Source: a virus
Lineage: Duplodnaviria > Caudoviricetes
Virus record (IMG/VR): IMGVR_UViG_3300005611_000043
Span: 1-51,070 of that record
Direction: 5' to 3' (one strand)
DNA: 51,070 nucleotides
Shown here in pieces: positions 1 to 51,070 of this stretch (within the stretch, counting starts at the first letter, position 1; each line of letters starts with the position of its first letter). Under the pieces are notes generated by a model. It made no database searches. It was not told where the DNA came from and was given only the letters and a program-made list of their open reading frames with translations. A program made the position numbers and the translations under genes.

Positions 1-168
1 GCAGATTCAGGTGGAGCATCCGTTGGTGTTGCTAATTTAACACTTCCTGGAGATTTTGCTTTTATTAATCAAGGTACATCTGAGATGAAACCTGCAGATC
101 CATCTTTACAAAATAGAAGAAGACAATTATCAATACAAGTTAAATCAGTAACGGTGAGTATTACATAA
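1..168 (+). CDS. 3' end of a virion/head-completion region protein (truncated by window)
   Basis: Open frame 1 (ADSGGASVGV...VTVSIT*) ending TAA at 166-168, overlapping the next ATG (TAATG). Confidence 0.75.
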   Translation, partial: ADSGGASVGVANLTLPGDFAFINQGTSEMKPADPSLQNRRRQLSIQVKSVTVSIT

Positions 169-824
169 TGGCAATTACACATTCAGATTTTTTGACACAA
201 GTAAGAAACTACACTGAAGTAAGTAACACAGTTTTAACTGATCAAATTATTCAAGATTTTATTAGATCTGTTGAACTCGATGTTGCAGGTAAAGTTGATT
301 ATGATGATCTTAGAAAATATTCAACATCTACATTTACATCAGGAAACAGATACGTAAGTTTACCTGCTGATTTAACTATTATGAGATCTGTTCAAGTGAT
401 TGATGGATCAACAAGAACATTTTTAGAAAGAAGAGATACAAGTTTTATTTCTGAATATAATAATAATGCTGCAACAGGTCTTCCTAAATATTGGGCTAAT
501 TGGGATGATTTCAATATTCTTGTAGCACCTATACCAGATTCTGCATATACTGTACAAATCAACTACATTACAGATCCACCAGAATTTACATCAACTAACA
601 ATACATTTTTATCTACTTATCAAGAATCAATGTTGTTACATGGTGTATTAGCTGAGGCTTTTAGATATCTAAAAGGTCCTATGGATATGTACAAACTGTA
701 CGAAACAAAGTACAATGAAGAAGTACAGAATTTTGCTCTTCAACAAATGGGGAGAAGAAGACGTGCAGAATACGATGATGGGGTACCAAGAATTAAGATA
801 CCTTCACCATCACCAAATACGTAA
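168..824 (+). CDS. Putative head-tail adaptor / tail tubular protein A-like
   Basis: 218 aa with GLPKYWA and PIPDSAYTVQINY motifs typical of podovirus adaptors; structural context. Confidence 0.6.
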   Translation: MAITHSDFLTQVRNYTEVSNTVLTDQIIQDFIRSVELDVAGKVDYDDLRKYSTSTFTSGNRYVSLPADLTIMRSVQVIDGSTRTFLERRDTSFISEYNNNAATGLPKYWANWDDFNILVAPIPDSAYTVQINYITDPPEFTSTNNTFLSTYQESMLLHGVLAEAFRYLKGPMDMYKLYETKYNEEVQNFALQQMGRRRRAEYDDGVPRIKIPSPSPNT

Positions 825-842
825 TTTTAAAGGAGAACAATT

Positions 843-1292
843 ATGGCTATTACAACTAATGCAATTTGCAATTCATTCAAAAAGCAATTGTTAGCTGGTG
901 AGCATGATTTTGATTCAGCAGGTGGAGATACATTCAAATTAGCAATGTACACTTCTGCAGCTGTTTTAGGTGCATCAACAACTAACTACGCTACAACATC
1001 AGAAGTATCTTCACCAGCAGGTTACACTGCAGGTGGTAAAGCTTTAGTAAACCAAGGTGTTAAAGTTTCATCAGGAGTCGCTATTACTGACTTTGCTGAT
1101 TTATCTTTCACAGGTGTAACACTAACAGCAAGAGGTGCTTTGATTTACAACACAACAACTGACGGTGGTACAGGTACTACTGAAGCGGTTGCTGTATTAG
1201 ATTTCGGTGGAGACAAGACTGCAACATCTGGAACATTTACAATTCAGTTCCCTGCATTCACAACTTCCGCTGCGATTTTAAGAATTGCGTAA
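843..1292 (+). CDS. Virion structural protein
   Basis: SD AAGGAG; TFKLAMYTS...GYTAGG...TARGALIYN...LDFGGDKT, a family common in marine phage tail modules. Confidence 0.65.
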   Translation: MAITTNAICNSFKKQLLAGEHDFDSAGGDTFKLAMYTSAAVLGASTTNYATTSEVSSPAGYTAGGKALVNQGVKVSSGVAITDFADLSFTGVTLTARGALIYNTTTDGGTGTTEAVAVLDFGGDKTATSGTFTIQFPAFTTSAAILRIA

Positions 1293-1310
1293 TTAAGGAA
1301 CTAAAATGAT

Positions 1311-2429
1311 ATGGCTACTTGGGGACAACAAACATGGGGTTTCGAGAACTGGGGTACACTCGGTGATCAAACTACATCCCTAAGTAGCACAAATCTTTCT
1401 GCTTCTTTTTCAATAGGAGCTGTTACTGCTGATGCCGAATTACAAGTCGGTTGGGGTGGTGATACATGGGGTGAAAACACTTGGGGTGATTTATCAGGTG
1501 CTTTTGCAAATCCAACAGGAATTCAAGCTACATTCTCAATAGGAACTCTTACATTTGTAGGTGATGCCAATGTGGATGTAACTGGAATTTCTTTGACTTC
1601 ATCTATTGGTGAAGCGACAAGAAGAATTGATGTAGACGTATCTGTTACAGGTGAACAATTAACTTTAGGAATTGGTGAAGAAGTAATTGATATAGGAGTG
1701 CCTATAACAGGTTCTCAATTAACATCTACTCCAGGTCAATTAACAGTTGATCCAACATATTTAATTGGTGCTGGATGGGGTAGAGATACTTTTGGTAACT
1801 TAGGTTGGGGTGTTAACTATTCTGTAATACCTGCTGAAGGCACAGGTATTCCATTAACAGCATCTATTGGAGATGAAACTGCATTTACTGATGTTGAAGT
1901 AACTGTAACTGCACCAGATGCATTACAAATCACATATGCAAGTCCTTCATTTTCAATTCAAATTGATCAGGATATATTTGTACTAGCTTCTGAGGATCAG
2001 CTAGATGCTGAAATTGGAACTATTGCAGATATCACAGGTACAGCTACTGTAGATGTAACAGGTATTGAATTAACAAATAATATTGGTCAAGTAGTCGGTG
2101 GCACAAGACAAGACGTACCGGTCACCGGAACAGAGGCTACAATGTCCATTGGCACTATTGCTTTAGAACAATCTACAAATGAACCTGCTACAGGACAACA
2201 ACTTACTTCTAGCATTGGAGAAGCAGAAGAAATACCTGCTCAAATAGTAGGTGTTTCTGGCATACAATTAACAGCTAACATTGGCTCTGTAACAGTAGTT
2301 GGTACTTCTGTTGTAGATGTTACAGGCATAGAGTTGACTTCTAGTGTGGGTAGCCTTAATATCACTTCATGGCAAGAGGTCGATCCTGGAGTTACTAATG
2401 TATGGACAGAGGTTGATTTAGCTGCATGA
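1311..2429 (+). CDS. Repetitive acidic virion/tail protein with WG motifs
   Basis: Repeated WGxxTWG motifs and ~20-aa VTGxxLTxSIG repeats. Confidence 0.6.
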   Translation: MATWGQQTWGFENWGTLGDQTTSLSSTNLSASFSIGAVTADAELQVGWGGDTWGENTWGDLSGAFANPTGIQATFSIGTLTFVGDANVDVTGISLTSSIGEATRRIDVDVSVTGEQLTLGIGEEVIDIGVPITGSQLTSTPGQLTVDPTYLIGAGWGRDTFGNLGWGVNYSVIPAEGTGIPLTASIGDETAFTDVEVTVTAPDALQITYASPSFSIQIDQDIFVLASEDQLDAEIGTIADITGTATVDVTGIELTNNIGQVVGGTRQDVPVTGTEATMSIGTIALEQSTNEPATGQQLTSSIGEAEEIPAQIVGVSGIQLTANIGSVTVVGTSVVDVTGIELTSSVGSLNITSWQEVDPGVTNVWTEVDLAA

Positions 2430-2466
2430 TTAAGGTAAAATTATAATTATTTAGGAGAAATTTTTT

Positions 2467-3672
2467 ATGGCATCTAGTTACTCAACAGATCTAAAACTCG
2501 AATTGATGGTCACTGGCGAAAACGCTGGGCAATGGGGTGATAAAACAAATACAAATTTAAATTTAGTACAACAAGCAATCGCAGGTTATGAAGCAGTAGC
2601 TTTATCTGACGGTGGTACTGTTGCTCTTGCAATGTCTGATGCTTCATTATCAAATGCAAGAAACATGGTTCTTAAATTTACTGGAACTTTAACAACGGCA
2701 TCTACTGTAACAATTCCAGATGGAATTGAAAAATTTTACATTATTGATTTATCTGCTGTAACAGGTGTAACAAATTTAACAATCAAAACTGTTTCAGGAA
2801 CAGGTTTCACTGCAGGTGAAGCTGCAATCGTTGCTGCTTATTCTGATGGAACAAATTTAAATGAAATAGCATTAAACACTTTAGGTGGAACAATTGCTAC
2901 AGCACAAATTGATGACAACGCAATTACAAGTGCAAAAATTTCTGCAAACCAAGTGACTACTGCTAAGATCGCTGACAATGCGATTACTACTGCTAAGATC
3001 AGTGCATTACAAGTAACTCGAGCAAAAATTGCAGACGATGCAGTAGGTCCAGATCAACTTTCAAACACTGCAGTAACTGCAGGTTCTTATACTGTTGCAT
3101 CAATCACTGTAGACGCTCAAGGAAGAATTACTGCTGCTAGTTCAGGAACAGCAGGTGGTGGTAACATGGTTGCCGTAAAATATGAAGGTGGACCAACTAG
3201 CGGAACTTATACTGCTAACCCAACAGCAACAAAAGTAATTGTATATGCTGCTGGAGGCGGAGGAAATGGAGGAGCGGGAGCGTTTACCACACCTCAAGGA
3301 GGTCCAGGACAACCAGGTGGAGATGGGGGAACAGGTGGAATGGGAGCATTCTTTTTTCCAGTAACAGCACCTTACTCAGTACCTTTTTCAATTGGTGGAA
3401 TAGGTGGAAACACGACTCTTGATAATAACGTTACAGCAAACGGAGGACAAAATTTAGCTGGTGGAGGTCCTTCTCCAGCTTATCAAGCAGCGGATGGAAC
3501 ACCAGGTACTGCACCAGGGGCAACTAAAGATTTTACCGGTAACAACCAAGACATGAAAATATTTATGGCACCAGATATTGGAACAGGTGGAGCAGGTGGA
3601 AATGCTCCTGCACAACCAGGTCAACCAGGTAATCCAGGTGGTCTATATATTTTTGAAGATTTAGGAGTTTAA
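2467..3672 (+). CDS. Tail fiber protein
   Basis: N-terminal LELMVTGENAGQWG, 10-aa IADNAITTAK repeats, TVDAQGRITAAS motif, Gly-rich C-terminus. Confidence 0.75.
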   Translation: MASSYSTDLKLELMVTGENAGQWGDKTNTNLNLVQQAIAGYEAVALSDGGTVALAMSDASLSNARNMVLKFTGTLTTASTVTIPDGIEKFYIIDLSAVTGVTNLTIKTVSGTGFTAGEAAIVAAYSDGTNLNEIALNTLGGTIATAQIDDNAITSAKISANQVTTAKIADNAITTAKISALQVTRAKIADDAVGPDQLSNTAVTAGSYTVASITVDAQGRITAASSGTAGGGNMVAVKYEGGPTSGTYTANPTATKVIVYAAGGGGNGGAGAFTTPQGGPGQPGGDGGTGGMGAFFFPVTAPYSVPFSIGGIGGNTTLDNNVTANGGQNLAGGGPSPAYQAADGTPGTAPGATKDFTGNNQDMKIFMAPDIGTGGAGGNAPAQPGQPGNPGGLYIFEDLGV

Positions 3673-3673
3673 T

Positions 3674-4096
3674 ATGGCATTTGTAATTTTAGATAACGGA
3701 CAATTTTATAAAATAGCAAAAACAGAAGCTGATAAAAATGATATTAATGTATCAGCTAGAACTAAAGCAGAAGTCACTATAACTGAAGCTGAGTTCAATT
3801 CATTTGTAACAAATCAAAAAGATATTGTAGTAAATAATGGAGCTGTTTCTTTTATTGATAAATTTTCATCAACTGTACAAAATGAAGCCGCTTTAAAAGA
3901 AAAGTTTGATAATTTTAAAAAAGAAGCAAAATTGTATATTTCTAAAAATCAAGGAAAACAATTAACAACTCAATTACAAAATTATTTAGGTGTTTTATCT
4001 CAAGTAGATACATCTTCATTAACTTATCCTATAAATTGGGAACAACATTGTGTAGACAATTCAATTACTTTTTTACACGAATATCAAATAGGTTAA
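3674..4096 (+). CDS. Hypothetical protein, possible tail fiber assembly chaperone
   Basis: Directly after the fiber gene; 140 aa. Confidence 0.5.
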   Translation: MAFVILDNGQFYKIAKTEADKNDINVSARTKAEVTITEAEFNSFVTNQKDIVVNNGAVSFIDKFSSTVQNEAALKEKFDNFKKEAKLYISKNQGKQLTTQLQNYLGVLSQVDTSSLTYPINWEQHCVDNSITFLHEYQIG

Positions 4097-4139
4097 ATTT
4101 AAACTTGCTATAGTCTATATACAATTATAAAACATTTTT

Positions 4140-4892
4140 ATGTTTGAAAAAATAATTGAGTTTAGTGCGCCAGAAGTTTATTATAATTTAAAACAAAATC
4201 ATCCAACTCCAATTAAAATAAACATACCAGAGTGGTATAAAAAACTAGAACACAAAATTAATTACAGAACAGTTAAAGGATGTATGCCTTTTTTAGATAC
4301 ATTGACCTTTGGTTATTGTTTATACCTTCCAGTAGATTTTAAAATAGAACACAACAAAACTGTTAAAGATGAACAAGGTAAGGATAGAAAAGATAGTTTT
4401 TCTGCCACTCCTGTTGTGGGAGGAGGAGCAGATCTTGGGATAAATATAAATTTTAATGGTAAACCACAAGTTCATTCCCCATTTCAATTAGAAGGATCTC
4501 CTTTAGTAGATAAAAATAAAAATTTACCTTTTTACAAAATATTAAATCCTTGGATAATTAAAACACCTCCAGGCTATTCTTGTTTATTTGTTCCACCACT
4601 AAATAATACAGATGACAGATTTAGCATTATTCCAGGTATTGTAGATACGGATACTTTTGATAGGGAAATTAATTTTCCAATAGTTCTTAATGGAGATAAA
4701 TATCCTAATTTAGATACAACAATAGTTAAAGGAACACCTTACGCACAAGTCATTCCATTTAAAAGAGATAACTGGAAAATGAATGTAACAAAATCTAAAA
4801 TTAAAAATAAAATTTTACATAATTTATTATATCCTTTAAGATTTGTACATAACTATAAATTAGATTTTTGGAGTAAAAAACAATGCAAGTAG
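4140..4892 (+). CDS. Conserved phage protein associated with 2OG-Fe(II) oxygenase clusters (DUF6065-like)
   Basis: TVKGCMPFLD, NPWIIKTPPGYSCLF, PGIVDTD, KGTPYAQVIPFKR motifs. Confidence 0.6.
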   Translation: MFEKIIEFSAPEVYYNLKQNHPTPIKINIPEWYKKLEHKINYRTVKGCMPFLDTLTFGYCLYLPVDFKIEHNKTVKDEQGKDRKDSFSATPVVGGGADLGININFNGKPQVHSPFQLEGSPLVDKNKNLPFYKILNPWIIKTPPGYSCLFVPPLNNTDDRFSIIPGIVDTDTFDREINFPIVLNGDKYPNLDTTIVKGTPYAQVIPFKRDNWKMNVTKSKIKNKILHNLLYPLRFVHNYKLDFWSKKQCK

Positions 4893-5464
4893 ATCCATAT
4901 GGAGTTGGACAATACGTTAAAGTAATTGATGGTATATTTCCAAAAAAAACATTAGAAAAATTTTATAAAATTTGCAAAGAATTAGATTTTAAAGACGCTT
5001 ACGTAGGTGGTGGTAAAAATTCAAAAGTAAATAAAGAAATTAGAAACACTGAAACTTTATGTTGGCATAGATACAGTAAAGAACTTACTCATGTTCGTTG
5101 GTGTAATTATTTTATAAATGCAACCTATGATGCTATAAAAAAATACTACATACCAGGAGCACCACAAGCAACAGTAAATAAAGCAAGTCAAATTGAAGTT
5201 TTAAAATATAAAGAGGGAGGTTTTTATACTCCTCACGTAGATCATTTTGCAACAATTCCAAGAACAATTAGTGTTGTAACTTTTATAAATGATGATTTTG
5301 ATGGTGGAGAATTTGAAATGTTTTCTCCCGATTTAAAAGAATCTAAAAAAGTAAAACCACAAGTAGGAAGAACTATTATATTTCCTTCAAATTTTTTATA
5401 TCCACATAAGGCAAATCTTGTAAAGAATGGTACGCGATATGCTATCGTAATATGGTTTTTATAA
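4883..5464 (+). CDS. 2OG-Fe(II) oxygenase (prolyl-4-hydroxylase-like)
   Basis: YTPHVD (HxD), DFDGGEF, IFPSNFLYPH, GTRYAIVIW. Confidence 0.9.
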   Translation: MQVDPYGVGQYVKVIDGIFPKKTLEKFYKICKELDFKDAYVGGGKNSKVNKEIRNTETLCWHRYSKELTHVRWCNYFINATYDAIKKYYIPGAPQATVNKASQIEVLKYKEGGFYTPHVDHFATIPRTISVVTFINDDFDGGEFEMFSPDLKESKKVKPQVGRTIIFPSNFLYPHKANLVKNGTRYAIVIWFL

Positions 5465-5465
5465 T

Positions 5466-6017
5466 ATGCAAATAAGAAAAGACTTTAAATACAAAATAAT
5501 TAAAAACTTTTTAACACAAGAAGAAACTAATCTATTGCGAGATTATACTATACTTAGAATTAGACATGATGATACTAATGATCAAAGCAACAAACCAGGT
5601 GTAGTAGATTTAAATTTTTACGGAGACCCTATTATGGAGTCTTTAATGATACAAAAGTTACCTTTAATGCAAAAAGAAACTGAATTGGAATTGTTACCAA
5701 CTTATACTTTTTGGAGGTGTTATACTAAATTTGCTGACCTTCCAAAACATAAAGATAGACCTTCTTGTGAAATAAGTACAACAGTTAATATTGGATCTGA
5801 TGGAACTTCATGGCCAATATACATGGATGGTACACCTATAGATTTAGCACCGGGAGATGCGGCAGTTTATTTAGGTTGTGAGGTTTTACATTGGAGAGAA
5901 GAATTTAAAGGTGATTGGTGTTCTCAAGTATTCATACATTACGTTGATAAAAATGGTCCTAATAGAGAATTCTTTAAAGATAAAAGAAGGCATTATGGCT
6001 TACAATCAATATGGTAG
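5466..6017 (+). CDS. 2OG-Fe(II) oxygenase-like protein
   Basis: LPKHKDRPSCEIS (HxD), GDAAVYLGCEVLHWRE, QVFIHYV. Confidence 0.85.
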   Translation: MQIRKDFKYKIIKNFLTQEETNLLRDYTILRIRHDDTNDQSNKPGVVDLNFYGDPIMESLMIQKLPLMQKETELELLPTYTFWRCYTKFADLPKHKDRPSCEISTTVNIGSDGTSWPIYMDGTPIDLAPGDAAVYLGCEVLHWREEFKGDWCSQVFIHYVDKNGPNREFFKDKRRHYGLQSIW

Positions 6018-6033
6018 AATGCTATAATTACGC

Positions 6034-8187
6034 ATGCCTTTAACAAATGTACAGATAAGACCAGGATTTAATAAACAAGTCACACCCACAGGTGCTGAAG
6101 GCCAATGGACTGATGGTGATTTTGTTAGATTCAGATATGGATTACCTGAAAAAATAGGTGGTTGGGAACAGATTACTTCTAAAACTTTAGTAGGTGCTGT
6201 ACGAGAACAATTGGTTTGGGCTGACTTAGATGGACGTAAATACGCAGCATTAGGCACTAACAAAGCTTTAATGATTTATTACGAAGGAGCCTTTTATGAT
6301 ATCACTCCTTTAGATACTGCTATAACTGGAATTACCTTTGATACTACAGATACCTCAGCAACGGTCACCGTAAACAAAACAGCTCATGGATTATCTGTGG
6401 GAGATTTATTTACATTTACATCAGTGACTCCACCATCAGGCGCAGGATATGTGGCAGCAGATTTTCAAACAAATACTTTTCAAGTGATTACCATACCTAA
6501 TAACGATACTTTCACTATTACAATGGCTTCAGCTGCTACAGCAACAACGTCTGCAAGTGGCTCTGCTACAATTAACCCCTACATAAAACCAGGACCTTTA
6601 ACTCAAAGTTATGGCTACGGTTGGGGAACCTCTACCTTTGGTGGTGCATCTGGTATTGTATCCACGTTAAATGGAGCTCTTTTAGACGACACAAACGGAA
6701 CAGGTGGAACTGGAACAGACATAACATTAAACTCTGTAGTAGGATTTCCAACATCAGGCACGATTAAAGTTGGAGCTGAATTTATTTCTTATAACGGAAT
6801 TACTGGAAACGATTTAAATAATATCACAAGAGATGTAGCTGGAACGAGATCAGCTCACTCTGATGGAGCATCAGTTGAATTCTATACTGCTTGGGGAGAA
6901 GCTTCTACGACATCATCAGTATTACTTGATCCTGCGTCATGGTCTTTAGATCATTTTGGACAAAAATTAATAGCAACTGTAAAAAATGGAAAAACCTTTG
7001 AATGGGATCCGATTTCAGCCTCCGCTTCTGCTTTACAAACAAGAGCAACAGCAGTGGCTAATGCACCCACAAGATCGGTTATGTCAATTATATCTGAAAG
7101 GGATAGACATTTAATTATGCTTGGAACTGAAACAACAATAGGTAGTCAGTCTTCTCAAGATAAAATGTTTATAAGATTTTCTGATCAAGAAGATATATCT
7201 GATTATACTCCAACCTCTATTAACACAGCTGGAACATTTAGGTTAGATTCTGGTGTTAAAATAGTTGGGGCTGCAAAAGCAAAAGATTATATTTTAATTC
7301 TTACCGATACCTCTGCATATGTTATGCAATTCGTTGGACCTCCATTTACATTTTCTATAAGACAAGTAGGTAGTAATTGTGGTTTAATAGGTCAGCATGC
7401 TTTAAAATATGTTAACGGTGCTGTATGGTGGATGGGTCAAGCAGGTGGGTTTTTTGTTTATGATGGTACAGTAAAATCAGTGCCGTGTTTGGTAGAGGAT
7501 TTTGTATTTACAAACAAAGGGGATAACCTTGGAATTAATTATAATGCTGGTGAACAAGTGTATGCAGGTTTAAATCATCTGTATGAAGAATTAAGTTGGT
7601 TCTATCCTAAAGATGCATCGACAGAACCAGATAGAGTGGTAACTTATAATTACACAGAAAATACTTGGACAACTGGATCATTATCAAGAACTTCTTGGCA
7701 TGACTCAACTTTATATGACAATCCATATGCAACTGAATTTAACAACTCCGGTACTCCTTCTTTTCCTGTTATTCAAGGAGTAACCAATGTAAATGGCGCT
7801 AGCACTTATTACGCACATGAAATAGGAAATAACGAAGTAGATTCAGATGGAAATAAAACAGCGATACCTGCTTTCATACAATCTGGAGATTTTGATTTAT
7901 CTGCAGGAGGTGATGGTCAATTCTTTATGAGTATGAGAAGATTTGTACCTGATTTTAAATTATTAACGGGTGATGCTCAAGTAACAATTAATTTAAGAGA
8001 CTACCCAACGGACACCGCAACATCTTCACCCTTAGGTCCGTTTACAATTACAAATTCAACTGATAAAGTAGATACTCGAGCAAGATCAAGATTTGCAAGT
8101 TTAAGAATTGCAAATACATCTACGGATCAAAACTGGAGATTTGGAACTTTTAGAGCGGATGTACAACCAGACGGAATGAGGGGATAA
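6034..8187 (+). CDS. Tail tubular protein B / stabilization (nozzle) protein
   Basis: 717 aa; VRFRYGLPEKIGGW, FIRFSDQED, QVGSNCGLIG beta-propeller-type motifs. Confidence 0.7.
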   Translation: MPLTNVQIRPGFNKQVTPTGAEGQWTDGDFVRFRYGLPEKIGGWEQITSKTLVGAVREQLVWADLDGRKYAALGTNKALMIYYEGAFYDITPLDTAITGITFDTTDTSATVTVNKTAHGLSVGDLFTFTSVTPPSGAGYVAADFQTNTFQVITIPNNDTFTITMASAATATTSASGSATINPYIKPGPLTQSYGYGWGTSTFGGASGIVSTLNGALLDDTNGTGGTGTDITLNSVVGFPTSGTIKVGAEFISYNGITGNDLNNITRDVAGTRSAHSDGASVEFYTAWGEASTTSSVLLDPASWSLDHFGQKLIATVKNGKTFEWDPISASASALQTRATAVANAPTRSVMSIISERDRHLIMLGTETTIGSQSSQDKMFIRFSDQEDISDYTPTSINTAGTFRLDSGVKIVGAAKAKDYILILTDTSAYVMQFVGPPFTFSIRQVGSNCGLIGQHALKYVNGAVWWMGQAGGFFVYDGTVKSVPCLVEDFVFTNKGDNLGINYNAGEQVYAGLNHLYEELSWFYPKDASTEPDRVVTYNYTENTWTTGSLSRTSWHDSTLYDNPYATEFNNSGTPSFPVIQGVTNVNGASTYYAHEIGNNEVDSDGNKTAIPAFIQSGDFDLSAGGDGQFFMSMRRFVPDFKLLTGDAQVTINLRDYPTDTATSSPLGPFTITNSTDKVDTRARSRFASLRIANTSTDQNWRFGTFRADVQPDGMRG

Positions 8188-8918
8188 TGAACGAAGAACA
8201 ACTATTTCAACAATACAGCACAGATAGAGCTCTTCAAGCAAGATATCCTGATTTTGAATCTTACAAACAAGCGGTAATGAGTGTTAGCAGAAATCAAAAT
8301 GTATTTCAAACATTAGCTCAAAGAGGAAGAGAGTATTTACAAAATGTTCCTGAATATTTATCCGGAGCAGGACAAAGAATTACTGGAGGACTATCTGATT
8401 TATATGGTGGTATCAAAGAAAGATTTGGTTTTTTTCCTTCACCTGTAGGTTTACTTATGGCAGGTGTAGATAAATTAGATCGATTTGATGATCTACCAGT
8501 TGCTGATCAACAATTTATAACAGAATCTATGGGACAAGCTAAACAAGGACTAGGTGGTTTTTATAGAGATCCTCAGTCTGGCCTTATGAAAGATCCTATG
8601 GGTATTAATGTTAGAAGTTTATTTGGTAATTATGGTGACTATGTAACTAAACAAAATGTTCAAAGAAATTTAATGCCTACACAAACATACACAGCACCTA
8701 ATCAATTAGCTTACAATGCTTTTATTGCAAATCAATTTGCAAGACAACAACAATTAAGACAAGAACAAGCAGCACAATCTGCAGCTAAGGCTAAACAATA
8801 CACAGCGCCTATGCAACCAACTTCTGGTGGAAATGGTGGTGGCAAAGTGGGTGGAGGAGGTTTCTCAACTCAAGGAGGTCCTTACGGTTCTGGGCCAGGA
8901 GGCTTACACGATTACTAA
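8187..8918 (+). CDS. Hypothetical Gly/Gln-rich virion-region protein
   Basis: 243-aa ORF coupled by TAATG overlaps at both ends. Confidence 0.7.
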   Translation: MNEEQLFQQYSTDRALQARYPDFESYKQAVMSVSRNQNVFQTLAQRGREYLQNVPEYLSGAGQRITGGLSDLYGGIKERFGFFPSPVGLLMAGVDKLDRFDDLPVADQQFITESMGQAKQGLGGFYRDPQSGLMKDPMGINVRSLFGNYGDYVTKQNVQRNLMPTQTYTAPNQLAYNAFIANQFARQQQLRQEQAAQSAAKAKQYTAPMQPTSGGNGGGKVGGGGFSTQGGPYGSGPGGLHDY

Positions 8919-9085
8919 TGGCTAAAGTAAATGTAAACATACCAGAACCAACACCAGAATATACTTCTGAGAATCAAAGACAAATTGCTCAATCTATTAG
9001 AACAATTAAAGATCAGTTAAATACAACATTTCAAGAAGAGCTTCGACAAGAAGTTGAAAGAGTTTCTTGGTATACAATGAGGTAG
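8918..9085 (+). CDS. Small virion-region protein, 55 aa (not in ORF track)
   Basis: MAKVNVNIPEPTPEY...VSWYTMR*; ATG overlaps the upstream stop and fills the gap exactly. Confidence 0.75.
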   Translation: MAKVNVNIPEPTPEYTSENQRQIAQSIRTIKDQLNTTFQEELRQEVERVSWYTMR

Positions 9086-9086
9086 T

Positions 9087-10319
9087 ATGAGCCAAGGATG
9101 TAATAACGTAAATGTAGAACCAACTGTAATTGGTGGTGGAGATGGCTCTACTGCTTATGATGCATTTGGAAGATTAAGAGTTTCTAATCCACTTACTATA
9201 TTTGATTCTAAAAATGTCATGTCAAAGAATAATCTCTTTGATGAAGATTTAACAGGATCAGGAACCGTTACTTACACAGCTAATAAATCTACAGTTAATT
9301 TAAATGTGACCACAGCTAGTGGTGATAAAGTTATCAGGCAATCTAAAAGAGTAATGTCTTATCAACCAGGAAAGTCATTATTAATTTTTAATACTTTTGT
9401 TATGAATACACAGGAAGAAAATTTAGAACAACGTGTAGGCACGTTTGATGCAAATAACGGAATATTTTTTGAAGATTATGGAACAGGATATCGTTTTGTA
9501 AGAAGAACTTATACTTCAGGTTCACCAGCAGATACGGATGTTAATCAATCTTCCTGGAACGGAGATAAATTAGATGGTACAGGACCAAGTGGATATACGC
9601 TACTTCCAACTAAAGCAACTATTTTATTTACAGATTATGAATGGTTAGGAATGGGCGCAGTTAGATGTGGATTTGTTATTGATGGTAAATTTATTGTTGC
9701 TCATACTTTTTATAACGCCAATAATTTAGACACCGTTTATATGCAAACGGCAAACTTGCCCATACGATACGAAATAGAGACAACTGGTACTATTAGCGGA
9801 GCAGCTTCACTACAACAAGTTTGTTCTTCTGCTTTAATTGAAGGCGGTTATGCACCTCAAGGAATACAACAAATGATTGGCACAGCTTCACTAGGTGGAG
9901 TTAATTTAACTACAGCTGGAACTTTTTATAATTTAGCTACGATTAGTTTACAATCATCTAGACCTTATGCGGTTGTAGTATCTCAAGGTTTTGATGCATC
10001 TGCAGTATCTAACTCTGATTTTGAAGTACAGTTAAGACTCAATGCAACACCATCTACAGCATTTTCTTACACAACATATTCAGATAATGTTAAATATGAT
10101 TTAACAGGAACAACTACAATTACTGGAGGAACCATCATTGGTAAAGCTTATCTTTCAGGTAAAGCATCTAATTCTATTCAGTTTGGTGACGGATTTAATT
10201 TTGACTACCAATTAGGACAGACAATTGCTGGAGCTTCTGATACACTAACATTATGTGCTAAAGGAGCATCCAATGGTGACGATGTCATCGGTAATTTAAA
10301 ATGGGTTGATTTAACATAA
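9087..10319 (+). CDS. Putative virion structural protein
   Basis: DAFGRLRVSNPLTIFDS, YQPGKS, DYEWLGMGAVRCGF, LPIRYE motifs of a widespread phage family. Confidence 0.65.
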   Translation: MSQGCNNVNVEPTVIGGGDGSTAYDAFGRLRVSNPLTIFDSKNVMSKNNLFDEDLTGSGTVTYTANKSTVNLNVTTASGDKVIRQSKRVMSYQPGKSLLIFNTFVMNTQEENLEQRVGTFDANNGIFFEDYGTGYRFVRRTYTSGSPADTDVNQSSWNGDKLDGTGPSGYTLLPTKATILFTDYEWLGMGAVRCGFVIDGKFIVAHTFYNANNLDTVYMQTANLPIRYEIETTGTISGAASLQQVCSSALIEGGYAPQGIQQMIGTASLGGVNLTTAGTFYNLATISLQSSRPYAVVVSQGFDASAVSNSDFEVQLRLNATPSTAFSYTTYSDNVKYDLTGTTTITGGTIIGKAYLSGKASNSIQFGDGFNFDYQLGQTIAGASDTLTLCAKGASNGDDVIGNLKWVDLT

Positions 10320-10660
10320 TGGCAAATTTTTATAAAAACGCATTTTTTGATGGAACAACAACGGCAGCTGTATCTGTGTATACAGCTCCAACAAATGCAC
10401 GTGCAATTATTCAAAATATACAAGTCACAAATCAAGGTGGATCTAAAGTTGTTCAAGCAAAAATAAATGATGCTTCTGATTCGTTAACTTCTAACTTAAT
10501 TGCTTATGCATCTATATCTGGCCCTACCATTTGTAACATTGCAAAAGGACCTATCATACTAGAAGAAAGTGATGTACTGACTTTAGAAACATCTGATACT
10601 ACAAATGTAACTGCAGTATGCTCAATATTAGAAATATCAAGGGAAGATCAAAATGGCTAA
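10319..10660 (+). CDS. Small virion protein
   Basis: MANFYKNA...VYTAP...IILEESDVL...SILEIS beta-sandwich-like pattern. Confidence 0.65.
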   Translation: MANFYKNAFFDGTTTAAVSVYTAPTNARAIIQNIQVTNQGGSKVVQAKINDASDSLTSNLIAYASISGPTICNIAKGPIILEESDVLTLETSDTTNVTAVCSILEISREDQNG

Positions 10661-10784
10661 AAAAGCAAAAGGTTTTGGTGTTAATACATTTATTAAATCT
10701 AAAAGAAAAAAAAGACCTGGTAGACACTCGAAGAAACATAAAGGAAGAAAAAAAGGTGGACGAGGTCAAGGATATCCTATATAA
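10653..10784 (+). CDS. Very basic 43-aa peptide (not in ORF track)
   Basis: MAKKAKGFGVNTFIKSKRKKRPGRHSKKHKGRKKGGRGQGYPI*; start overlaps the upstream gene end. Confidence 0.65.
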   Translation: MAKKAKGFGVNTFIKSKRKKRPGRHSKKHKGRKKGGRGQGYPI

Positions 10785-10792
10785 AAATCATT

Positions 10793-10993
10793 ATGTCAGA
10801 AATACAAAAAATACCAGCTATTGCAAAAGAAATTGTAAAAAATAAAAGAACAGGGAAAGTCTACGCTGATAAAGCAGAATTTGAAGCAGATGTTGCCAAT
10901 CCAACCACTGATACAACTGCTGACGATTTTAGACAAGATCTTGAAATTACAGTTGCTTCTTTACATACCAAGGGTGATACTATAAAGAAATAG
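10793..10993 (+). CDS. Hypothetical protein
   Basis: 66 aa with NKRTGKVY motif; promoter-like TGGACG-17-TATAAA immediately upstream. Confidence 0.7.
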   Translation: MSEIQKIPAIAKEIVKNKRTGKVYADKAEFEADVANPTTDTTADDFRQDLEITVASLHTKGDTIKK

Positions 10994-10996
10994 TTT

Positions 10997-11941
10997 ATGA
11001 AACCTATTGGTGGTACCGAATTGCAATATGCTTTATTGCAAAAACATGTTGATAGTAAATTATTAGAAAAATTTCAAATCACAACCTCTATCCCAGAAAA
11101 AGAACCATTATCAAAAGACAAAATAAATATTCTTTGGATTCAAAATTCTTATGATCAACCAAACCTAGCTCCTTGGTTTAAAGATAAATCTAATCACGAT
11201 AAATACGATTGGTATGTTTTTAATAGTCATTGGTGTGTGGAAAAATATAGAATGATGTTTGATCTACCTCAAGATAAATGTACTGTTATAAAAAATGCTA
11301 TTGAACATTTCCCTAAAATTACACAACATAGAAAACACGAAAAAATTAAAATGATTTATACGTCCACTCCTTGGAGAGGTTTAAGTGTTTTATTGGGTGC
11401 TATGCAATTAGTGAAAAACGAATTAGTTGAATTAGATGTATATTCTTCTACACAAATTTATGGACAAAATTTTCATGACGCACACAAAGATATTTATGAA
11501 CCATTGTTTGAACAAGCAAGACAATTACCTAATGTAAAATACATGGGATATGCAACAAACGATTATATCACTAATGAAATATCTAATTACAATTTATTTG
11601 TTTATCCAAATATCTGGGAGGAAACTTCTTGTATTTCGGCTATAGAAGCATTGGGTGCAGGAATACATTGTATCACTACTAACTATGGAGCTTTATATGA
11701 AACTTGTAGTGAATGGCCTACCTATGTTCAGTATACTAATAATTATAAAAACCTAGCTGAAGCTTTTGCTTTTGCTATTGATGGTATAGCAGACCAACTT
11801 CATCTTGATGGTATGCGAGAGTTATGTGTTTCTCAGCAAATGTTTTATAAAAAATTTTACAGTTGGGACAACAGAAAAAATGAATGGAATCAATTTCTAC
11901 AAGGAGCTTTACATGCAAAACCACGAACCGATTTGGTTTAA
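10997..11941 (+). CDS. Glycosyltransferase (GT-B / group 1-like)
   Basis: GGTE, VFNSHW, IYTSTPWRGL, YPNIWEETSCISAIEA, TTNYGALYET. Confidence 0.85.
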   Translation: MKPIGGTELQYALLQKHVDSKLLEKFQITTSIPEKEPLSKDKINILWIQNSYDQPNLAPWFKDKSNHDKYDWYVFNSHWCVEKYRMMFDLPQDKCTVIKNAIEHFPKITQHRKHEKIKMIYTSTPWRGLSVLLGAMQLVKNELVELDVYSSTQIYGQNFHDAHKDIYEPLFEQARQLPNVKYMGYATNDYITNEISNYNLFVYPNIWEETSCISAIEALGAGIHCITTNYGALYETCSEWPTYVQYTNNYKNLAEAFAFAIDGIADQLHLDGMRELCVSQQMFYKKFYSWDNRKNEWNQFLQGALHAKPRTDLV

Positions 11942-12770
11942 TAAAGAAAAAAAAGAAGAAGTAAAAAGTAATAATACGGAAAGCCAAGACTGGAAACCTT
12001 ACTCTATTATGGTTTGTACTCCTGTACACAGTGAGGTAAGTATTCATTATACGCAATCCCTATTAGAACTACAAAAAAATTGTTTACATAATAAAGTTAA
12101 AATTCAATTTCAATTAATGAAATCATCGTTAATTACACAAGGAAGAAACATGTGTGTGTCAGCTTTTTTAAATAGTAATATGACTCATATGTTATTTATT
12201 GATTCTGATATTGCTTTTAATGGTCAGGCAGCTTTTAGATTAATTGAAACAGGAAAAGAGCTTGTATCTATACCCTACCCACTAAAAGATATGAATTGGG
12301 ATAAGGGTATTAAAATGATTCAAGAAGGTAAAATCAAAACAGCAAAAGATTTAAGAAACAAAGCTTTTTACAGGTATCCTTTTAAAGTGGAAGATAATTT
12401 AAATATTAAAGTAGAAAATGGTTGTATTGAGGTCACTCATGCACCTACTGGATTTATGATGATTAAAAGGTCTGTGTTTGAAAAAATGATAGAACATTAT
12501 GGCAAGGATTATAAAATAGATCAAGACCAAGTAATGAACGGTAAGAACGAAAGATTAAAGAATATGTATAACTTTTTTGATACTATGTATATTCCAGAAA
12601 AACGACACTATTTAGGGGAAGATTTTGCTTTCTGTAAAAGATGGAAAGACATAGGTGGTAAATGTTATGCTTGGATTAACGATTATATCTCACACATAGG
12701 GGAACATCAGTATACAGGTCGTTTTGTAGATGAGTTGATAACTAACGGAAAAAGTGATAATCTTGAATAA
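11913..12770 (+). CDS. Glycosyltransferase (GT-A / family 2-like)
   Basis: SLITQGRN, LFIDSD (DxD), TGFMMIKR, GEDFAFC; start moved to the ATG behind SD AAGGAG. Confidence 0.85.
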   Translation: MQNHEPIWFNKEKKEEVKSNNTESQDWKPYSIMVCTPVHSEVSIHYTQSLLELQKNCLHNKVKIQFQLMKSSLITQGRNMCVSAFLNSNMTHMLFIDSDIAFNGQAAFRLIETGKELVSIPYPLKDMNWDKGIKMIQEGKIKTAKDLRNKAFYRYPFKVEDNLNIKVENGCIEVTHAPTGFMMIKRSVFEKMIEHYGKDYKIDQDQVMNGKNERLKNMYNFFDTMYIPEKRHYLGEDFAFCKRWKDIGGKCYAWINDYISHIGEHQYTGRFVDELITNGKSDNLE

Positions 12771-12798
12771 ACACGTGTAAATAGGAGCTTAAAAAAAT

Positions 12799-13827
12799 AT
12801 GCCGTTGCCAGCATTTGTATTACCATTCTTAATAAACTTTGGAGTTAACAAAGCTATGGGAATGTCTACAGGTAAAGCATTAGGTCTTGCAGGAATGCAA
12901 TCTATGTTACCTGGAGCAGGAACTGAAGGTGCGTTAGCTGGGGGAACAGGTGGTGGAATTGGTTCTTTAGTAGCAGGTGGTGGTCAACAAACTGCAAAAG
13001 CATTTGCACTAGAAGGTGGTAAAGCTTTGGCTGCTGGAATGGCAGAAAAAAAATACGGTGGTGCAGCACCTTTTTTAGCTTACGGTGGATTACAAGCATT
13101 ACAAGGAGCAGCAGGAGTAGGTCAATTAGGAGGACCTGAAGCAATACAAGCAACAGGATTAGAAGGAGCTAAAGGAGCAATCATGGGTCCACAAACTGGG
13201 ATCGTTCCTCCAGCTAAGCCAACTGATTTAGGTGGTGCAGCAGATGCAGGTAAAAAGGTAGCAGATGCAGGTGGATTAGGAACAGCAGGAACATTAGCTT
13301 TAGGAGCAGGACTTATTCCTTTACTAGGTGGCGATGAAGAAGGAAAACCAATAACAGAAAAATTAAATTTAAATTATCCAAGTGTTAAAGATATTGTTAC
13401 AAGGTTTGAAAGAGAACCAGGTAAACCATTAGAAATTGGTGAAACAGTAGAAGAAAGAATTGGAACAGGTTATCAACCAAGATTTCAATCTGGTGGTTTA
13501 GCACAATTCAATAATGGTGCTTTAGTAAGTAAACTACCAAGTAAAACAGTCAACGATGAAAATGATCATTCCGTTTATAGAAGAGCGTCTAACTTTGTAA
13601 TAGATGAATCTGGTAATGGAAATGGTGATGAAGATACAATGTTAGCACAGCTAGCAGATGGAGAATTTGTAACAACTGCAAATGCAGTTTTAGGCGCAGG
13701 TATCATGGCGGGAGCAAATCCTAGTGATGCTAAACAAATGAGAGATAAAGGAGCTAAATACTTTTATGAGCAACAAGCAAGATTCAAACGAATTTTTGAA
13801 ATGCTCAAAAAAGCGAAGGCTGCGTGA
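12799..13827 (+). CDS. Internal virion / ejection-type protein
   Basis: Gly/Ala-rich hydrophobic segments; GNGDEDTMLAQLADGEFV motif. Confidence 0.6.
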   Translation: MPLPAFVLPFLINFGVNKAMGMSTGKALGLAGMQSMLPGAGTEGALAGGTGGGIGSLVAGGGQQTAKAFALEGGKALAAGMAEKKYGGAAPFLAYGGLQALQGAAGVGQLGGPEAIQATGLEGAKGAIMGPQTGIVPPAKPTDLGGAADAGKKVADAGGLGTAGTLALGAGLIPLLGGDEEGKPITEKLNLNYPSVKDIVTRFEREPGKPLEIGETVEERIGTGYQPRFQSGGLAQFNNGALVSKLPSKTVNDENDHSVYRRASNFVIDESGNGNGDEDTMLAQLADGEFVTTANAVLGAGIMAGANPSDAKQMRDKGAKYFYEQQARFKRIFEMLKKAKAA

Positions 13828-14246
13828 GTAAGTACGAGTTTATTAAATTCATACCCGAAGAAATAGATCGGATATGGAGTTTGGTAGAAGACCTAATACA
13901 GTCAGCTTGTGATCGAGCTGGTGGTTTTGCAGATGCAGAACATATTAGGCAAATTCTCAAAAACGCTCGCATGCAATTGTGGGTGGTTTGGGATGTAGAG
14001 AATCAAAAAGTTCTCTGTGTCTGTGTTACGGAGCTAAGAGAATATCCGAAATACAGAATCTGTGATATAAAAATCACAGTTGGCAGAGGAATGAAAACTT
14101 GGTTTCATTTCATTGATCACATAATGGAATGGGCCAAAAAACAAGGTTGTAAGAAAATGGAGGTGTTTGCACGACCTGGTTGGAAAAAGATACTTGAGTC
14201 AAGAGGTTTTAAACAGACTCATGTACAAATTGAAAAAGAATTATGA
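13824..14246 (+). CDS. GNAT-like acetyltransferase-fold virion-region protein
   Basis: WAKKQGCKKME...RPGWKKIL...GF pattern; GTG start overlapping upstream stop. Confidence 0.6.
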   Translation: MSKYEFIKFIPEEIDRIWSLVEDLIQSACDRAGGFADAEHIRQILKNARMQLWVVWDVENQKVLCVCVTELREYPKYRICDIKITVGRGMKTWFHFIDHIMEWAKKQGCKKMEVFARPGWKKILESRGFKQTHVQIEKEL

Positions 14247-15379
14247 ATAAATCGAGTTTAATAAATGAAATAAAAACAAAACTAAACCTCAAAGATAAAG
14301 TTGAGCTGTTTAAGTTTTTATATGATGAAGTCGCTAAAGAAGGAAGAAAAGGCGATACTGAACTCGCACATATCAATAAATGGGAATCACGATTACTTAA
14401 ACTTTGTGGTGGTGCAGGATCTATTAACCCAAATACAGGATTAAAAGAATACTTAGGTGGTGGAGGTGGTGGATCTTCTGTTCCAGAAGTTCAAACATCT
14501 ATTATTAGAGAAGCTCCAGGAATTGAAGAAAGAAAACTTGGGCTTATGGATATTTCAAAAGCACTTGCTGAAAAAGCTGTTCCCATACCTGAAGTTAAAG
14601 TTGCTCCGTTTTCTGGTTTAGAACAAACTGGTTTAACTCAAGCAGGGGTAACAGGGGTAGGTGCACCTCAAATACAAGCAGGTATTACAGGTTTACAACA
14701 AGCAGGTCAAACTGCAGGTGGAATTGGTGCTATGGCTCTTCAAGGACCTCAGTCATCAACTTTCGCATCTTATTTAAACCCGATGCAATCCTATGTATTA
14801 GATGAAATCAATAGACAAGCACAAATAGGTCAACAACAATTGGCAGGTCAAGCTGTTCAAGCAGGGGCATTTGGTGGTGGGAGAGAAGGTATACAACGAG
14901 CTGAACAGGAAAGAGCAAGACTAGCAACGATTGGTCAAGCTCAACAACAAGCTTTTGACCGAGCATTAGCTGGATATCAAACTGGATTAGGAATTGGACA
15001 GACTGCGGTAGGACAACAAATGCAAGCAGCAACTGGACAAGCACAGTTAGGAACAGCACAACAACAAATGGCGCAAGCAGATATAAATCAATTAATGGCT
15101 GCAGGTGGATTACAAAGACAACTTGCACAACAAACATTAGACGCAGCAAGAGCTACAGAATTACAAAGAGCATATGAACCATTCCAAAGAGCTGAGTTCT
15201 TAAAATCTCAATATCAAGGTGGTCCAACTTCACAATCAGGAGTTACTCAATCAACTATGCCTACGACTAATCCATTAGCGCAAGCTGCTGGAGCAGGTCT
15301 TGGAGCTTACGCTGCTTATCAAACTGCACAAGCTTCAAGGCCAATAACTAATATCACTATTCCACAGTCGGGGGCTTAA
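14243..15379 (+). CDS. Internal virion (DNA ejection/pilot) protein
   Basis: GRKGDTELAHIN...GGAGSINPNTGLKEY motif, AGAFGGGR motif, Gln/Ala-rich. Confidence 0.65.
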   Translation: MNKSSLINEIKTKLNLKDKVELFKFLYDEVAKEGRKGDTELAHINKWESRLLKLCGGAGSINPNTGLKEYLGGGGGGSSVPEVQTSIIREAPGIEERKLGLMDISKALAEKAVPIPEVKVAPFSGLEQTGLTQAGVTGVGAPQIQAGITGLQQAGQTAGGIGAMALQGPQSSTFASYLNPMQSYVLDEINRQAQIGQQQLAGQAVQAGAFGGGREGIQRAEQERARLATIGQAQQQAFDRALAGYQTGLGIGQTAVGQQMQAATGQAQLGTAQQQMAQADINQLMAAGGLQRQLAQQTLDAARATELQRAYEPFQRAEFLKSQYQGGPTSQSGVTQSTMPTTNPLAQAAGAGLGAYAAYQTAQASRPITNITIPQSGA

Positions 15380-17565
15380 TGAAAGACCCAGTATTGAATA
15401 GACCTTTGTTTAGAAAAAAGGCACTCCATCAACAACAAATTCAAACAAAAAATATTCCAGGATTCGTGCTTGGAGGACTTATTCCTCTTGCGGCTAATAT
15501 TGGCCGTGCGGGTATGGCAGGTTTAAGAACATTTAGAGGTGCGCAAGCAGCAAGAGCAGCTGCAGGTCAACCAACACAATATGGTAGAATTTTTCAAGGC
15601 GCTAAAGAGATTGCAAAAAAACCAAGTGTTGCAAAAGGAATTACAGGATTAGAGGTTGCAACAGCAGGTGCTGGAACAGAAGAACTTAGAAGAGCAGTAA
15701 TGGATGAACAATCATTATTTGATTCTAATCAACCAGCGACTTATACAGGAGGTTTAACCGCTCTTTATGGAGGAGTAGGATTAGCTGGAAGAACAGCAAA
15801 ATTTGCTTTTCCAGGAGTAAAACGTATTGCGGGTGCAGGAGAAGCAATTACTAAAAAAACTCCTTTTGCTGCTCCAATTGTTATTGGAGGTGCTTTCGCA
15901 GCACCTGTAGAAGCAGAAGCGGTTAAAGCAGTAAGAGAGGAAAGACAATATAGAATTCCTGAAAAAAAATTAACTGAAATTGAAAGTTCATTAAATGAAT
16001 TGCAAAAAACAGGAAAGAGCACTGTTCAAGATTATATTAATCAAATTAATAAATTTGAATTAACAGACAAACAAAAAGAAGGTGTTTATAAAGTTTTAGG
16101 TATTGAAGACTTTACAAAACAACAACAACCACAAGGACCTCAAGGAACAGTATCACCACCTCCACCAGAAGAAGGGGAAGCAGAAGTTAATCAGCAATTA
16201 CCAAGCGAAAAAACTATTCAAAAACAAATGACTACTGTTCAAGAACCCGTCTTAGATACATCTAAAATGAATGATGATGAAAGAAGACAATTAGCTAATA
16301 CACGAGTTAAACAAATCAATAAAGCTAATAGTATTGTAAAAGATTTAGATAATGTAACAGACCCAGAGTTTCAAAAAGATTTTGCTAGAATTAAAAATTC
16401 TATAAACAGCGTAACTGGAGGAAATGCAGACAATACTAATTTATTGTTATTAAAATTAGCTTCTGGTCTACTAACAGGTAAAACAAGACAAAAAGGAGTA
16501 GCTGGTTTATTAGATATAACAGGTCAATCGTTAGGACCAGTTGTAGATACAGCTGTCGTTTTACAACAATCACAACAAGCGTTTGACCAAGATCTTGCAT
16601 TACAATTAATTAAAACAAGAGCAGATGAGGCTAAAAACAAACAGTATAAAGCTTTTAAAGATAGACAATTTATTGTTGAACAAACTGATGACCCTGTATT
16701 TGGAGAAATAGGACGATTTGTTCCTGTAAACGAGGATGGTCGGTTATTAGATACCGTACAAACTCCTCAAGGTGAAGTGCTAACGGAACTTACAGGAACC
16801 AATTATACTTTAGGAAAAGAAAGTCAAAAAGCATATGATACTTCAAGTGAACAAATGAAAAGTTTATCAAGAGCTATAGGATTTGCTCAAATTGTTCAAG
16901 AGTCTCCATTAGAATTAATTGGAGCAGGAGGTAGAGCAAGAGAAGTAGTTGACACATTTATAGGTGCAGGTAAGTCGTTAAGTACATCGTATAGAGATTT
17001 AGATGATTTTGCTTTACAAACATTTGATCAAACGATTGACGATATTATGAATGTTAATCCAAGTGGTACTGATTTAAGTCAAGAACAAATAAATGAATAT
17101 ACCGAAGAACAATCTGAAATAAGATCAGATTTTGTTAAAGAAAATAATAAAATTATGAAAGAACTAGACGATGCACGAACTTCAAAAAACCAAGAAAAAT
17201 TAGTTCGAGCTCAATTGAAGTTAATTGAACAACGTATGAAATACGCAATTGCAAACGCTAACAAAGGTACAGATCGATTAACTAAAGCCGATATTGATGA
17301 TGCCGCTCAAAACACAAAAATATTTGGATTCCTACAAGATCCTGATACAGTAAAATCAAACTATTCTAGAATTGAGCAGGATCTTAACGCTCAGTTTATG
17401 AGAAACGCAAAAACTTATGTTAGAAACGGTGGAACCATAGATGGTGTAAAAGCAAATTATGCTTATATAAAACCTATTAATGATTACATCCGAAGAATAG
17501 AAACTAAAAAACAAACAAAAGAAGTTAAGAAAAAAGACTATACTGATGTCTTAGGAGGAATTTAA
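15379..17565 (+). CDS. Large internal virion protein
   Basis: 728 aa starting VLNRPLFR; position in the ejectosome cluster. Confidence 0.55.
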   Translation: MKDPVLNRPLFRKKALHQQQIQTKNIPGFVLGGLIPLAANIGRAGMAGLRTFRGAQAARAAAGQPTQYGRIFQGAKEIAKKPSVAKGITGLEVATAGAGTEELRRAVMDEQSLFDSNQPATYTGGLTALYGGVGLAGRTAKFAFPGVKRIAGAGEAITKKTPFAAPIVIGGAFAAPVEAEAVKAVREERQYRIPEKKLTEIESSLNELQKTGKSTVQDYINQINKFELTDKQKEGVYKVLGIEDFTKQQQPQGPQGTVSPPPPEEGEAEVNQQLPSEKTIQKQMTTVQEPVLDTSKMNDDERRQLANTRVKQINKANSIVKDLDNVTDPEFQKDFARIKNSINSVTGGNADNTNLLLLKLASGLLTGKTRQKGVAGLLDITGQSLGPVVDTAVVLQQSQQAFDQDLALQLIKTRADEAKNKQYKAFKDRQFIVEQTDDPVFGEIGRFVPVNEDGRLLDTVQTPQGEVLTELTGTNYTLGKESQKAYDTSSEQMKSLSRAIGFAQIVQESPLELIGAGGRAREVVDTFIGAGKSLSTSYRDLDDFALQTFDQTIDDIMNVNPSGTDLSQEQINEYTEEQSEIRSDFVKENNKIMKELDDARTSKNQEKLVRAQLKLIEQRMKYAIANANKGTDRLTKADIDDAAQNTKIFGFLQDPDTVKSNYSRIEQDLNAQFMRNAKTYVRNGGTIDGVKANYAYIKPINDYIRRIETKKQTKEVKKKDYTDVLGGI

Positions 17566-20500
17566 TGCCTATTGCAAAAGATAAACTTGCAAATCTCCAA
17601 GAAAGAATTGACAACAAATTAGTTGATCCTAATAAATTAAGTAGTGATCAAAGAATTGCTTTAGATCAAGCTTTTAAAGATGGTTTGTTAAAAGGTTATT
17701 CAGGCGTAGGTGAAATGCAAGCCGAAAGAAGATTAGCCAGAAAAGAAATTGCAAAAGACGTAAGAGAAAAATTAGCACCCTTAACATCTGGACAGGAGTT
17801 CTTTTTTGGTGCAGGCAGAGGAACGTTGGTTGCAACAGGAGATATTCTTGGTTCATTTACACCTTATATAGTAGATGGAAAGAAACTTGCAAAAGAAGCT
17901 AGAGACTTGGCTTTACAAGGTAAGGGTGTTTCTTATATGCCTCAAATACAAAAAACAGCAGCCAAAAATACTTTTACAGCTTTTTCCAATTTATTAACAA
18001 AACTTCCTGGGTTCAGAGGATTAAAAGCATTTCAAAATACCGCAAAAGTTGTAGATGGTTTTGCAAATACAATAGGTGCAGGCACTCTAGCAAGTAAAGT
18101 TGTAACTTCACAAGCACTGAGAACTGAACTTAAATCTCAAGCTTTAGGAGCATCAGGAGCCGTAGCAGGGTCCGTAGCTTATGATTCTGTTAACTTTCCA
18201 GCAAGATTTTTTGCAGGTGTTACTGAAGACATGAAAAAATTAGATGAAAATAAATTAAATCAAATGGCTCCAGTAGAAAAAATGACACATCACGCAATAG
18301 AAAGTTTTATAACAACTTTAGCTTTTAACGCAGGTGCGTTTGGGCTTTTTGGTGCTGCTAGTGTTTTACCATGGGCAACAAAAAAACTTTTTAAATTAAA
18401 TCCTAAAAATTTAGAAGAAATGAACAAACAAATTATAGAAAAAGGTTTACCTATAAATATTATTCAATACTCAGAAGGTACTACAGGAGCATCAAATATT
18501 TTAAGAGGTTTTAATCAAATTATACCTGTTGTTCCTATAGCTGGAGGAGAACCAATTCGAGCGCAACAAAAAGCAACGGCTGCAGTGCTTGCTGGACTAG
18601 CAGGTAACTTAAAAGAGGGTTTAAATGTTCCTTTTCTGCATGCTGAAGTTTTAGCTAAACAAGTAAATGGGACTATAAGAGACACTTACGAAAAGTCAGG
18701 AAGAATATATGGATCGTTGTATAAACAATCTGAAGATATTTATGATTCAACATCTAACGTATTACAAACATACAAAGATGAAATTGTAAATAAATATAGA
18801 GGTGTACCATCCGCTGGAAGAACTTTTACAGATAAAGACGAAGAAATTATATCTGCAATTTTTCCAGAAGGAACTGCTATTCCTTTTGTTTATATGAAAA
18901 ATACAAAGGATACTACAGATCGATTAGCCGAAGGTTTAAAAAAAGGACTTACTGAAGAAACAATCTTCAGAATGAGATCGCAAGGTATTCGAACTGAAGC
19001 AGCTGATCCACTAAATCAATTTATTTTTGAAACCCAAGCTCGTTTAAATGAATTTTCAAGAATGAACGGAGGTAACTATTTAACTCCAGCTCAATTTAAT
19101 CAGTTGAGAAGAGATTGGAATAGTAATTGGAAAAATACATTTCAACAATCGGCTCAAGATGTTAAGAGTAAAGTTGCTCAAATTCAAGAAGCAATGGAAA
19201 AGGATTTTAACGGAATTGTAAAAAATCCAAACGCTAATACACTTCCTGATTTTAATCCAAGACTTGCAAAATTTTATGCTACCGTCGAAAAAGAATTAGG
19301 TAAAGGTAAAGCCGATCAATTCTTAAAAGAATTTCAAACTAAAGTTGCAGAAGCTAATCAGCATTTAAGAGATGCAAACTATACTTTTTTCCAATCTGTT
19401 AATTTTTATAATAATGAAAAACTTTCAGGACTTATGAGAAAAGTAGATTCTAATGAACTAACAGTTAGAAAATTATTAAATGTTCAAGGTCAAAAAAATT
19501 TTAATGATGTTCAAGGAATGAACGCATTATTTAAAGCTGCTTTTGATCCTACTTATGGAAGTTCTCAAGGTGTTAAAGAATTGTACGAGTTATTAGGCGG
19601 TGCAAAAAGATTTGATAAACAAACTCAAGATAGAGCTAGATATACTTTAGGATTATTAATGTATAATAAATTTTTTGATGCTTTTAATAAAAATGCTGTC
19701 GTTAGAACTGTTAAAGGAGTTCCAGGAGGAGTTGAGATGGCAGAACCTTTTGTAAGACAAGGTTTGGATATGAATGATATATTTAGAATGTTAGATGAAA
19801 AAAGTCCTGAATTTAAATATACAATTAATGAAATGATTAAGAAAGAAACACAATTAGGTAAAGTTTCTGATCAATTGGTGGACCGTCTTAAATATTATGA
19901 AAAAGCATTAACACCTAACGTTATAGAAAATGCAATTAAAGACAAATTACCTATTACTCAAGACATCTTTATTAAAAAAGAAATTGATACTTTAGGAGCT
20001 AGAGCTAAGCCCTTCCCAAAAAATGTTGTTGAAACACAAGAAAAGGCAACACAAGCTATGGTGGGTGGACGTATTGTACCCAAAGCAGAAAGAAGAGAAG
20101 CACAGGAACAAATTGAAGAACTACATTTAAGACTTTCAGGATACCAAGGTTTTAAATTTGAAGCTTTTCAAAAAGCATTAGGACTTACAAGTAAAGAGGG
20201 TAGAGATCAACTTGTTGAGGGTTTTAAAATTGCTAAAGGATTAAATGATAAAGCAGCTACTAAACACGTTGATAACATAGAAACAATAATAGAGTTTTTA
20301 AAAAAAGATTTTTTTACTCCTAAAGGTGATTCTTCAACCTATGTCACAAGAAGAGCAATTTTCGCTTTAGGTGCGGGTGGTGGTATGGTTGCTGCTGCAG
20401 GATTTACTGGCGGTATAGGTTCAACTATTCTTACTGGTATTATGTTAAAAGCTGGAGCACGAATGCTTAATTCACCTTACTTTGCTGCGAAATGGTTAGA

Positions 20501-21068
20501 TATGTATACCACAGGACAACGTTTAGATATTAATATGAGTAAATCTATGCTTCAGTCAAGACAACAAACTTTTGCTGACATCGTAAATTATGCTTTTGCA
20601 GACGATCCTGATGCGCCTAAAGTTAATCCAGCTAAAATAGATGAAGCAGAAATTATTAGATATTTACAAGGTCAAACTGTACAGCCTTATGTGACTCAAG
20701 AAGGTTTATACCAAGCGGTGCCGCAAAGAGTAAAAGAAATGTTTAATCCTGATTTAAAAAGATTAAGAGAACTAAATTTAGGACAGTTAGAGGGAATTAA
20801 TGCATTTAACCAAGGAAAGGCTGTAGCTGATACTCGAATGGATATTTTAGAAGGACTTGCTGCACAACAGACACCACCACAACTACAACCACAGTTACAA
20901 CAGTTTTTAGAACAACAGCCACAGGTTGAAGTTCCAGAAGGGACCAAACAAGGCGCAGCCCAGGTAACTGCAAATATACCTCAATCCACACAAATGGTTT
21001 ATGATGCACTGTTTCCAAACGATAACTTAATGTCTGCAATAGCAGGTCAGAAAAATGCCACGTCATAG
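17565..21068 (+). CDS. Largest internal virion protein
   Basis: 1167 aa, last in the cluster; C-terminal ALFPND motif. Confidence 0.55.
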   Translation: MPIAKDKLANLQERIDNKLVDPNKLSSDQRIALDQAFKDGLLKGYSGVGEMQAERRLARKEIAKDVREKLAPLTSGQEFFFGAGRGTLVATGDILGSFTPYIVDGKKLAKEARDLALQGKGVSYMPQIQKTAAKNTFTAFSNLLTKLPGFRGLKAFQNTAKVVDGFANTIGAGTLASKVVTSQALRTELKSQALGASGAVAGSVAYDSVNFPARFFAGVTEDMKKLDENKLNQMAPVEKMTHHAIESFITTLAFNAGAFGLFGAASVLPWATKKLFKLNPKNLEEMNKQIIEKGLPINIIQYSEGTTGASNILRGFNQIIPVVPIAGGEPIRAQQKATAAVLAGLAGNLKEGLNVPFLHAEVLAKQVNGTIRDTYEKSGRIYGSLYKQSEDIYDSTSNVLQTYKDEIVNKYRGVPSAGRTFTDKDEEIISAIFPEGTAIPFVYMKNTKDTTDRLAEGLKKGLTEETIFRMRSQGIRTEAADPLNQFIFETQARLNEFSRMNGGNYLTPAQFNQLRRDWNSNWKNTFQQSAQDVKSKVAQIQEAMEKDFNGIVKNPNANTLPDFNPRLAKFYATVEKELGKGKADQFLKEFQTKVAEANQHLRDANYTFFQSVNFYNNEKLSGLMRKVDSNELTVRKLLNVQGQKNFNDVQGMNALFKAAFDPTYGSSQGVKELYELLGGAKRFDKQTQDRARYTLGLLMYNKFFDAFNKNAVVRTVKGVPGGVEMAEPFVRQGLDMNDIFRMLDEKSPEFKYTINEMIKKETQLGKVSDQLVDRLKYYEKALTPNVIENAIKDKLPITQDIFIKKEIDTLGARAKPFPKNVVETQEKATQAMVGGRIVPKAERREAQEQIEELHLRLSGYQGFKFEAFQKALGLTSKEGRDQLVEGFKIAKGLNDKAATKHVDNIETIIEFLKKDFFTPKGDSSTYVTRRAIFALGAGGGMVAAAGFTGGIGSTILTGIMLKAGARMLNSPYFAAKWLDMYTTGQRLDINMSKSMLQSRQQTFADIVNYAFADDPDAPKVNPAKIDEAEIIRYLQGQTVQPYVTQEGLYQAVPQRVKEMFNPDLKRLRELNLGQLEGINAFNQGKAVADTRMDILEGLAAQQTPPQLQPQLQQFLEQQPQVEVPEGTKQGAAQVTANIPQSTQMVYDALFPNDNLMSAIAGQKNATS

Positions 21069-21270
21069 AAATAGTACAGAAATAGCTCATCAAAGAATTG
21101 ATGACCATGAGAAACTATGTCGAATTATGCAGAAACAAACCCAAAAACAAATAGACAAATTAGCTGAAGAAATAAGTGGTTTAAAGAAGTGGATGATTGG
21201 TTCTGCTGGTACTATTATTGTTCTTTTATTGGGTATAATTTCTACTTTACTTAAAATTATTTTAAGTTAA
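21055..21270 (+). CDS. Small membrane protein (coiled coil plus C-terminal TM; holin/hemolysin-like)
   Basis: HEKLCRI coiled coil followed by hydrophobic WMIGSAGTIIVLLLGII. Confidence 0.6.
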   Translation: MPRHRNSTEIAHQRIDDHEKLCRIMQKQTQKQIDKLAEEISGLKKWMIGSAGTIIVLLLGIISTLLKIILS

Positions 21271-21279
21271 AAAGTATGA

Positions 21280-22017
21280 ATGGGATCTGTTAGAAAATTT
21301 TCTTGGGGACTGCAATTAGAAAAATACCCTTACGTTAGTTACTCACGTTCATCTATTAATGGTAAACGTCACTATGATTGTGACGGTACACCTGTTCCTT
21401 CTGTTACAACGATATTAGATCAGACAGACGATAAAACTGGACTTCAAAAGTGGATTAAAAGAGTCGGTGAAGAAGAAGCAGAAAGAATTAGAAAAGAATC
21501 TTCCGATAGAGGCACGCTAATGCATGACTTTATAGAGAAACGACTGATGGGTCATCAAACAAGCTCTGCTAATCCTCAGGCATCTTTGGCCCATAAAATG
21601 GGTGCTACGGTTTTAGATAACATGATTGGACTACATTTTGTCTATGGATGTGAAATTTCCTTGAATTATAAAAATCAATGGGCTGGATCTACTGATTTAG
21701 TATGTTTGTATGAAAATCAATTAACCATTGGTGATTTTAAGCAAGCCAATAAAATGAAAAAAGAAGAATACATTACAAACTATTATTGTCAGCTTGTAGC
21801 TTATTCCATGGCGCACACAGAAATGTATGGCGAAGTAGAACAGGGTAAAATATTTATGGTAACTCCTGAATTACAATTTAAAGAATTTGAACTAAATAAA
21901 TTCAACTATGAAAAATACAAAAAAATCTGGTTGGACAGAGTCGAGCTCTATTATAAAAACAAAGAGAGTGTTGATAGTACGTCCAATCTGTATGATATGC
22001 GAGTCCAAAGCAGATAG
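21280..22017 (+). CDS. PD-(D/E)XK exonuclease
   Basis: PSVTTIL, RGTLMH, AGSTD, GDFK, QLVAY motifs. Confidence 0.85.
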   Translation: MGSVRKFSWGLQLEKYPYVSYSRSSINGKRHYDCDGTPVPSVTTILDQTDDKTGLQKWIKRVGEEEAERIRKESSDRGTLMHDFIEKRLMGHQTSSANPQASLAHKMGATVLDNMIGLHFVYGCEISLNYKNQWAGSTDLVCLYENQLTIGDFKQANKMKKEEYITNYYCQLVAYSMAHTEMYGEVEQGKIFMVTPELQFKEFELNKFNYEKYKKIWLDRVELYYKNKESVDSTSNLYDMRVQSR

Positions 22018-22055
22018 CGTTCACGAGAATTTTTATTACTGCGCTTCTTGTTTAA

Positions 22056-23501
22056 TTAAATCCATTCCCGAGCTTGCTCGCCTAAAATCTTCGCCGAAAG
22101 CTTAAGTTTATTTTTTAAAATATCTATTACCTTTTCATCAATCGTATCTTTGACAACGATGTCTATGTAAGTACATTTATTTTGTTGACTGATTCTATGT
22201 ATCCTTGCTTCTGATTGTTCACGAAGTTCATACGAATAATTATTATTATAATAAACCATGGTGTTACAGTTGGTTAAAGTTAAACCCATCCCACCTGTTT
22301 GTGTGTTACCTACAAAAAATCTTACCTTCTTACTGTTTTGAAAAGACTCACGAGCTTCAATTCTTTTTTCATTAGAGTCCTGGCCGTAAAAAGTTACAAC
22401 GGATTCAGATCCATACTCAGCTTTTAAAAACTGTTCGATCATTTTAATGTTATAAGTGTAAGTAGCCCAGATAATAACTTTACCCTGGCACTCTTCAATA
22501 ATGTCTTTTAAGTTTTGTAGTTTCTCATTATTTTTATATTCAATAATGTTTCCATCATCAGACATAACAAAGCCATTACACAGCTGATGTAGTCTAAGTA
22601 TTTCAGTCAGTTTATTGGTAAAGCTTACGCTTTCATCTTCAATGATAGCCATAGCTTGTATCTTTAATTCATCGTAAACTTTTTTCTGTTCTTTCGTAAG
22701 CTCACAATGTCTTTTTAAATAAACCTTTTCTGGTAGGTCTAGACATTCATCCTTGGTTACTCTATAAGAAAACTTTTTCACTTTTTGTTCAAGCTCAGCT
22801 AGATTGGTGTAAAACTTAGGAAACTTAACAATCCTACCGTTTTGAACACTTTCGTGAAAAACACAATAACGATTACGGAAAGAATAAAATGATGAAAAAC
22901 CTAAAATATTTTTATTTAAAAACTCTAGCTGTGAGTAAACGTCTAAAGGATTATTGGTTACTGGGGTCCCTGTTAGTATTCTACGGTACGGGGCTAACTC
23001 TCCTAGTATATGAATATTTTTCGTTCTATTTGCATTAGGGTTTTTAATTTTACTAGACTCATCTATTACCATTAACGATTTAAATTTTTTTAAAAATTTA
23101 TAAGCAGCTTCCATAGCTTTACCACCTTGTTGCAAAGCTTCTATGTTCATAATAAAAATTTTAAATTTTTTATTATCACTCATCAAACGTTTCATTTCTA
23201 ATTTAAATTTTGTAGTTGCAGAGTTTTTCCACATGATAACATCAGATGTATGTAAAAAAGGAAAGTGTGTTGGTATTTCTGTCCTGGCCCAGACAGAATA
23301 AACAGATTTAGGTGCAATAATTAATAACCCCTCTATCTTGTGGTTGTCATATAATATACCTACTGTATCTAGTAGGACTTTAGATTTTCCTGTACCCATC
23401 TCCATAAATAATGCATAGAATTCTTTATCAAAAGAAGTTTCTAATGCTTTCATTTGATGTTCGTACGGTTTTGTTTTGAATTTATATTTTTTATATCCCA
23501 T
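22056..23501 (-). CDS. SNF2-family (SF2) helicase
   Basis: MEMGTGKS (Walker A), IDES, LTGTP, GGMGLTL, QSEARIHRI. Confidence 0.92.
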   Translation of the reverse strand: MGYKKYKFKTKPYEHQMKALETSFDKEFYALFMEMGTGKSKVLLDTVGILYDNHKIEGLLIIAPKSVYSVWARTEIPTHFPFLHTSDVIMWKNSATTKFKLEMKRLMSDNKKFKIFIMNIEALQQGGKAMEAAYKFLKKFKSLMVIDESSKIKNPNANRTKNIHILGELAPYRRILTGTPVTNNPLDVYSQLEFLNKNILGFSSFYSFRNRYCVFHESVQNGRIVKFPKFYTNLAELEQKVKKFSYRVTKDECLDLPEKVYLKRHCELTKEQKKVYDELKIQAMAIIEDESVSFTNKLTEILRLHQLCNGFVMSDDGNIIEYKNNEKLQNLKDIIEECQGKVIIWATYTYNIKMIEQFLKAEYGSESVVTFYGQDSNEKRIEARESFQNSKKVRFFVGNTQTGGMGLTLTNCNTMVYYNNNYSYELREQSEARIHRISQQNKCTYIDIVVKDTIDEKVIDILKNKLKLSAKILGEQAREWI

Positions 23502-23504
23502 GGC

Positions 23505-23536
23505 TTGACATATAATTAATAAAGTTTATATGTCAA
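23505..23536. promoter_or_regulatory. Palindromic bidirectional promoter between helicase and replication operon
   Basis: TTGACATATAA-N10-TTATATGTCAA; reads TTGACA-16-TATATG on both strands. Confidence 0.7.
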
Positions 23537-23553
23537 TCTATAAGGAGGCACAT

Positions 23554-24090
23554 ATGTCGATTAAAATAAACGACAACGGCGTTGCTTCTTTAAGTGCTAA
23601 GTGCAATCAACTACTATCGATTCGTGGTGATATCGAAGAGTTGGAGGCAAAACTTAAACAAATGAAGATTGATGAAGAACGTATATCTACAGAAGAAATA
23701 CCAGCACTTCTATCTTCGCTTGGTATGAGGGACTTTACACTTGAAGACGGCAGTTACGTTGGACTAAAAACCAACTACTTTGCGCGCATACCTAAATCAA
23801 ATGAGGATGCAGCGTTTGAGTGGTTACGTGCGAATGGTCACGAAGACTTAATTCGTAACGAAATCGCTGTTCCCTTTACGAAGGGACAAGACGATAAAGC
23901 AAGACTGCTTGAGGAACTGATCAAGTCACAACCTCAACTACAAAACATCGTAGTCAATAAAAAGCAAACTGTGAATGCTATGCAACTAAAAGCGTTTGTA
24001 AAAGAACAAACTCAAAAAGGTGTAGACATTCCAGACACTTTGTTTGGCGCGTATGTAAAAACTGAAACCGTAATAAAGGAGGACAAATAA
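23554..24090 (+). CDS. Conserved phage replication-region protein
   Basis: SD AAGGAGG before ATG 23554; AFEWLRANGHEDLI and LKAFVKE motifs. Confidence 0.7.
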   Translation: MSIKINDNGVASLSAKCNQLLSIRGDIEELEAKLKQMKIDEERISTEEIPALLSSLGMRDFTLEDGSYVGLKTNYFARIPKSNEDAAFEWLRANGHEDLIRNEIAVPFTKGQDDKARLLEELIKSQPQLQNIVVNKKQTVNAMQLKAFVKEQTQKGVDIPDTLFGAYVKTETVIKEDK

Positions 24091-24896
24091 TGTCAAAAGC
24101 GGTAGAAAAAAAGACAACGAGTTCAAGTGTAGCTAATGTAGATTTAAATGCATTACTAAAGAATTCGTTTGATAACATAGATGCTCAATCTGTATCTATG
24201 CCTTACTTCAAGATTGTTGCTAAACAATCTGATGTAATAGAACCTGGTTCAGCAAATTATATTGAATCAGCTAAACCTGGAATGATTCTAAACTCAGCAT
24301 TGAATCAAGTATTTCAATCTATTAGAGTTATTCCTTCTTACTTCTATGTTAAAGATTTAGAGTGGGCAGATAGAGAGTCTGGTACAAACAGACCTGTTGG
24401 ATCCTACGATATATCTGAAAACATCATTGCTAAAACGCATAAAGATGAAAGAGGTAAGGACCGATTAGAGAACGGTAATTATATTGAGAGAACTGCTCAT
24501 CATTTTGTAACTAGACTTGATGAGAATAACAATGTACTGGACAATGGGATTATCACAATGTCTAGAACTCAGTATAAGAAGTCGCAAAGATGGAATACCA
24601 TGCAACTTGCTCAGTATGAGGAGATTAATGGTAAGCGTCAGCAACTTCCTAATCACGCACAAATTTACACACTCAGCACAACGTTGGAGAAAAACAATCT
24701 CGGTACTTGGTACGGCTGGGTAGTAAACTACGCTGGGATGGCACCTGCGGAAGCAATTCAAAGATCTGTGGCGTTCAGAGAATCAGCTTCCAGAATGCAG
24801 AATGTCAGTGATGCTGGTGAGTCGGCAGAGGTTAAAACGGAAGCAGCTAGTGTAACAGCTAGTAGCTCGCAAGGTAAGGAAGAGACTCCGTTTTAA
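24090..24896 (+). CDS. Single-stranded DNA-binding protein (putative)
   Basis: Acidic C-terminal tail ending EETPF; location in replication operon. Confidence 0.65.
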   Translation: MSKAVEKKTTSSSVANVDLNALLKNSFDNIDAQSVSMPYFKIVAKQSDVIEPGSANYIESAKPGMILNSALNQVFQSIRVIPSYFYVKDLEWADRESGTNRPVGSYDISENIIAKTHKDERGKDRLENGNYIERTAHHFVTRLDENNNVLDNGIITMSRTQYKKSQRWNTMQLAQYEEINGKRQQLPNHAQIYTLSTTLEKNNLGTWYGWVVNYAGMAPAEAIQRSVAFRESASRMQNVSDAGESAEVKTEAASVTASSSQGKEETPF

Positions 24897-26437
24897 TGAA
24901 AGCTGCTGATTTTCTAGATCTGTTTGATTGTCAAAGGGAAAACTATTACGTCTTTTCTCACAATGGTGAGAGAGAACGTGATGGTAAGGCGGAAGGACGA
25001 TACAGACGGATTAACGAAACAGTTACCGAAGAAGTAATTGCAAAACACCTCGGCGGAGAAATCAGCATTGGTCTTATCCCTACTCGTAGGGATAAGACTT
25101 GTTCTTGGGGTTGTATTGATGTCGATAATATCATTTACGGCAAAGATCCAACCCCAGTTATTAAAAAGATTAGAGAAAAAAAATATCCATTGATGCCATA
25201 CCGTTCCAAAACGGGTGGCTTACATTTAGTATTACATATTCAAGGTTCTGTACTAGCTGCAGACATGAGAGCAAAAATTAATGAACTTGCATCTGATTTA
25301 GGTTTTGGTGGCGAGGGTGCAGATAAATTTCCAGCAGAGGACGAAATTAAATGGGATCCACAAAAAAATGAATGGCGTACAGGTAAATGTTTAAACATTC
25401 CTTATTTCAATTCCGATACAACTACACGTTATGCATTAAACAATGCAGGACAAGCTTTAGACTTTGAAGACTATGTAGAATTTGTAAAACAATTTAGAGT
25501 TACTCCAGAACAGTTTAAAAAGATTGAGATCGCGAAGCCCAGTAATACAGATGAAGAGTGGGATCAATACCCTCCTTGTGTTCAAGGTTTTATTAAAGAG
25601 GGTGTGGGTGAGGGAAATAGAAATAATGCTTTATTTAACATGGCTGTGTTAGCTCATCTTAAAAACCCAAAAAATCTAAGACAAGAAGTATACAAGAGAA
25701 ACGAAACTGTTTGCAAGCCACCTATTCAAAACGATTCAGAACTAGAAGAGATTATCAATGGTATTAAAGAACAAAGTTATTTTTATATGTGCAATACACC
25801 TATTGCTAAAAAGTTTTGTAATAAGGAATTATGTAGACAACGTAAGTTTGGTATAGGACCCGAACAGTACCAACCTAGTGTAGAGTTGTTTGAAAAATTG
25901 GATACAGATCCACCTATCTATTACTTAACGATTGAAGGTAAACAAGTAACGATTACAGGCCAACAACTTACTCAACAGCAATTATTTGGTACAGCATTGT
26001 TTGATCAAGCAGATATGGTTTGGGATGCAATTAAACCAAAAGATTTTAAAATATTTTTACGTAAACTAAAAGACATGCAAAAGGTAATTGAAGACACACA
26101 AGATTCTAAAGCACATGAGTTTGAATATTATGTTAGAAAGTTTTTTCAAGACGAAGAACCTGGAGATGATATTTCACAAATTGAAGCTGGTTATATTTTT
26201 CTTGAAGAGGATTGGATTTATTTTAAATTAGAAACCTTTATGGATTTCATGGTTAAAAACCGTCAAAACAAAAAGCGTAACGAAATGATTCATTACTTGA
26301 GAACAGGTGGTGCACAGAATGTTAAAAAGAATAATACGCGGATGTGGAGGGTGAAGAAACCATCAACCATTCAAATTAAAGATCGTAAAGTAGATTTTAA
26401 AAAACATACCGCGACTGATGACAACATACCGTTTTAA
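24896..26437 (+). CDS. Primase (AEP-like with PriCT-type domain)
   Basis: WGCIDVD, RSKTGGLH, PPCV, GEGNRNNALF. Confidence 0.8.
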   Translation: MKAADFLDLFDCQRENYYVFSHNGERERDGKAEGRYRRINETVTEEVIAKHLGGEISIGLIPTRRDKTCSWGCIDVDNIIYGKDPTPVIKKIREKKYPLMPYRSKTGGLHLVLHIQGSVLAADMRAKINELASDLGFGGEGADKFPAEDEIKWDPQKNEWRTGKCLNIPYFNSDTTTRYALNNAGQALDFEDYVEFVKQFRVTPEQFKKIEIAKPSNTDEEWDQYPPCVQGFIKEGVGEGNRNNALFNMAVLAHLKNPKNLRQEVYKRNETVCKPPIQNDSELEEIINGIKEQSYFYMCNTPIAKKFCNKELCRQRKFGIGPEQYQPSVELFEKLDTDPPIYYLTIEGKQVTITGQQLTQQQLFGTALFDQADMVWDAIKPKDFKIFLRKLKDMQKVIEDTQDSKAHEFEYYVRKFFQDEEPGDDISQIEAGYIFLEEDWIYFKLETFMDFMVKNRQNKKRNEMIHYLRTGGAQNVKKNNTRMWRVKKPSTIQIKDRKVDFKKHTATDDNIPF

Positions 26438-27998
26438 AACAATTAAACTTTTTGGTCCACCTGGAACAGGTAAAACAACTACCCTATTAAATAGAATAGA
26501 GAAGTATATTGAAAGAGGAATGGATCCAAAAGATATAGCTTATTTTAGTTTTACCAAAAAAGCAGTCAGTGAAGGAATCGAAAGAGCTAAAATTAAATTT
26601 AATTTACAAGATGATGACTTACCTAATTTTAGAACCATACACAGTTTTTGTAGACAACAATTTTCAACCACACCTGTATTAGACGAAGACATAGATATTA
26701 GAGAGTTTCAAACCTCTATGGGTAATATTTCTTTAGAATTTGATGATACTTATGATGGACATCGAGTAAGAAAAAACTGGGCTTTACGTATTTATGATAA
26801 AGCAAGAAATATGATGAAAGATCCTTTGCTTGTGTATCGTAGAGAGAATGTTAAACGAATTGGTATAGACAAGTTTAAAAACATTATACGTTTGTACGAA
26901 GAGTTTAAACAAGAACATCGTGTAGACTTTACCGATATGTTATCTAACTTTATAGATAATGGACAAGCTCCTACTTTTAAAGTGATGATCATAGATGAAG
27001 CGCAGGATTTAACTCCTTTACAATGGAAGTTTGTTTATAAACTAGGAGAAAAAGCACACAGGATCTTTTTAGCTGGGGATGATGACCAGGCAATCTATGC
27101 TTGGAACGGTGCTGATGTACAGGCTTTTCAAGACTTTCCTGGGCGGGATGTGGTCCTGAAATACTCTCACCGATTGAACAAACAGATATTTAGTTTTTGT
27201 AAATTACTACAAAATAAAATTACAGATAAAAAAGAAAAAGAATTTGAACCAGCAAATAAGTTACCTGGACAGATTTTGGCTTTTAAAAATTTTCAAGAAA
27301 TACCTTTCAAAGCATTTACAGGTAAATGGTTTTTGTTATCTAGAGTAAGAGAAGGAGTTAGGGTTTTAGAGGAAGAAGCTAGAAAATATGGAATATACTT
27401 TCAAAATCAAAAAGGTAAAAAATCATTTGATATCAACCAATATAGAGCTATTCAGTTATGGGAAGATTTAATTACAGGAGGAAAGATTAAAAAAGAAGAT
27501 ATTGAAATTTTATATATGTTTATAGAAGAGGTAGCGTATGGTTTTAGAAAATTAGATACAAAAGCTTGGAGAGATATTGATCCGAATCTGTTAATGACTT
27601 ATGAAGACCTAACCGTATTTGGTGGATTGGATCCAGCTAAAGAACGCACACCTTGGTGGGAAGCATTAAATAGAAAGTTTAACGACCGTCAAAAGAAATA
27701 TTTTTTTAGAATGCAAAATCAAAATGTAGATTTAACTACTAAAGCCAACATTATCATAGATACCATTCACCAAGTCAAAGGTGGAGAAGCAGAGAACGTA
27801 GTGCTGTTCGCATACGCAAACTTTCCTACTGACTTTGACAATAAAAAAACAAAACTAAAACCCAATGAAGCAAGAGTTTGGTACACGGGAGCTACCAGAT
27901 CTAAACAAAATTTATTTTTATTAGGAACGAAACATAAATATTCTTTCCCTTTAACAAGGGTATACAATCAATACATGGAGATGGAACACGGTGGGTAG
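26418..27998 (+). CDS. UvrD/Rep-like SF1 helicase
   Basis: GPPGTGKT, IDEAQD, GDDDQAIY, TIHQVKGGEAE, YTGATR. Confidence 0.92.
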   Translation: MTTYRFKTIKLFGPPGTGKTTTLLNRIEKYIERGMDPKDIAYFSFTKKAVSEGIERAKIKFNLQDDDLPNFRTIHSFCRQQFSTTPVLDEDIDIREFQTSMGNISLEFDDTYDGHRVRKNWALRIYDKARNMMKDPLLVYRRENVKRIGIDKFKNIIRLYEEFKQEHRVDFTDMLSNFIDNGQAPTFKVMIIDEAQDLTPLQWKFVYKLGEKAHRIFLAGDDDQAIYAWNGADVQAFQDFPGRDVVLKYSHRLNKQIFSFCKLLQNKITDKKEKEFEPANKLPGQILAFKNFQEIPFKAFTGKWFLLSRVREGVRVLEEEARKYGIYFQNQKGKKSFDINQYRAIQLWEDLITGGKIKKEDIEILYMFIEEVAYGFRKLDTKAWRDIDPNLLMTYEDLTVFGGLDPAKERTPWWEALNRKFNDRQKKYFFRMQNQNVDLTTKANIIIDTIHQVKGGEAENVVLFAYANFPTDFDNKKTKLKPNEARVWYTGATRSKQNLFLLGTKHKYSFPLTRVYNQYMEMEHGG

Positions 27999-28428
27999 AA
28001 ACAAATTGTTAAAAAAATTAGCAGATGCCAGGTATAATTCTACTTTATCTGGTTATTTAAAAAATTTATTTACGGCAGCTAGACGTAGATGCAAACACTC
28101 CGCTTATAGAAAAAGAAAAAAAATATATTTTAATTTAGCGATTGATGATTTTTATCATGTTTTTTGGAATCAAGTAGAAACCTTAGGTGGTATTTATTGT
28201 GCTTATACAGGTGCACCTATGACCCATGTTAGAGGAAAAGGAATTGTGAAAACCAATATATCTTTGGATCGAATCAATAACAAAATTGGTTACACAAAAG
28301 AAAACATTATTTTTTGTACCGCAGCGTTTAATGATTTAAAGGGCCAGGTGACAATTGAGGCTTGTCAAAAAATCTTAGAAGTGTATAAAGAACGAATCGG
28401 TTACATAGAGGAGGAAGATAGAATATGA
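27991..28428 (+). CDS. HNH-like endonuclease
   Basis: CAYTG...SLDRINNKIGYTKENIIFC...N motif. Confidence 0.6.
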   Translation: MGRNKLLKKLADARYNSTLSGYLKNLFTAARRRCKHSAYRKRKKIYFNLAIDDFYHVFWNQVETLGGIYCAYTGAPMTHVRGKGIVKTNISLDRINNKIGYTKENIIFCTAAFNDLKGQVTIEACQKILEVYKERIGYIEEEDRI

Positions 28429-28661
28429 CAATTAAAGAAGCGTTGGAACGTTCCTTTCCAACTTTAAAACAAGAAGGTGGAGATCATTACACAAAGTATT
28501 TGATACAACCTTATAAATTTATTACGAAAAATAACTTATCTTTTTTTCAAGGCAACATAATTAAATACGTCATGCGTTACAAAGATAAGAACGGTGTGGA
28601 AGATTTAAAAAAAATTATTCATTACTGCGAGTTAGAAATAGAAAACTTAAGAGATAAATAA
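28425..28661 (+). CDS. DUF3310-family protein
   Basis: QEGGDHY, GNIIKYVMRY, KNGVEDLKK. Confidence 0.85.
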   Translation: MTIKEALERSFPTLKQEGGDHYTKYLIQPYKFITKNNLSFFQGNIIKYVMRYKDKNGVEDLKKIIHYCELEIENLRDK

Positions 28662-28662
28662 A

Positions 28663-29343
28663 GTGATTAACAAAGTAAATTGTTTCGGTAACGATATTTA
28701 TCTACCTGCTTGTGATGATTTCATTCAATCATCTATTAAAAATACAGGCGGTTGGGAAAAGAAAATACATGAATGTTATTCTTCGTTTCTTACAAAAGAT
28801 TCAGTAGTAATAGAAATAGGAGCTCATGTTGGAACTCATACGGTGGCTATGGCAAAACTATGTAAGCATGTCTATACCTTTGAAATACAAAGATTTTTAA
28901 ACCAATTATTAAATTTTAATGTAATTAATAATGGTTGTTATAACGTGACAACTTTTTTTGAGGGGATTCATAATTACAACGCTGTAAAACAAGTAGAAGA
29001 ACTTGACTACACCAGGGTGTTTAACACAGGAGCTCTTACTATTGAGTCTTTGCATAAACCATGGGGTTATCCAATCATGGTTACAAAAATAGATACAAAG
29101 TTTAATTATAGGTTTTTAAATAGATTAGATTTACTTAAGATTGATGCAGAGGGTGTAGAAAGAGATATTATTAAAGGTGGATTACAAACCATACGAAATT
29201 TCAAACCAAGAATATTAGTAGAGTTTGATGGTGAGCCCGATAAAAACGAAATGAAACAAATGCTTCCAGAATATCAATGGGAGGATGTCATAGATCATTA
29301 TTTAGACATTCCAAATAACATGATGTTAGGAACTGCAACATGA
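28663..29343 (+). CDS. FkbM-family methyltransferase
   Basis: EIGAHVGTHT, FE, LKIDAEG. Confidence 0.88.
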   Translation: MINKVNCFGNDIYLPACDDFIQSSIKNTGGWEKKIHECYSSFLTKDSVVIEIGAHVGTHTVAMAKLCKHVYTFEIQRFLNQLLNFNVINNGCYNVTTFFEGIHNYNAVKQVEELDYTRVFNTGALTIESLHKPWGYPIMVTKIDTKFNYRFLNRLDLLKIDAEGVERDIIKGGLQTIRNFKPRILVEFDGEPDKNEMKQMLPEYQWEDVIDHYLDIPNNMMLGTAT

Positions 29344-30020
29344 TGAAACCAACAGAGTTTAAATTTGACTTTTATGGGAAACTAAAACATTTTGGTGTTC
29401 AATTTGAAAACATCGTTGATGTTGGTTGTTTTCAAGGAGATTGGACAGAACGTGTTCAGAAAGTTTATCCAGATGCTAATTATTATTTAATAGATCCTAA
29501 CGATCACCATAAAGATAAATGTGAAAAGCTTGGAACTTTTATACAAGCTGCTGTTGGATATAAGGAAGAAGAAAGAAAATTTTATTATTACGAAGAACAT
29601 TCTGCTACAGGTAATTCTTTGTATAAAGAAACATCTAACGCAGTACCTTATGAAAAGGTTGTTACAGCAAAACCGTTGTCTGCCTTATTACCTGATCAAA
29701 AGTACGATGTAATTAAAATGGATGTCCAGGGTGCAGAGTTAGAAATTATAGATGGGTCCTTTGATTTATTTAGTAAAACTAAATTTGTCCAATTAGAGTG
29801 TCCTGTACATCATAACAATGTGGATGCACCAAGATTTGAACATTACATTAATTTTATGGCTAATTGTGATTTTAAAGTATTTGACATTGATAATATATTT
29901 TATAATAAAAAGTTAATAGGAGTTGATTTTATTTTTGTTAATAAAAAATTACCAAAAATCACACCGCTAGAAAACGAAAAAATAATTTACGAAAGCTACG
30001 CCAATGTCCCATCAACTTAA
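29340..30020 (+). CDS. FkbM-family methyltransferase
   Basis: DVGCFQG, IKMDVQGAELEII. Confidence 0.88.
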   Translation: MMKPTEFKFDFYGKLKHFGVQFENIVDVGCFQGDWTERVQKVYPDANYYLIDPNDHHKDKCEKLGTFIQAAVGYKEEERKFYYYEEHSATGNSLYKETSNAVPYEKVVTAKPLSALLPDQKYDVIKMDVQGAELEIIDGSFDLFSKTKFVQLECPVHHNNVDAPRFEHYINFMANCDFKVFDIDNIFYNKKLIGVDFIFVNKKLPKITPLENEKIIYESYANVPST

Positions 30021-31887
30021 TTTTTTATTTCAACATTCAGATTGGAAAACTCCTGAACACTTTCCTGATTTAACAGGTGCTAAGACATTAGCTATCGACT
30101 TAGAAACTAGAGATCCTAATTTAAAAAAACTAGGATCTGGATGGCCTAGAATGGATGGTGAAATCGTAGGAATTGCAGTCGCTACAGCAGATTTTAAAGG
30201 TTACTTTCCTATTGCGCATGCCCAGGGTGGCAATATGGATCGAAATATGGTCCTTAAATGGTTGAAGAAACAACTGTTAAGCGATGGTATTAAACTATTT
30301 CATAATGCTAGTTACGACGTGGGTTGGTTACGAGCTTATGGATTTAAGATTAATGGCCGTATTATTGATACCATGATTGCTGGAGCATTAATTGATGAGA
30401 ATCGATTTAGCTATAGTTTGAACGCGCTAGCCAAGGAATATCTAGGCAAACTAAAAGCAGAAACAGAATTAAATGAACGTGCAGCAGAGTGGGGTGTGGA
30501 TGCAAAAGCAGAACTATGGAAACTACCTGCGCAGTATGTTGGTTTCTACGCAGAACAAGATGCTCAATTAACCTGGGAGCTATGGCAACGATTTCAACAT
30601 GAGATTAATAAACAATCGTTAAATGATATTTTTGATATTGAGATGGATTTATTACCTATCTTAATTGAAATGAAAGAGAAGGGTGTAGCCGTAGATTTAG
30701 AAGGCGCAGAAGGTTTAAAAAAAGAATTTATGGATCGTGAGAAACAGGAATTAGCGAAAATAAAAAAGCTAACGAATCTTGACGTAGACATTTGGGCTGC
30801 TAGGAGCGTAGCCCAGGCGTTTGATCGTAAAGGTGTTGATTATCCTAAAACCGAAAAAACAGGAGAACCTAGCTTCACCGCTAATTGGTTACAGAACTGT
30901 CAACATGAGCTTGCAGGACATATCCGCCAGGCACGTGAATTATCAAAGTTTCATTCAACCTTTATTGATTCTATTTTAAAACATCAACACAAAGGCAGAA
31001 TACATTCAGACATATTTCAATTAAGAGGTAATGGTGGAGGAACAGTATCAGGACGATTAAGTTATGGAAACCCAAACCTACAACAGATACCAGCTCGTAA
31101 TAAAGAATTTGGTCCACGAATTAGAAGTTTGTTTTTACCTGATAAAACACATTGGGGTAGTTTTGATTACTCTCAACAGGAACCAAGACTTGTAGTTCAT
31201 TTCTCATCGCTTGTGGAAGGTGGTTATCCTGGAACGGAAACATTAATCAAAGCATATGAGAATGAAGATGCAGACTTTCATCAAACTGTTGCTGATATGG
31301 CAAACATACCAAGGTCCCAAGCAAAGACCATAAACTTAGGATTGTTTTACGGTATGGGAACGAATAAACTATCAAGAGAATTAGGAATTGCAAAAGAAGA
31401 TGCTCAAGACATTATATTACGATACAATCAAAAAGTTCCGTTTGTTAAAAAACTCGCTGAAAAAGTTATGGGCACTGCTGACACGAGAGGTCATATCTAC
31501 ACGTTGTTGGGAAGACAATGCCGTTTTAATCTTTGGGAACCTAACACGTTCGGGCTTAATAAGCCGATGCGGGAGGAAGACGCTGTCGCTCAGTTCGGTC
31601 GTAAGAACATCAAAAGAGCCATGACCTATAAAGCTCTGAATAGACTTATTCAGGGATCTGCAGCTGATCAGGTTAAAAAAGCGATGGTAGATTGTTATAA
31701 AGAAGGCTTTTTACCTTTAATACAAATACATGATGAACTATGTTTTTCAGTAGATACAGACGAAGATATATTAAAGATTAAGAAAATTATGGAAACTTGT
31801 GTTAAGATGAGTGTACCTTCAAAGGTCGATTGCGAAATAGGACCTAACTGGGGTAAAACAAAATTAAGACAAGTAAATGAAAAATAA
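30004..31887 (+). CDS. polA: DNA polymerase family A with 3'-5' exonuclease
   Basis: IDLET, HNASYD, GRLSYGNPNLQQIP, DYSQQEPR, KTINLGLFYG, IQGSAAD, QIHDEL. Confidence 0.95.
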   Translation: MSHQLNFLFQHSDWKTPEHFPDLTGAKTLAIDLETRDPNLKKLGSGWPRMDGEIVGIAVATADFKGYFPIAHAQGGNMDRNMVLKWLKKQLLSDGIKLFHNASYDVGWLRAYGFKINGRIIDTMIAGALIDENRFSYSLNALAKEYLGKLKAETELNERAAEWGVDAKAELWKLPAQYVGFYAEQDAQLTWELWQRFQHEINKQSLNDIFDIEMDLLPILIEMKEKGVAVDLEGAEGLKKEFMDREKQELAKIKKLTNLDVDIWAARSVAQAFDRKGVDYPKTEKTGEPSFTANWLQNCQHELAGHIRQARELSKFHSTFIDSILKHQHKGRIHSDIFQLRGNGGGTVSGRLSYGNPNLQQIPARNKEFGPRIRSLFLPDKTHWGSFDYSQQEPRLVVHFSSLVEGGYPGTETLIKAYENEDADFHQTVADMANIPRSQAKTINLGLFYGMGTNKLSRELGIAKEDAQDIILRYNQKVPFVKKLAEKVMGTADTRGHIYTLLGRQCRFNLWEPNTFGLNKPMREEDAVAQFGRKNIKRAMTYKALNRLIQGSAADQVKKAMVDCYKEGFLPLIQIHDELCFSVDTDEDILKIKKIMETCVKMSVPSKVDCEIGPNWGKTKLRQVNEK

Positions 31888-32080
31888 AAATTTTAATTTA
31901 GGTATTTGCCCCAAGTGTAATGAGTATACTCATTTTCATATTTTAAAAAGAATCAGTCAGTCCTCCAACATTATGTTATGTGAACTCTGTAAAAAAGAAG
32001 TCATGCAATACATTAACGGTAGCGTTAAGTACGAAAGTGTTGACATGAATTTTTTTGCTAGAATGGGTACGGAAGAATAA
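31877..32080 (+). CDS. Small zinc-ribbon protein
   Basis: CPKC...CELC. Confidence 0.7.
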   Translation: MKNKNFNLGICPKCNEYTHFHILKRISQSSNIMLCELCKKEVMQYINGSVKYESVDMNFFARMGTEE

Positions 32081-32139
32081 TTTAGAGCGAAAGATATCCT
32101 TAAAGGAAAAACACTTTTACGGTGAGTTGCCTTGTTTAC

Positions 32140-32352
32140 TTAAGATGCAAACAAATGATTCTCTAAATGATTTGCATCAAGGCGTTGTCGAACTTGATCT
32201 TCCAATTGAAGAGTTCTTACGATTCTCTTCACTTCTTGGCCGATTTCGTTCATTTCAGTTGTAACGTATTCGTTTTCAAACCAAAGTTCATTCCACTTTG
32301 CTTCTAAGCGCATTTTTCTCGCCACTAACTGAGACGGTGACATCATTATCAA
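32140..32352 (-). CDS. Hypothetical protein
   Basis: SD GAGGAGG upstream on minus strand; start may be a downstream Met. Confidence 0.7.
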   Translation of the reverse strand: MIMMSPSQLVARKMRLEAKWNELWFENEYVTTEMNEIGQEVKRIVRTLQLEDQVRQRLDANHLENHLFAS

Positions 32353-32530
32353 CCTCCTCTATAAACAGATAAAGTCGATCTTTTCGATACGCATCTTCTT
32401 TAAAGGTCTGCGTTTGACCAGACTTTATCAAGTTAAGAAAACGTGTCCAGGCTTCGTCTTCGGTTTCTGCTGGGACTGTACCCTTGTGATAGACACCGAG
32501 ATATCTAACATGGCATTTAAACGTTTTCAT
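32288..32530 (-). CDS. Hypothetical protein
   Basis: MKTFKCHVRY...VPAETEDEAW; TTGATT-16-TATATA just upstream. Confidence 0.65.
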   Translation of the reverse strand: MKTFKCHVRYLGVYHKGTVPAETEDEAWTRFLNLIKSGQTQTFKEDAYRKDRLYLFIEEVDNDVTVSVSGEKNALRSKVE

Positions 32531-32560
32531 AGACATTATATAGCAAAGATAAGCAAATAA

Positions 32561-32791
32561 TCAAGACTCTCTCTGTTTTGACTCAATGCACCAAAGCTCC
32601 CCTTGTGTAATTTTAAGACCATTTTTATCAAAATAAGCGCGTAATTCAAGCCCTTTTCGTTTACCTGCTGCATCGCATGCTTCTAATGATCTATAATGAA
32701 CCACAGGATCCTCCCAAAAATTAACACAGGATTCTCCCCATTGATTATTATCAAGGAAACAGATTAAACCGAATAAAGCAAATAATTTCAT
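32561..32791 (-). CDS. Small Cys-containing protein with hydrophobic N-terminus
   Basis: MKLFALFGLIC...C...SLEACD...C pattern. Confidence 0.7.
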   Translation of the reverse strand: MKLFALFGLICFLDNNQWGESCVNFWEDPVVHYRSLEACDAAGKRKGLELRAYFDKNGLKITQGELWCIESKQRES

Positions 32792-32828
32792 GTGTTCATG
32801 CTACCATTAAATTAATAATAAATATACC

Positions 32829-32856
32829 TTGACATTTTCCTATCTTATCTTATCTA
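32829..32856 (+). promoter_or_regulatory. Sigma70-like promoter
   Basis: TTGACA-16-TATCTA with three tandem TATCT units; SD AAAGGAG follows. Confidence 0.55.
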
Positions 32857-32876
32857 TACAGTAAAGGAGAAAAAAA

Positions 32877-33098
32877 ATGAAAACAGTCAAAATGAAAAAA
32901 ATACCTAAGGTTGATAACAAGATGAGTACTCAATCGGTGGTACAGCTAGTAGATTGGTTAGAGGAATTACAGAATCTAACACAAGCGATGGCAAGAAAAA
33001 TAATAGAGTTACGAGAAGACAATTCTAAACTTACTCTGATCGTAAAACAATTAGATGAAAGGATGCAAAGCTATGAGCGACCACAAACCAAACACTAA
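32877..33098 (+). CDS. Hypothetical coiled-coil protein
   Basis: SD AAAGGAG; heptad pattern. Confidence 0.7.
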   Translation: MKTVKMKKIPKVDNKMSTQSVVQLVDWLEELQNLTQAMARKIIELREDNSKLTLIVKQLDERMQSYERPQTKH

Positions 33099-33447
33099 CA
33101 TGAAAACGTTGTTGATACGTATTCAAGACTCGAAAGATGTTATTGATATGTGGGACATCGCTATTCAAGATTATTTTAATTTTGGTAAAGATCTTTTAAG
33201 TGAGTACGTACAAACGTATCCAGAGTTAAAAGAAAAATTTATGGAAAAAAGACGTATCAGTCCGATTCGTATTCGTGCTAGTGCAGACAGGCCGTGCACA
33301 ATACAATTTACGGACGGTGATTTTTTCAAACAAATCTTAGAAAAGCAAAAGACAGATCGGTTGGCTGCAAAATTAATGGAAGCAACTACACCTGATCAGA
33401 AACTTGCAGAAATTATGAGGGACCGATGGTACGACACCGTAGTATAA
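33073..33447 (+). CDS. Hypothetical protein
   Basis: ORF in tightly packed operon; start uncertain. Confidence 0.65.
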   Translation: MSDHKPNTNMKTLLIRIQDSKDVIDMWDIAIQDYFNFGKDLLSEYVQTYPELKEKFMEKRRISPIRIRASADRPCTIQFTDGDFFKQILEKQKTDRLAAKLMEATTPDQKLAEIMRDRWYDTVV

Positions 33448-33462
33448 AAGGTTATGAGGTAG

Positions 33463-33741
33463 ATGGATATTATATCGACTCTACAGGTATTACAATTATT
33501 TATAAAAACAAAAGAGGGAGAACCAAACATGTTAAACTCACGAACAAGTAATAAATTTACCATGGAGGATGTGGATGCAGCACACTCTATCAAACCATAT
33601 TTACCCAAAAAAAGATTCATTAAATTTTTTGGTTTTTTAAATTATAAATTATCCAAAGGTTGGTCAGGTCATAAAGTTGCAAAACTGATTGAACTTTGTG
33701 TTGAGGGCAACGGTGATTTATTTATGGAGAACAAGGAATAA
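33463..33741 (+). CDS. Hypothetical protein
   Basis: SD GAGG; 92 aa. Confidence 0.6.
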   Translation: MDIISTLQVLQLFIKTKEGEPNMLNSRTSNKFTMEDVDAAHSIKPYLPKKRFIKFFGFLNYKLSKGWSGHKVAKLIELCVEGNGDLFMENKE

Positions 33742-33743
33742 TT

Positions 33744-33965
33744 ATGGATATTTCACGATGGAAAAGTATTGCTATTCGAAAACCTACGCATGAAGCATTA
33801 CTTGTTTTGTGCGGGGACTATATGGGCCCTGCGAGTTACGTCGAAAAACTGGTTGATGAAGCTATTGTAAAACAAGCAAAAAAAGAGAATATTAGCGTAA
33901 TAACCTGGAAACGAAAAAACATTAAATCAAAAAAAGTTACAGCAAAAAGAAGAAAACGATCTTGA
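33744..33965 (+). CDS. Possible ribbon-helix-helix DNA-binding protein
   Basis: MDISRWKSIAI..THEAL...YVEKLV pattern. Confidence 0.55.
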   Translation: MDISRWKSIAIRKPTHEALLVLCGDYMGPASYVEKLVDEAIVKQAKKENISVITWKRKNIKSKKVTAKRRKRS

Positions 33966-34070
33966 CAGGGGTTGGATAAACCACTATTTGTCTAATTGGT
34001 GCTTAATCGACGTATCATTTTTTGATTCGTGCTTCCCCTTTATATCCCTTGATTAGGCACCGTTTTCTGT
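33962..34070 (+). ncRNA. Candidate small RNA with own promoter and terminal hairpin
   Basis: TTGACA-17-TATTTG; 13-bp stem 33998-34010/34049-34061 with G-U pairs, followed by a T-rich run. Confidence 0.4.
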
Positions 34071-34083
34071 TATTTCTGTTTAT

Positions 34084-34404
34084 GTGTTTAAACTGGAGCT
34101 AGACGAGAGCGAAATCATTTCGCCAGAGAGAAAATTATGGCGCGCCGTATTATCCTTGGCGTTTATTGATGCCTTGTGTCAAAATGAAAGTAAGGTCACT
34201 TCCGTATTAAAATCAAAAGCGCATCGTTGGTTTTTATATGGGGGTAGGGACTTTGATGATGTATGTCACCTAGCTGGTTTCACAGGTCCTTTTGTCAGAC
34301 GTAAATACGAAAAATTAATGAAAGAACGAGCTATCAAGTTCAGTGATAAACAGTCTAAATTAATATTTAAATATTGGGCTGATCTTGAAAAAAGAAAAAA
34401 ATAG
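34084..34404 (+). CDS. Conserved phage protein
   Basis: ERKLWRAVL...DA...AHRWF...DFDDVCHLAG pattern. Confidence 0.7.
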   Translation: MFKLELDESEIISPERKLWRAVLSLAFIDALCQNESKVTSVLKSKAHRWFLYGGRDFDDVCHLAGFTGPFVRRKYEKLMKERAIKFSDKQSKLIFKYWADLEKRKK

Positions 34405-34417
34405 ATTATATTATATT

Positions 34418-34478
34418 GCGGGTGCACAATTGGGTGGCCCACTAATCTTGCTTAACAATAACTAAGGAGGTTTATATG
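34418..34478 (+). promoter_or_regulatory. ROSE-like RNA thermometer in hsp20 5' UTR
   Basis: UCUUGCUUA (34446-34454) pairs with SD UAAGGAGG (34463-34470) with a bulged G; an upstream hairpin is also present. Confidence 0.7.
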
Positions 34479-34898
34479 ACAGGTTTAGATATAATTAACA
34501 AAATCCAAAAAGACATGTGGAACAAATCCAATGCATTGTTTGGTGATTCGTTTGACGAAATGTTCATGAATCTATCCAAAGTGCAATCATTCCCTTTTTA
34601 CAACGTAGTCAAATACGGTAAAGGAGAATACGGAATTGAACTAGGTCTTGCTGGTTTCAATAAGAAAAACATCAAAGTGGAGTACAAAGACGGTGTATTA
34701 ACGGTTGCGGGTCAAGTTGATGACCAGGAGAAGGAATACATTGAAAAAGGCTTAGCTGCGAGAAAATTTTTTAAACAATTTTCACTACGCAACGATGTTT
34801 TGGTAGACGAAGCGAAAATGGAAGATGGTGTATTAACGATTAAATTAGGCGTTAATGAACCAGAAGACATAAAAGCTCAAGAAATCAAAGTAAAATAA
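34476..34898 (+). CDS. hsp20: Small heat-shock protein Hsp20 (IbpA-like)
   Basis: FPFYNV, LAGF, DGVLTV, KGLAARKF, MEDGVLTI. Confidence 0.93.
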   Translation: MTGLDIINKIQKDMWNKSNALFGDSFDEMFMNLSKVQSFPFYNVVKYGKGEYGIELGLAGFNKKNIKVEYKDGVLTVAGQVDDQEKEYIEKGLAARKFFKQFSLRNDVLVDEAKMEDGVLTIKLGVNEPEDIKAQEIKVK

Positions 34899-35013
34899 TC
34901 ATGTGGCCCTACACAAAAGAAGAGCTTGAATTTATTAATAAAAAATAATTTTACCAAGCTATCACTTATCTCTTTCTTGGGTTAGCATTCTTGCCTAACC
35001 CAAGGAGGACGAC

Positions 35014-35175
35014 ATGGCAAAAAAGAAAAAAGAAGAAACTATCGAGGAAGTTTTAGATAGAATCGAAGAAGATCTACAAAAAGTTAGAGATAAGGTCTGG
35101 GAAATGGAACCAGCTGATCAAGACGATGAGGACGAAGAGTTTGAGGACGAGGACGAAGAAGAGGACGATAATTAG
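35014..35175 (+). CDS. 53-aa protein with basic N-terminus and highly acidic tail (not in ORF track)
   Basis: SD AAGGAGG; MAKKKKEETIEEVLDRIEEDLQKVRDKVWEMEPADQDDEDEEFEDEDEEEDDN*. Confidence 0.8.
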   Translation: MAKKKKEETIEEVLDRIEEDLQKVRDKVWEMEPADQDDEDEEFEDEDEEEDDN

Positions 35176-35449
35176 TTAAAAAGCGAAAATTAGGGGTTCT
35201 ACGGCCTTGTAAAGTAGCTTTTACGATGGATATGAAGTAATGTTTGCGATAGCCCAGGGAAAGAACACAAGATGTATCTACCCTGGGCTACCGAATCGAA
35301 CCAAAACATAAGTTTTGTGTACCAAACCACAGTGTTCAGTACAGTATTTTTACCCTTAAATAGATATCATACCATTGACTTTTTGCAATATATAATTACA
35401 TTCAATCATGTGTAGAACATACTAGTCATATGTTACTGCTCTTTTTGTT

Positions 35450-35505
35450 CCTCCTGCAAAGTTCCTTTTTTTGTTTTCATATCTTTGCAGGGGGTTTTAA
35501 TTTTT
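35450..35505 (+). terminator. Stem-loop followed by T-tract
   Basis: CCTCCTGCAAAG...CTTTGCAGGGGG then TTTTAATTTTT. Confidence 0.5.
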
Positions 35506-35563
35506 CGTATCTACTAAGATATATTTACCTAAAAGTATATTTTCAAAAAAATATCTTAAAACA

Positions 35564-35653
35564 AGTGTACTAGTGTACTTTTGATCTATTATTGTTATAT
35601 ACCAACGATTATAGCTGTACACTAGTAGTGTACTAGTAGTGTACCTAGTGTAC
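35564..35653. repeat. AGTGTAC iteron-like repeat cluster
   Basis: Direct copies at 35564, 35572, 35627, 35638, 35647; inverted copy at 35617. Confidence 0.8.
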
Positions 35654-35758
35654 CATATTGGCATATGTTCTTACTGACCAGACTACCTAAATCTGGTAAA
35701 GTATGTTACTTACTTAAAAATATCTTATTAGGTTGCGAAAATTCAAAAAGGAGATGAA

Positions 35759-35896
35759 ATGAAAAAAGAGTGCAGCATTTGTAAAAAAGAATTTGAAACT
35801 GAAAACGAACACCAAACTATTTGTAGTGATGCTTGTAAACAAGAGGCGTTAGCTAATTTAGATCGTGGTTCAGATGAGTGTTTATCATGTCAGTAG
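35759..35896 (+). CDS. 45-aa Cys-rich mini-protein (not in ORF track)
   Basis: SD AAGGAG; MKKECSICKKEF...ICSDACKQEALANLDRGSDECLSCQ*. Confidence 0.75.
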   Translation: MKKECSICKKEFETENEHQTICSDACKQEALANLDRGSDECLSCQ

Positions 35897-36138
35897 TTCC
35901 ATTAGGTAAATTACTTGTTAAAAGACTTGTTAAATTAAGTTTTAATAAAGTTGTTCCTGGAGCAAGTAAGGAAGCAACGAAACGTGCTGTAAAAACAAAT
36001 TTAACTAATCTTGCAAATAGATACGAAGCCAAAGCGTCTAAAGCTTATCTTGAAAATAAACCTAAACGAGATACTGCTATGTTACAGATGGCAGACAAAA
36101 TTACGAAAGACATAAAAACTTTATTTGGAAAAAAATAA
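35887..36138 (+). CDS. Hypothetical basic protein
   Basis: ATG overlaps the upstream gene end; TAATG coupling to terS. Confidence 0.6.
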   Translation: MSVVPLGKLLVKRLVKLSFNKVVPGASKEATKRAVKTNLTNLANRYEAKASKAYLENKPKRDTAMLQMADKITKDIKTLFGKK

Positions 36139-36656
36139 TGACATATCTTCTAAAAGGTAGGACCAAACAACGTGAGTTAAAATCATTTTCTGATTTAACT
36201 CCGAAAGAAAAAAAGTTTGCCGAACTTTATGTTGAACATTGGGGCCAGATGAAGAAACAAGATATTGCTGTTCTTGCTGGATATCCCGAAACGTCAGCTG
36301 GTAATAGAGCTTCAAGACTAACTAACGCAGATCGTTCACCTCATGTAGTTAAGTACATAGAATTTTTATACAACAAAGAAAAAAGAAAATACAAAGACGA
36401 TTTACATCATTTTAAAAATTATGACCGTTTAATTAAAGGTGCAGAGAGCAAAGGACAGTTTGCTGCTGCTATCAATGCTGAATATCACAAAGGTCAAGCT
36501 GCAGGTTTTTATGAAAAAAATATTAATATAAAAACAACAAACCTGGAGGGCATGACTCGTGATGAACTTGAGAAAAGGCTTGGGGAGCTTGAAAAGAAAA
36601 TCTCCACCAACCAACCCATCATCGAAGCTACAGTCATTGAGACAAAGAGCTCTTAA
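36138..36656 (+). CDS. terS: Terminase small subunit
   Basis: LTPKEKKFAELYV...AVLAGY...ASRL...PHVVKYI helix-turn-helix, AAINAE..GQAAGFY. Confidence 0.8.
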   Translation: MTYLLKGRTKQRELKSFSDLTPKEKKFAELYVEHWGQMKKQDIAVLAGYPETSAGNRASRLTNADRSPHVVKYIEFLYNKEKRKYKDDLHHFKNYDRLIKGAESKGQFAAAINAEYHKGQAAGFYEKNINIKTTNLEGMTRDELEKRLGELEKKISTNQPIIEATVIETKSS

Positions 36657-36748
36657 AATAGCTAAGACTGATTTTTGGACTGCTTTCCATATGGTTCATG
36701 GAACTAAAGAAGCTAAAATATCTTGTGGTATCGTTAGCGTGAAAACAG

Positions 36749-37207
36749 ATGAAAAAGATTAAAGTTGGATATTCAGATGTCAGAATTGAGTACGTTAGTG
36801 AATCCGATGATTCGAAATGGTGCAAAGAACATCATGGTGAATTTATTTCAGAATTCAGTTTAATTAAAATTGCAAAAAAACAACGTCCAAGTGAAGAGCT
36901 TAACACGTTAATGCATGAAGTTTTGCATGCTTTAGTCTACATTTATGGTCTAAACAATGATGCGGGACCCTTGAAAAAAACCCAAGTTGAAGAACAAGTT
37001 GTTGCTGTTATGGCCAGTGGCTTGCAACAAATTATTCGTGACAATCCATCCTTCTTGGCATATATTTCGAAGCAGATAGGAGCCGATAAAATTGCCAATC
37101 AAACCAGAGAGAAAACTGTACTTGGACTTAAGAAAGTCGCTAGAAAAACACAGGAAAAACGTACACATCGTAAGGATAGAAAACCTCGTAGGTCAGGGCG
37201 TTCCTGA
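36749..37207 (+). CDS. HEXXH zinc metallopeptidase-like protein
   Basis: TLMHEVLHA...EEQVV. Confidence 0.7.
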   Translation: MKKIKVGYSDVRIEYVSESDDSKWCKEHHGEFISEFSLIKIAKKQRPSEELNTLMHEVLHALVYIYGLNNDAGPLKKTQVEEQVVAVMASGLQQIIRDNPSFLAYISKQIGADKIANQTREKTVLGLKKVARKTQEKRTHRKDRKPRRSGRS

Positions 37208-37565
37208 TACTCACATCACCTATTTTGGTACATCTTTTTGGCTCGAACTTAAAGTTTCTGATGCCAAAAAACCACCGCTTTCGAAGTACCAAATCGCTTG
37301 GCATATGCAGCATGCAGACGCTGGAGGACACAGTTGGATCTTGCAAACAACACAGAAGCACCAACGTATGAAACTTTACGTAGGTTCTGGGGTGCGCAAT
37401 ATTCCCGCTTGGGTTCCCGTTATGGAACTTCCCGTTCCCGCTTCCCGTTCCCACCAGGGAAAGAGGCCTTCCCGTTCCCGTTCTGGAAAGTCGGTCTTCG
37501 AGGAGCTGTTCGATTTCATTAGGGAGCGACAGAACAAATATTTGATTCCGCATAACGCTGATTAA
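37092..37565 (+). CDS. Holliday junction resolvase / VRR-NUC-like nuclease
   Basis: RIEN..GQGVPD, FWLELKV, LSKYQIAWH; C-terminus overlaps the TTCCCG repeats. Confidence 0.8.
   Translation: MPIKPERKLYLDLRKSLEKHRKNVHIVRIENLVGQGVPDTHITYFGTSFWLELKVSDAKKPPLSKYQIAWHMQHADAGGHSWILQTTQKHQRMKLYVGSGVRNIPAWVPVMELPVPASRSHQGKRPSRSRSGKSVFEELFDFIRERQNKYLIPHNAD
37402..37480 (+). repeat. TTCCCG repeat element copy 1
   Basis: 7 TTCCCG plus 1 TTCCCA in ~80 bp. Confidence 0.9.
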
Positions 37566-37589
37566 ATTTTTTTTATTTTTTTTTCTATT

Positions 37590-37623
37590 TCGCCTTTTTG
37601 TTGCCACAATTTTTTCCTAAAAG
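37590..37623 (+). promoter_or_regulatory. Cassette promoter 1 (direct-repeat box plus -10)
   Basis: TCGCCTT-TTTG-TTGCCAC-N10-TAAAAG, with an upstream AT tract. Confidence 0.65.
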
Positions 37624-37657
37624 GTAATTACAAATTAACAACAAAGAAGGAGTAACA

Positions 37658-37903
37658 ATGATTGATGATAAACAAAGACTGGAAAGTTATAGAGCAGCAT
37701 TGGTTGAAGCGATTGTAACAATTGATCGTAAGACTTATGGAAAGTGGAACAAGGATTGGTCCAGACTAAGAAGGATTGTTGATTTGGTCCTTAATCATGA
37801 CCGACCTATTGAACGAGCTATCTATGTTGCTGAGGAAGAAGTGAAAGAGCACCAAGCATGGTTTGATAAAGTTAAACAATTTGAAAACAAGGAGGCAGTG
37901 TAG
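37658..37903 (+). CDS. Hypothetical early-cassette protein
   Basis: SD AAGGAG; 81 aa. Confidence 0.75.
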   Translation: MIDDKQRLESYRAALVEAIVTIDRKTYGKWNKDWSRLRRIVDLVLNHDRPIERAIYVAEEEVKEHQAWFDKVKQFENKEAV

Positions 37904-37961
37904 TTCCCGCTTCGGGTTTCCCGCGGACTTCCCGCGGGACTTCCCGTTGTTACTTCCCGTT
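37904..37961 (+). repeat. TTCCCG repeat element copy 2
   Basis: Five TTCCCG starting at the base after the stop codon; hairpin TCCCGCGG-ACTTC-CCGCGGGA. Confidence 0.9.
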
Positions 37962-37964
37962 ATT

Positions 37965-38105
37965 ATGAATAAGAAAAAATTAAAAAAAATTTATAAAGAT
38001 TATCAAAAATATTATGCAACAACTATGGGTTGGAAAATGAAAGAGACTTTTAAGGAATGGTTACAAAGATTAAAAGATATAAACAGTCCTTTAATCTTGC
38101 CTTAA
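37965..38105 (+). CDS. Small hypothetical protein (46 aa)
   Basis: MNKKKLKKIYKDYQKYY...TFKEWL; no SD visible. Confidence 0.45.
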   Translation: MNKKKLKKIYKDYQKYYATTMGWKMKETFKEWLQRLKDINSPLILP

Positions 38106-38130
38106 TGTTGCCATAATTTGTTGTTACTTG
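38097..38130 (+). promoter_or_regulatory. Cassette promoter 2
   Basis: TTGCCTT-AATG-TTGCCAT-N10-TACTTG with TGn extension. Confidence 0.7.
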
Positions 38131-38158
38131 TTGGCTTTAACAAAAGGAGTAAAATAAA

Positions 38159-38350
38159 ATGGAAAATAAACCAACACACTTTGCTGTAAACGATATTACT
38201 TTTTACGGCATGGACGAAAATAACGACATAGTAGTAGATGAGAACGGAGAAGAAGTAACTTATCAATTTAAAGAAGGGGTAAGATACAAACCATTAGAAT
38301 ATTTTTGCGAAGGTATAGAAAAAGATATTTTAGAGGAGGTAAAAAAATGA
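38159..38350 (+). CDS. Hypothetical acidic early-cassette protein
   Basis: SD AAAAGGAG; 63 aa. Confidence 0.75.
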   Translation: MENKPTHFAVNDITFYGMDENNDIVVDENGEEVTYQFKEGVRYKPLEYFCEGIEKDILEEVKK

Positions 38351-38685
38351 ACCACGAAGAAAAAATATTTGCAAAGCATCTTCCTGACTTTGTAAGTAAA
38401 AAAATTGAATTAAAGGAAGCGTCTAAACAATTCAAAGAAGCGTTAGATAAAATCGCAAAAGAGTTTGGGCATGATCCGAAGTGGGAGACGTTTTTAACTG
38501 ATTACAAAAAATATGGCGGTAACTTCGAGGGCGATATGGTTTGCTATGAAGCGTGCCCTATTTATGATTGGGGCGTTGCCTATTCTTTAGGCGCATATCC
38601 TAAAAGTTACAACTGGCAAAAAAACCCGCAAGACTGGTATTTAGAATGTCATTATGGGTTTGATGTAATATTTACAAAACAATAA
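38347..38685 (+). CDS. Hypothetical early-cassette protein
   Basis: SD GAGGAGG, ATGA overlap; YEACPIYDWG...WYLECHYGFDVIF. Confidence 0.75.
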   Translation: MNHEEKIFAKHLPDFVSKKIELKEASKQFKEALDKIAKEFGHDPKWETFLTDYKKYGGNFEGDMVCYEACPIYDWGVAYSLGAYPKSYNWQKNPQDWYLECHYGFDVIFTKQ

Positions 38686-38728
38686 TTCCCGCTATAGCCC
38701 TCGCGAATTCCCGCGAGGGCTTCCCGTT
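38686..38728 (+). repeat. TTCCCG repeat element copy 3
   Basis: Three TTCCCG directly after the stop; hairpin AGCCCTCGCG-AATTCC-CGCGAGGGCT. Confidence 0.9.
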
Positions 38729-38822
38729 CATGTTATTTAAAATATTTATTATTCTTCTAGTGTTAAGTGCCTTACTGGTTGCGGGTTACTTTGATGATTA
38801 TTAATTTAAAAAAAAATTATTA

Positions 38823-38856
38823 TTGCCTTAATTTGAACACAATATTTTTTTATACA
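38823..38856 (+). promoter_or_regulatory. Cassette promoter 3
   Basis: TTGCCTT-AATT-TGAACAC-N10-TATACA. Confidence 0.7.
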
Positions 38857-38879
38857 TAGAAAAAAACAAAGGAGTAAAA

Positions 38880-39059
38880 ATGAAAAAATATCTAGTTATG
38901 GTTTCTGACCACGTTGCTAGGCAAGTTGTTGTTGAAGCAAAGACCGAAAAGGAAGCTCTTGAAAAAGCTGACTACGGTGACTGGCTATTGCCTGAAGACG
39001 TTGAGCATGAAGAGGTGGTAGGACGTATGGCCATAGAAATTTTAGAGGAAAGGGGGTAA
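38880..39059 (+). CDS. 59-aa protein, DpnD/PcfM-like pattern (not in ORF track)
   Basis: SD AAAGGAG; MKKYLVMV...VVVEAKTEKEALEKA. Confidence 0.8.
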   Translation: MKKYLVMVSDHVARQVVVEAKTEKEALEKADYGDWLLPEDVEHEEVVGRMAIEILEERG

Positions 39060-39064
39060 AAAAC

Positions 39065-39472
39065 ATGGGCTTAGATATGTACATGTACAGCACCAATAAA
39101 CACATTGAAAGTTTAGAGGTGGAAAATAGAGCAAAGGTAGATGGCGAAGAGGAGCAAGAGCAAGAGCTCGGCTACTGGCGAAAGCATAATCGCTTGCATG
39201 GTTGGTTTGAGAATAAGTGGCTCAACCGCCATACTGACGCTGATACTGACTTTAATTGTGTTCGGTATTATCTGAACGCGGAAGAGTTAGAGGAACTTTG
39301 CGACACTATCAAAAAAGAAAAGTTGCCAGCTACGAGTGGCTTCTTTTTTGGTAATGATAGCTACTCGTATGAAGAGCACGAGGAACAAAAAAAATACGAC
39401 CTTGAGATTATAGAAAAGGCAAAAAAAGAGCTCGAGGCAGGTAAGTACGTTTATTACTCTAGTTGGTGGTAA
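39065..39472 (+). CDS. Conserved phage protein (MGLDMY family)
   Basis: MGLDMY, YWRKHNRLHGWF, LPATSGFFFG, YYSSWW. Confidence 0.85.
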   Translation: MGLDMYMYSTNKHIESLEVENRAKVDGEEEQEQELGYWRKHNRLHGWFENKWLNRHTDADTDFNCVRYYLNAEELEELCDTIKKEKLPATSGFFFGNDSYSYEEHEEQKKYDLEIIEKAKKELEAGKYVYYSSWW

Positions 39473-39474
39473 TA

Positions 39475-39529
39475 TTCCCGTATGGGTTTCCCACGCTTCC
39501 CGCGTGGGTTTCCCGTTGGTTTTCCCGTT
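39475..39529 (+). repeat. TTCCCG repeat element copy 4
   Basis: Five TTCCCR; hairpin CCCACGC-TTCCC-GCGTGGG. Confidence 0.9.
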
Positions 39530-39625
39530 AGGTTTTTTTAATTTTTTTATTTATATTTATTATTTATTTAATTTTTTTAAGGGTCCTTTTTTTTATTTTA
39601 AAAAAAAAATAAATTATTTTTATGA

Positions 39626-39659
39626 TTGCCTTAATTTAGCCACATTGATGTGAAATAAC
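39626..39659 (+). promoter_or_regulatory. Cassette promoter 4
   Basis: TTGCCTT-AATT-TAGCCAC-N10-AATAAC with TGn, preceded by a ~95-bp AT tract. Confidence 0.7.
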
Positions 39660-39664
39660 TTCAT

Positions 39665-39766
39665 TGTTATTTCTTTTTGGGAATAGACGCAGAGTTCGTC
39701 TCAATGCATTTAGAAATAACATACACGGTTAGGGCATGACCAAGGGGATTTTCCCAAACTATGCCC
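39665..39766 (+). ncRNA. Candidate structured 5' leader
   Basis: Two stem-loops with 8-nt complementary loop segments. Confidence 0.45.
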
Positions 39767-39794
39767 ACAAACAAAAAACAAAAAGGAGTAAAAT

Positions 39795-40400
39795 ATGAAA
39801 CCAATAAGAAAAAATGAACTTGAGTACTATGAAAGACTGATAGACCGAAAGTTCGAAAAACAAGGGGACGCGCTTAATCGCGAGTTCAATAATGAGGTGG
39901 ACAAAAAAGTTGAACAAACTTTTAAGTCTTTTAAAAAACATCTCAAAGTTGAGGACATGTTTAAAAAAGTTGAAAGGGCGCGATCTGAATATGAGATTTT
40001 TAAAAGAACTAAAGATCAAAAAGAATCAGAGTTGCGCGATAAGTTAGAGACGCACGCTAACACACTGGCAAACTATCTACGCGAAAAATCCGATGTTAAT
40101 AACTGGGATTTAAGAATGAGCGCAGGATATGACAGAGACGGTGTTTTATCGTCAAATGAATTTGACAATAAAATAAAAGAAGCGTGCAGGGTTGAAGCTA
40201 GACGTTATCTTGAAAAACAAGATATTGCTAAAAATATGAAAGCGTTAGAAACTAGAAAAGAAATGGCGCGAAATATTTTGTTTAGCGGTAGTTCTATCAA
40301 CTCGGTTGTATCTGAATTAGCTAATGTGTTTAAATCTAGTCAGATTGACTTCCAAATCCCTAAATCTTTATTGCAATTAGAAGCACCTAAAGATCAGTAA
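39795..40400 (+). CDS. Helical/coiled-coil hypothetical protein
   Basis: SD AAAAGGAG; 201 aa, charged. Confidence 0.8.
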   Translation: MKPIRKNELEYYERLIDRKFEKQGDALNREFNNEVDKKVEQTFKSFKKHLKVEDMFKKVERARSEYEIFKRTKDQKESELRDKLETHANTLANYLREKSDVNNWDLRMSAGYDRDGVLSSNEFDNKIKEACRVEARRYLEKQDIAKNMKALETRKEMARNILFSGSSINSVVSELANVFKSSQIDFQIPKSLLQLEAPKDQ

Positions 40401-40415
40401 AAATAAAACTAAATT

Positions 40416-40443
40416 CCCACTTGCATTTTGCAAGTGGGGGTTT
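40416..40443 (+). terminator. Intrinsic terminator-like hairpin
   Basis: CCCACTTGCA-TTT-TGCAAGTGGG flanked by A- and T-rich runs. Confidence 0.65.
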
Positions 40444-40513
40444 ATATTAAGTTCAGGATATTTATATGGGTAAGCACGTCAAGTTCAATTTTAGCTCCTG
40501 TTTCTTGGGGTGC

Positions 40514-40560
40514 TTCCCGCCATATTCCCATTTTAGCTTCCCATTTTACTTTCCCATTTT
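40514..40560 (+). repeat. Degenerate TTCCCR repeat copy 5
   Basis: TTCCCG plus three TTCCCATTTT, followed by an AT tract. Confidence 0.8.
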
Positions 40561-40677
40561 ATTAATTATTTTATGTTTTATATAATATTAGTTATTTTTT
40601 TTGTGGTCCTGGTAGGGGCAATTGTGCGGCCGTGGGCTGGGCTGCTGCTGCTAATATCTTTTTATTTATTTTATTCG

Positions 40678-40711
40678 ATGACATAATTTGGACACAATTG
40701 TATGAAATAAA
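40678..40711 (+). promoter_or_regulatory. Cassette promoter 5
   Basis: ATGACAT-AATT-TGGACAC-N10-AATAAA with TGn. Confidence 0.6.
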
Positions 40712-40738
40712 AATTGAAACAACAACAAAGGAGCAAAT

Positions 40739-40999
40739 ATGTTAAAATGTACAGAATGCAAATCAACTAATTTGGAATACCTTCCTAATGTTGATGGCAA
40801 CAGCTGGGTTAAAGTTCATTACGAACAAACGAAGAAGGGGCAGTGGAAGATTGTTGCCAAAGGTTATCGTAGTGCTAGCGACTCACAAGGGGAAGTGGAT
40901 GTGTCTACGATTGATGCCAGGGACATTTACTTCAATGATGGAATGTCATTCTTTTATTGTAAAGATTGCACATGCGAATTAGATGGGAGGCATCTGTAA
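40739..40999 (+). CDS. Zinc-ribbon protein
   Basis: SD AAAGGAG; CTEC...CKDC. Confidence 0.75.
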   Translation: MLKCTECKSTNLEYLPNVDGNSWVKVHYEQTKKGQWKIVAKGYRSASDSQGEVDVSTIDARDIYFNDGMSFFYCKDCTCELDGRHL

Positions 41000-41370
41000 T
41001 GAGAATAATGAAAGTTAAAAAAATAAAAGTGACAGCTGATGATATCAGTCACGGAACAACTTCTGACTGCCTTTCTTGCCCGATCGCTTTGGCGATCCGA
41101 AGGGTTGTGAAGAAGACCTGCAGGGTTGAGGTAAGAAGTTTATCTGTGTTGATCCAGGTGGATGACAAACTTACGCGTCCTCATGATTATATAGATGATG
41201 AGATAGTACCTGAAAACGGTGTCTTCCCTGTGATCCGCCTCTCATTACCACAGAGAGCAAGGGACTTCATTGATAGGTTTGATAGCATTGGAAGTCCTGC
41301 TGAAGAATACTTTAGCATAGTCAAACCATTCTCATTTGAGTTACCAATACCTGTCGAGTCACTTCGATAG
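40999..41370 (+). CDS. Hypothetical phage protein
   Basis: SD GGGAGG, TAATG overlap; VTADDI..G...CPIALAI...FIDRFD...KPFSFEL. Confidence 0.75.
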   Translation: MRIMKVKKIKVTADDISHGTTSDCLSCPIALAIRRVVKKTCRVEVRSLSVLIQVDDKLTRPHDYIDDEIVPENGVFPVIRLSLPQRARDFIDRFDSIGSPAEEYFSIVKPFSFELPIPVESLR

Positions 41371-41404
41371 CATCTAAGAATTAAGGCAGAAAAATATTTT
41401 TTTT

Positions 41405-41438
41405 CTGCCTTAATTTCGCCATAATTATGTGCGATAAA
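41405..41438 (+). promoter_or_regulatory. Cassette promoter 6 (leaderless)
   Basis: CTGCCTT-AATT-TCGCCAT-N10-GATAAA with TGn; ATG 5 nt downstream. Confidence 0.7.
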
Positions 41439-41443
41439 AAATC

Positions 41444-41827
41444 ATGAAAAAAATAAAAATGAAAACAGAAGAATTCAATAACTACAAGATGAACGATGAA
41501 GTGTACCAACTTAGAAGAAGAGTTATTGAATTAATTTATGAGGTGAAGAAAACAATCAAAGACTTACCAAGAATAGATGTTAGAGTTGGTGAGTCTGTAA
41601 ATTGTAAGAACATGCTTGGGTTAGCAGAGGTTGGTAACTGTAAGATTTGGATTACAGAAAAGGCAATCAACAAAGGTACAGACTACCTAAGACATGTAGT
41701 GTACCATGAGATTGCTCATGCAGTGTATGGTGCAAGACATAATCCTGAATGTCCATTGATGTCACCAAAGCTAACTCAACCAGCTGATTACGATACACTC
41801 ATCAAGTGCCTGGCCTCCTACCGATAG
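41444..41827 (+). CDS. Zinc metalloprotease-like protein (HEXXH)
   Basis: VVYHEIAHAVYGARH...CPLM (metzincin-like Met-turn). Confidence 0.75.
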   Translation: MKKIKMKTEEFNNYKMNDEVYQLRRRVIELIYEVKKTIKDLPRIDVRVGESVNCKNMLGLAEVGNCKIWITEKAINKGTDYLRHVVYHEIAHAVYGARHNPECPLMSPKLTQPADYDTLIKCLASYR

Positions 41828-41931
41828 GGGTCCAGGCCATCCCACCGTCACAGCTTCCGCTTCAGTACCCCGACCCCCCATTTGTGTTGATATGTTACTA
41901 AAAACAATGTAAAGAAAAGTAGGTCGGATAC

Positions 41932-43425
41932 ATGCAAACAGGTTCAAAAACTTTAGATCAGCTTTCTACCGATGAATTGAAAGAACAGGTAGAGTTAAAA
42001 TGGTTACAGTATATCAAGCTGTGCCAGGATAATTTTTTAATGTTTGTTCAAGAAGTTTGGCCTAGTTTTATTTGTCGTAAAGAAAAGGACCCATTGAAAT
42101 GGGGACACCACCAGATCATTGGTAATCAATTTCAGAAAATTGCAGATGGGTCCCAAAAGAGACTCATTGTGAATATGCCCCCTAGGCATACTAAATCAGA
42201 GTTTGCATCTTATTTGTTCCCTGCTTGGTTAATTGGAAAAAAACCTAATTTAAAAATTATGCAGGTATCGCACAATACAGAACTTGCAGTTCGTTTCGGA
42301 TCCAAAGTAAGAAACTTAATGGAGACTCCTGAATACAAACAAATTTTTGGTGATGTCAAACTTAGAGAAGATTCAAAAGCAAAAGGTCGTTGGGAAACAG
42401 ATCAAGGCGGTGAATATTATGCTGCTGGTGTGGGAGCTTCGATTACAGGTCGTGGTGCTGATTTATTAATTATTGATGATCCACATACTGAACAAGATAC
42501 AATGTCCGAGAATGCTTTTGATAAAGCTTACGAATGGTATACCTCTGGTCCACGTCAACGTCTTCAACCAGGAGGCTCCATTGTTTTAGTAATGACCAGG
42601 TGGGGTCAGGCAGACCTAACAGGCAAACTCATAGCAAATCAATCTGAACCTAAGTCAGACCAATGGTATGTAATAAAATTTCCAGCGATCATGCCTAATG
42701 GTAATCCAGTGTGGCCAGAGTATTGGACACTAGAAGATTTAGAAAAAACAAAAGCTTCTATTGCAGCAAGAAACTGGAATGCACAGTATATGCAGGAACC
42801 TTCCTCAGAAGAGGGAGCTATTATCAAGAGGGAGTGGTGGAAACCCTGGGATACAAAAAAAGGAGTCCCAAATTTGCTACACGTCATACAAAGTTATGAT
42901 ACTGCATTTTCCACAAAAGAGACTGCGGACTTTTCTGCTATTACTACGTGGGGAATTTTTGAACCACAAGACGGAATGGGTCAAAGAATTATTTTATTAG
43001 ATGCTGTACAGGAACGATGGGAATTTCCAGATTTAAAACAAGCAGCATTAGAACAGTATCGATATTGGGAACCCGAATCTGTAATCATTGAAGCAAAAGC
43101 TTCGGGGCAACCATTATTGCAAGAATTCCGACGTATGGGTATTCCAGCGATGGATTTCATACCTGCAAAAGGAAGAGATAAAGTTACAAGGGTAAATGCA
43201 GTTTCACCACTATTTGCATCAGGTATGGTTTATTATCCTAAGGGAGAAAGATTTGCAGAAGAAGTCATAGAACAATCCGCAGCTTTTCCTTATGGCGAAC
43301 ATGATGATTTAGTAGATAGTATGACTCAAGCTTTGTTTAGGTACAGACAAGGCGGATTTATTATGACACCAGAAGATTACAAAGAAGAGCCACATATATC
43401 TGCAGAAAAGAAGTTCTACGATTGA
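41932..43425 (+). CDS. terL: Terminase large subunit
   Basis: NMPPRHTKSE, GRGADLLIIDDP, MTRW, SYDTA, IEAKASG, HDDLVDS. Confidence 0.95.
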   Translation: MQTGSKTLDQLSTDELKEQVELKWLQYIKLCQDNFLMFVQEVWPSFICRKEKDPLKWGHHQIIGNQFQKIADGSQKRLIVNMPPRHTKSEFASYLFPAWLIGKKPNLKIMQVSHNTELAVRFGSKVRNLMETPEYKQIFGDVKLREDSKAKGRWETDQGGEYYAAGVGASITGRGADLLIIDDPHTEQDTMSENAFDKAYEWYTSGPRQRLQPGGSIVLVMTRWGQADLTGKLIANQSEPKSDQWYVIKFPAIMPNGNPVWPEYWTLEDLEKTKASIAARNWNAQYMQEPSSEEGAIIKREWWKPWDTKKGVPNLLHVIQSYDTAFSTKETADFSAITTWGIFEPQDGMGQRIILLDAVQERWEFPDLKQAALEQYRYWEPESVIIEAKASGQPLLQEFRRMGIPAMDFIPAKGRDKVTRVNAVSPLFASGMVYYPKGERFAEEVIEQSAAFPYGEHDDLVDSMTQALFRYRQGGFIMTPEDYKEEPHISAEKKFYD

Positions 43426-43480
43426 TAAATAGGCGTTTGTAAGTTATTATAAACCTTTAACGTTAAACAGGAGAAATACC

Positions 43481-43855
43481 ATGGGTAAAAAATCTAAAAA
43501 ACTTGCTAAAATAGGAGCTGGAATTGCAGCTGCATATTTAGCTTCTAAGATGGGTGATTCAGGTGCTGCAACAGATACAGCTACGAAAAACCTTGATTAC
43601 GAATATGATGCTTACAAAGGAGCATCTAAGAAATCATCAACTACACCTTTTGAGCATGAGGGTTCTGTAATGCCTAGTAAAAAAACAGCTACAGCTAGTG
43701 TAAGAAAAAAAATGCAACCAGGTCCTAAATCCATTAATGTTTCTGGAGTAAGAAACTTTGGTTTTGGTAATATGGGTTTTAAATCAGGTGGAGCTGTTAC
43801 GACTAAAGGTCAAGGCAGAGCGATTAGATCTAAGAAGACTATTTTGTTAACTTAA
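43481..43855 (+). CDS. Small basic head-region protein
   Basis: SD AGGAG; FKSGGAV...KGQGRA motifs. Confidence 0.7.
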   Translation: MGKKSKKLAKIGAGIAAAYLASKMGDSGAATDTATKNLDYEYDAYKGASKKSSTTPFEHEGSVMPSKKTATASVRKKMQPGPKSINVSGVRNFGFGNMGFKSGGAVTTKGQGRAIRSKKTILLT

Positions 43856-44040
43856 TGTCTTCTTTAAACAAAGCGATTGTATTAGCATCAAAAGCTGCTA
43901 ATAAGGATTTAGGTGAGGAATATCAAAAGTTTCTCGGCGGAGTATCTATTCCACAAGAGAAACTTTTTCCTTATGTACAATCTGGGAAAATGAAGTATGG
44001 TGGAAGTGTAAAGAAAAAAAATGGCCGTAGAAAAAAATAA
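43855..44040 (+). CDS. Small head-region protein
   Basis: TAATG coupling; MKYGGSV motif. Confidence 0.65.
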   Translation: MSSLNKAIVLASKAANKDLGEEYQKFLGGVSIPQEKLFPYVQSGKMKYGGSVKKKNGRRKK

Positions 44041-46408
44041 TGAAAATATCAGAACGACTGAAGATGATGAAATCGAGATTTCGTCTCAGGATGCTAATGT
44101 GGAAATTGAGGGTGAAGGTCAACAAGAACCTATTGTCCAAATAGATCAAGACGGCAATGCACAAGAAGTTACAGAAGAAGAATTAGAACCTGGTGAGGAA
44201 AATTTTTATGCAAACCTCGCAGAGGACATGGACGAAAGAGTATTACAAAAATTAGGATTAGAGTTAGTTTCATTTTACAAGTCAGATAAAAATTCTAGAA
44301 AATCATGGGAAGACGGTTATCGTAAAGGTTTGGATTTCATTACTGACAGCTACAGATCGACTACGAGACCGTTTCAAGGAGCATCTACTGTTACACACCC
44401 ATTGATGTCAGAAGCGGTCACGCAGTTTCAAGCACAAGCTTACAAAGAATTATTACCAGCAGGTGGTCCAGTGCGAACACAAATTGTTGGTGCTGTAGAT
44501 AAAGCAAGAGAAGATCAAGCAGATCGTGTTAAAGAATTTATGAATTTTGAGTTGATGGAAAAAATGGAAGAGTACACAACTGACATGGATCAATTATTAT
44601 ATCAACTTCCTCTTGCAGGTTCTGCATTTAAAAAAGTTTATTACGATGCAACAACCGAAAGAGCTGTTGCAAAATTTGTTCCAGCAGAAGATTTAGTCGT
44701 TCCTTACATGGCAACGGATTTATTATCAGCAGAAAGAATTACCCATGTACTAACTTTAACAGAAAACGAATTAACCAAAAGACAGTTATCAGGATTTTAC
44801 AGAGACATTGAAGTTCAACCAAGTGCGGATACACAATCAGATTTAGAAAAAAAGATAGATGAGATTTCTGGAGTAGAAAAAATAGTATCCAGAGATAAAT
44901 ATTTTAAAATTCTTGAAATGCATGTGGATTTGGATTTGGAAGAATTTGAAATGGAAGATAATAAAACAGAAAAAAGAATTAAAGTTCCATATATCGTAAC
45001 GTTAGATGAGTCTTCAGGACAGGTTTTATCTGTGTATCGTAATTACAAAGAGGAAGATCAGCTTGCAAGACGAATTGAATACTTTGTTCAATATAAATTT
45101 TTACCAGGTTTAGGGTTTTATGGCTTCGGCTTAGTTCATATGATCGGTGGTTTGACCAAAGCTGCAACCAATGCACTACGTCAATTACTAGATGCAGGTA
45201 CTTTATCTAACTTGCCTGCGGGATTTAAGTCCAGAGGTATGCGTATAAGGGACGATGACCAACCTTTTACCCCTGGTGAGTTCAGAGATGTTGACGCTCC
45301 TGGCGGAAATATCAGAGATCAGTTCCAAATTTTACCTTTTAAAGAGCCTTCGGCTACATTATTTCAACTTTTGGGCTTCTGTGTAGAAGCGGGAAACCGA
45401 TTTGCAGCTATTTCTAGCATGCAAGTGGGTGATGGAAACCAAAACGCACCTGTAGGAACCACAATTGCATTGTTAGAACGTGGAACTAGAGTGATGTCAG
45501 CTGTTCAAAAGCGTTGTTACAACGCAATGAGACGTGAATTTAAACTTCTAGCAAGAATTTTTGGTGATTATTTACCTCCAGAGTACCCTTATGATGTTTA
45601 TGGCGGTGAAAGAGTGATTAAACAAGCAGATTTTGACGATCGAGTAGATATTTTACCTGTTGCAGACCCAAATATTTTCTCTATGTCGCAAAGAGTAACC
45701 CTTGCAAACGAACAATTGAAGATTGCTATGTCTAATCCTGGTATGCACAACATGTATGAAGCGTATCGACAAGTGTATGAAGCCCTGGGAGCGAAAAATG
45801 TAGATTTATTATTGTTACCACAAGATAAACCTTCTCAACCATTAGATCCTGCGCAAGAAAACATTAGAGCGATGGATATGAAACAACTACAAGCCTTTGT
45901 TGGACAAGATCACGATGCTCATATTGCAGCACACATGGCATTTATGCGAACCAGAATGATTCAAATTAATCCTGTGATTTATTCTTTACTGCAACGACAT
46001 ATTGCACAACATATTGGTCTCAAAGCTAGAATGATGGCGCAAGCCCAGTTCGAACAAAACCCAGAACTGCAGGCGATAGCCCAGCAAAACCCTCAAGAAG
46101 CTGCATTACAGTTTGAAACGCTTGTGGCAAGAGTAACTGCGCAGTTAACTCAAGAAGCTGCAACGACGGAAGAAGATTATTTAGCTGCAAGAAAAGATCC
46201 ACTAACAAGATTGAAAGAAAGAGAATTAGATTTGAAAGCGATGGAGCAACAACGTAAGATGAGTGAGACAACGTTGAAAGAACAGAATGAAGATTTTAGG
46301 TTCGATGAAAAAATGGAACTTGAAAAAGTAAAACTAGAGAACAAAGAGGAAGCAGATAAAGCTAGACTTGCAGTTTCTCTAATGAAACTAAACCAACAAA
46401 AAAAATAA
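44021..46408 (+). CDS. Portal protein
   Basis: 795 aa after terL; LPLAGSAFKKVYYD, FLPGLGFYGFG, PFKEPS, APVGTT motifs. Confidence 0.88.
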   Translation: MAVEKNNENIRTTEDDEIEISSQDANVEIEGEGQQEPIVQIDQDGNAQEVTEEELEPGEENFYANLAEDMDERVLQKLGLELVSFYKSDKNSRKSWEDGYRKGLDFITDSYRSTTRPFQGASTVTHPLMSEAVTQFQAQAYKELLPAGGPVRTQIVGAVDKAREDQADRVKEFMNFELMEKMEEYTTDMDQLLYQLPLAGSAFKKVYYDATTERAVAKFVPAEDLVVPYMATDLLSAERITHVLTLTENELTKRQLSGFYRDIEVQPSADTQSDLEKKIDEISGVEKIVSRDKYFKILEMHVDLDLEEFEMEDNKTEKRIKVPYIVTLDESSGQVLSVYRNYKEEDQLARRIEYFVQYKFLPGLGFYGFGLVHMIGGLTKAATNALRQLLDAGTLSNLPAGFKSRGMRIRDDDQPFTPGEFRDVDAPGGNIRDQFQILPFKEPSATLFQLLGFCVEAGNRFAAISSMQVGDGNQNAPVGTTIALLERGTRVMSAVQKRCYNAMRREFKLLARIFGDYLPPEYPYDVYGGERVIKQADFDDRVDILPVADPNIFSMSQRVTLANEQLKIAMSNPGMHNMYEAYRQVYEALGAKNVDLLLLPQDKPSQPLDPAQENIRAMDMKQLQAFVGQDHDAHIAAHMAFMRTRMIQINPVIYSLLQRHIAQHIGLKARMMAQAQFEQNPELQAIAQQNPQEAALQFETLVARVTAQLTQEAATTEEDYLAARKDPLTRLKERELDLKAMEQQRKMSETTLKEQNEDFRFDEKMELEKVKLENKEEADKARLAVSLMKLNQQKK

Positions 46409-46417
46409 GGAGAACTT

Positions 46418-46555
46418 ATGAAAAAAGCAATGAAAAAAGGTGGCGGAATAGCTCAAAAAGGAATGGGTGCAGCTTATAAAAAAGGCGGCATGACCAAAGC
46501 TAGAGCGGGTAAGATGATGAACCTTAAAATGGTTAAAAAGAAAAAGAAAAAATAA
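46418..46555 (+). CDS. 45-aa Lys/Met/Gly-rich peptide (not in ORF track)
   Basis: SD AAGGAG; MKKAMKKGGGIAQKGMGAAYKKGGMTKARAGKMMNLKMVKKKKKK*. Confidence 0.75.
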   Translation: MKKAMKKGGGIAQKGMGAAYKKGGMTKARAGKMMNLKMVKKKKKK

Positions 46556-46756
46556 ATGTCAGTTAGGTTAACTGATAAAATTGCTCAGTTAAGAGGAGAA
46601 ACCATGATTACCAAAAAAGGTAAAAAAATCATGAAAGCCATGAAAGAAAAATATGGCTCTAAAAAAGGCGAGCAAGTCTTTTATGCTTCTAAAAACAAAG
46701 GAACGATAACAGGTGTCGAAAAAGGCAAAAAGAAAAAATCTAAGAAAAAGTCTTAG
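46556..46756 (+). CDS. Small basic protein (alternative start 46604)
   Basis: TKKGKKIMKAMKEKYG.KKGEQVFYASKNKG; SD GAGGAG before 46604. Confidence 0.7.
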   Translation: MSVRLTDKIAQLRGETMITKKGKKIMKAMKEKYGSKKGEQVFYASKNKGTITGVEKGKKKKSKKKS

Positions 46757-46841
46757 TGGCGGGAAGAGATTTGGGCCTCCTCCAAAAAGGGGGCCTAATC
46801 CTGATGGTATAGACGTTCCATTGAAAACCAAGTATATTTAA
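46713..46841 (+). CDS. Overlapping 42-aa basic peptide (not in ORF track)
   Basis: GTG start; ...SGGKRFGPPPKRGPNPDG...; fills the gap to the next gene. Confidence 0.45.
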   Translation: MSKKAKRKNLRKSLSGGKRFGPPPKRGPNPDGIDVPLKTKYI

Positions 46842-46845
46842 TATT

Positions 46846-47094
46846 ATGCCTGAAAAGAAAACTAAAAAGAAATCTAAAATGGAAAAAGATATAGAAATAT
46901 ATCAAAACGACGTAACTGTTCAACCAGATCCAAGAATGTTTGAACAAGAAGATCAAACTATCAGTTATGAAGAACCTGAAGGAAAACAAGCTGGTGGAAT
47001 GAGTTGTCCTTACAGAAGAAAAGGTGCGAAATCTAATATTCAAGGTGTTAAAGATATTCAACTTAAGGGCGGAAAATTTATAGGATGTAAGTAA
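46846..47094 (+). CDS. Small head-region protein
   Basis: 82 aa ending IQLKGGKFIGCK. Confidence 0.65.
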   Translation: MPEKKTKKKSKMEKDIEIYQNDVTVQPDPRMFEQEDQTISYEEPEGKQAGGMSCPYRRKGAKSNIQGVKDIQLKGGKFIGCK

Positions 47095-47504
47095 TGCTTG
47101 CAGCATTAGGAACTATAGCACCATTAGCTAAAATGCTTTTCTCTACTGTAGATAAAGCTATCCCCGATAAAGATTTAGCAGAAAAATTAAAAGCTCAACT
47201 GAATACTCAACTTCTTCAATCCAGCACAGAAGAATTAAAAGCAGCTGCAGCTATTGTAGAAGCAGAAGCAAAATCCAATTGGTTTGTTTCTAGTTGGAGA
47301 CCGTTGTTGATGTATGTATTAATTTTTATTTTAGTTTGGAATTATATTTTTGGTCCTATTATAAAAATATTTTCTGGAGCAGTGATTACTTTTGAATTAC
47401 CTGGTGATGTTTGGACCTTACTCAACATTGGTTTGGGTGGTTATGTGGTGGGTCGATCAGGTGAAAGTATTGCAAGAACTTTAGCGAGTAAACAAAACAA
47501 ATGA
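47094..47504 (+). CDS. Holin (GTA 3TM-type)
   Basis: DKAIPDKD, EAKSNWFVSSWRP, two TM segments, GLGGYVVGRS. Confidence 0.8.
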   Translation: MLAALGTIAPLAKMLFSTVDKAIPDKDLAEKLKAQLNTQLLQSSTEELKAAAAIVEAEAKSNWFVSSWRPLLMYVLIFILVWNYIFGPIIKIFSGAVITFELPGDVWTLLNIGLGGYVVGRSGESIARTLASKQNK

Positions 47505-47695
47505 AAGAACGATTAAAAGATTTGATAGCGAAAAACTATCAGGAAAAGAAAATAGACGAGAGTAATAAACTTCTTTTGAAAAATAGAAAAGAAGTTGATA
47601 TTAATGCTCATGGAACTTCTGGATATAAAATAAAACAGGGTTCCAATGAAGGAAAAATAGTAGGTCATATAAGCATAAAACCTAAAGATATTTAG
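47501..47695 (+). CDS. Hypothetical protein
   Basis: Start overlaps the holin stop; GTSGYKIKQG. Confidence 0.6.
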   Translation: MKERLKDLIAKNYQEKKIDESNKLLLKNRKEVDINAHGTSGYKIKQGSNEGKIVGHISIKPKDI

Positions 47696-47732
47696 CCTTG
47701 TATTAAAGCAAAAACCTGTTATTCACTACTTC

Positions 47733-47933
47733 ATGGTAGAAGTTATTCAGCATATTTTAAAACGAATCATCCAACCTAAAATGGAGTCTTTGAAAGAAAA
47801 CATCATATCTGGTGTTGACACACACGACAAATACCAATATCTTGTGGGTCAATACAGATCGTTAAATGATCTGCAACAGGACCTTAGGGAACTGCTTAAG
47901 AAACAGGAGATGTTCGATGACGAAGACAAGTAA
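47733..47933 (+). CDS. Conserved small protein upstream of phage GroES
   Basis: SGVD..DKYQYLVGQYRSL pattern. Confidence 0.7.
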   Translation: MVEVIQHILKRIIQPKMESLKENIISGVDTHDKYQYLVGQYRSLNDLQQDLRELLKKQEMFDDEDK

Positions 47934-48372
47934 CGAAGAAGTACCAAAGCACAAAAATGCTTTGTTAGATTTATATGCTTCTAAAGAAGAAATTGAAGAG
48001 AGATTTTTAGACCCTTCTAAACTTACGACAAGCTTAAAAGAAAGACTTCCTCAACCAACAGGTTGGAGAGTTTTAGTGATGCCGTGGTCGGGTCCTAAAA
48101 AAACAGCAGGTGGAATTATTCTACCTGACAACAGTCATGAAGCTATTGCTGTAGCAACTACAACAGCCTATGTTATCAAGACTGGACCACTCGCTTATGC
48201 GGATAAAGAAAAATTTCCAAATGGGCCGTGGTGTAAAGATGGAGACTGGGTAATGTTTGGTCGTTACGCAGGATCTAGATTTAAAATCGAAGGTGGGGAA
48301 CTTCGCATATTAAACGATGATGAAATCATCGCAACCATACTTGACCCTAGGGACGTTAAGCATGCATTATAA
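47917..48372 (+). CDS. groES: Co-chaperonin GroES (Cpn10)
   Basis: PTGWRVLV, KTAGGIILP, PWCKDGDWVMFGRYAG, ILNDDEI; SD AGGAG. Confidence 0.9.
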   Translation: MTKTSNEEVPKHKNALLDLYASKEEIEERFLDPSKLTTSLKERLPQPTGWRVLVMPWSGPKKTAGGIILPDNSHEAIAVATTTAYVIKTGPLAYADKEKFPNGPWCKDGDWVMFGRYAGSRFKIEGGELRILNDDEIIATILDPRDVKHAL

Positions 48373-48385
48373 ATAGGAGGACGTA

Positions 48386-49330
48386 ATGTCAGAAAAACAG
48401 GAGCTAGAAAAAATCAACGAAGACGGCACAGCTGTTGTCGATGTTGAAGCAAAAGAAGAGGAACAACAAGAACAAGTTTCTATTGAACCTCAAGGAACAG
48501 CCGTACAACAGGAAGCGGTTGATGTAGAACAAGAACAAGAAGAAACTCAAGATAATAATCAAGACGACGGTGATGATCTCGTTGGTTACTCTGAAAAAGT
48601 AAGAGCAAGAATTAATAAACTTACTTTTGATAAAAGAGAAGCTGAAAGATTAGCGCGTGGTGCTGTCGAACATGCAAAAGGTGTTCAACGAAAATTATCG
48701 GAGTTTGAAAAAAGATATTCCGTTTTAGAGGATACTCAGTTTAAAGAGATGGCCGCTAGAATTGATGCTCAAACTTTAGCTGTAAAAGAAAATCTTAGAA
48801 AAGCTCATCAAGAACAGGACTTTGATAAGATTATGGAATCTCAGTCTCAATTGACGGAGCTTGCAGTACAGAAGGAAAGAGCAAAGATTCAAGCTGAACA
48901 AAGGAAGTTTGAACAAGAAGTTCAGGCGGAAAGAGCTGAAACTCCACAAGAACAACCTATCGATTATGGTCAACAATTACCACAACCTAGTGCTAAAGCA
49001 TCTGCTTGGGCATCTAAAAATGAATGGTTTGGTAATGATGAGGTTATGACTCAAGCTGCTTACAGCATCCATAATCAATTAATCCAACAGGGGGTTGATC
49101 CTGAGAGTGATGCGTACTATAATACAGTTGATAAACAATTGAGAGATTATTTCCCTCAAAGGTTTGCAAAAAAACAGGAGCGATCGAAACCCGTCCAAAC
49201 GGTAGCACCTGCAGGAAGAACAAACTCTGGACGCAGAACTGTCAGACTGACCAAACGGCAAGTCGAAATGGCAAAGAGATTAAATGTGCCGCTAACCGAA
49301 TACGCGAAGTATGTAAAGGAAGGAGCTTAA
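48386..49330 (+). CDS. Putative capsid scaffolding protein
   Basis: Acidic N-terminus, coiled coil, WASKNEWFG, C-terminal AKRLNVPLTEYAK; upstream of capsid genes. Confidence 0.7.
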   Translation: MSEKQELEKINEDGTAVVDVEAKEEEQQEQVSIEPQGTAVQQEAVDVEQEQEETQDNNQDDGDDLVGYSEKVRARINKLTFDKREAERLARGAVEHAKGVQRKLSEFEKRYSVLEDTQFKEMAARIDAQTLAVKENLRKAHQEQDFDKIMESQSQLTELAVQKERAKIQAEQRKFEQEVQAERAETPQEQPIDYGQQLPQPSAKASAWASKNEWFGNDEVMTQAAYSIHNQLIQQGVDPESDAYYNTVDKQLRDYFPQRFAKKQERSKPVQTVAPAGRTNSGRRTVRLTKRQVEMAKRLNVPLTEYAKYVKEGA

Positions 49331-49331
49331 T

Positions 49332-49796
49332 ATGTCCGACGATAAAAGAAATTCGCGCAGCTCACAGGAAAGAAAAACTCAAGAAAGAGTTAAACCGTGG
49401 GCTCCCCCATCATCTTTAGATGCACCTAAACCACCTGAGGGTTTTATACACCGATGGTTAAGAGCGGAAATCGCTGGGTTTGAAGATACCGCTAACATTT
49501 CAAAACGTTTGAGAGAAGGTTATGAATTAGTTAGAGGTGACGAATTAAAACCAGGAGATGCGCATTATCCAATTTACGGTGAACAATCTAAGTGGAAAGG
49601 ATACATTGGAGTTGGTGGCCTTGTGCTGGCAAGGATACCTTTAGAGATCGCTGAAAGCCGTGCAGAGTATTTTAAAAAATTAACTCAAGATCAGATTAAC
49701 GCGGTAGACAATGACCTTATGAAGGAACAGAACCCTGCGATGCCTATTAATATTAATAGACAATCGAAGGTAAGCTTTGGAGGCGGTAGAAAATAG
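49332..49796 (+). CDS. Conserved head-assembly region protein
   Basis: WAPPSSLDAP, HRWLR, REGYELV, IGVGGLVLARIP. Confidence 0.7.
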   Translation: MSDDKRNSRSSQERKTQERVKPWAPPSSLDAPKPPEGFIHRWLRAEIAGFEDTANISKRLREGYELVRGDELKPGDAHYPIYGEQSKWKGYIGVGGLVLARIPLEIAESRAEYFKKLTQDQINAVDNDLMKEQNPAMPININRQSKVSFGGGRK

Positions 49797-49844
49797 GTTC
49801 TACGTTTCCATTTAACTTAAACTGTTAACTTAAAGGAAAAAAAC

Positions 49845-50429
49845 ATGGCTAACACAGCAGAAAAGTTTGGTCTAAGACCATACCGATCTATAAATGGTGC
49901 AGCATGGAATAACGCGCAGAATAGATATACTATTTCTGACAACAACTCTACAGCTATCTACCAAGGTGATTTAGTTATCGCTGAAGCAGATGGTGAAATT
50001 AGTAGACACGTTGCTGGAAACAGTGCAGCTATCATTGGTGTATTCAATGGTTGTACTTATACAGATCCAACTTCTAAGAAGCCCGTGTTTTCAAACTACT
50101 ATCCAGGTTCAGTCAACGTATCTGACATTGTTGCATACGTTGTAGATGATCCTGACACAGTGTTTTTGATCAACGCGGACCAGTCATTTGCAAGAACAGA
50201 TGTTTTCGCAAACTACTCAGTAGATGGCGGAACTGGAAATACTAAAACTGGTATTTCTGAAGTTCAGCTTGACGTGAGTACAGCAGACACTTTGAACTAT
50301 TTAGCGCTACAAGCGATTGATATTTCTCAGGACCCTGCGAACAGCGATCAAACAGCTACAAATACAAATGTACTTGTAAGAATAAACAACCACTTCTACA
50401 AAGGTGGTACAACAGGTCTAACTACATAA
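49845..50429 (+). CDS. Putative capsid decoration / minor capsid protein
   Basis: FGLRP, IYQGD, GVFNGC, VVDDP motifs; immediately before the major capsid gene. Confidence 0.65.
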   Translation: MANTAEKFGLRPYRSINGAAWNNAQNRYTISDNNSTAIYQGDLVIAEADGEISRHVAGNSAAIIGVFNGCTYTDPTSKKPVFSNYYPGSVNVSDIVAYVVDDPDTVFLINADQSFARTDVFANYSVDGGTGNTKTGISEVQLDVSTADTLNYLALQAIDISQDPANSDQTATNTNVLVRINNHFYKGGTTGLTT

Positions 50430-50444
50430 TAGGAGAAAATAATT

Positions 50445-51070
50445 ATGGCTATATCACGACAACAACTAGCTAAAGAGCTAGAGCCAGGTTTAAATGCCCT
50501 ATTTGGCCTGGAATATGCGAGATACGATAACGAACACGCAGAAATCTTCGTTACTGAATCATCAGACAGAGCGTTTGAAGAAGAAGTAATGCTATCAGGT
50601 TTCGCTAATGCACCAACTAAACAAGAAGGTGCTGCGGTAGTATTCGATCAAGCTAACGAAGCATTTACTGCTAGATACACACACGAGACTGTCGCTCTTG
50701 CTTTTGCAATTACTGAAGAAGCAATTGAAGACAACTTGTATGACAGACTAGCTGGTAGATATACTAGAGCGTTAGCGAGATCTATGTCTCATACTAAACA
50801 AGTTAAAGCAGCAGCAGTGTTAAACAATGCGCAAATTACTACTGTATTAGGTGGTGATGGTGTGCCGTTAATTTCGGCTTCACACCCATTATCAAACGGT
50901 GGTACTTTTTCAAACGTTTTAGCAACTGCAGCAGACTTAAACGAAACTTCATTAGAGCAAATGTTAATTGACATTGCTGGTTTCGTTGACGAAAGAGGTT
51001 TAAGAATCGCTGCTCAAGGTAGAAAAATGATAATTCCAAAAGAATTACAATTTACTGCTGAGAGAATCTT
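50445..51070 (+). CDS. Major capsid protein (truncated by window end; not in ORF track)
   Basis: SD AGGAG; MAISRQQLAKELEPGLNALFGLEY...SDRAFEEEV..., frame open to the end of the window. Confidence 0.9.
   Translation, partial: MAISRQQLAKELEPGLNALFGLEYARYDNEHAEIFVTESSDRAFEEEVMLSGFANAPTKQEGAAVVFDQANEAFTARYTHETVALAFAITEEAIEDNLYDRLAGRYTRALARSMSHTKQVKAAAVLNNAQITTVLGGDGVPLISASHPLSNGGTFSNVLATAADLNETSLEQMLIDIAGFVDERGLRIAAQGRKMIIPKELQFTAERI

Follow-up and report, generated by a model that had tools for sequence, protein, structure and literature searches.

Short words arrayed near the genome end are found in T7, in which they recur every 12-13 bp on a single strand, just within the terminal repeat and before the early promoters; Dunn and Studier reportedly named these short-repeat arrays SRL and SRR in 1983, and their function, in or beside a 160-bp terminal repeat, is unexplained. 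Long direct terminal repeats are carried by T5 and SPO1. How the terminal repeats of T3, T7 and T5 arise is described as unresolved in the part of PMC13595956 considered here. In lambdoid phages such as LLS and MD8, Chi sites are known to cluster near the genome end in one orientation (PMC12315714, in part). In T4-type phages, PeSL promoter-leader modules flank small genes of unknown function, which are gained and lost by crossover in promoter, AT-rich or Shine-Dalgarno homology with no integrase (passages of PMC2839356 and PMC4122927).

The locus described here lies in a window of 51,070 nucleotides, a virus record that is about 84% complete. Judged by its sequence, the window is an HTVC023P-type pelagiphage-like genome, with a gene set (PolA, primase, helicases and GroES) closest to that of HTVC023P and HTVC027P, which share the host HTCC1062, and with a large terminase subunit (TerL) 69% and 60% identical to theirs, respectively. 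Relatives with TerL identities of 58-59% were found in two Pelagibacteraceae assemblies, and the phage is related to the commonest SAR11 phages of the ocean. As in T7, short degenerate one-strand words with a 12-13-bp period lie between packaging genes and putative host-polymerase early promoters; unlike in T7, the arrays start inside the VRR-NUC gene, spread as five clusters over 3.2 kb among cargo genes, partly form hairpins and vary between lineages, no phage RNA polymerase was found in the gene inventory of the window, and the terminal repeat, which we infer, would be of about 4.5 kb. As in T5 and SPO1, the earliest genes would lie inside a multi-kb terminal repeat, whereas in this clade, with a repeat likewise deduced, it seems that some relatives have about 0.3 kb and others 2-4.7 kb, with switches between the two. 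The features are as follows (L numbers denote relatives, X numbers runs).

24896-26437: AEP primase; two helicases are also encoded in the window
36138..36656, +: terminase small subunit (TerS, HTH); PHROG 51 E 1e-6; Pfam Terminase_2 E 0.003, below cut-off
37092..37565, +: VRR-NUC-like PD-(D/E)xK nuclease; 41% identity to HTVC023P gp25
37402-37480, +: array 1; 8 TTCCCR, spacing mostly 6-7 bp, no hairpin
37584..37619, +: putative promoter-box repeat 1; families D1/D2; other copies at 38091, 38817, 39620, 40670 and 41399
37658..37903, +: cargo ORF, 81 aa; missing along with array 2 in some strains
37904-37959, +: array 2; 5 words 11-14 bp apart, central hairpin
37965..38105, +: uncalled 46-aa ORF, no Shine-Dalgarno sequence; bridges array 2 and the promoter box that follows
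38159..38685, +: two cargo ORFs, 63 and 112 aa; the 63-aa ORF is missing in L001 and L209
38686-38726, +: array 3; 3 words, hairpin
38730..38804, +: uncalled 24-aa hydrophobic ORF, no Shine-Dalgarno sequence; swapped in L208, L209 and L211
38880..39472, +: two cargo ORFs, 59 and 135 aa
39475-39527, +: array 4; 5 words, hairpin; then T-tracts, no ORF
39795..40400, +: conserved cargo gene, 201 aa; 25% to HTVC023P gp24
40466..40520, +: separate conserved stem-loop; loop AGCUCCUGUUU, anti-Shine-Dalgarno-like
40514-40556, +: array 5; 4 words 11-13 bp apart, no hairpin
40573..40686, +: uncalled 37-aa hydrophobic ORF; replaced in L209 and in runs X1, X2 and X10
40739..41827, +: last three cargo ORFs, no arrays
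41828..41900, +: C-rich stretch preceding TerL; many relatives have a similar one
41932..43425, +: TerL; PHROG 38 E 6e-113

TerL had no match by sequence among solved structures. The VRR-NUC-like protein weakly matches the nuclease of PDB 4qbo (E 0.005), with PD...ELK invariant, and is probably a Holliday-junction resolvase; array 1 runs through the codons of its variable C-terminal tail and changes in copy number, in frame, among strains. An earlier note on this DNA had placed every TTCCCR of five clusters on the + strand and proposed a strand-bias count, and both the word positions and the count bear this out: within 37201-41900 TTCCCR occurs 27 times on the + and once on the - strand (mean 1.7, maximum 6 in 200 dinucleotide shuffles), and TTCCCG 20 times against 0, compared with 1 against 2 elsewhere in the window. 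Counted over its full length, the window is no more than mildly enriched in TTCCCR (50 observed, 38 expected). The note was also right that three copies lie near stop codons, clusters 2, 3 and 4 beginning 0, 0 and 2 nt past one, but the conserved hairpin of about 55 bp that it saw in all five is confined to clusters 2-4 (fold z-scores -2.9, -5.9 and -3.8). Cluster 1, which is part of the VRR-NUC coding sequence at its 3' end, has a non-significant fold z of -0.6, and cluster 5 (z -1.3) has no stem, its first word being the 3' arm of another stem-loop. Copies taken singly fold although their stems differ; in the MAFFT alignments made for formal covariation tests the stems were out of register. 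Since the densest array (cluster 1) and most of the relatives' arrays have no stem, the conserved unit is the short word and not the hairpin. The hairpin form is also not a widespread mobile element, because two pattern scans of viral contigs, with 1 match (unrelated) and 119 loci, respectively, yielded only one relative (the contig of L008). As to intrinsic terminators, in which a GC stem is directly followed by a U-tract, the stems of clusters 2-4 are followed by more words, and the terminator scan gave 4 sites against 3.6 expected, with weak 5-bp matches at 37934 and 39504. An ordinary terminator-like hairpin lies at 40414-40440, downstream of the 201-aa gene. The stem-loop at 40466..40520 is a candidate small RNA with no Rfam match, and Rfam gave no credible match anywhere in 35-42 kb.

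Similar arrays recur among the relatives. When an array was called wherever the 500 nt that start at the VRR-NUC 3' end held six or more YCYCR on the + strand and no more than half as many on the reverse strand, it was present in 37 of 45 distinct long-gap relatives and in 20 of 23 relatives without TerL in the locus; the mean number of YCYCR was 11.7 on the + against 3.2 on the reverse strand in this stretch, and 1.1 against 1.6 upstream. Array density peaks at the VRR-NUC 3' end and declines towards TerL. In the dispersed arrays of the clade 54 of 81 intervals measure 12-13 bp, and 10 of 17 distinct dispersed clusters start 0-3 nt past a stop codon. The word itself differs by lineage (TCCCG, TCTCG, TCCCA or GCTTG), and GCTTG appears to be the same element on account of its position, one-strand bias and 7-bp period. 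In HTVC027P the arrays lie on the + strand (L003 8507-8628, 9397-9436 and 9720-9734) while gp32-34 are on the - strand, and the same holds for L370; thus polarity in the GCTTG lineage tracks the VRR-to-TerL axis and not the neighbouring genes. None of 12 short-gap relatives has a YCYCR array, a compact ACCGTT/ACCATT run being all that is found. HTVC023P, with no + array, carries three copies of an 18-bp repeat, the reverse complement of which resembles the word, and so differs from HTVC027P at the VRR-NUC 3' spot despite their common host. L315 has its C-rich word on the other strand, which is the sense strand of the genes that follow. Passages of PMC9599517, bioRxiv 2019.12.14.876532, PMC10504331 and PMC12753301, which name HTVC023P, describe neither the repeats reported here nor the termini.

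A direct terminal repeat of about 4.5 kb, from the VRR-NUC end to just before TerL, likely has the arrays at its left boundary and in its interior as marks. Among 77 distinct relatives the VRR-to-TerL gap falls into two classes, 256-410 bp (17) and 2326-4701 bp (60). In a marine-virus nanopore table (PMC7111524 Table S1), the 35 genomes of 53.5-64 kb and 33-38.5% GC among rows 1-187 of 1,864, likened to this clade solely on size and GC, fall into 12 with terminal repeats of 209-372 bp and 23 (of which 21 are flagged fixed) with repeats of 2214-4042 bp, and none between; the nanopore (AFVG) genomes are absent among close TerL matches. Depth was raised inside 37.3-41.9 kb in all six runs, from five studies, with inside/outside ratios of 1.58, 1.74, 1.82, 1.46, 1.35 and 1.24 (medians of near-identical, hand-picked assembled contigs, 1-5 inside per run, each giving one depth figure of a kind not meant for ranking), and stood at baseline in queried DNA on either side. 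In X2 it fell from 58.6 at 41007-41580 to 33.4 at 41906-42474, and in X6 there was no drop at 41.8 kb. From the depth step, array 1 would be the left boundary of the repeat, and the C-rich stretch at 41828..41900 may be its right boundary. Two runs had ratios of only 1.2-1.35, and raised depth could also come from mini-circles, an origin or a second population sharing cassettes. In HTVC027P two genes of the gap, gp35 and gp38, are early, and the terminase genes (TerS and TerL) are late (PMC12753301 supplement).

We are slightly inclined to regard the arrays as polar sites, both at and inside this long direct terminal repeat, that a packaging protein of the phage reads, and among the options of the earlier note a polar DNA signal for terminase is the best supported. 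The reader should be phage-encoded, because phages of the same host differ in their repeats and the words are unenriched in SAR11-relative DNA; most plausibly it is TerS, a candidate whose binding to the arrays is predicted. Against this identification, the word stays similar despite very different TerS recognition helices, and motif-class changes number 12 on the TerS tree versus 12 on the VRR tree (2 versus 2 for the two main classes), which favours neither protein. Primase identity is 29-40% in the four records compared, too few to weigh. On the terminal-repeat reading, terminase would assemble on, or be stopped by, the arrays to cut the genome end, and the VRR-TerL gap would constitute the repeat, with its cargo genes being early genes present twice per virion; variable early genes would thus be delivered in two copies and read-recruitment depth would be inflated over the cassette region. 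Dispersed copies would sit where coding permits, past stops and in small tolerant ORFs, and three dispersed arrays may double as 3' hairpins of the upstream transcript. More tentatively, most HTVC023P-type lineages might have taken the whole swappable early-gene array into an elastic terminal repeat, which would have grown from about 0.3 kb to 2-4.7 kb, and seeded it in intergenic gaps, hairpin loops and tolerant ORFs with a one-strand, lineage-specific word gradient that guides terminase or primase when the long repeat is duplicated and cut; with short- and long-repeat relatives occurring in nature, the way in which long terminal repeats are made would then be open to direct tests. Because the polar word is found across the family, varies between lineages and lies where it can be predicted, cultured HTVC027P and the natural short- and long-gap variants make binding and end-mapping tests feasible.

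Rho offers an explanation at the RNA level, its primary site lying on the sense strand with a YC-rich core, a 12-13-nt period and a length of 55-60 nt. The arrays fit such a site in these respects and could be C-rich Rho-loading (rut) insulators, some with a 3'-stabilising hairpin, that end early transcripts and block TerS-VRR read-through; the frequent start of dispersed clusters just past a stop codon, the tolerance of G-U pairs in the stems, the presence of Rho in 12 of 13 SAR11 relatives, the facing of the L315 C-rich strand towards its genes and the absence of arrays from short-gap relatives are in line with this. However, the C residues of clusters 2-4 are buried in strong stems, although a rut site should be unstructured, a conserved purine follows the C-run, an ORF of at least 22 aa begins within 6 nt after 8 of 17 clusters (background 8.6%), the GCTTG arrays are antisense to flanking genes with no YC on the + strand, and two phages of one host have different words, so that we consider a rut function unlikely. 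One ORF that follows a cluster, in L215, encodes two CxxC pairs.

Still less probable is that the arrays are priming sites for the AEP primase on the displaced + strand, serving terminal-repeat copying or an origin start. Primases typically use a pyrimidine-rich template that gives purine-started primers, and the pyrimidine-rich word, its single strand, the spacing of clusters 0.5-1 kb apart and the words in hairpin loops would suit this primase and the two encoded helicases; yet the word has no genome-wide strand enrichment, the X2 depth change at 41.9 kb is a step and not a slope, and no sign of an origin is seen in the GC skew. Host Chi-like or KOPS-like words near a linear end, taming the host AddAB nuclease or orienting a translocase, would fit the density gradient and the end-clustered, one-orientation words of LLS and MD8. 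Chi, however, belongs to the host and is frequent in its chromosome, whereas none of 16 words was over-represented in 400 kb from two SAR11 relatives, perhaps not the true host (z -2.1 to +1.2), and the same DNA had no consistent skew. Because of this lack of over-representation the Chi/KOPS-like signal suggested by the earlier note is disfavoured, and with a word that changes between phage lineages, even between phages of one host, we regard it as very improbable. Equally remote are dedicated attC-like sites that excise and reorder cassettes: gene content is variable and, among 11 events in which genes were gained, lost or replaced, 3 have an array at one of their junctions (37963, array 3 and 40529), but none joins two arrays, shared genes keep their order in L001, L087 and L209, and the 62 ORFs scanned in this roughly 84% complete record contain no integrase or recombinase, so that neither the integrase nor the site-to-site recombination of an integron attC array was found.

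The cassette region is modular and variable, as had been proposed, while its elements as shuffling sites are mostly unsupported. The other 8 events have junctions at the promoter-box repeat, at the AACAAAGGAG leader or inside a leader, and the joint 37574->38097 recurs in X1, X2, X4, X7 and L208, promoter-box repeat 1 being the main crossover site. Cassette flux may represent ordinary short-homology recombination of the PeSL type, with arrays only sometimes lending homology. As with PeSL, repeated promoter-leader modules bound the indels; unlike there, the stem-loops lie 100-140 bp upstream with a small ORF between, and one-strand word arrays tied to a genome end are not described in the passages of PMC2839356 and PMC4122927 considered. 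The box, a putative promoter by its position, is genuinely repeated yet does not match the sigma-70 consensus (18 promoter-like sites versus 14.4 expected), and the earlier note overlooked the small ORFs lacking a Shine-Dalgarno sequence after clusters 2, 3 and 5. A homolog search with the 46-aa ORF found nothing besides itself; it is putatively coding from its position and from the other small ORFs that take its place in relatives. T-rich DNA can yield hydrophobic ORFs by chance. The position of the 81-aa ORF holds different cargo in L001, L214 and L215, replacements of the 37-aa ORF have their junction within array 5, and L007 and L209 carry two extra genes inserted at leader repeats in the 40739..41827 region. 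A leader-to-leader deletion removes the 59-aa ORF in X7, while the L031 homolog of this ORF has the word within its coding sequence.

The region between TerS and TerL in the window carries arrays of a short one-strand word, and all five clusters of TTCCCR located by the earlier note were recovered on the + strand, with the following arrangement of features:

36138-36656, TerS, left flank of the array region
SprT-like ORF, left flank
37092-37565, VRR-NUC-like nuclease, left flank
37402-37480, + strand, cluster 1
37904-37959, + strand, cluster 2
38686-38726, + strand, cluster 3
39475-39527, + strand, cluster 4
40514-40556, + strand, cluster 5
from 41932, TerL, right flank

TTCCCR occurs 27 times on the + strand versus once on the - strand of 37201-41900, while 200 dinucleotide shuffles gave 1.7 on average and at most 6. 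Clusters 2-4 indeed start right after stop codons (at 0, 0 and 2 nt), and the proposed hairpin was found in these three (fold z -2.9, -5.9 and -3.8) but not in clusters 1 and 5 (z -0.6 and -1.3). Since the latter two lack a significant fold, and cluster 1 is coding, lying within the C-terminal tail of the VRR-NUC-like nuclease, with a copy number that differs among strains in frame, the word is the common unit. In cluster 1 the words follow a 6-7-bp lattice; in the dispersed clusters of 10 close loci 54 of 81 intervals measure 12-13 bp. Small ORFs without a Shine-Dalgarno sequence, absent from the earlier note, fill the stretches behind arrays 2, 3 and 5 up to the following promoter-box repeat. 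Of 17 distinct close-clade clusters, 8 are succeeded within 6 nt by an ORF that is 22 aa or longer, versus 8.6% in the background. Small, uncalled, hydrophobic ORFs that stop at the promoter behind them characterise the family (window 38730-38804 and 40573-40686; L001, L209 and L216), with two paralogous uncalled ones in HTVC023P (locus L002, 7924-8011 and 11001-11090).

The word arrays are a real, family-wide feature, of which no published account was found in the literature searched. After removal of near-duplicates, the first 500 nt counted from the 3' end of VRR-NUC held a + strand YCYCR array in 37 of the 45 relatives whose gap between VRR-NUC and TerL is long, in 20 of 23 whose locus has no TerL, and in none of 12 with a short gap, where just a compact ACCGTT/ACCATT run occurs. 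For the first two groups, mean YCYCR counts in this zone were 11.7 (+) versus 3.2 (-), and 1.1 versus 1.6 upstream. In a redundant set of 28 long-gap loci YYCGT on the + strand reached 7.3 per kb in the gap versus 0.9 outside, its density peaking at the VRR-NUC end and declining towards TerL. The word depends on lineage (TCCCG, TCCCA, TCTCG, CCTCG, CTCGG, GCTTG, TCGGG) and also occurs as Leu-Val codons in ORFs that tolerate it (L031, L015, L071), the stem being absent from most such arrays; the GCTTG arrays of HTVC027P and L370 lie on the VRR-to-TerL strand, with flanking genes in the opposite direction. Exceptions are HTVC023P, which lacks a + array and has three 18-bp repeats that are word-like when reversed, L315, whose C-rich strand is reversed, and five loci of one clade that are nearly balanced between strands. 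The direct repeats of HTVC023P, 18-30 bp long, form two sets of three, after TerS (L002 7470-7560) and after VRR-NUC (9930-10070). Six short-gap relatives (L030, L042, L043, L047, L052, L061), which nest within the long-gap clade in TerS and VRR trees, have array-free, minus-strand cassettes of small genes with ordinary hairpin terminators in the interval between TerS and VRR-NUC. In this interval L366 has a DNA-methyltransferase-like gene block (about 1100-2150; sequence judged by eye).

The suggestion that the arrays serve as gene-shuffling sites is unlikely, since 8 of 11 distinct cassette events, seen in strain-level relatives (L007, L087, L207-L213) and near-identical contigs of six sequencing runs, had an array at neither junction and none joined array to array. 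Cassette 1 was lost box-to-box (37574 to 38097) in L208, X1, X2, X4 and X7; behind promoter boxes, ORF 38159 was replaced and one insertion occurred (L209, L208); ORF 38880 was lost leader-to-leader in X7; two genes were inserted at duplicated leaders (L007, L209); the last cassette was missing in X6; and the array-free events include a leader deletion (39665 to 39724). The remaining three each exchanged a small ORF behind an array; their right junctions fall at a box, their left ones at that array or inside it (37963, array 3, 40529). The order of shared genes was kept in L001, L087 and L209, and the events resemble the promoter/stem-loop (PeSL) shuffling of T4-type phages as outlined in PMC2839356 and PMC4122927. 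The labels PeSL, attC, Chi and intrinsic terminator were withheld from the arrays because defining features were lacking.

In all six runs, near-identical contigs showed greater depth over about 37.3-41.9 kb than in the DNA to the left and right of it, the median inside-to-outside ratios being 1.58 (X1), 1.74 (X2), 1.82 (X10), 1.46 (X6), 1.35 (X4) and 1.24 (X7), as compiled by hand from 1-5 inside contigs per run across 5 studies, with contig depth a crude measure whose rise has other possible causes. In X2, depth dropped from 58.6 at 41007-41580 to 33.4 at 41906-42474. The Hsp20 gene (34476-34898), which coincides with a depth peak, has near-identical counterparts in these runs that belong to other organisms. 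In T7, words of CCTAAAG type occur at the left end on a single strand (175, 188, 201, 213, 226 and 239), in the stretch that separates the 160-bp repeat from promoters A1-A3. Measured from VRR-NUC (start + 290), TerL lies 256-410 bp (17) or 2326-4701 bp (60) away in 77 distinct relatives, a split into two classes. In rows 1-187 of the 1,864 in Table S1 of PMC7111524, tallied by eye, the 35 genomes with sizes of 53.5-64 kb and GC contents of 33-38.5%, ranges picked to suit the HTVC023P-type family, are matched to it just by size and GC; 12 of them carry terminal repeats of 209-372 bp and 23 carry repeats of 2214-4042 bp, 21 of the latter 23 being flagged as not permuted. Examples of genomes with repeats of 2.2-4 kb are AFVG_25M9, 25M48 and 25M81, and of genomes with short ones 25M1 and 25M18. 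PMC12753301 lists two gap genes of HTVC027P as early, gp32 as middle, and TerS and TerL as late.

The gap is most likely a direct terminal repeat, with the arrays as putative polar sites at its left boundary that a packaging protein of the phage would read. The repeat would carry early cassettes, and the arrays would set the boundary, either as the place where terminase assembles or by forming an increasingly strong stop signal for a motor coming from the right; they would work like the T7 end arrays, superposed on a PeSL-like variable region. The strongest rival, that the arrays are Rho loading sites, is rather unlikely, primase sites come next and are less likely still, and a function as Chi is likewise unlikely. 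A phage-encoded reader is favoured, given that two phages sharing a host have different words and that 400 kb of DNA from SAR11 relatives show no enrichment of them. Across divergent TerS helices the word is fairly constant, and tree comparison did not discriminate between candidate reader proteins.

SAR11 is probably the host, as two Pelagibacteraceae assemblies contain relatives. TerL is 69% identical to that of the pelagiphage HTVC023P and 60% to that of HTVC027P. Four HTVC023P-type TerL contigs (L367, L368, L371, L372) lie within non-SAR11 metagenome-assembled genomes, probably through mis-binning. The virus record, with an estimated completeness of 84%, encodes PolA, an AEP primase, two helicases, GroES and podovirus structural genes, besides 2OG-Fe(II) oxygenases (4883-6017) and two FkbM-like methyltransferases (28663-30020); a scan of 62 ORFs turned up neither an RNA polymerase nor an integrase.

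Other elements lie near the arrays. A stem-loop of about 60 nt at 40466-40520 (+), without a match in Rfam, recurs in L008 (1305), L015 (5458), L031 (8614), L291 (7497) and others with widely divergent stems that retain pairing; its invariant loop AGCUCCUGUUU, found in 46 of 93 long-gap loci (redundant), is complementary to the phage's AAACAGGAG-type leaders, making it a candidate anti-Shine-Dalgarno small RNA. Long non-coding, apparently structured leaders between promoter box and Shine-Dalgarno sequence (window 39650-39770; L208 1590-1690, L008 320-410, L209 6990-7250, L215 1120-1220) are possibly swappable ncRNAs, those of L208 and L008 having common arms and different middles. The promoter-box repeat (37584, 38091, 38817, 39620, 40670, 41379-41434) consists of two GCC(T/A)(T/C)AAT-like halves about 12 bp apart, with inverted copies at 41379-41415 and in L001, and its role may be that of an operator, not of a promoter; short-gap relatives contain related TTGTGGCAA/TGTCGCAC words. 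Upstream of TerS, the non-coding gap at 35560-35700 holds a cluster of short palindromic/direct repeats of GTACACTAGT/GTGTAC type, and the corresponding site in HTVC023P (L002 6700-6780) carries a different repeat, CTAGGAAAA.
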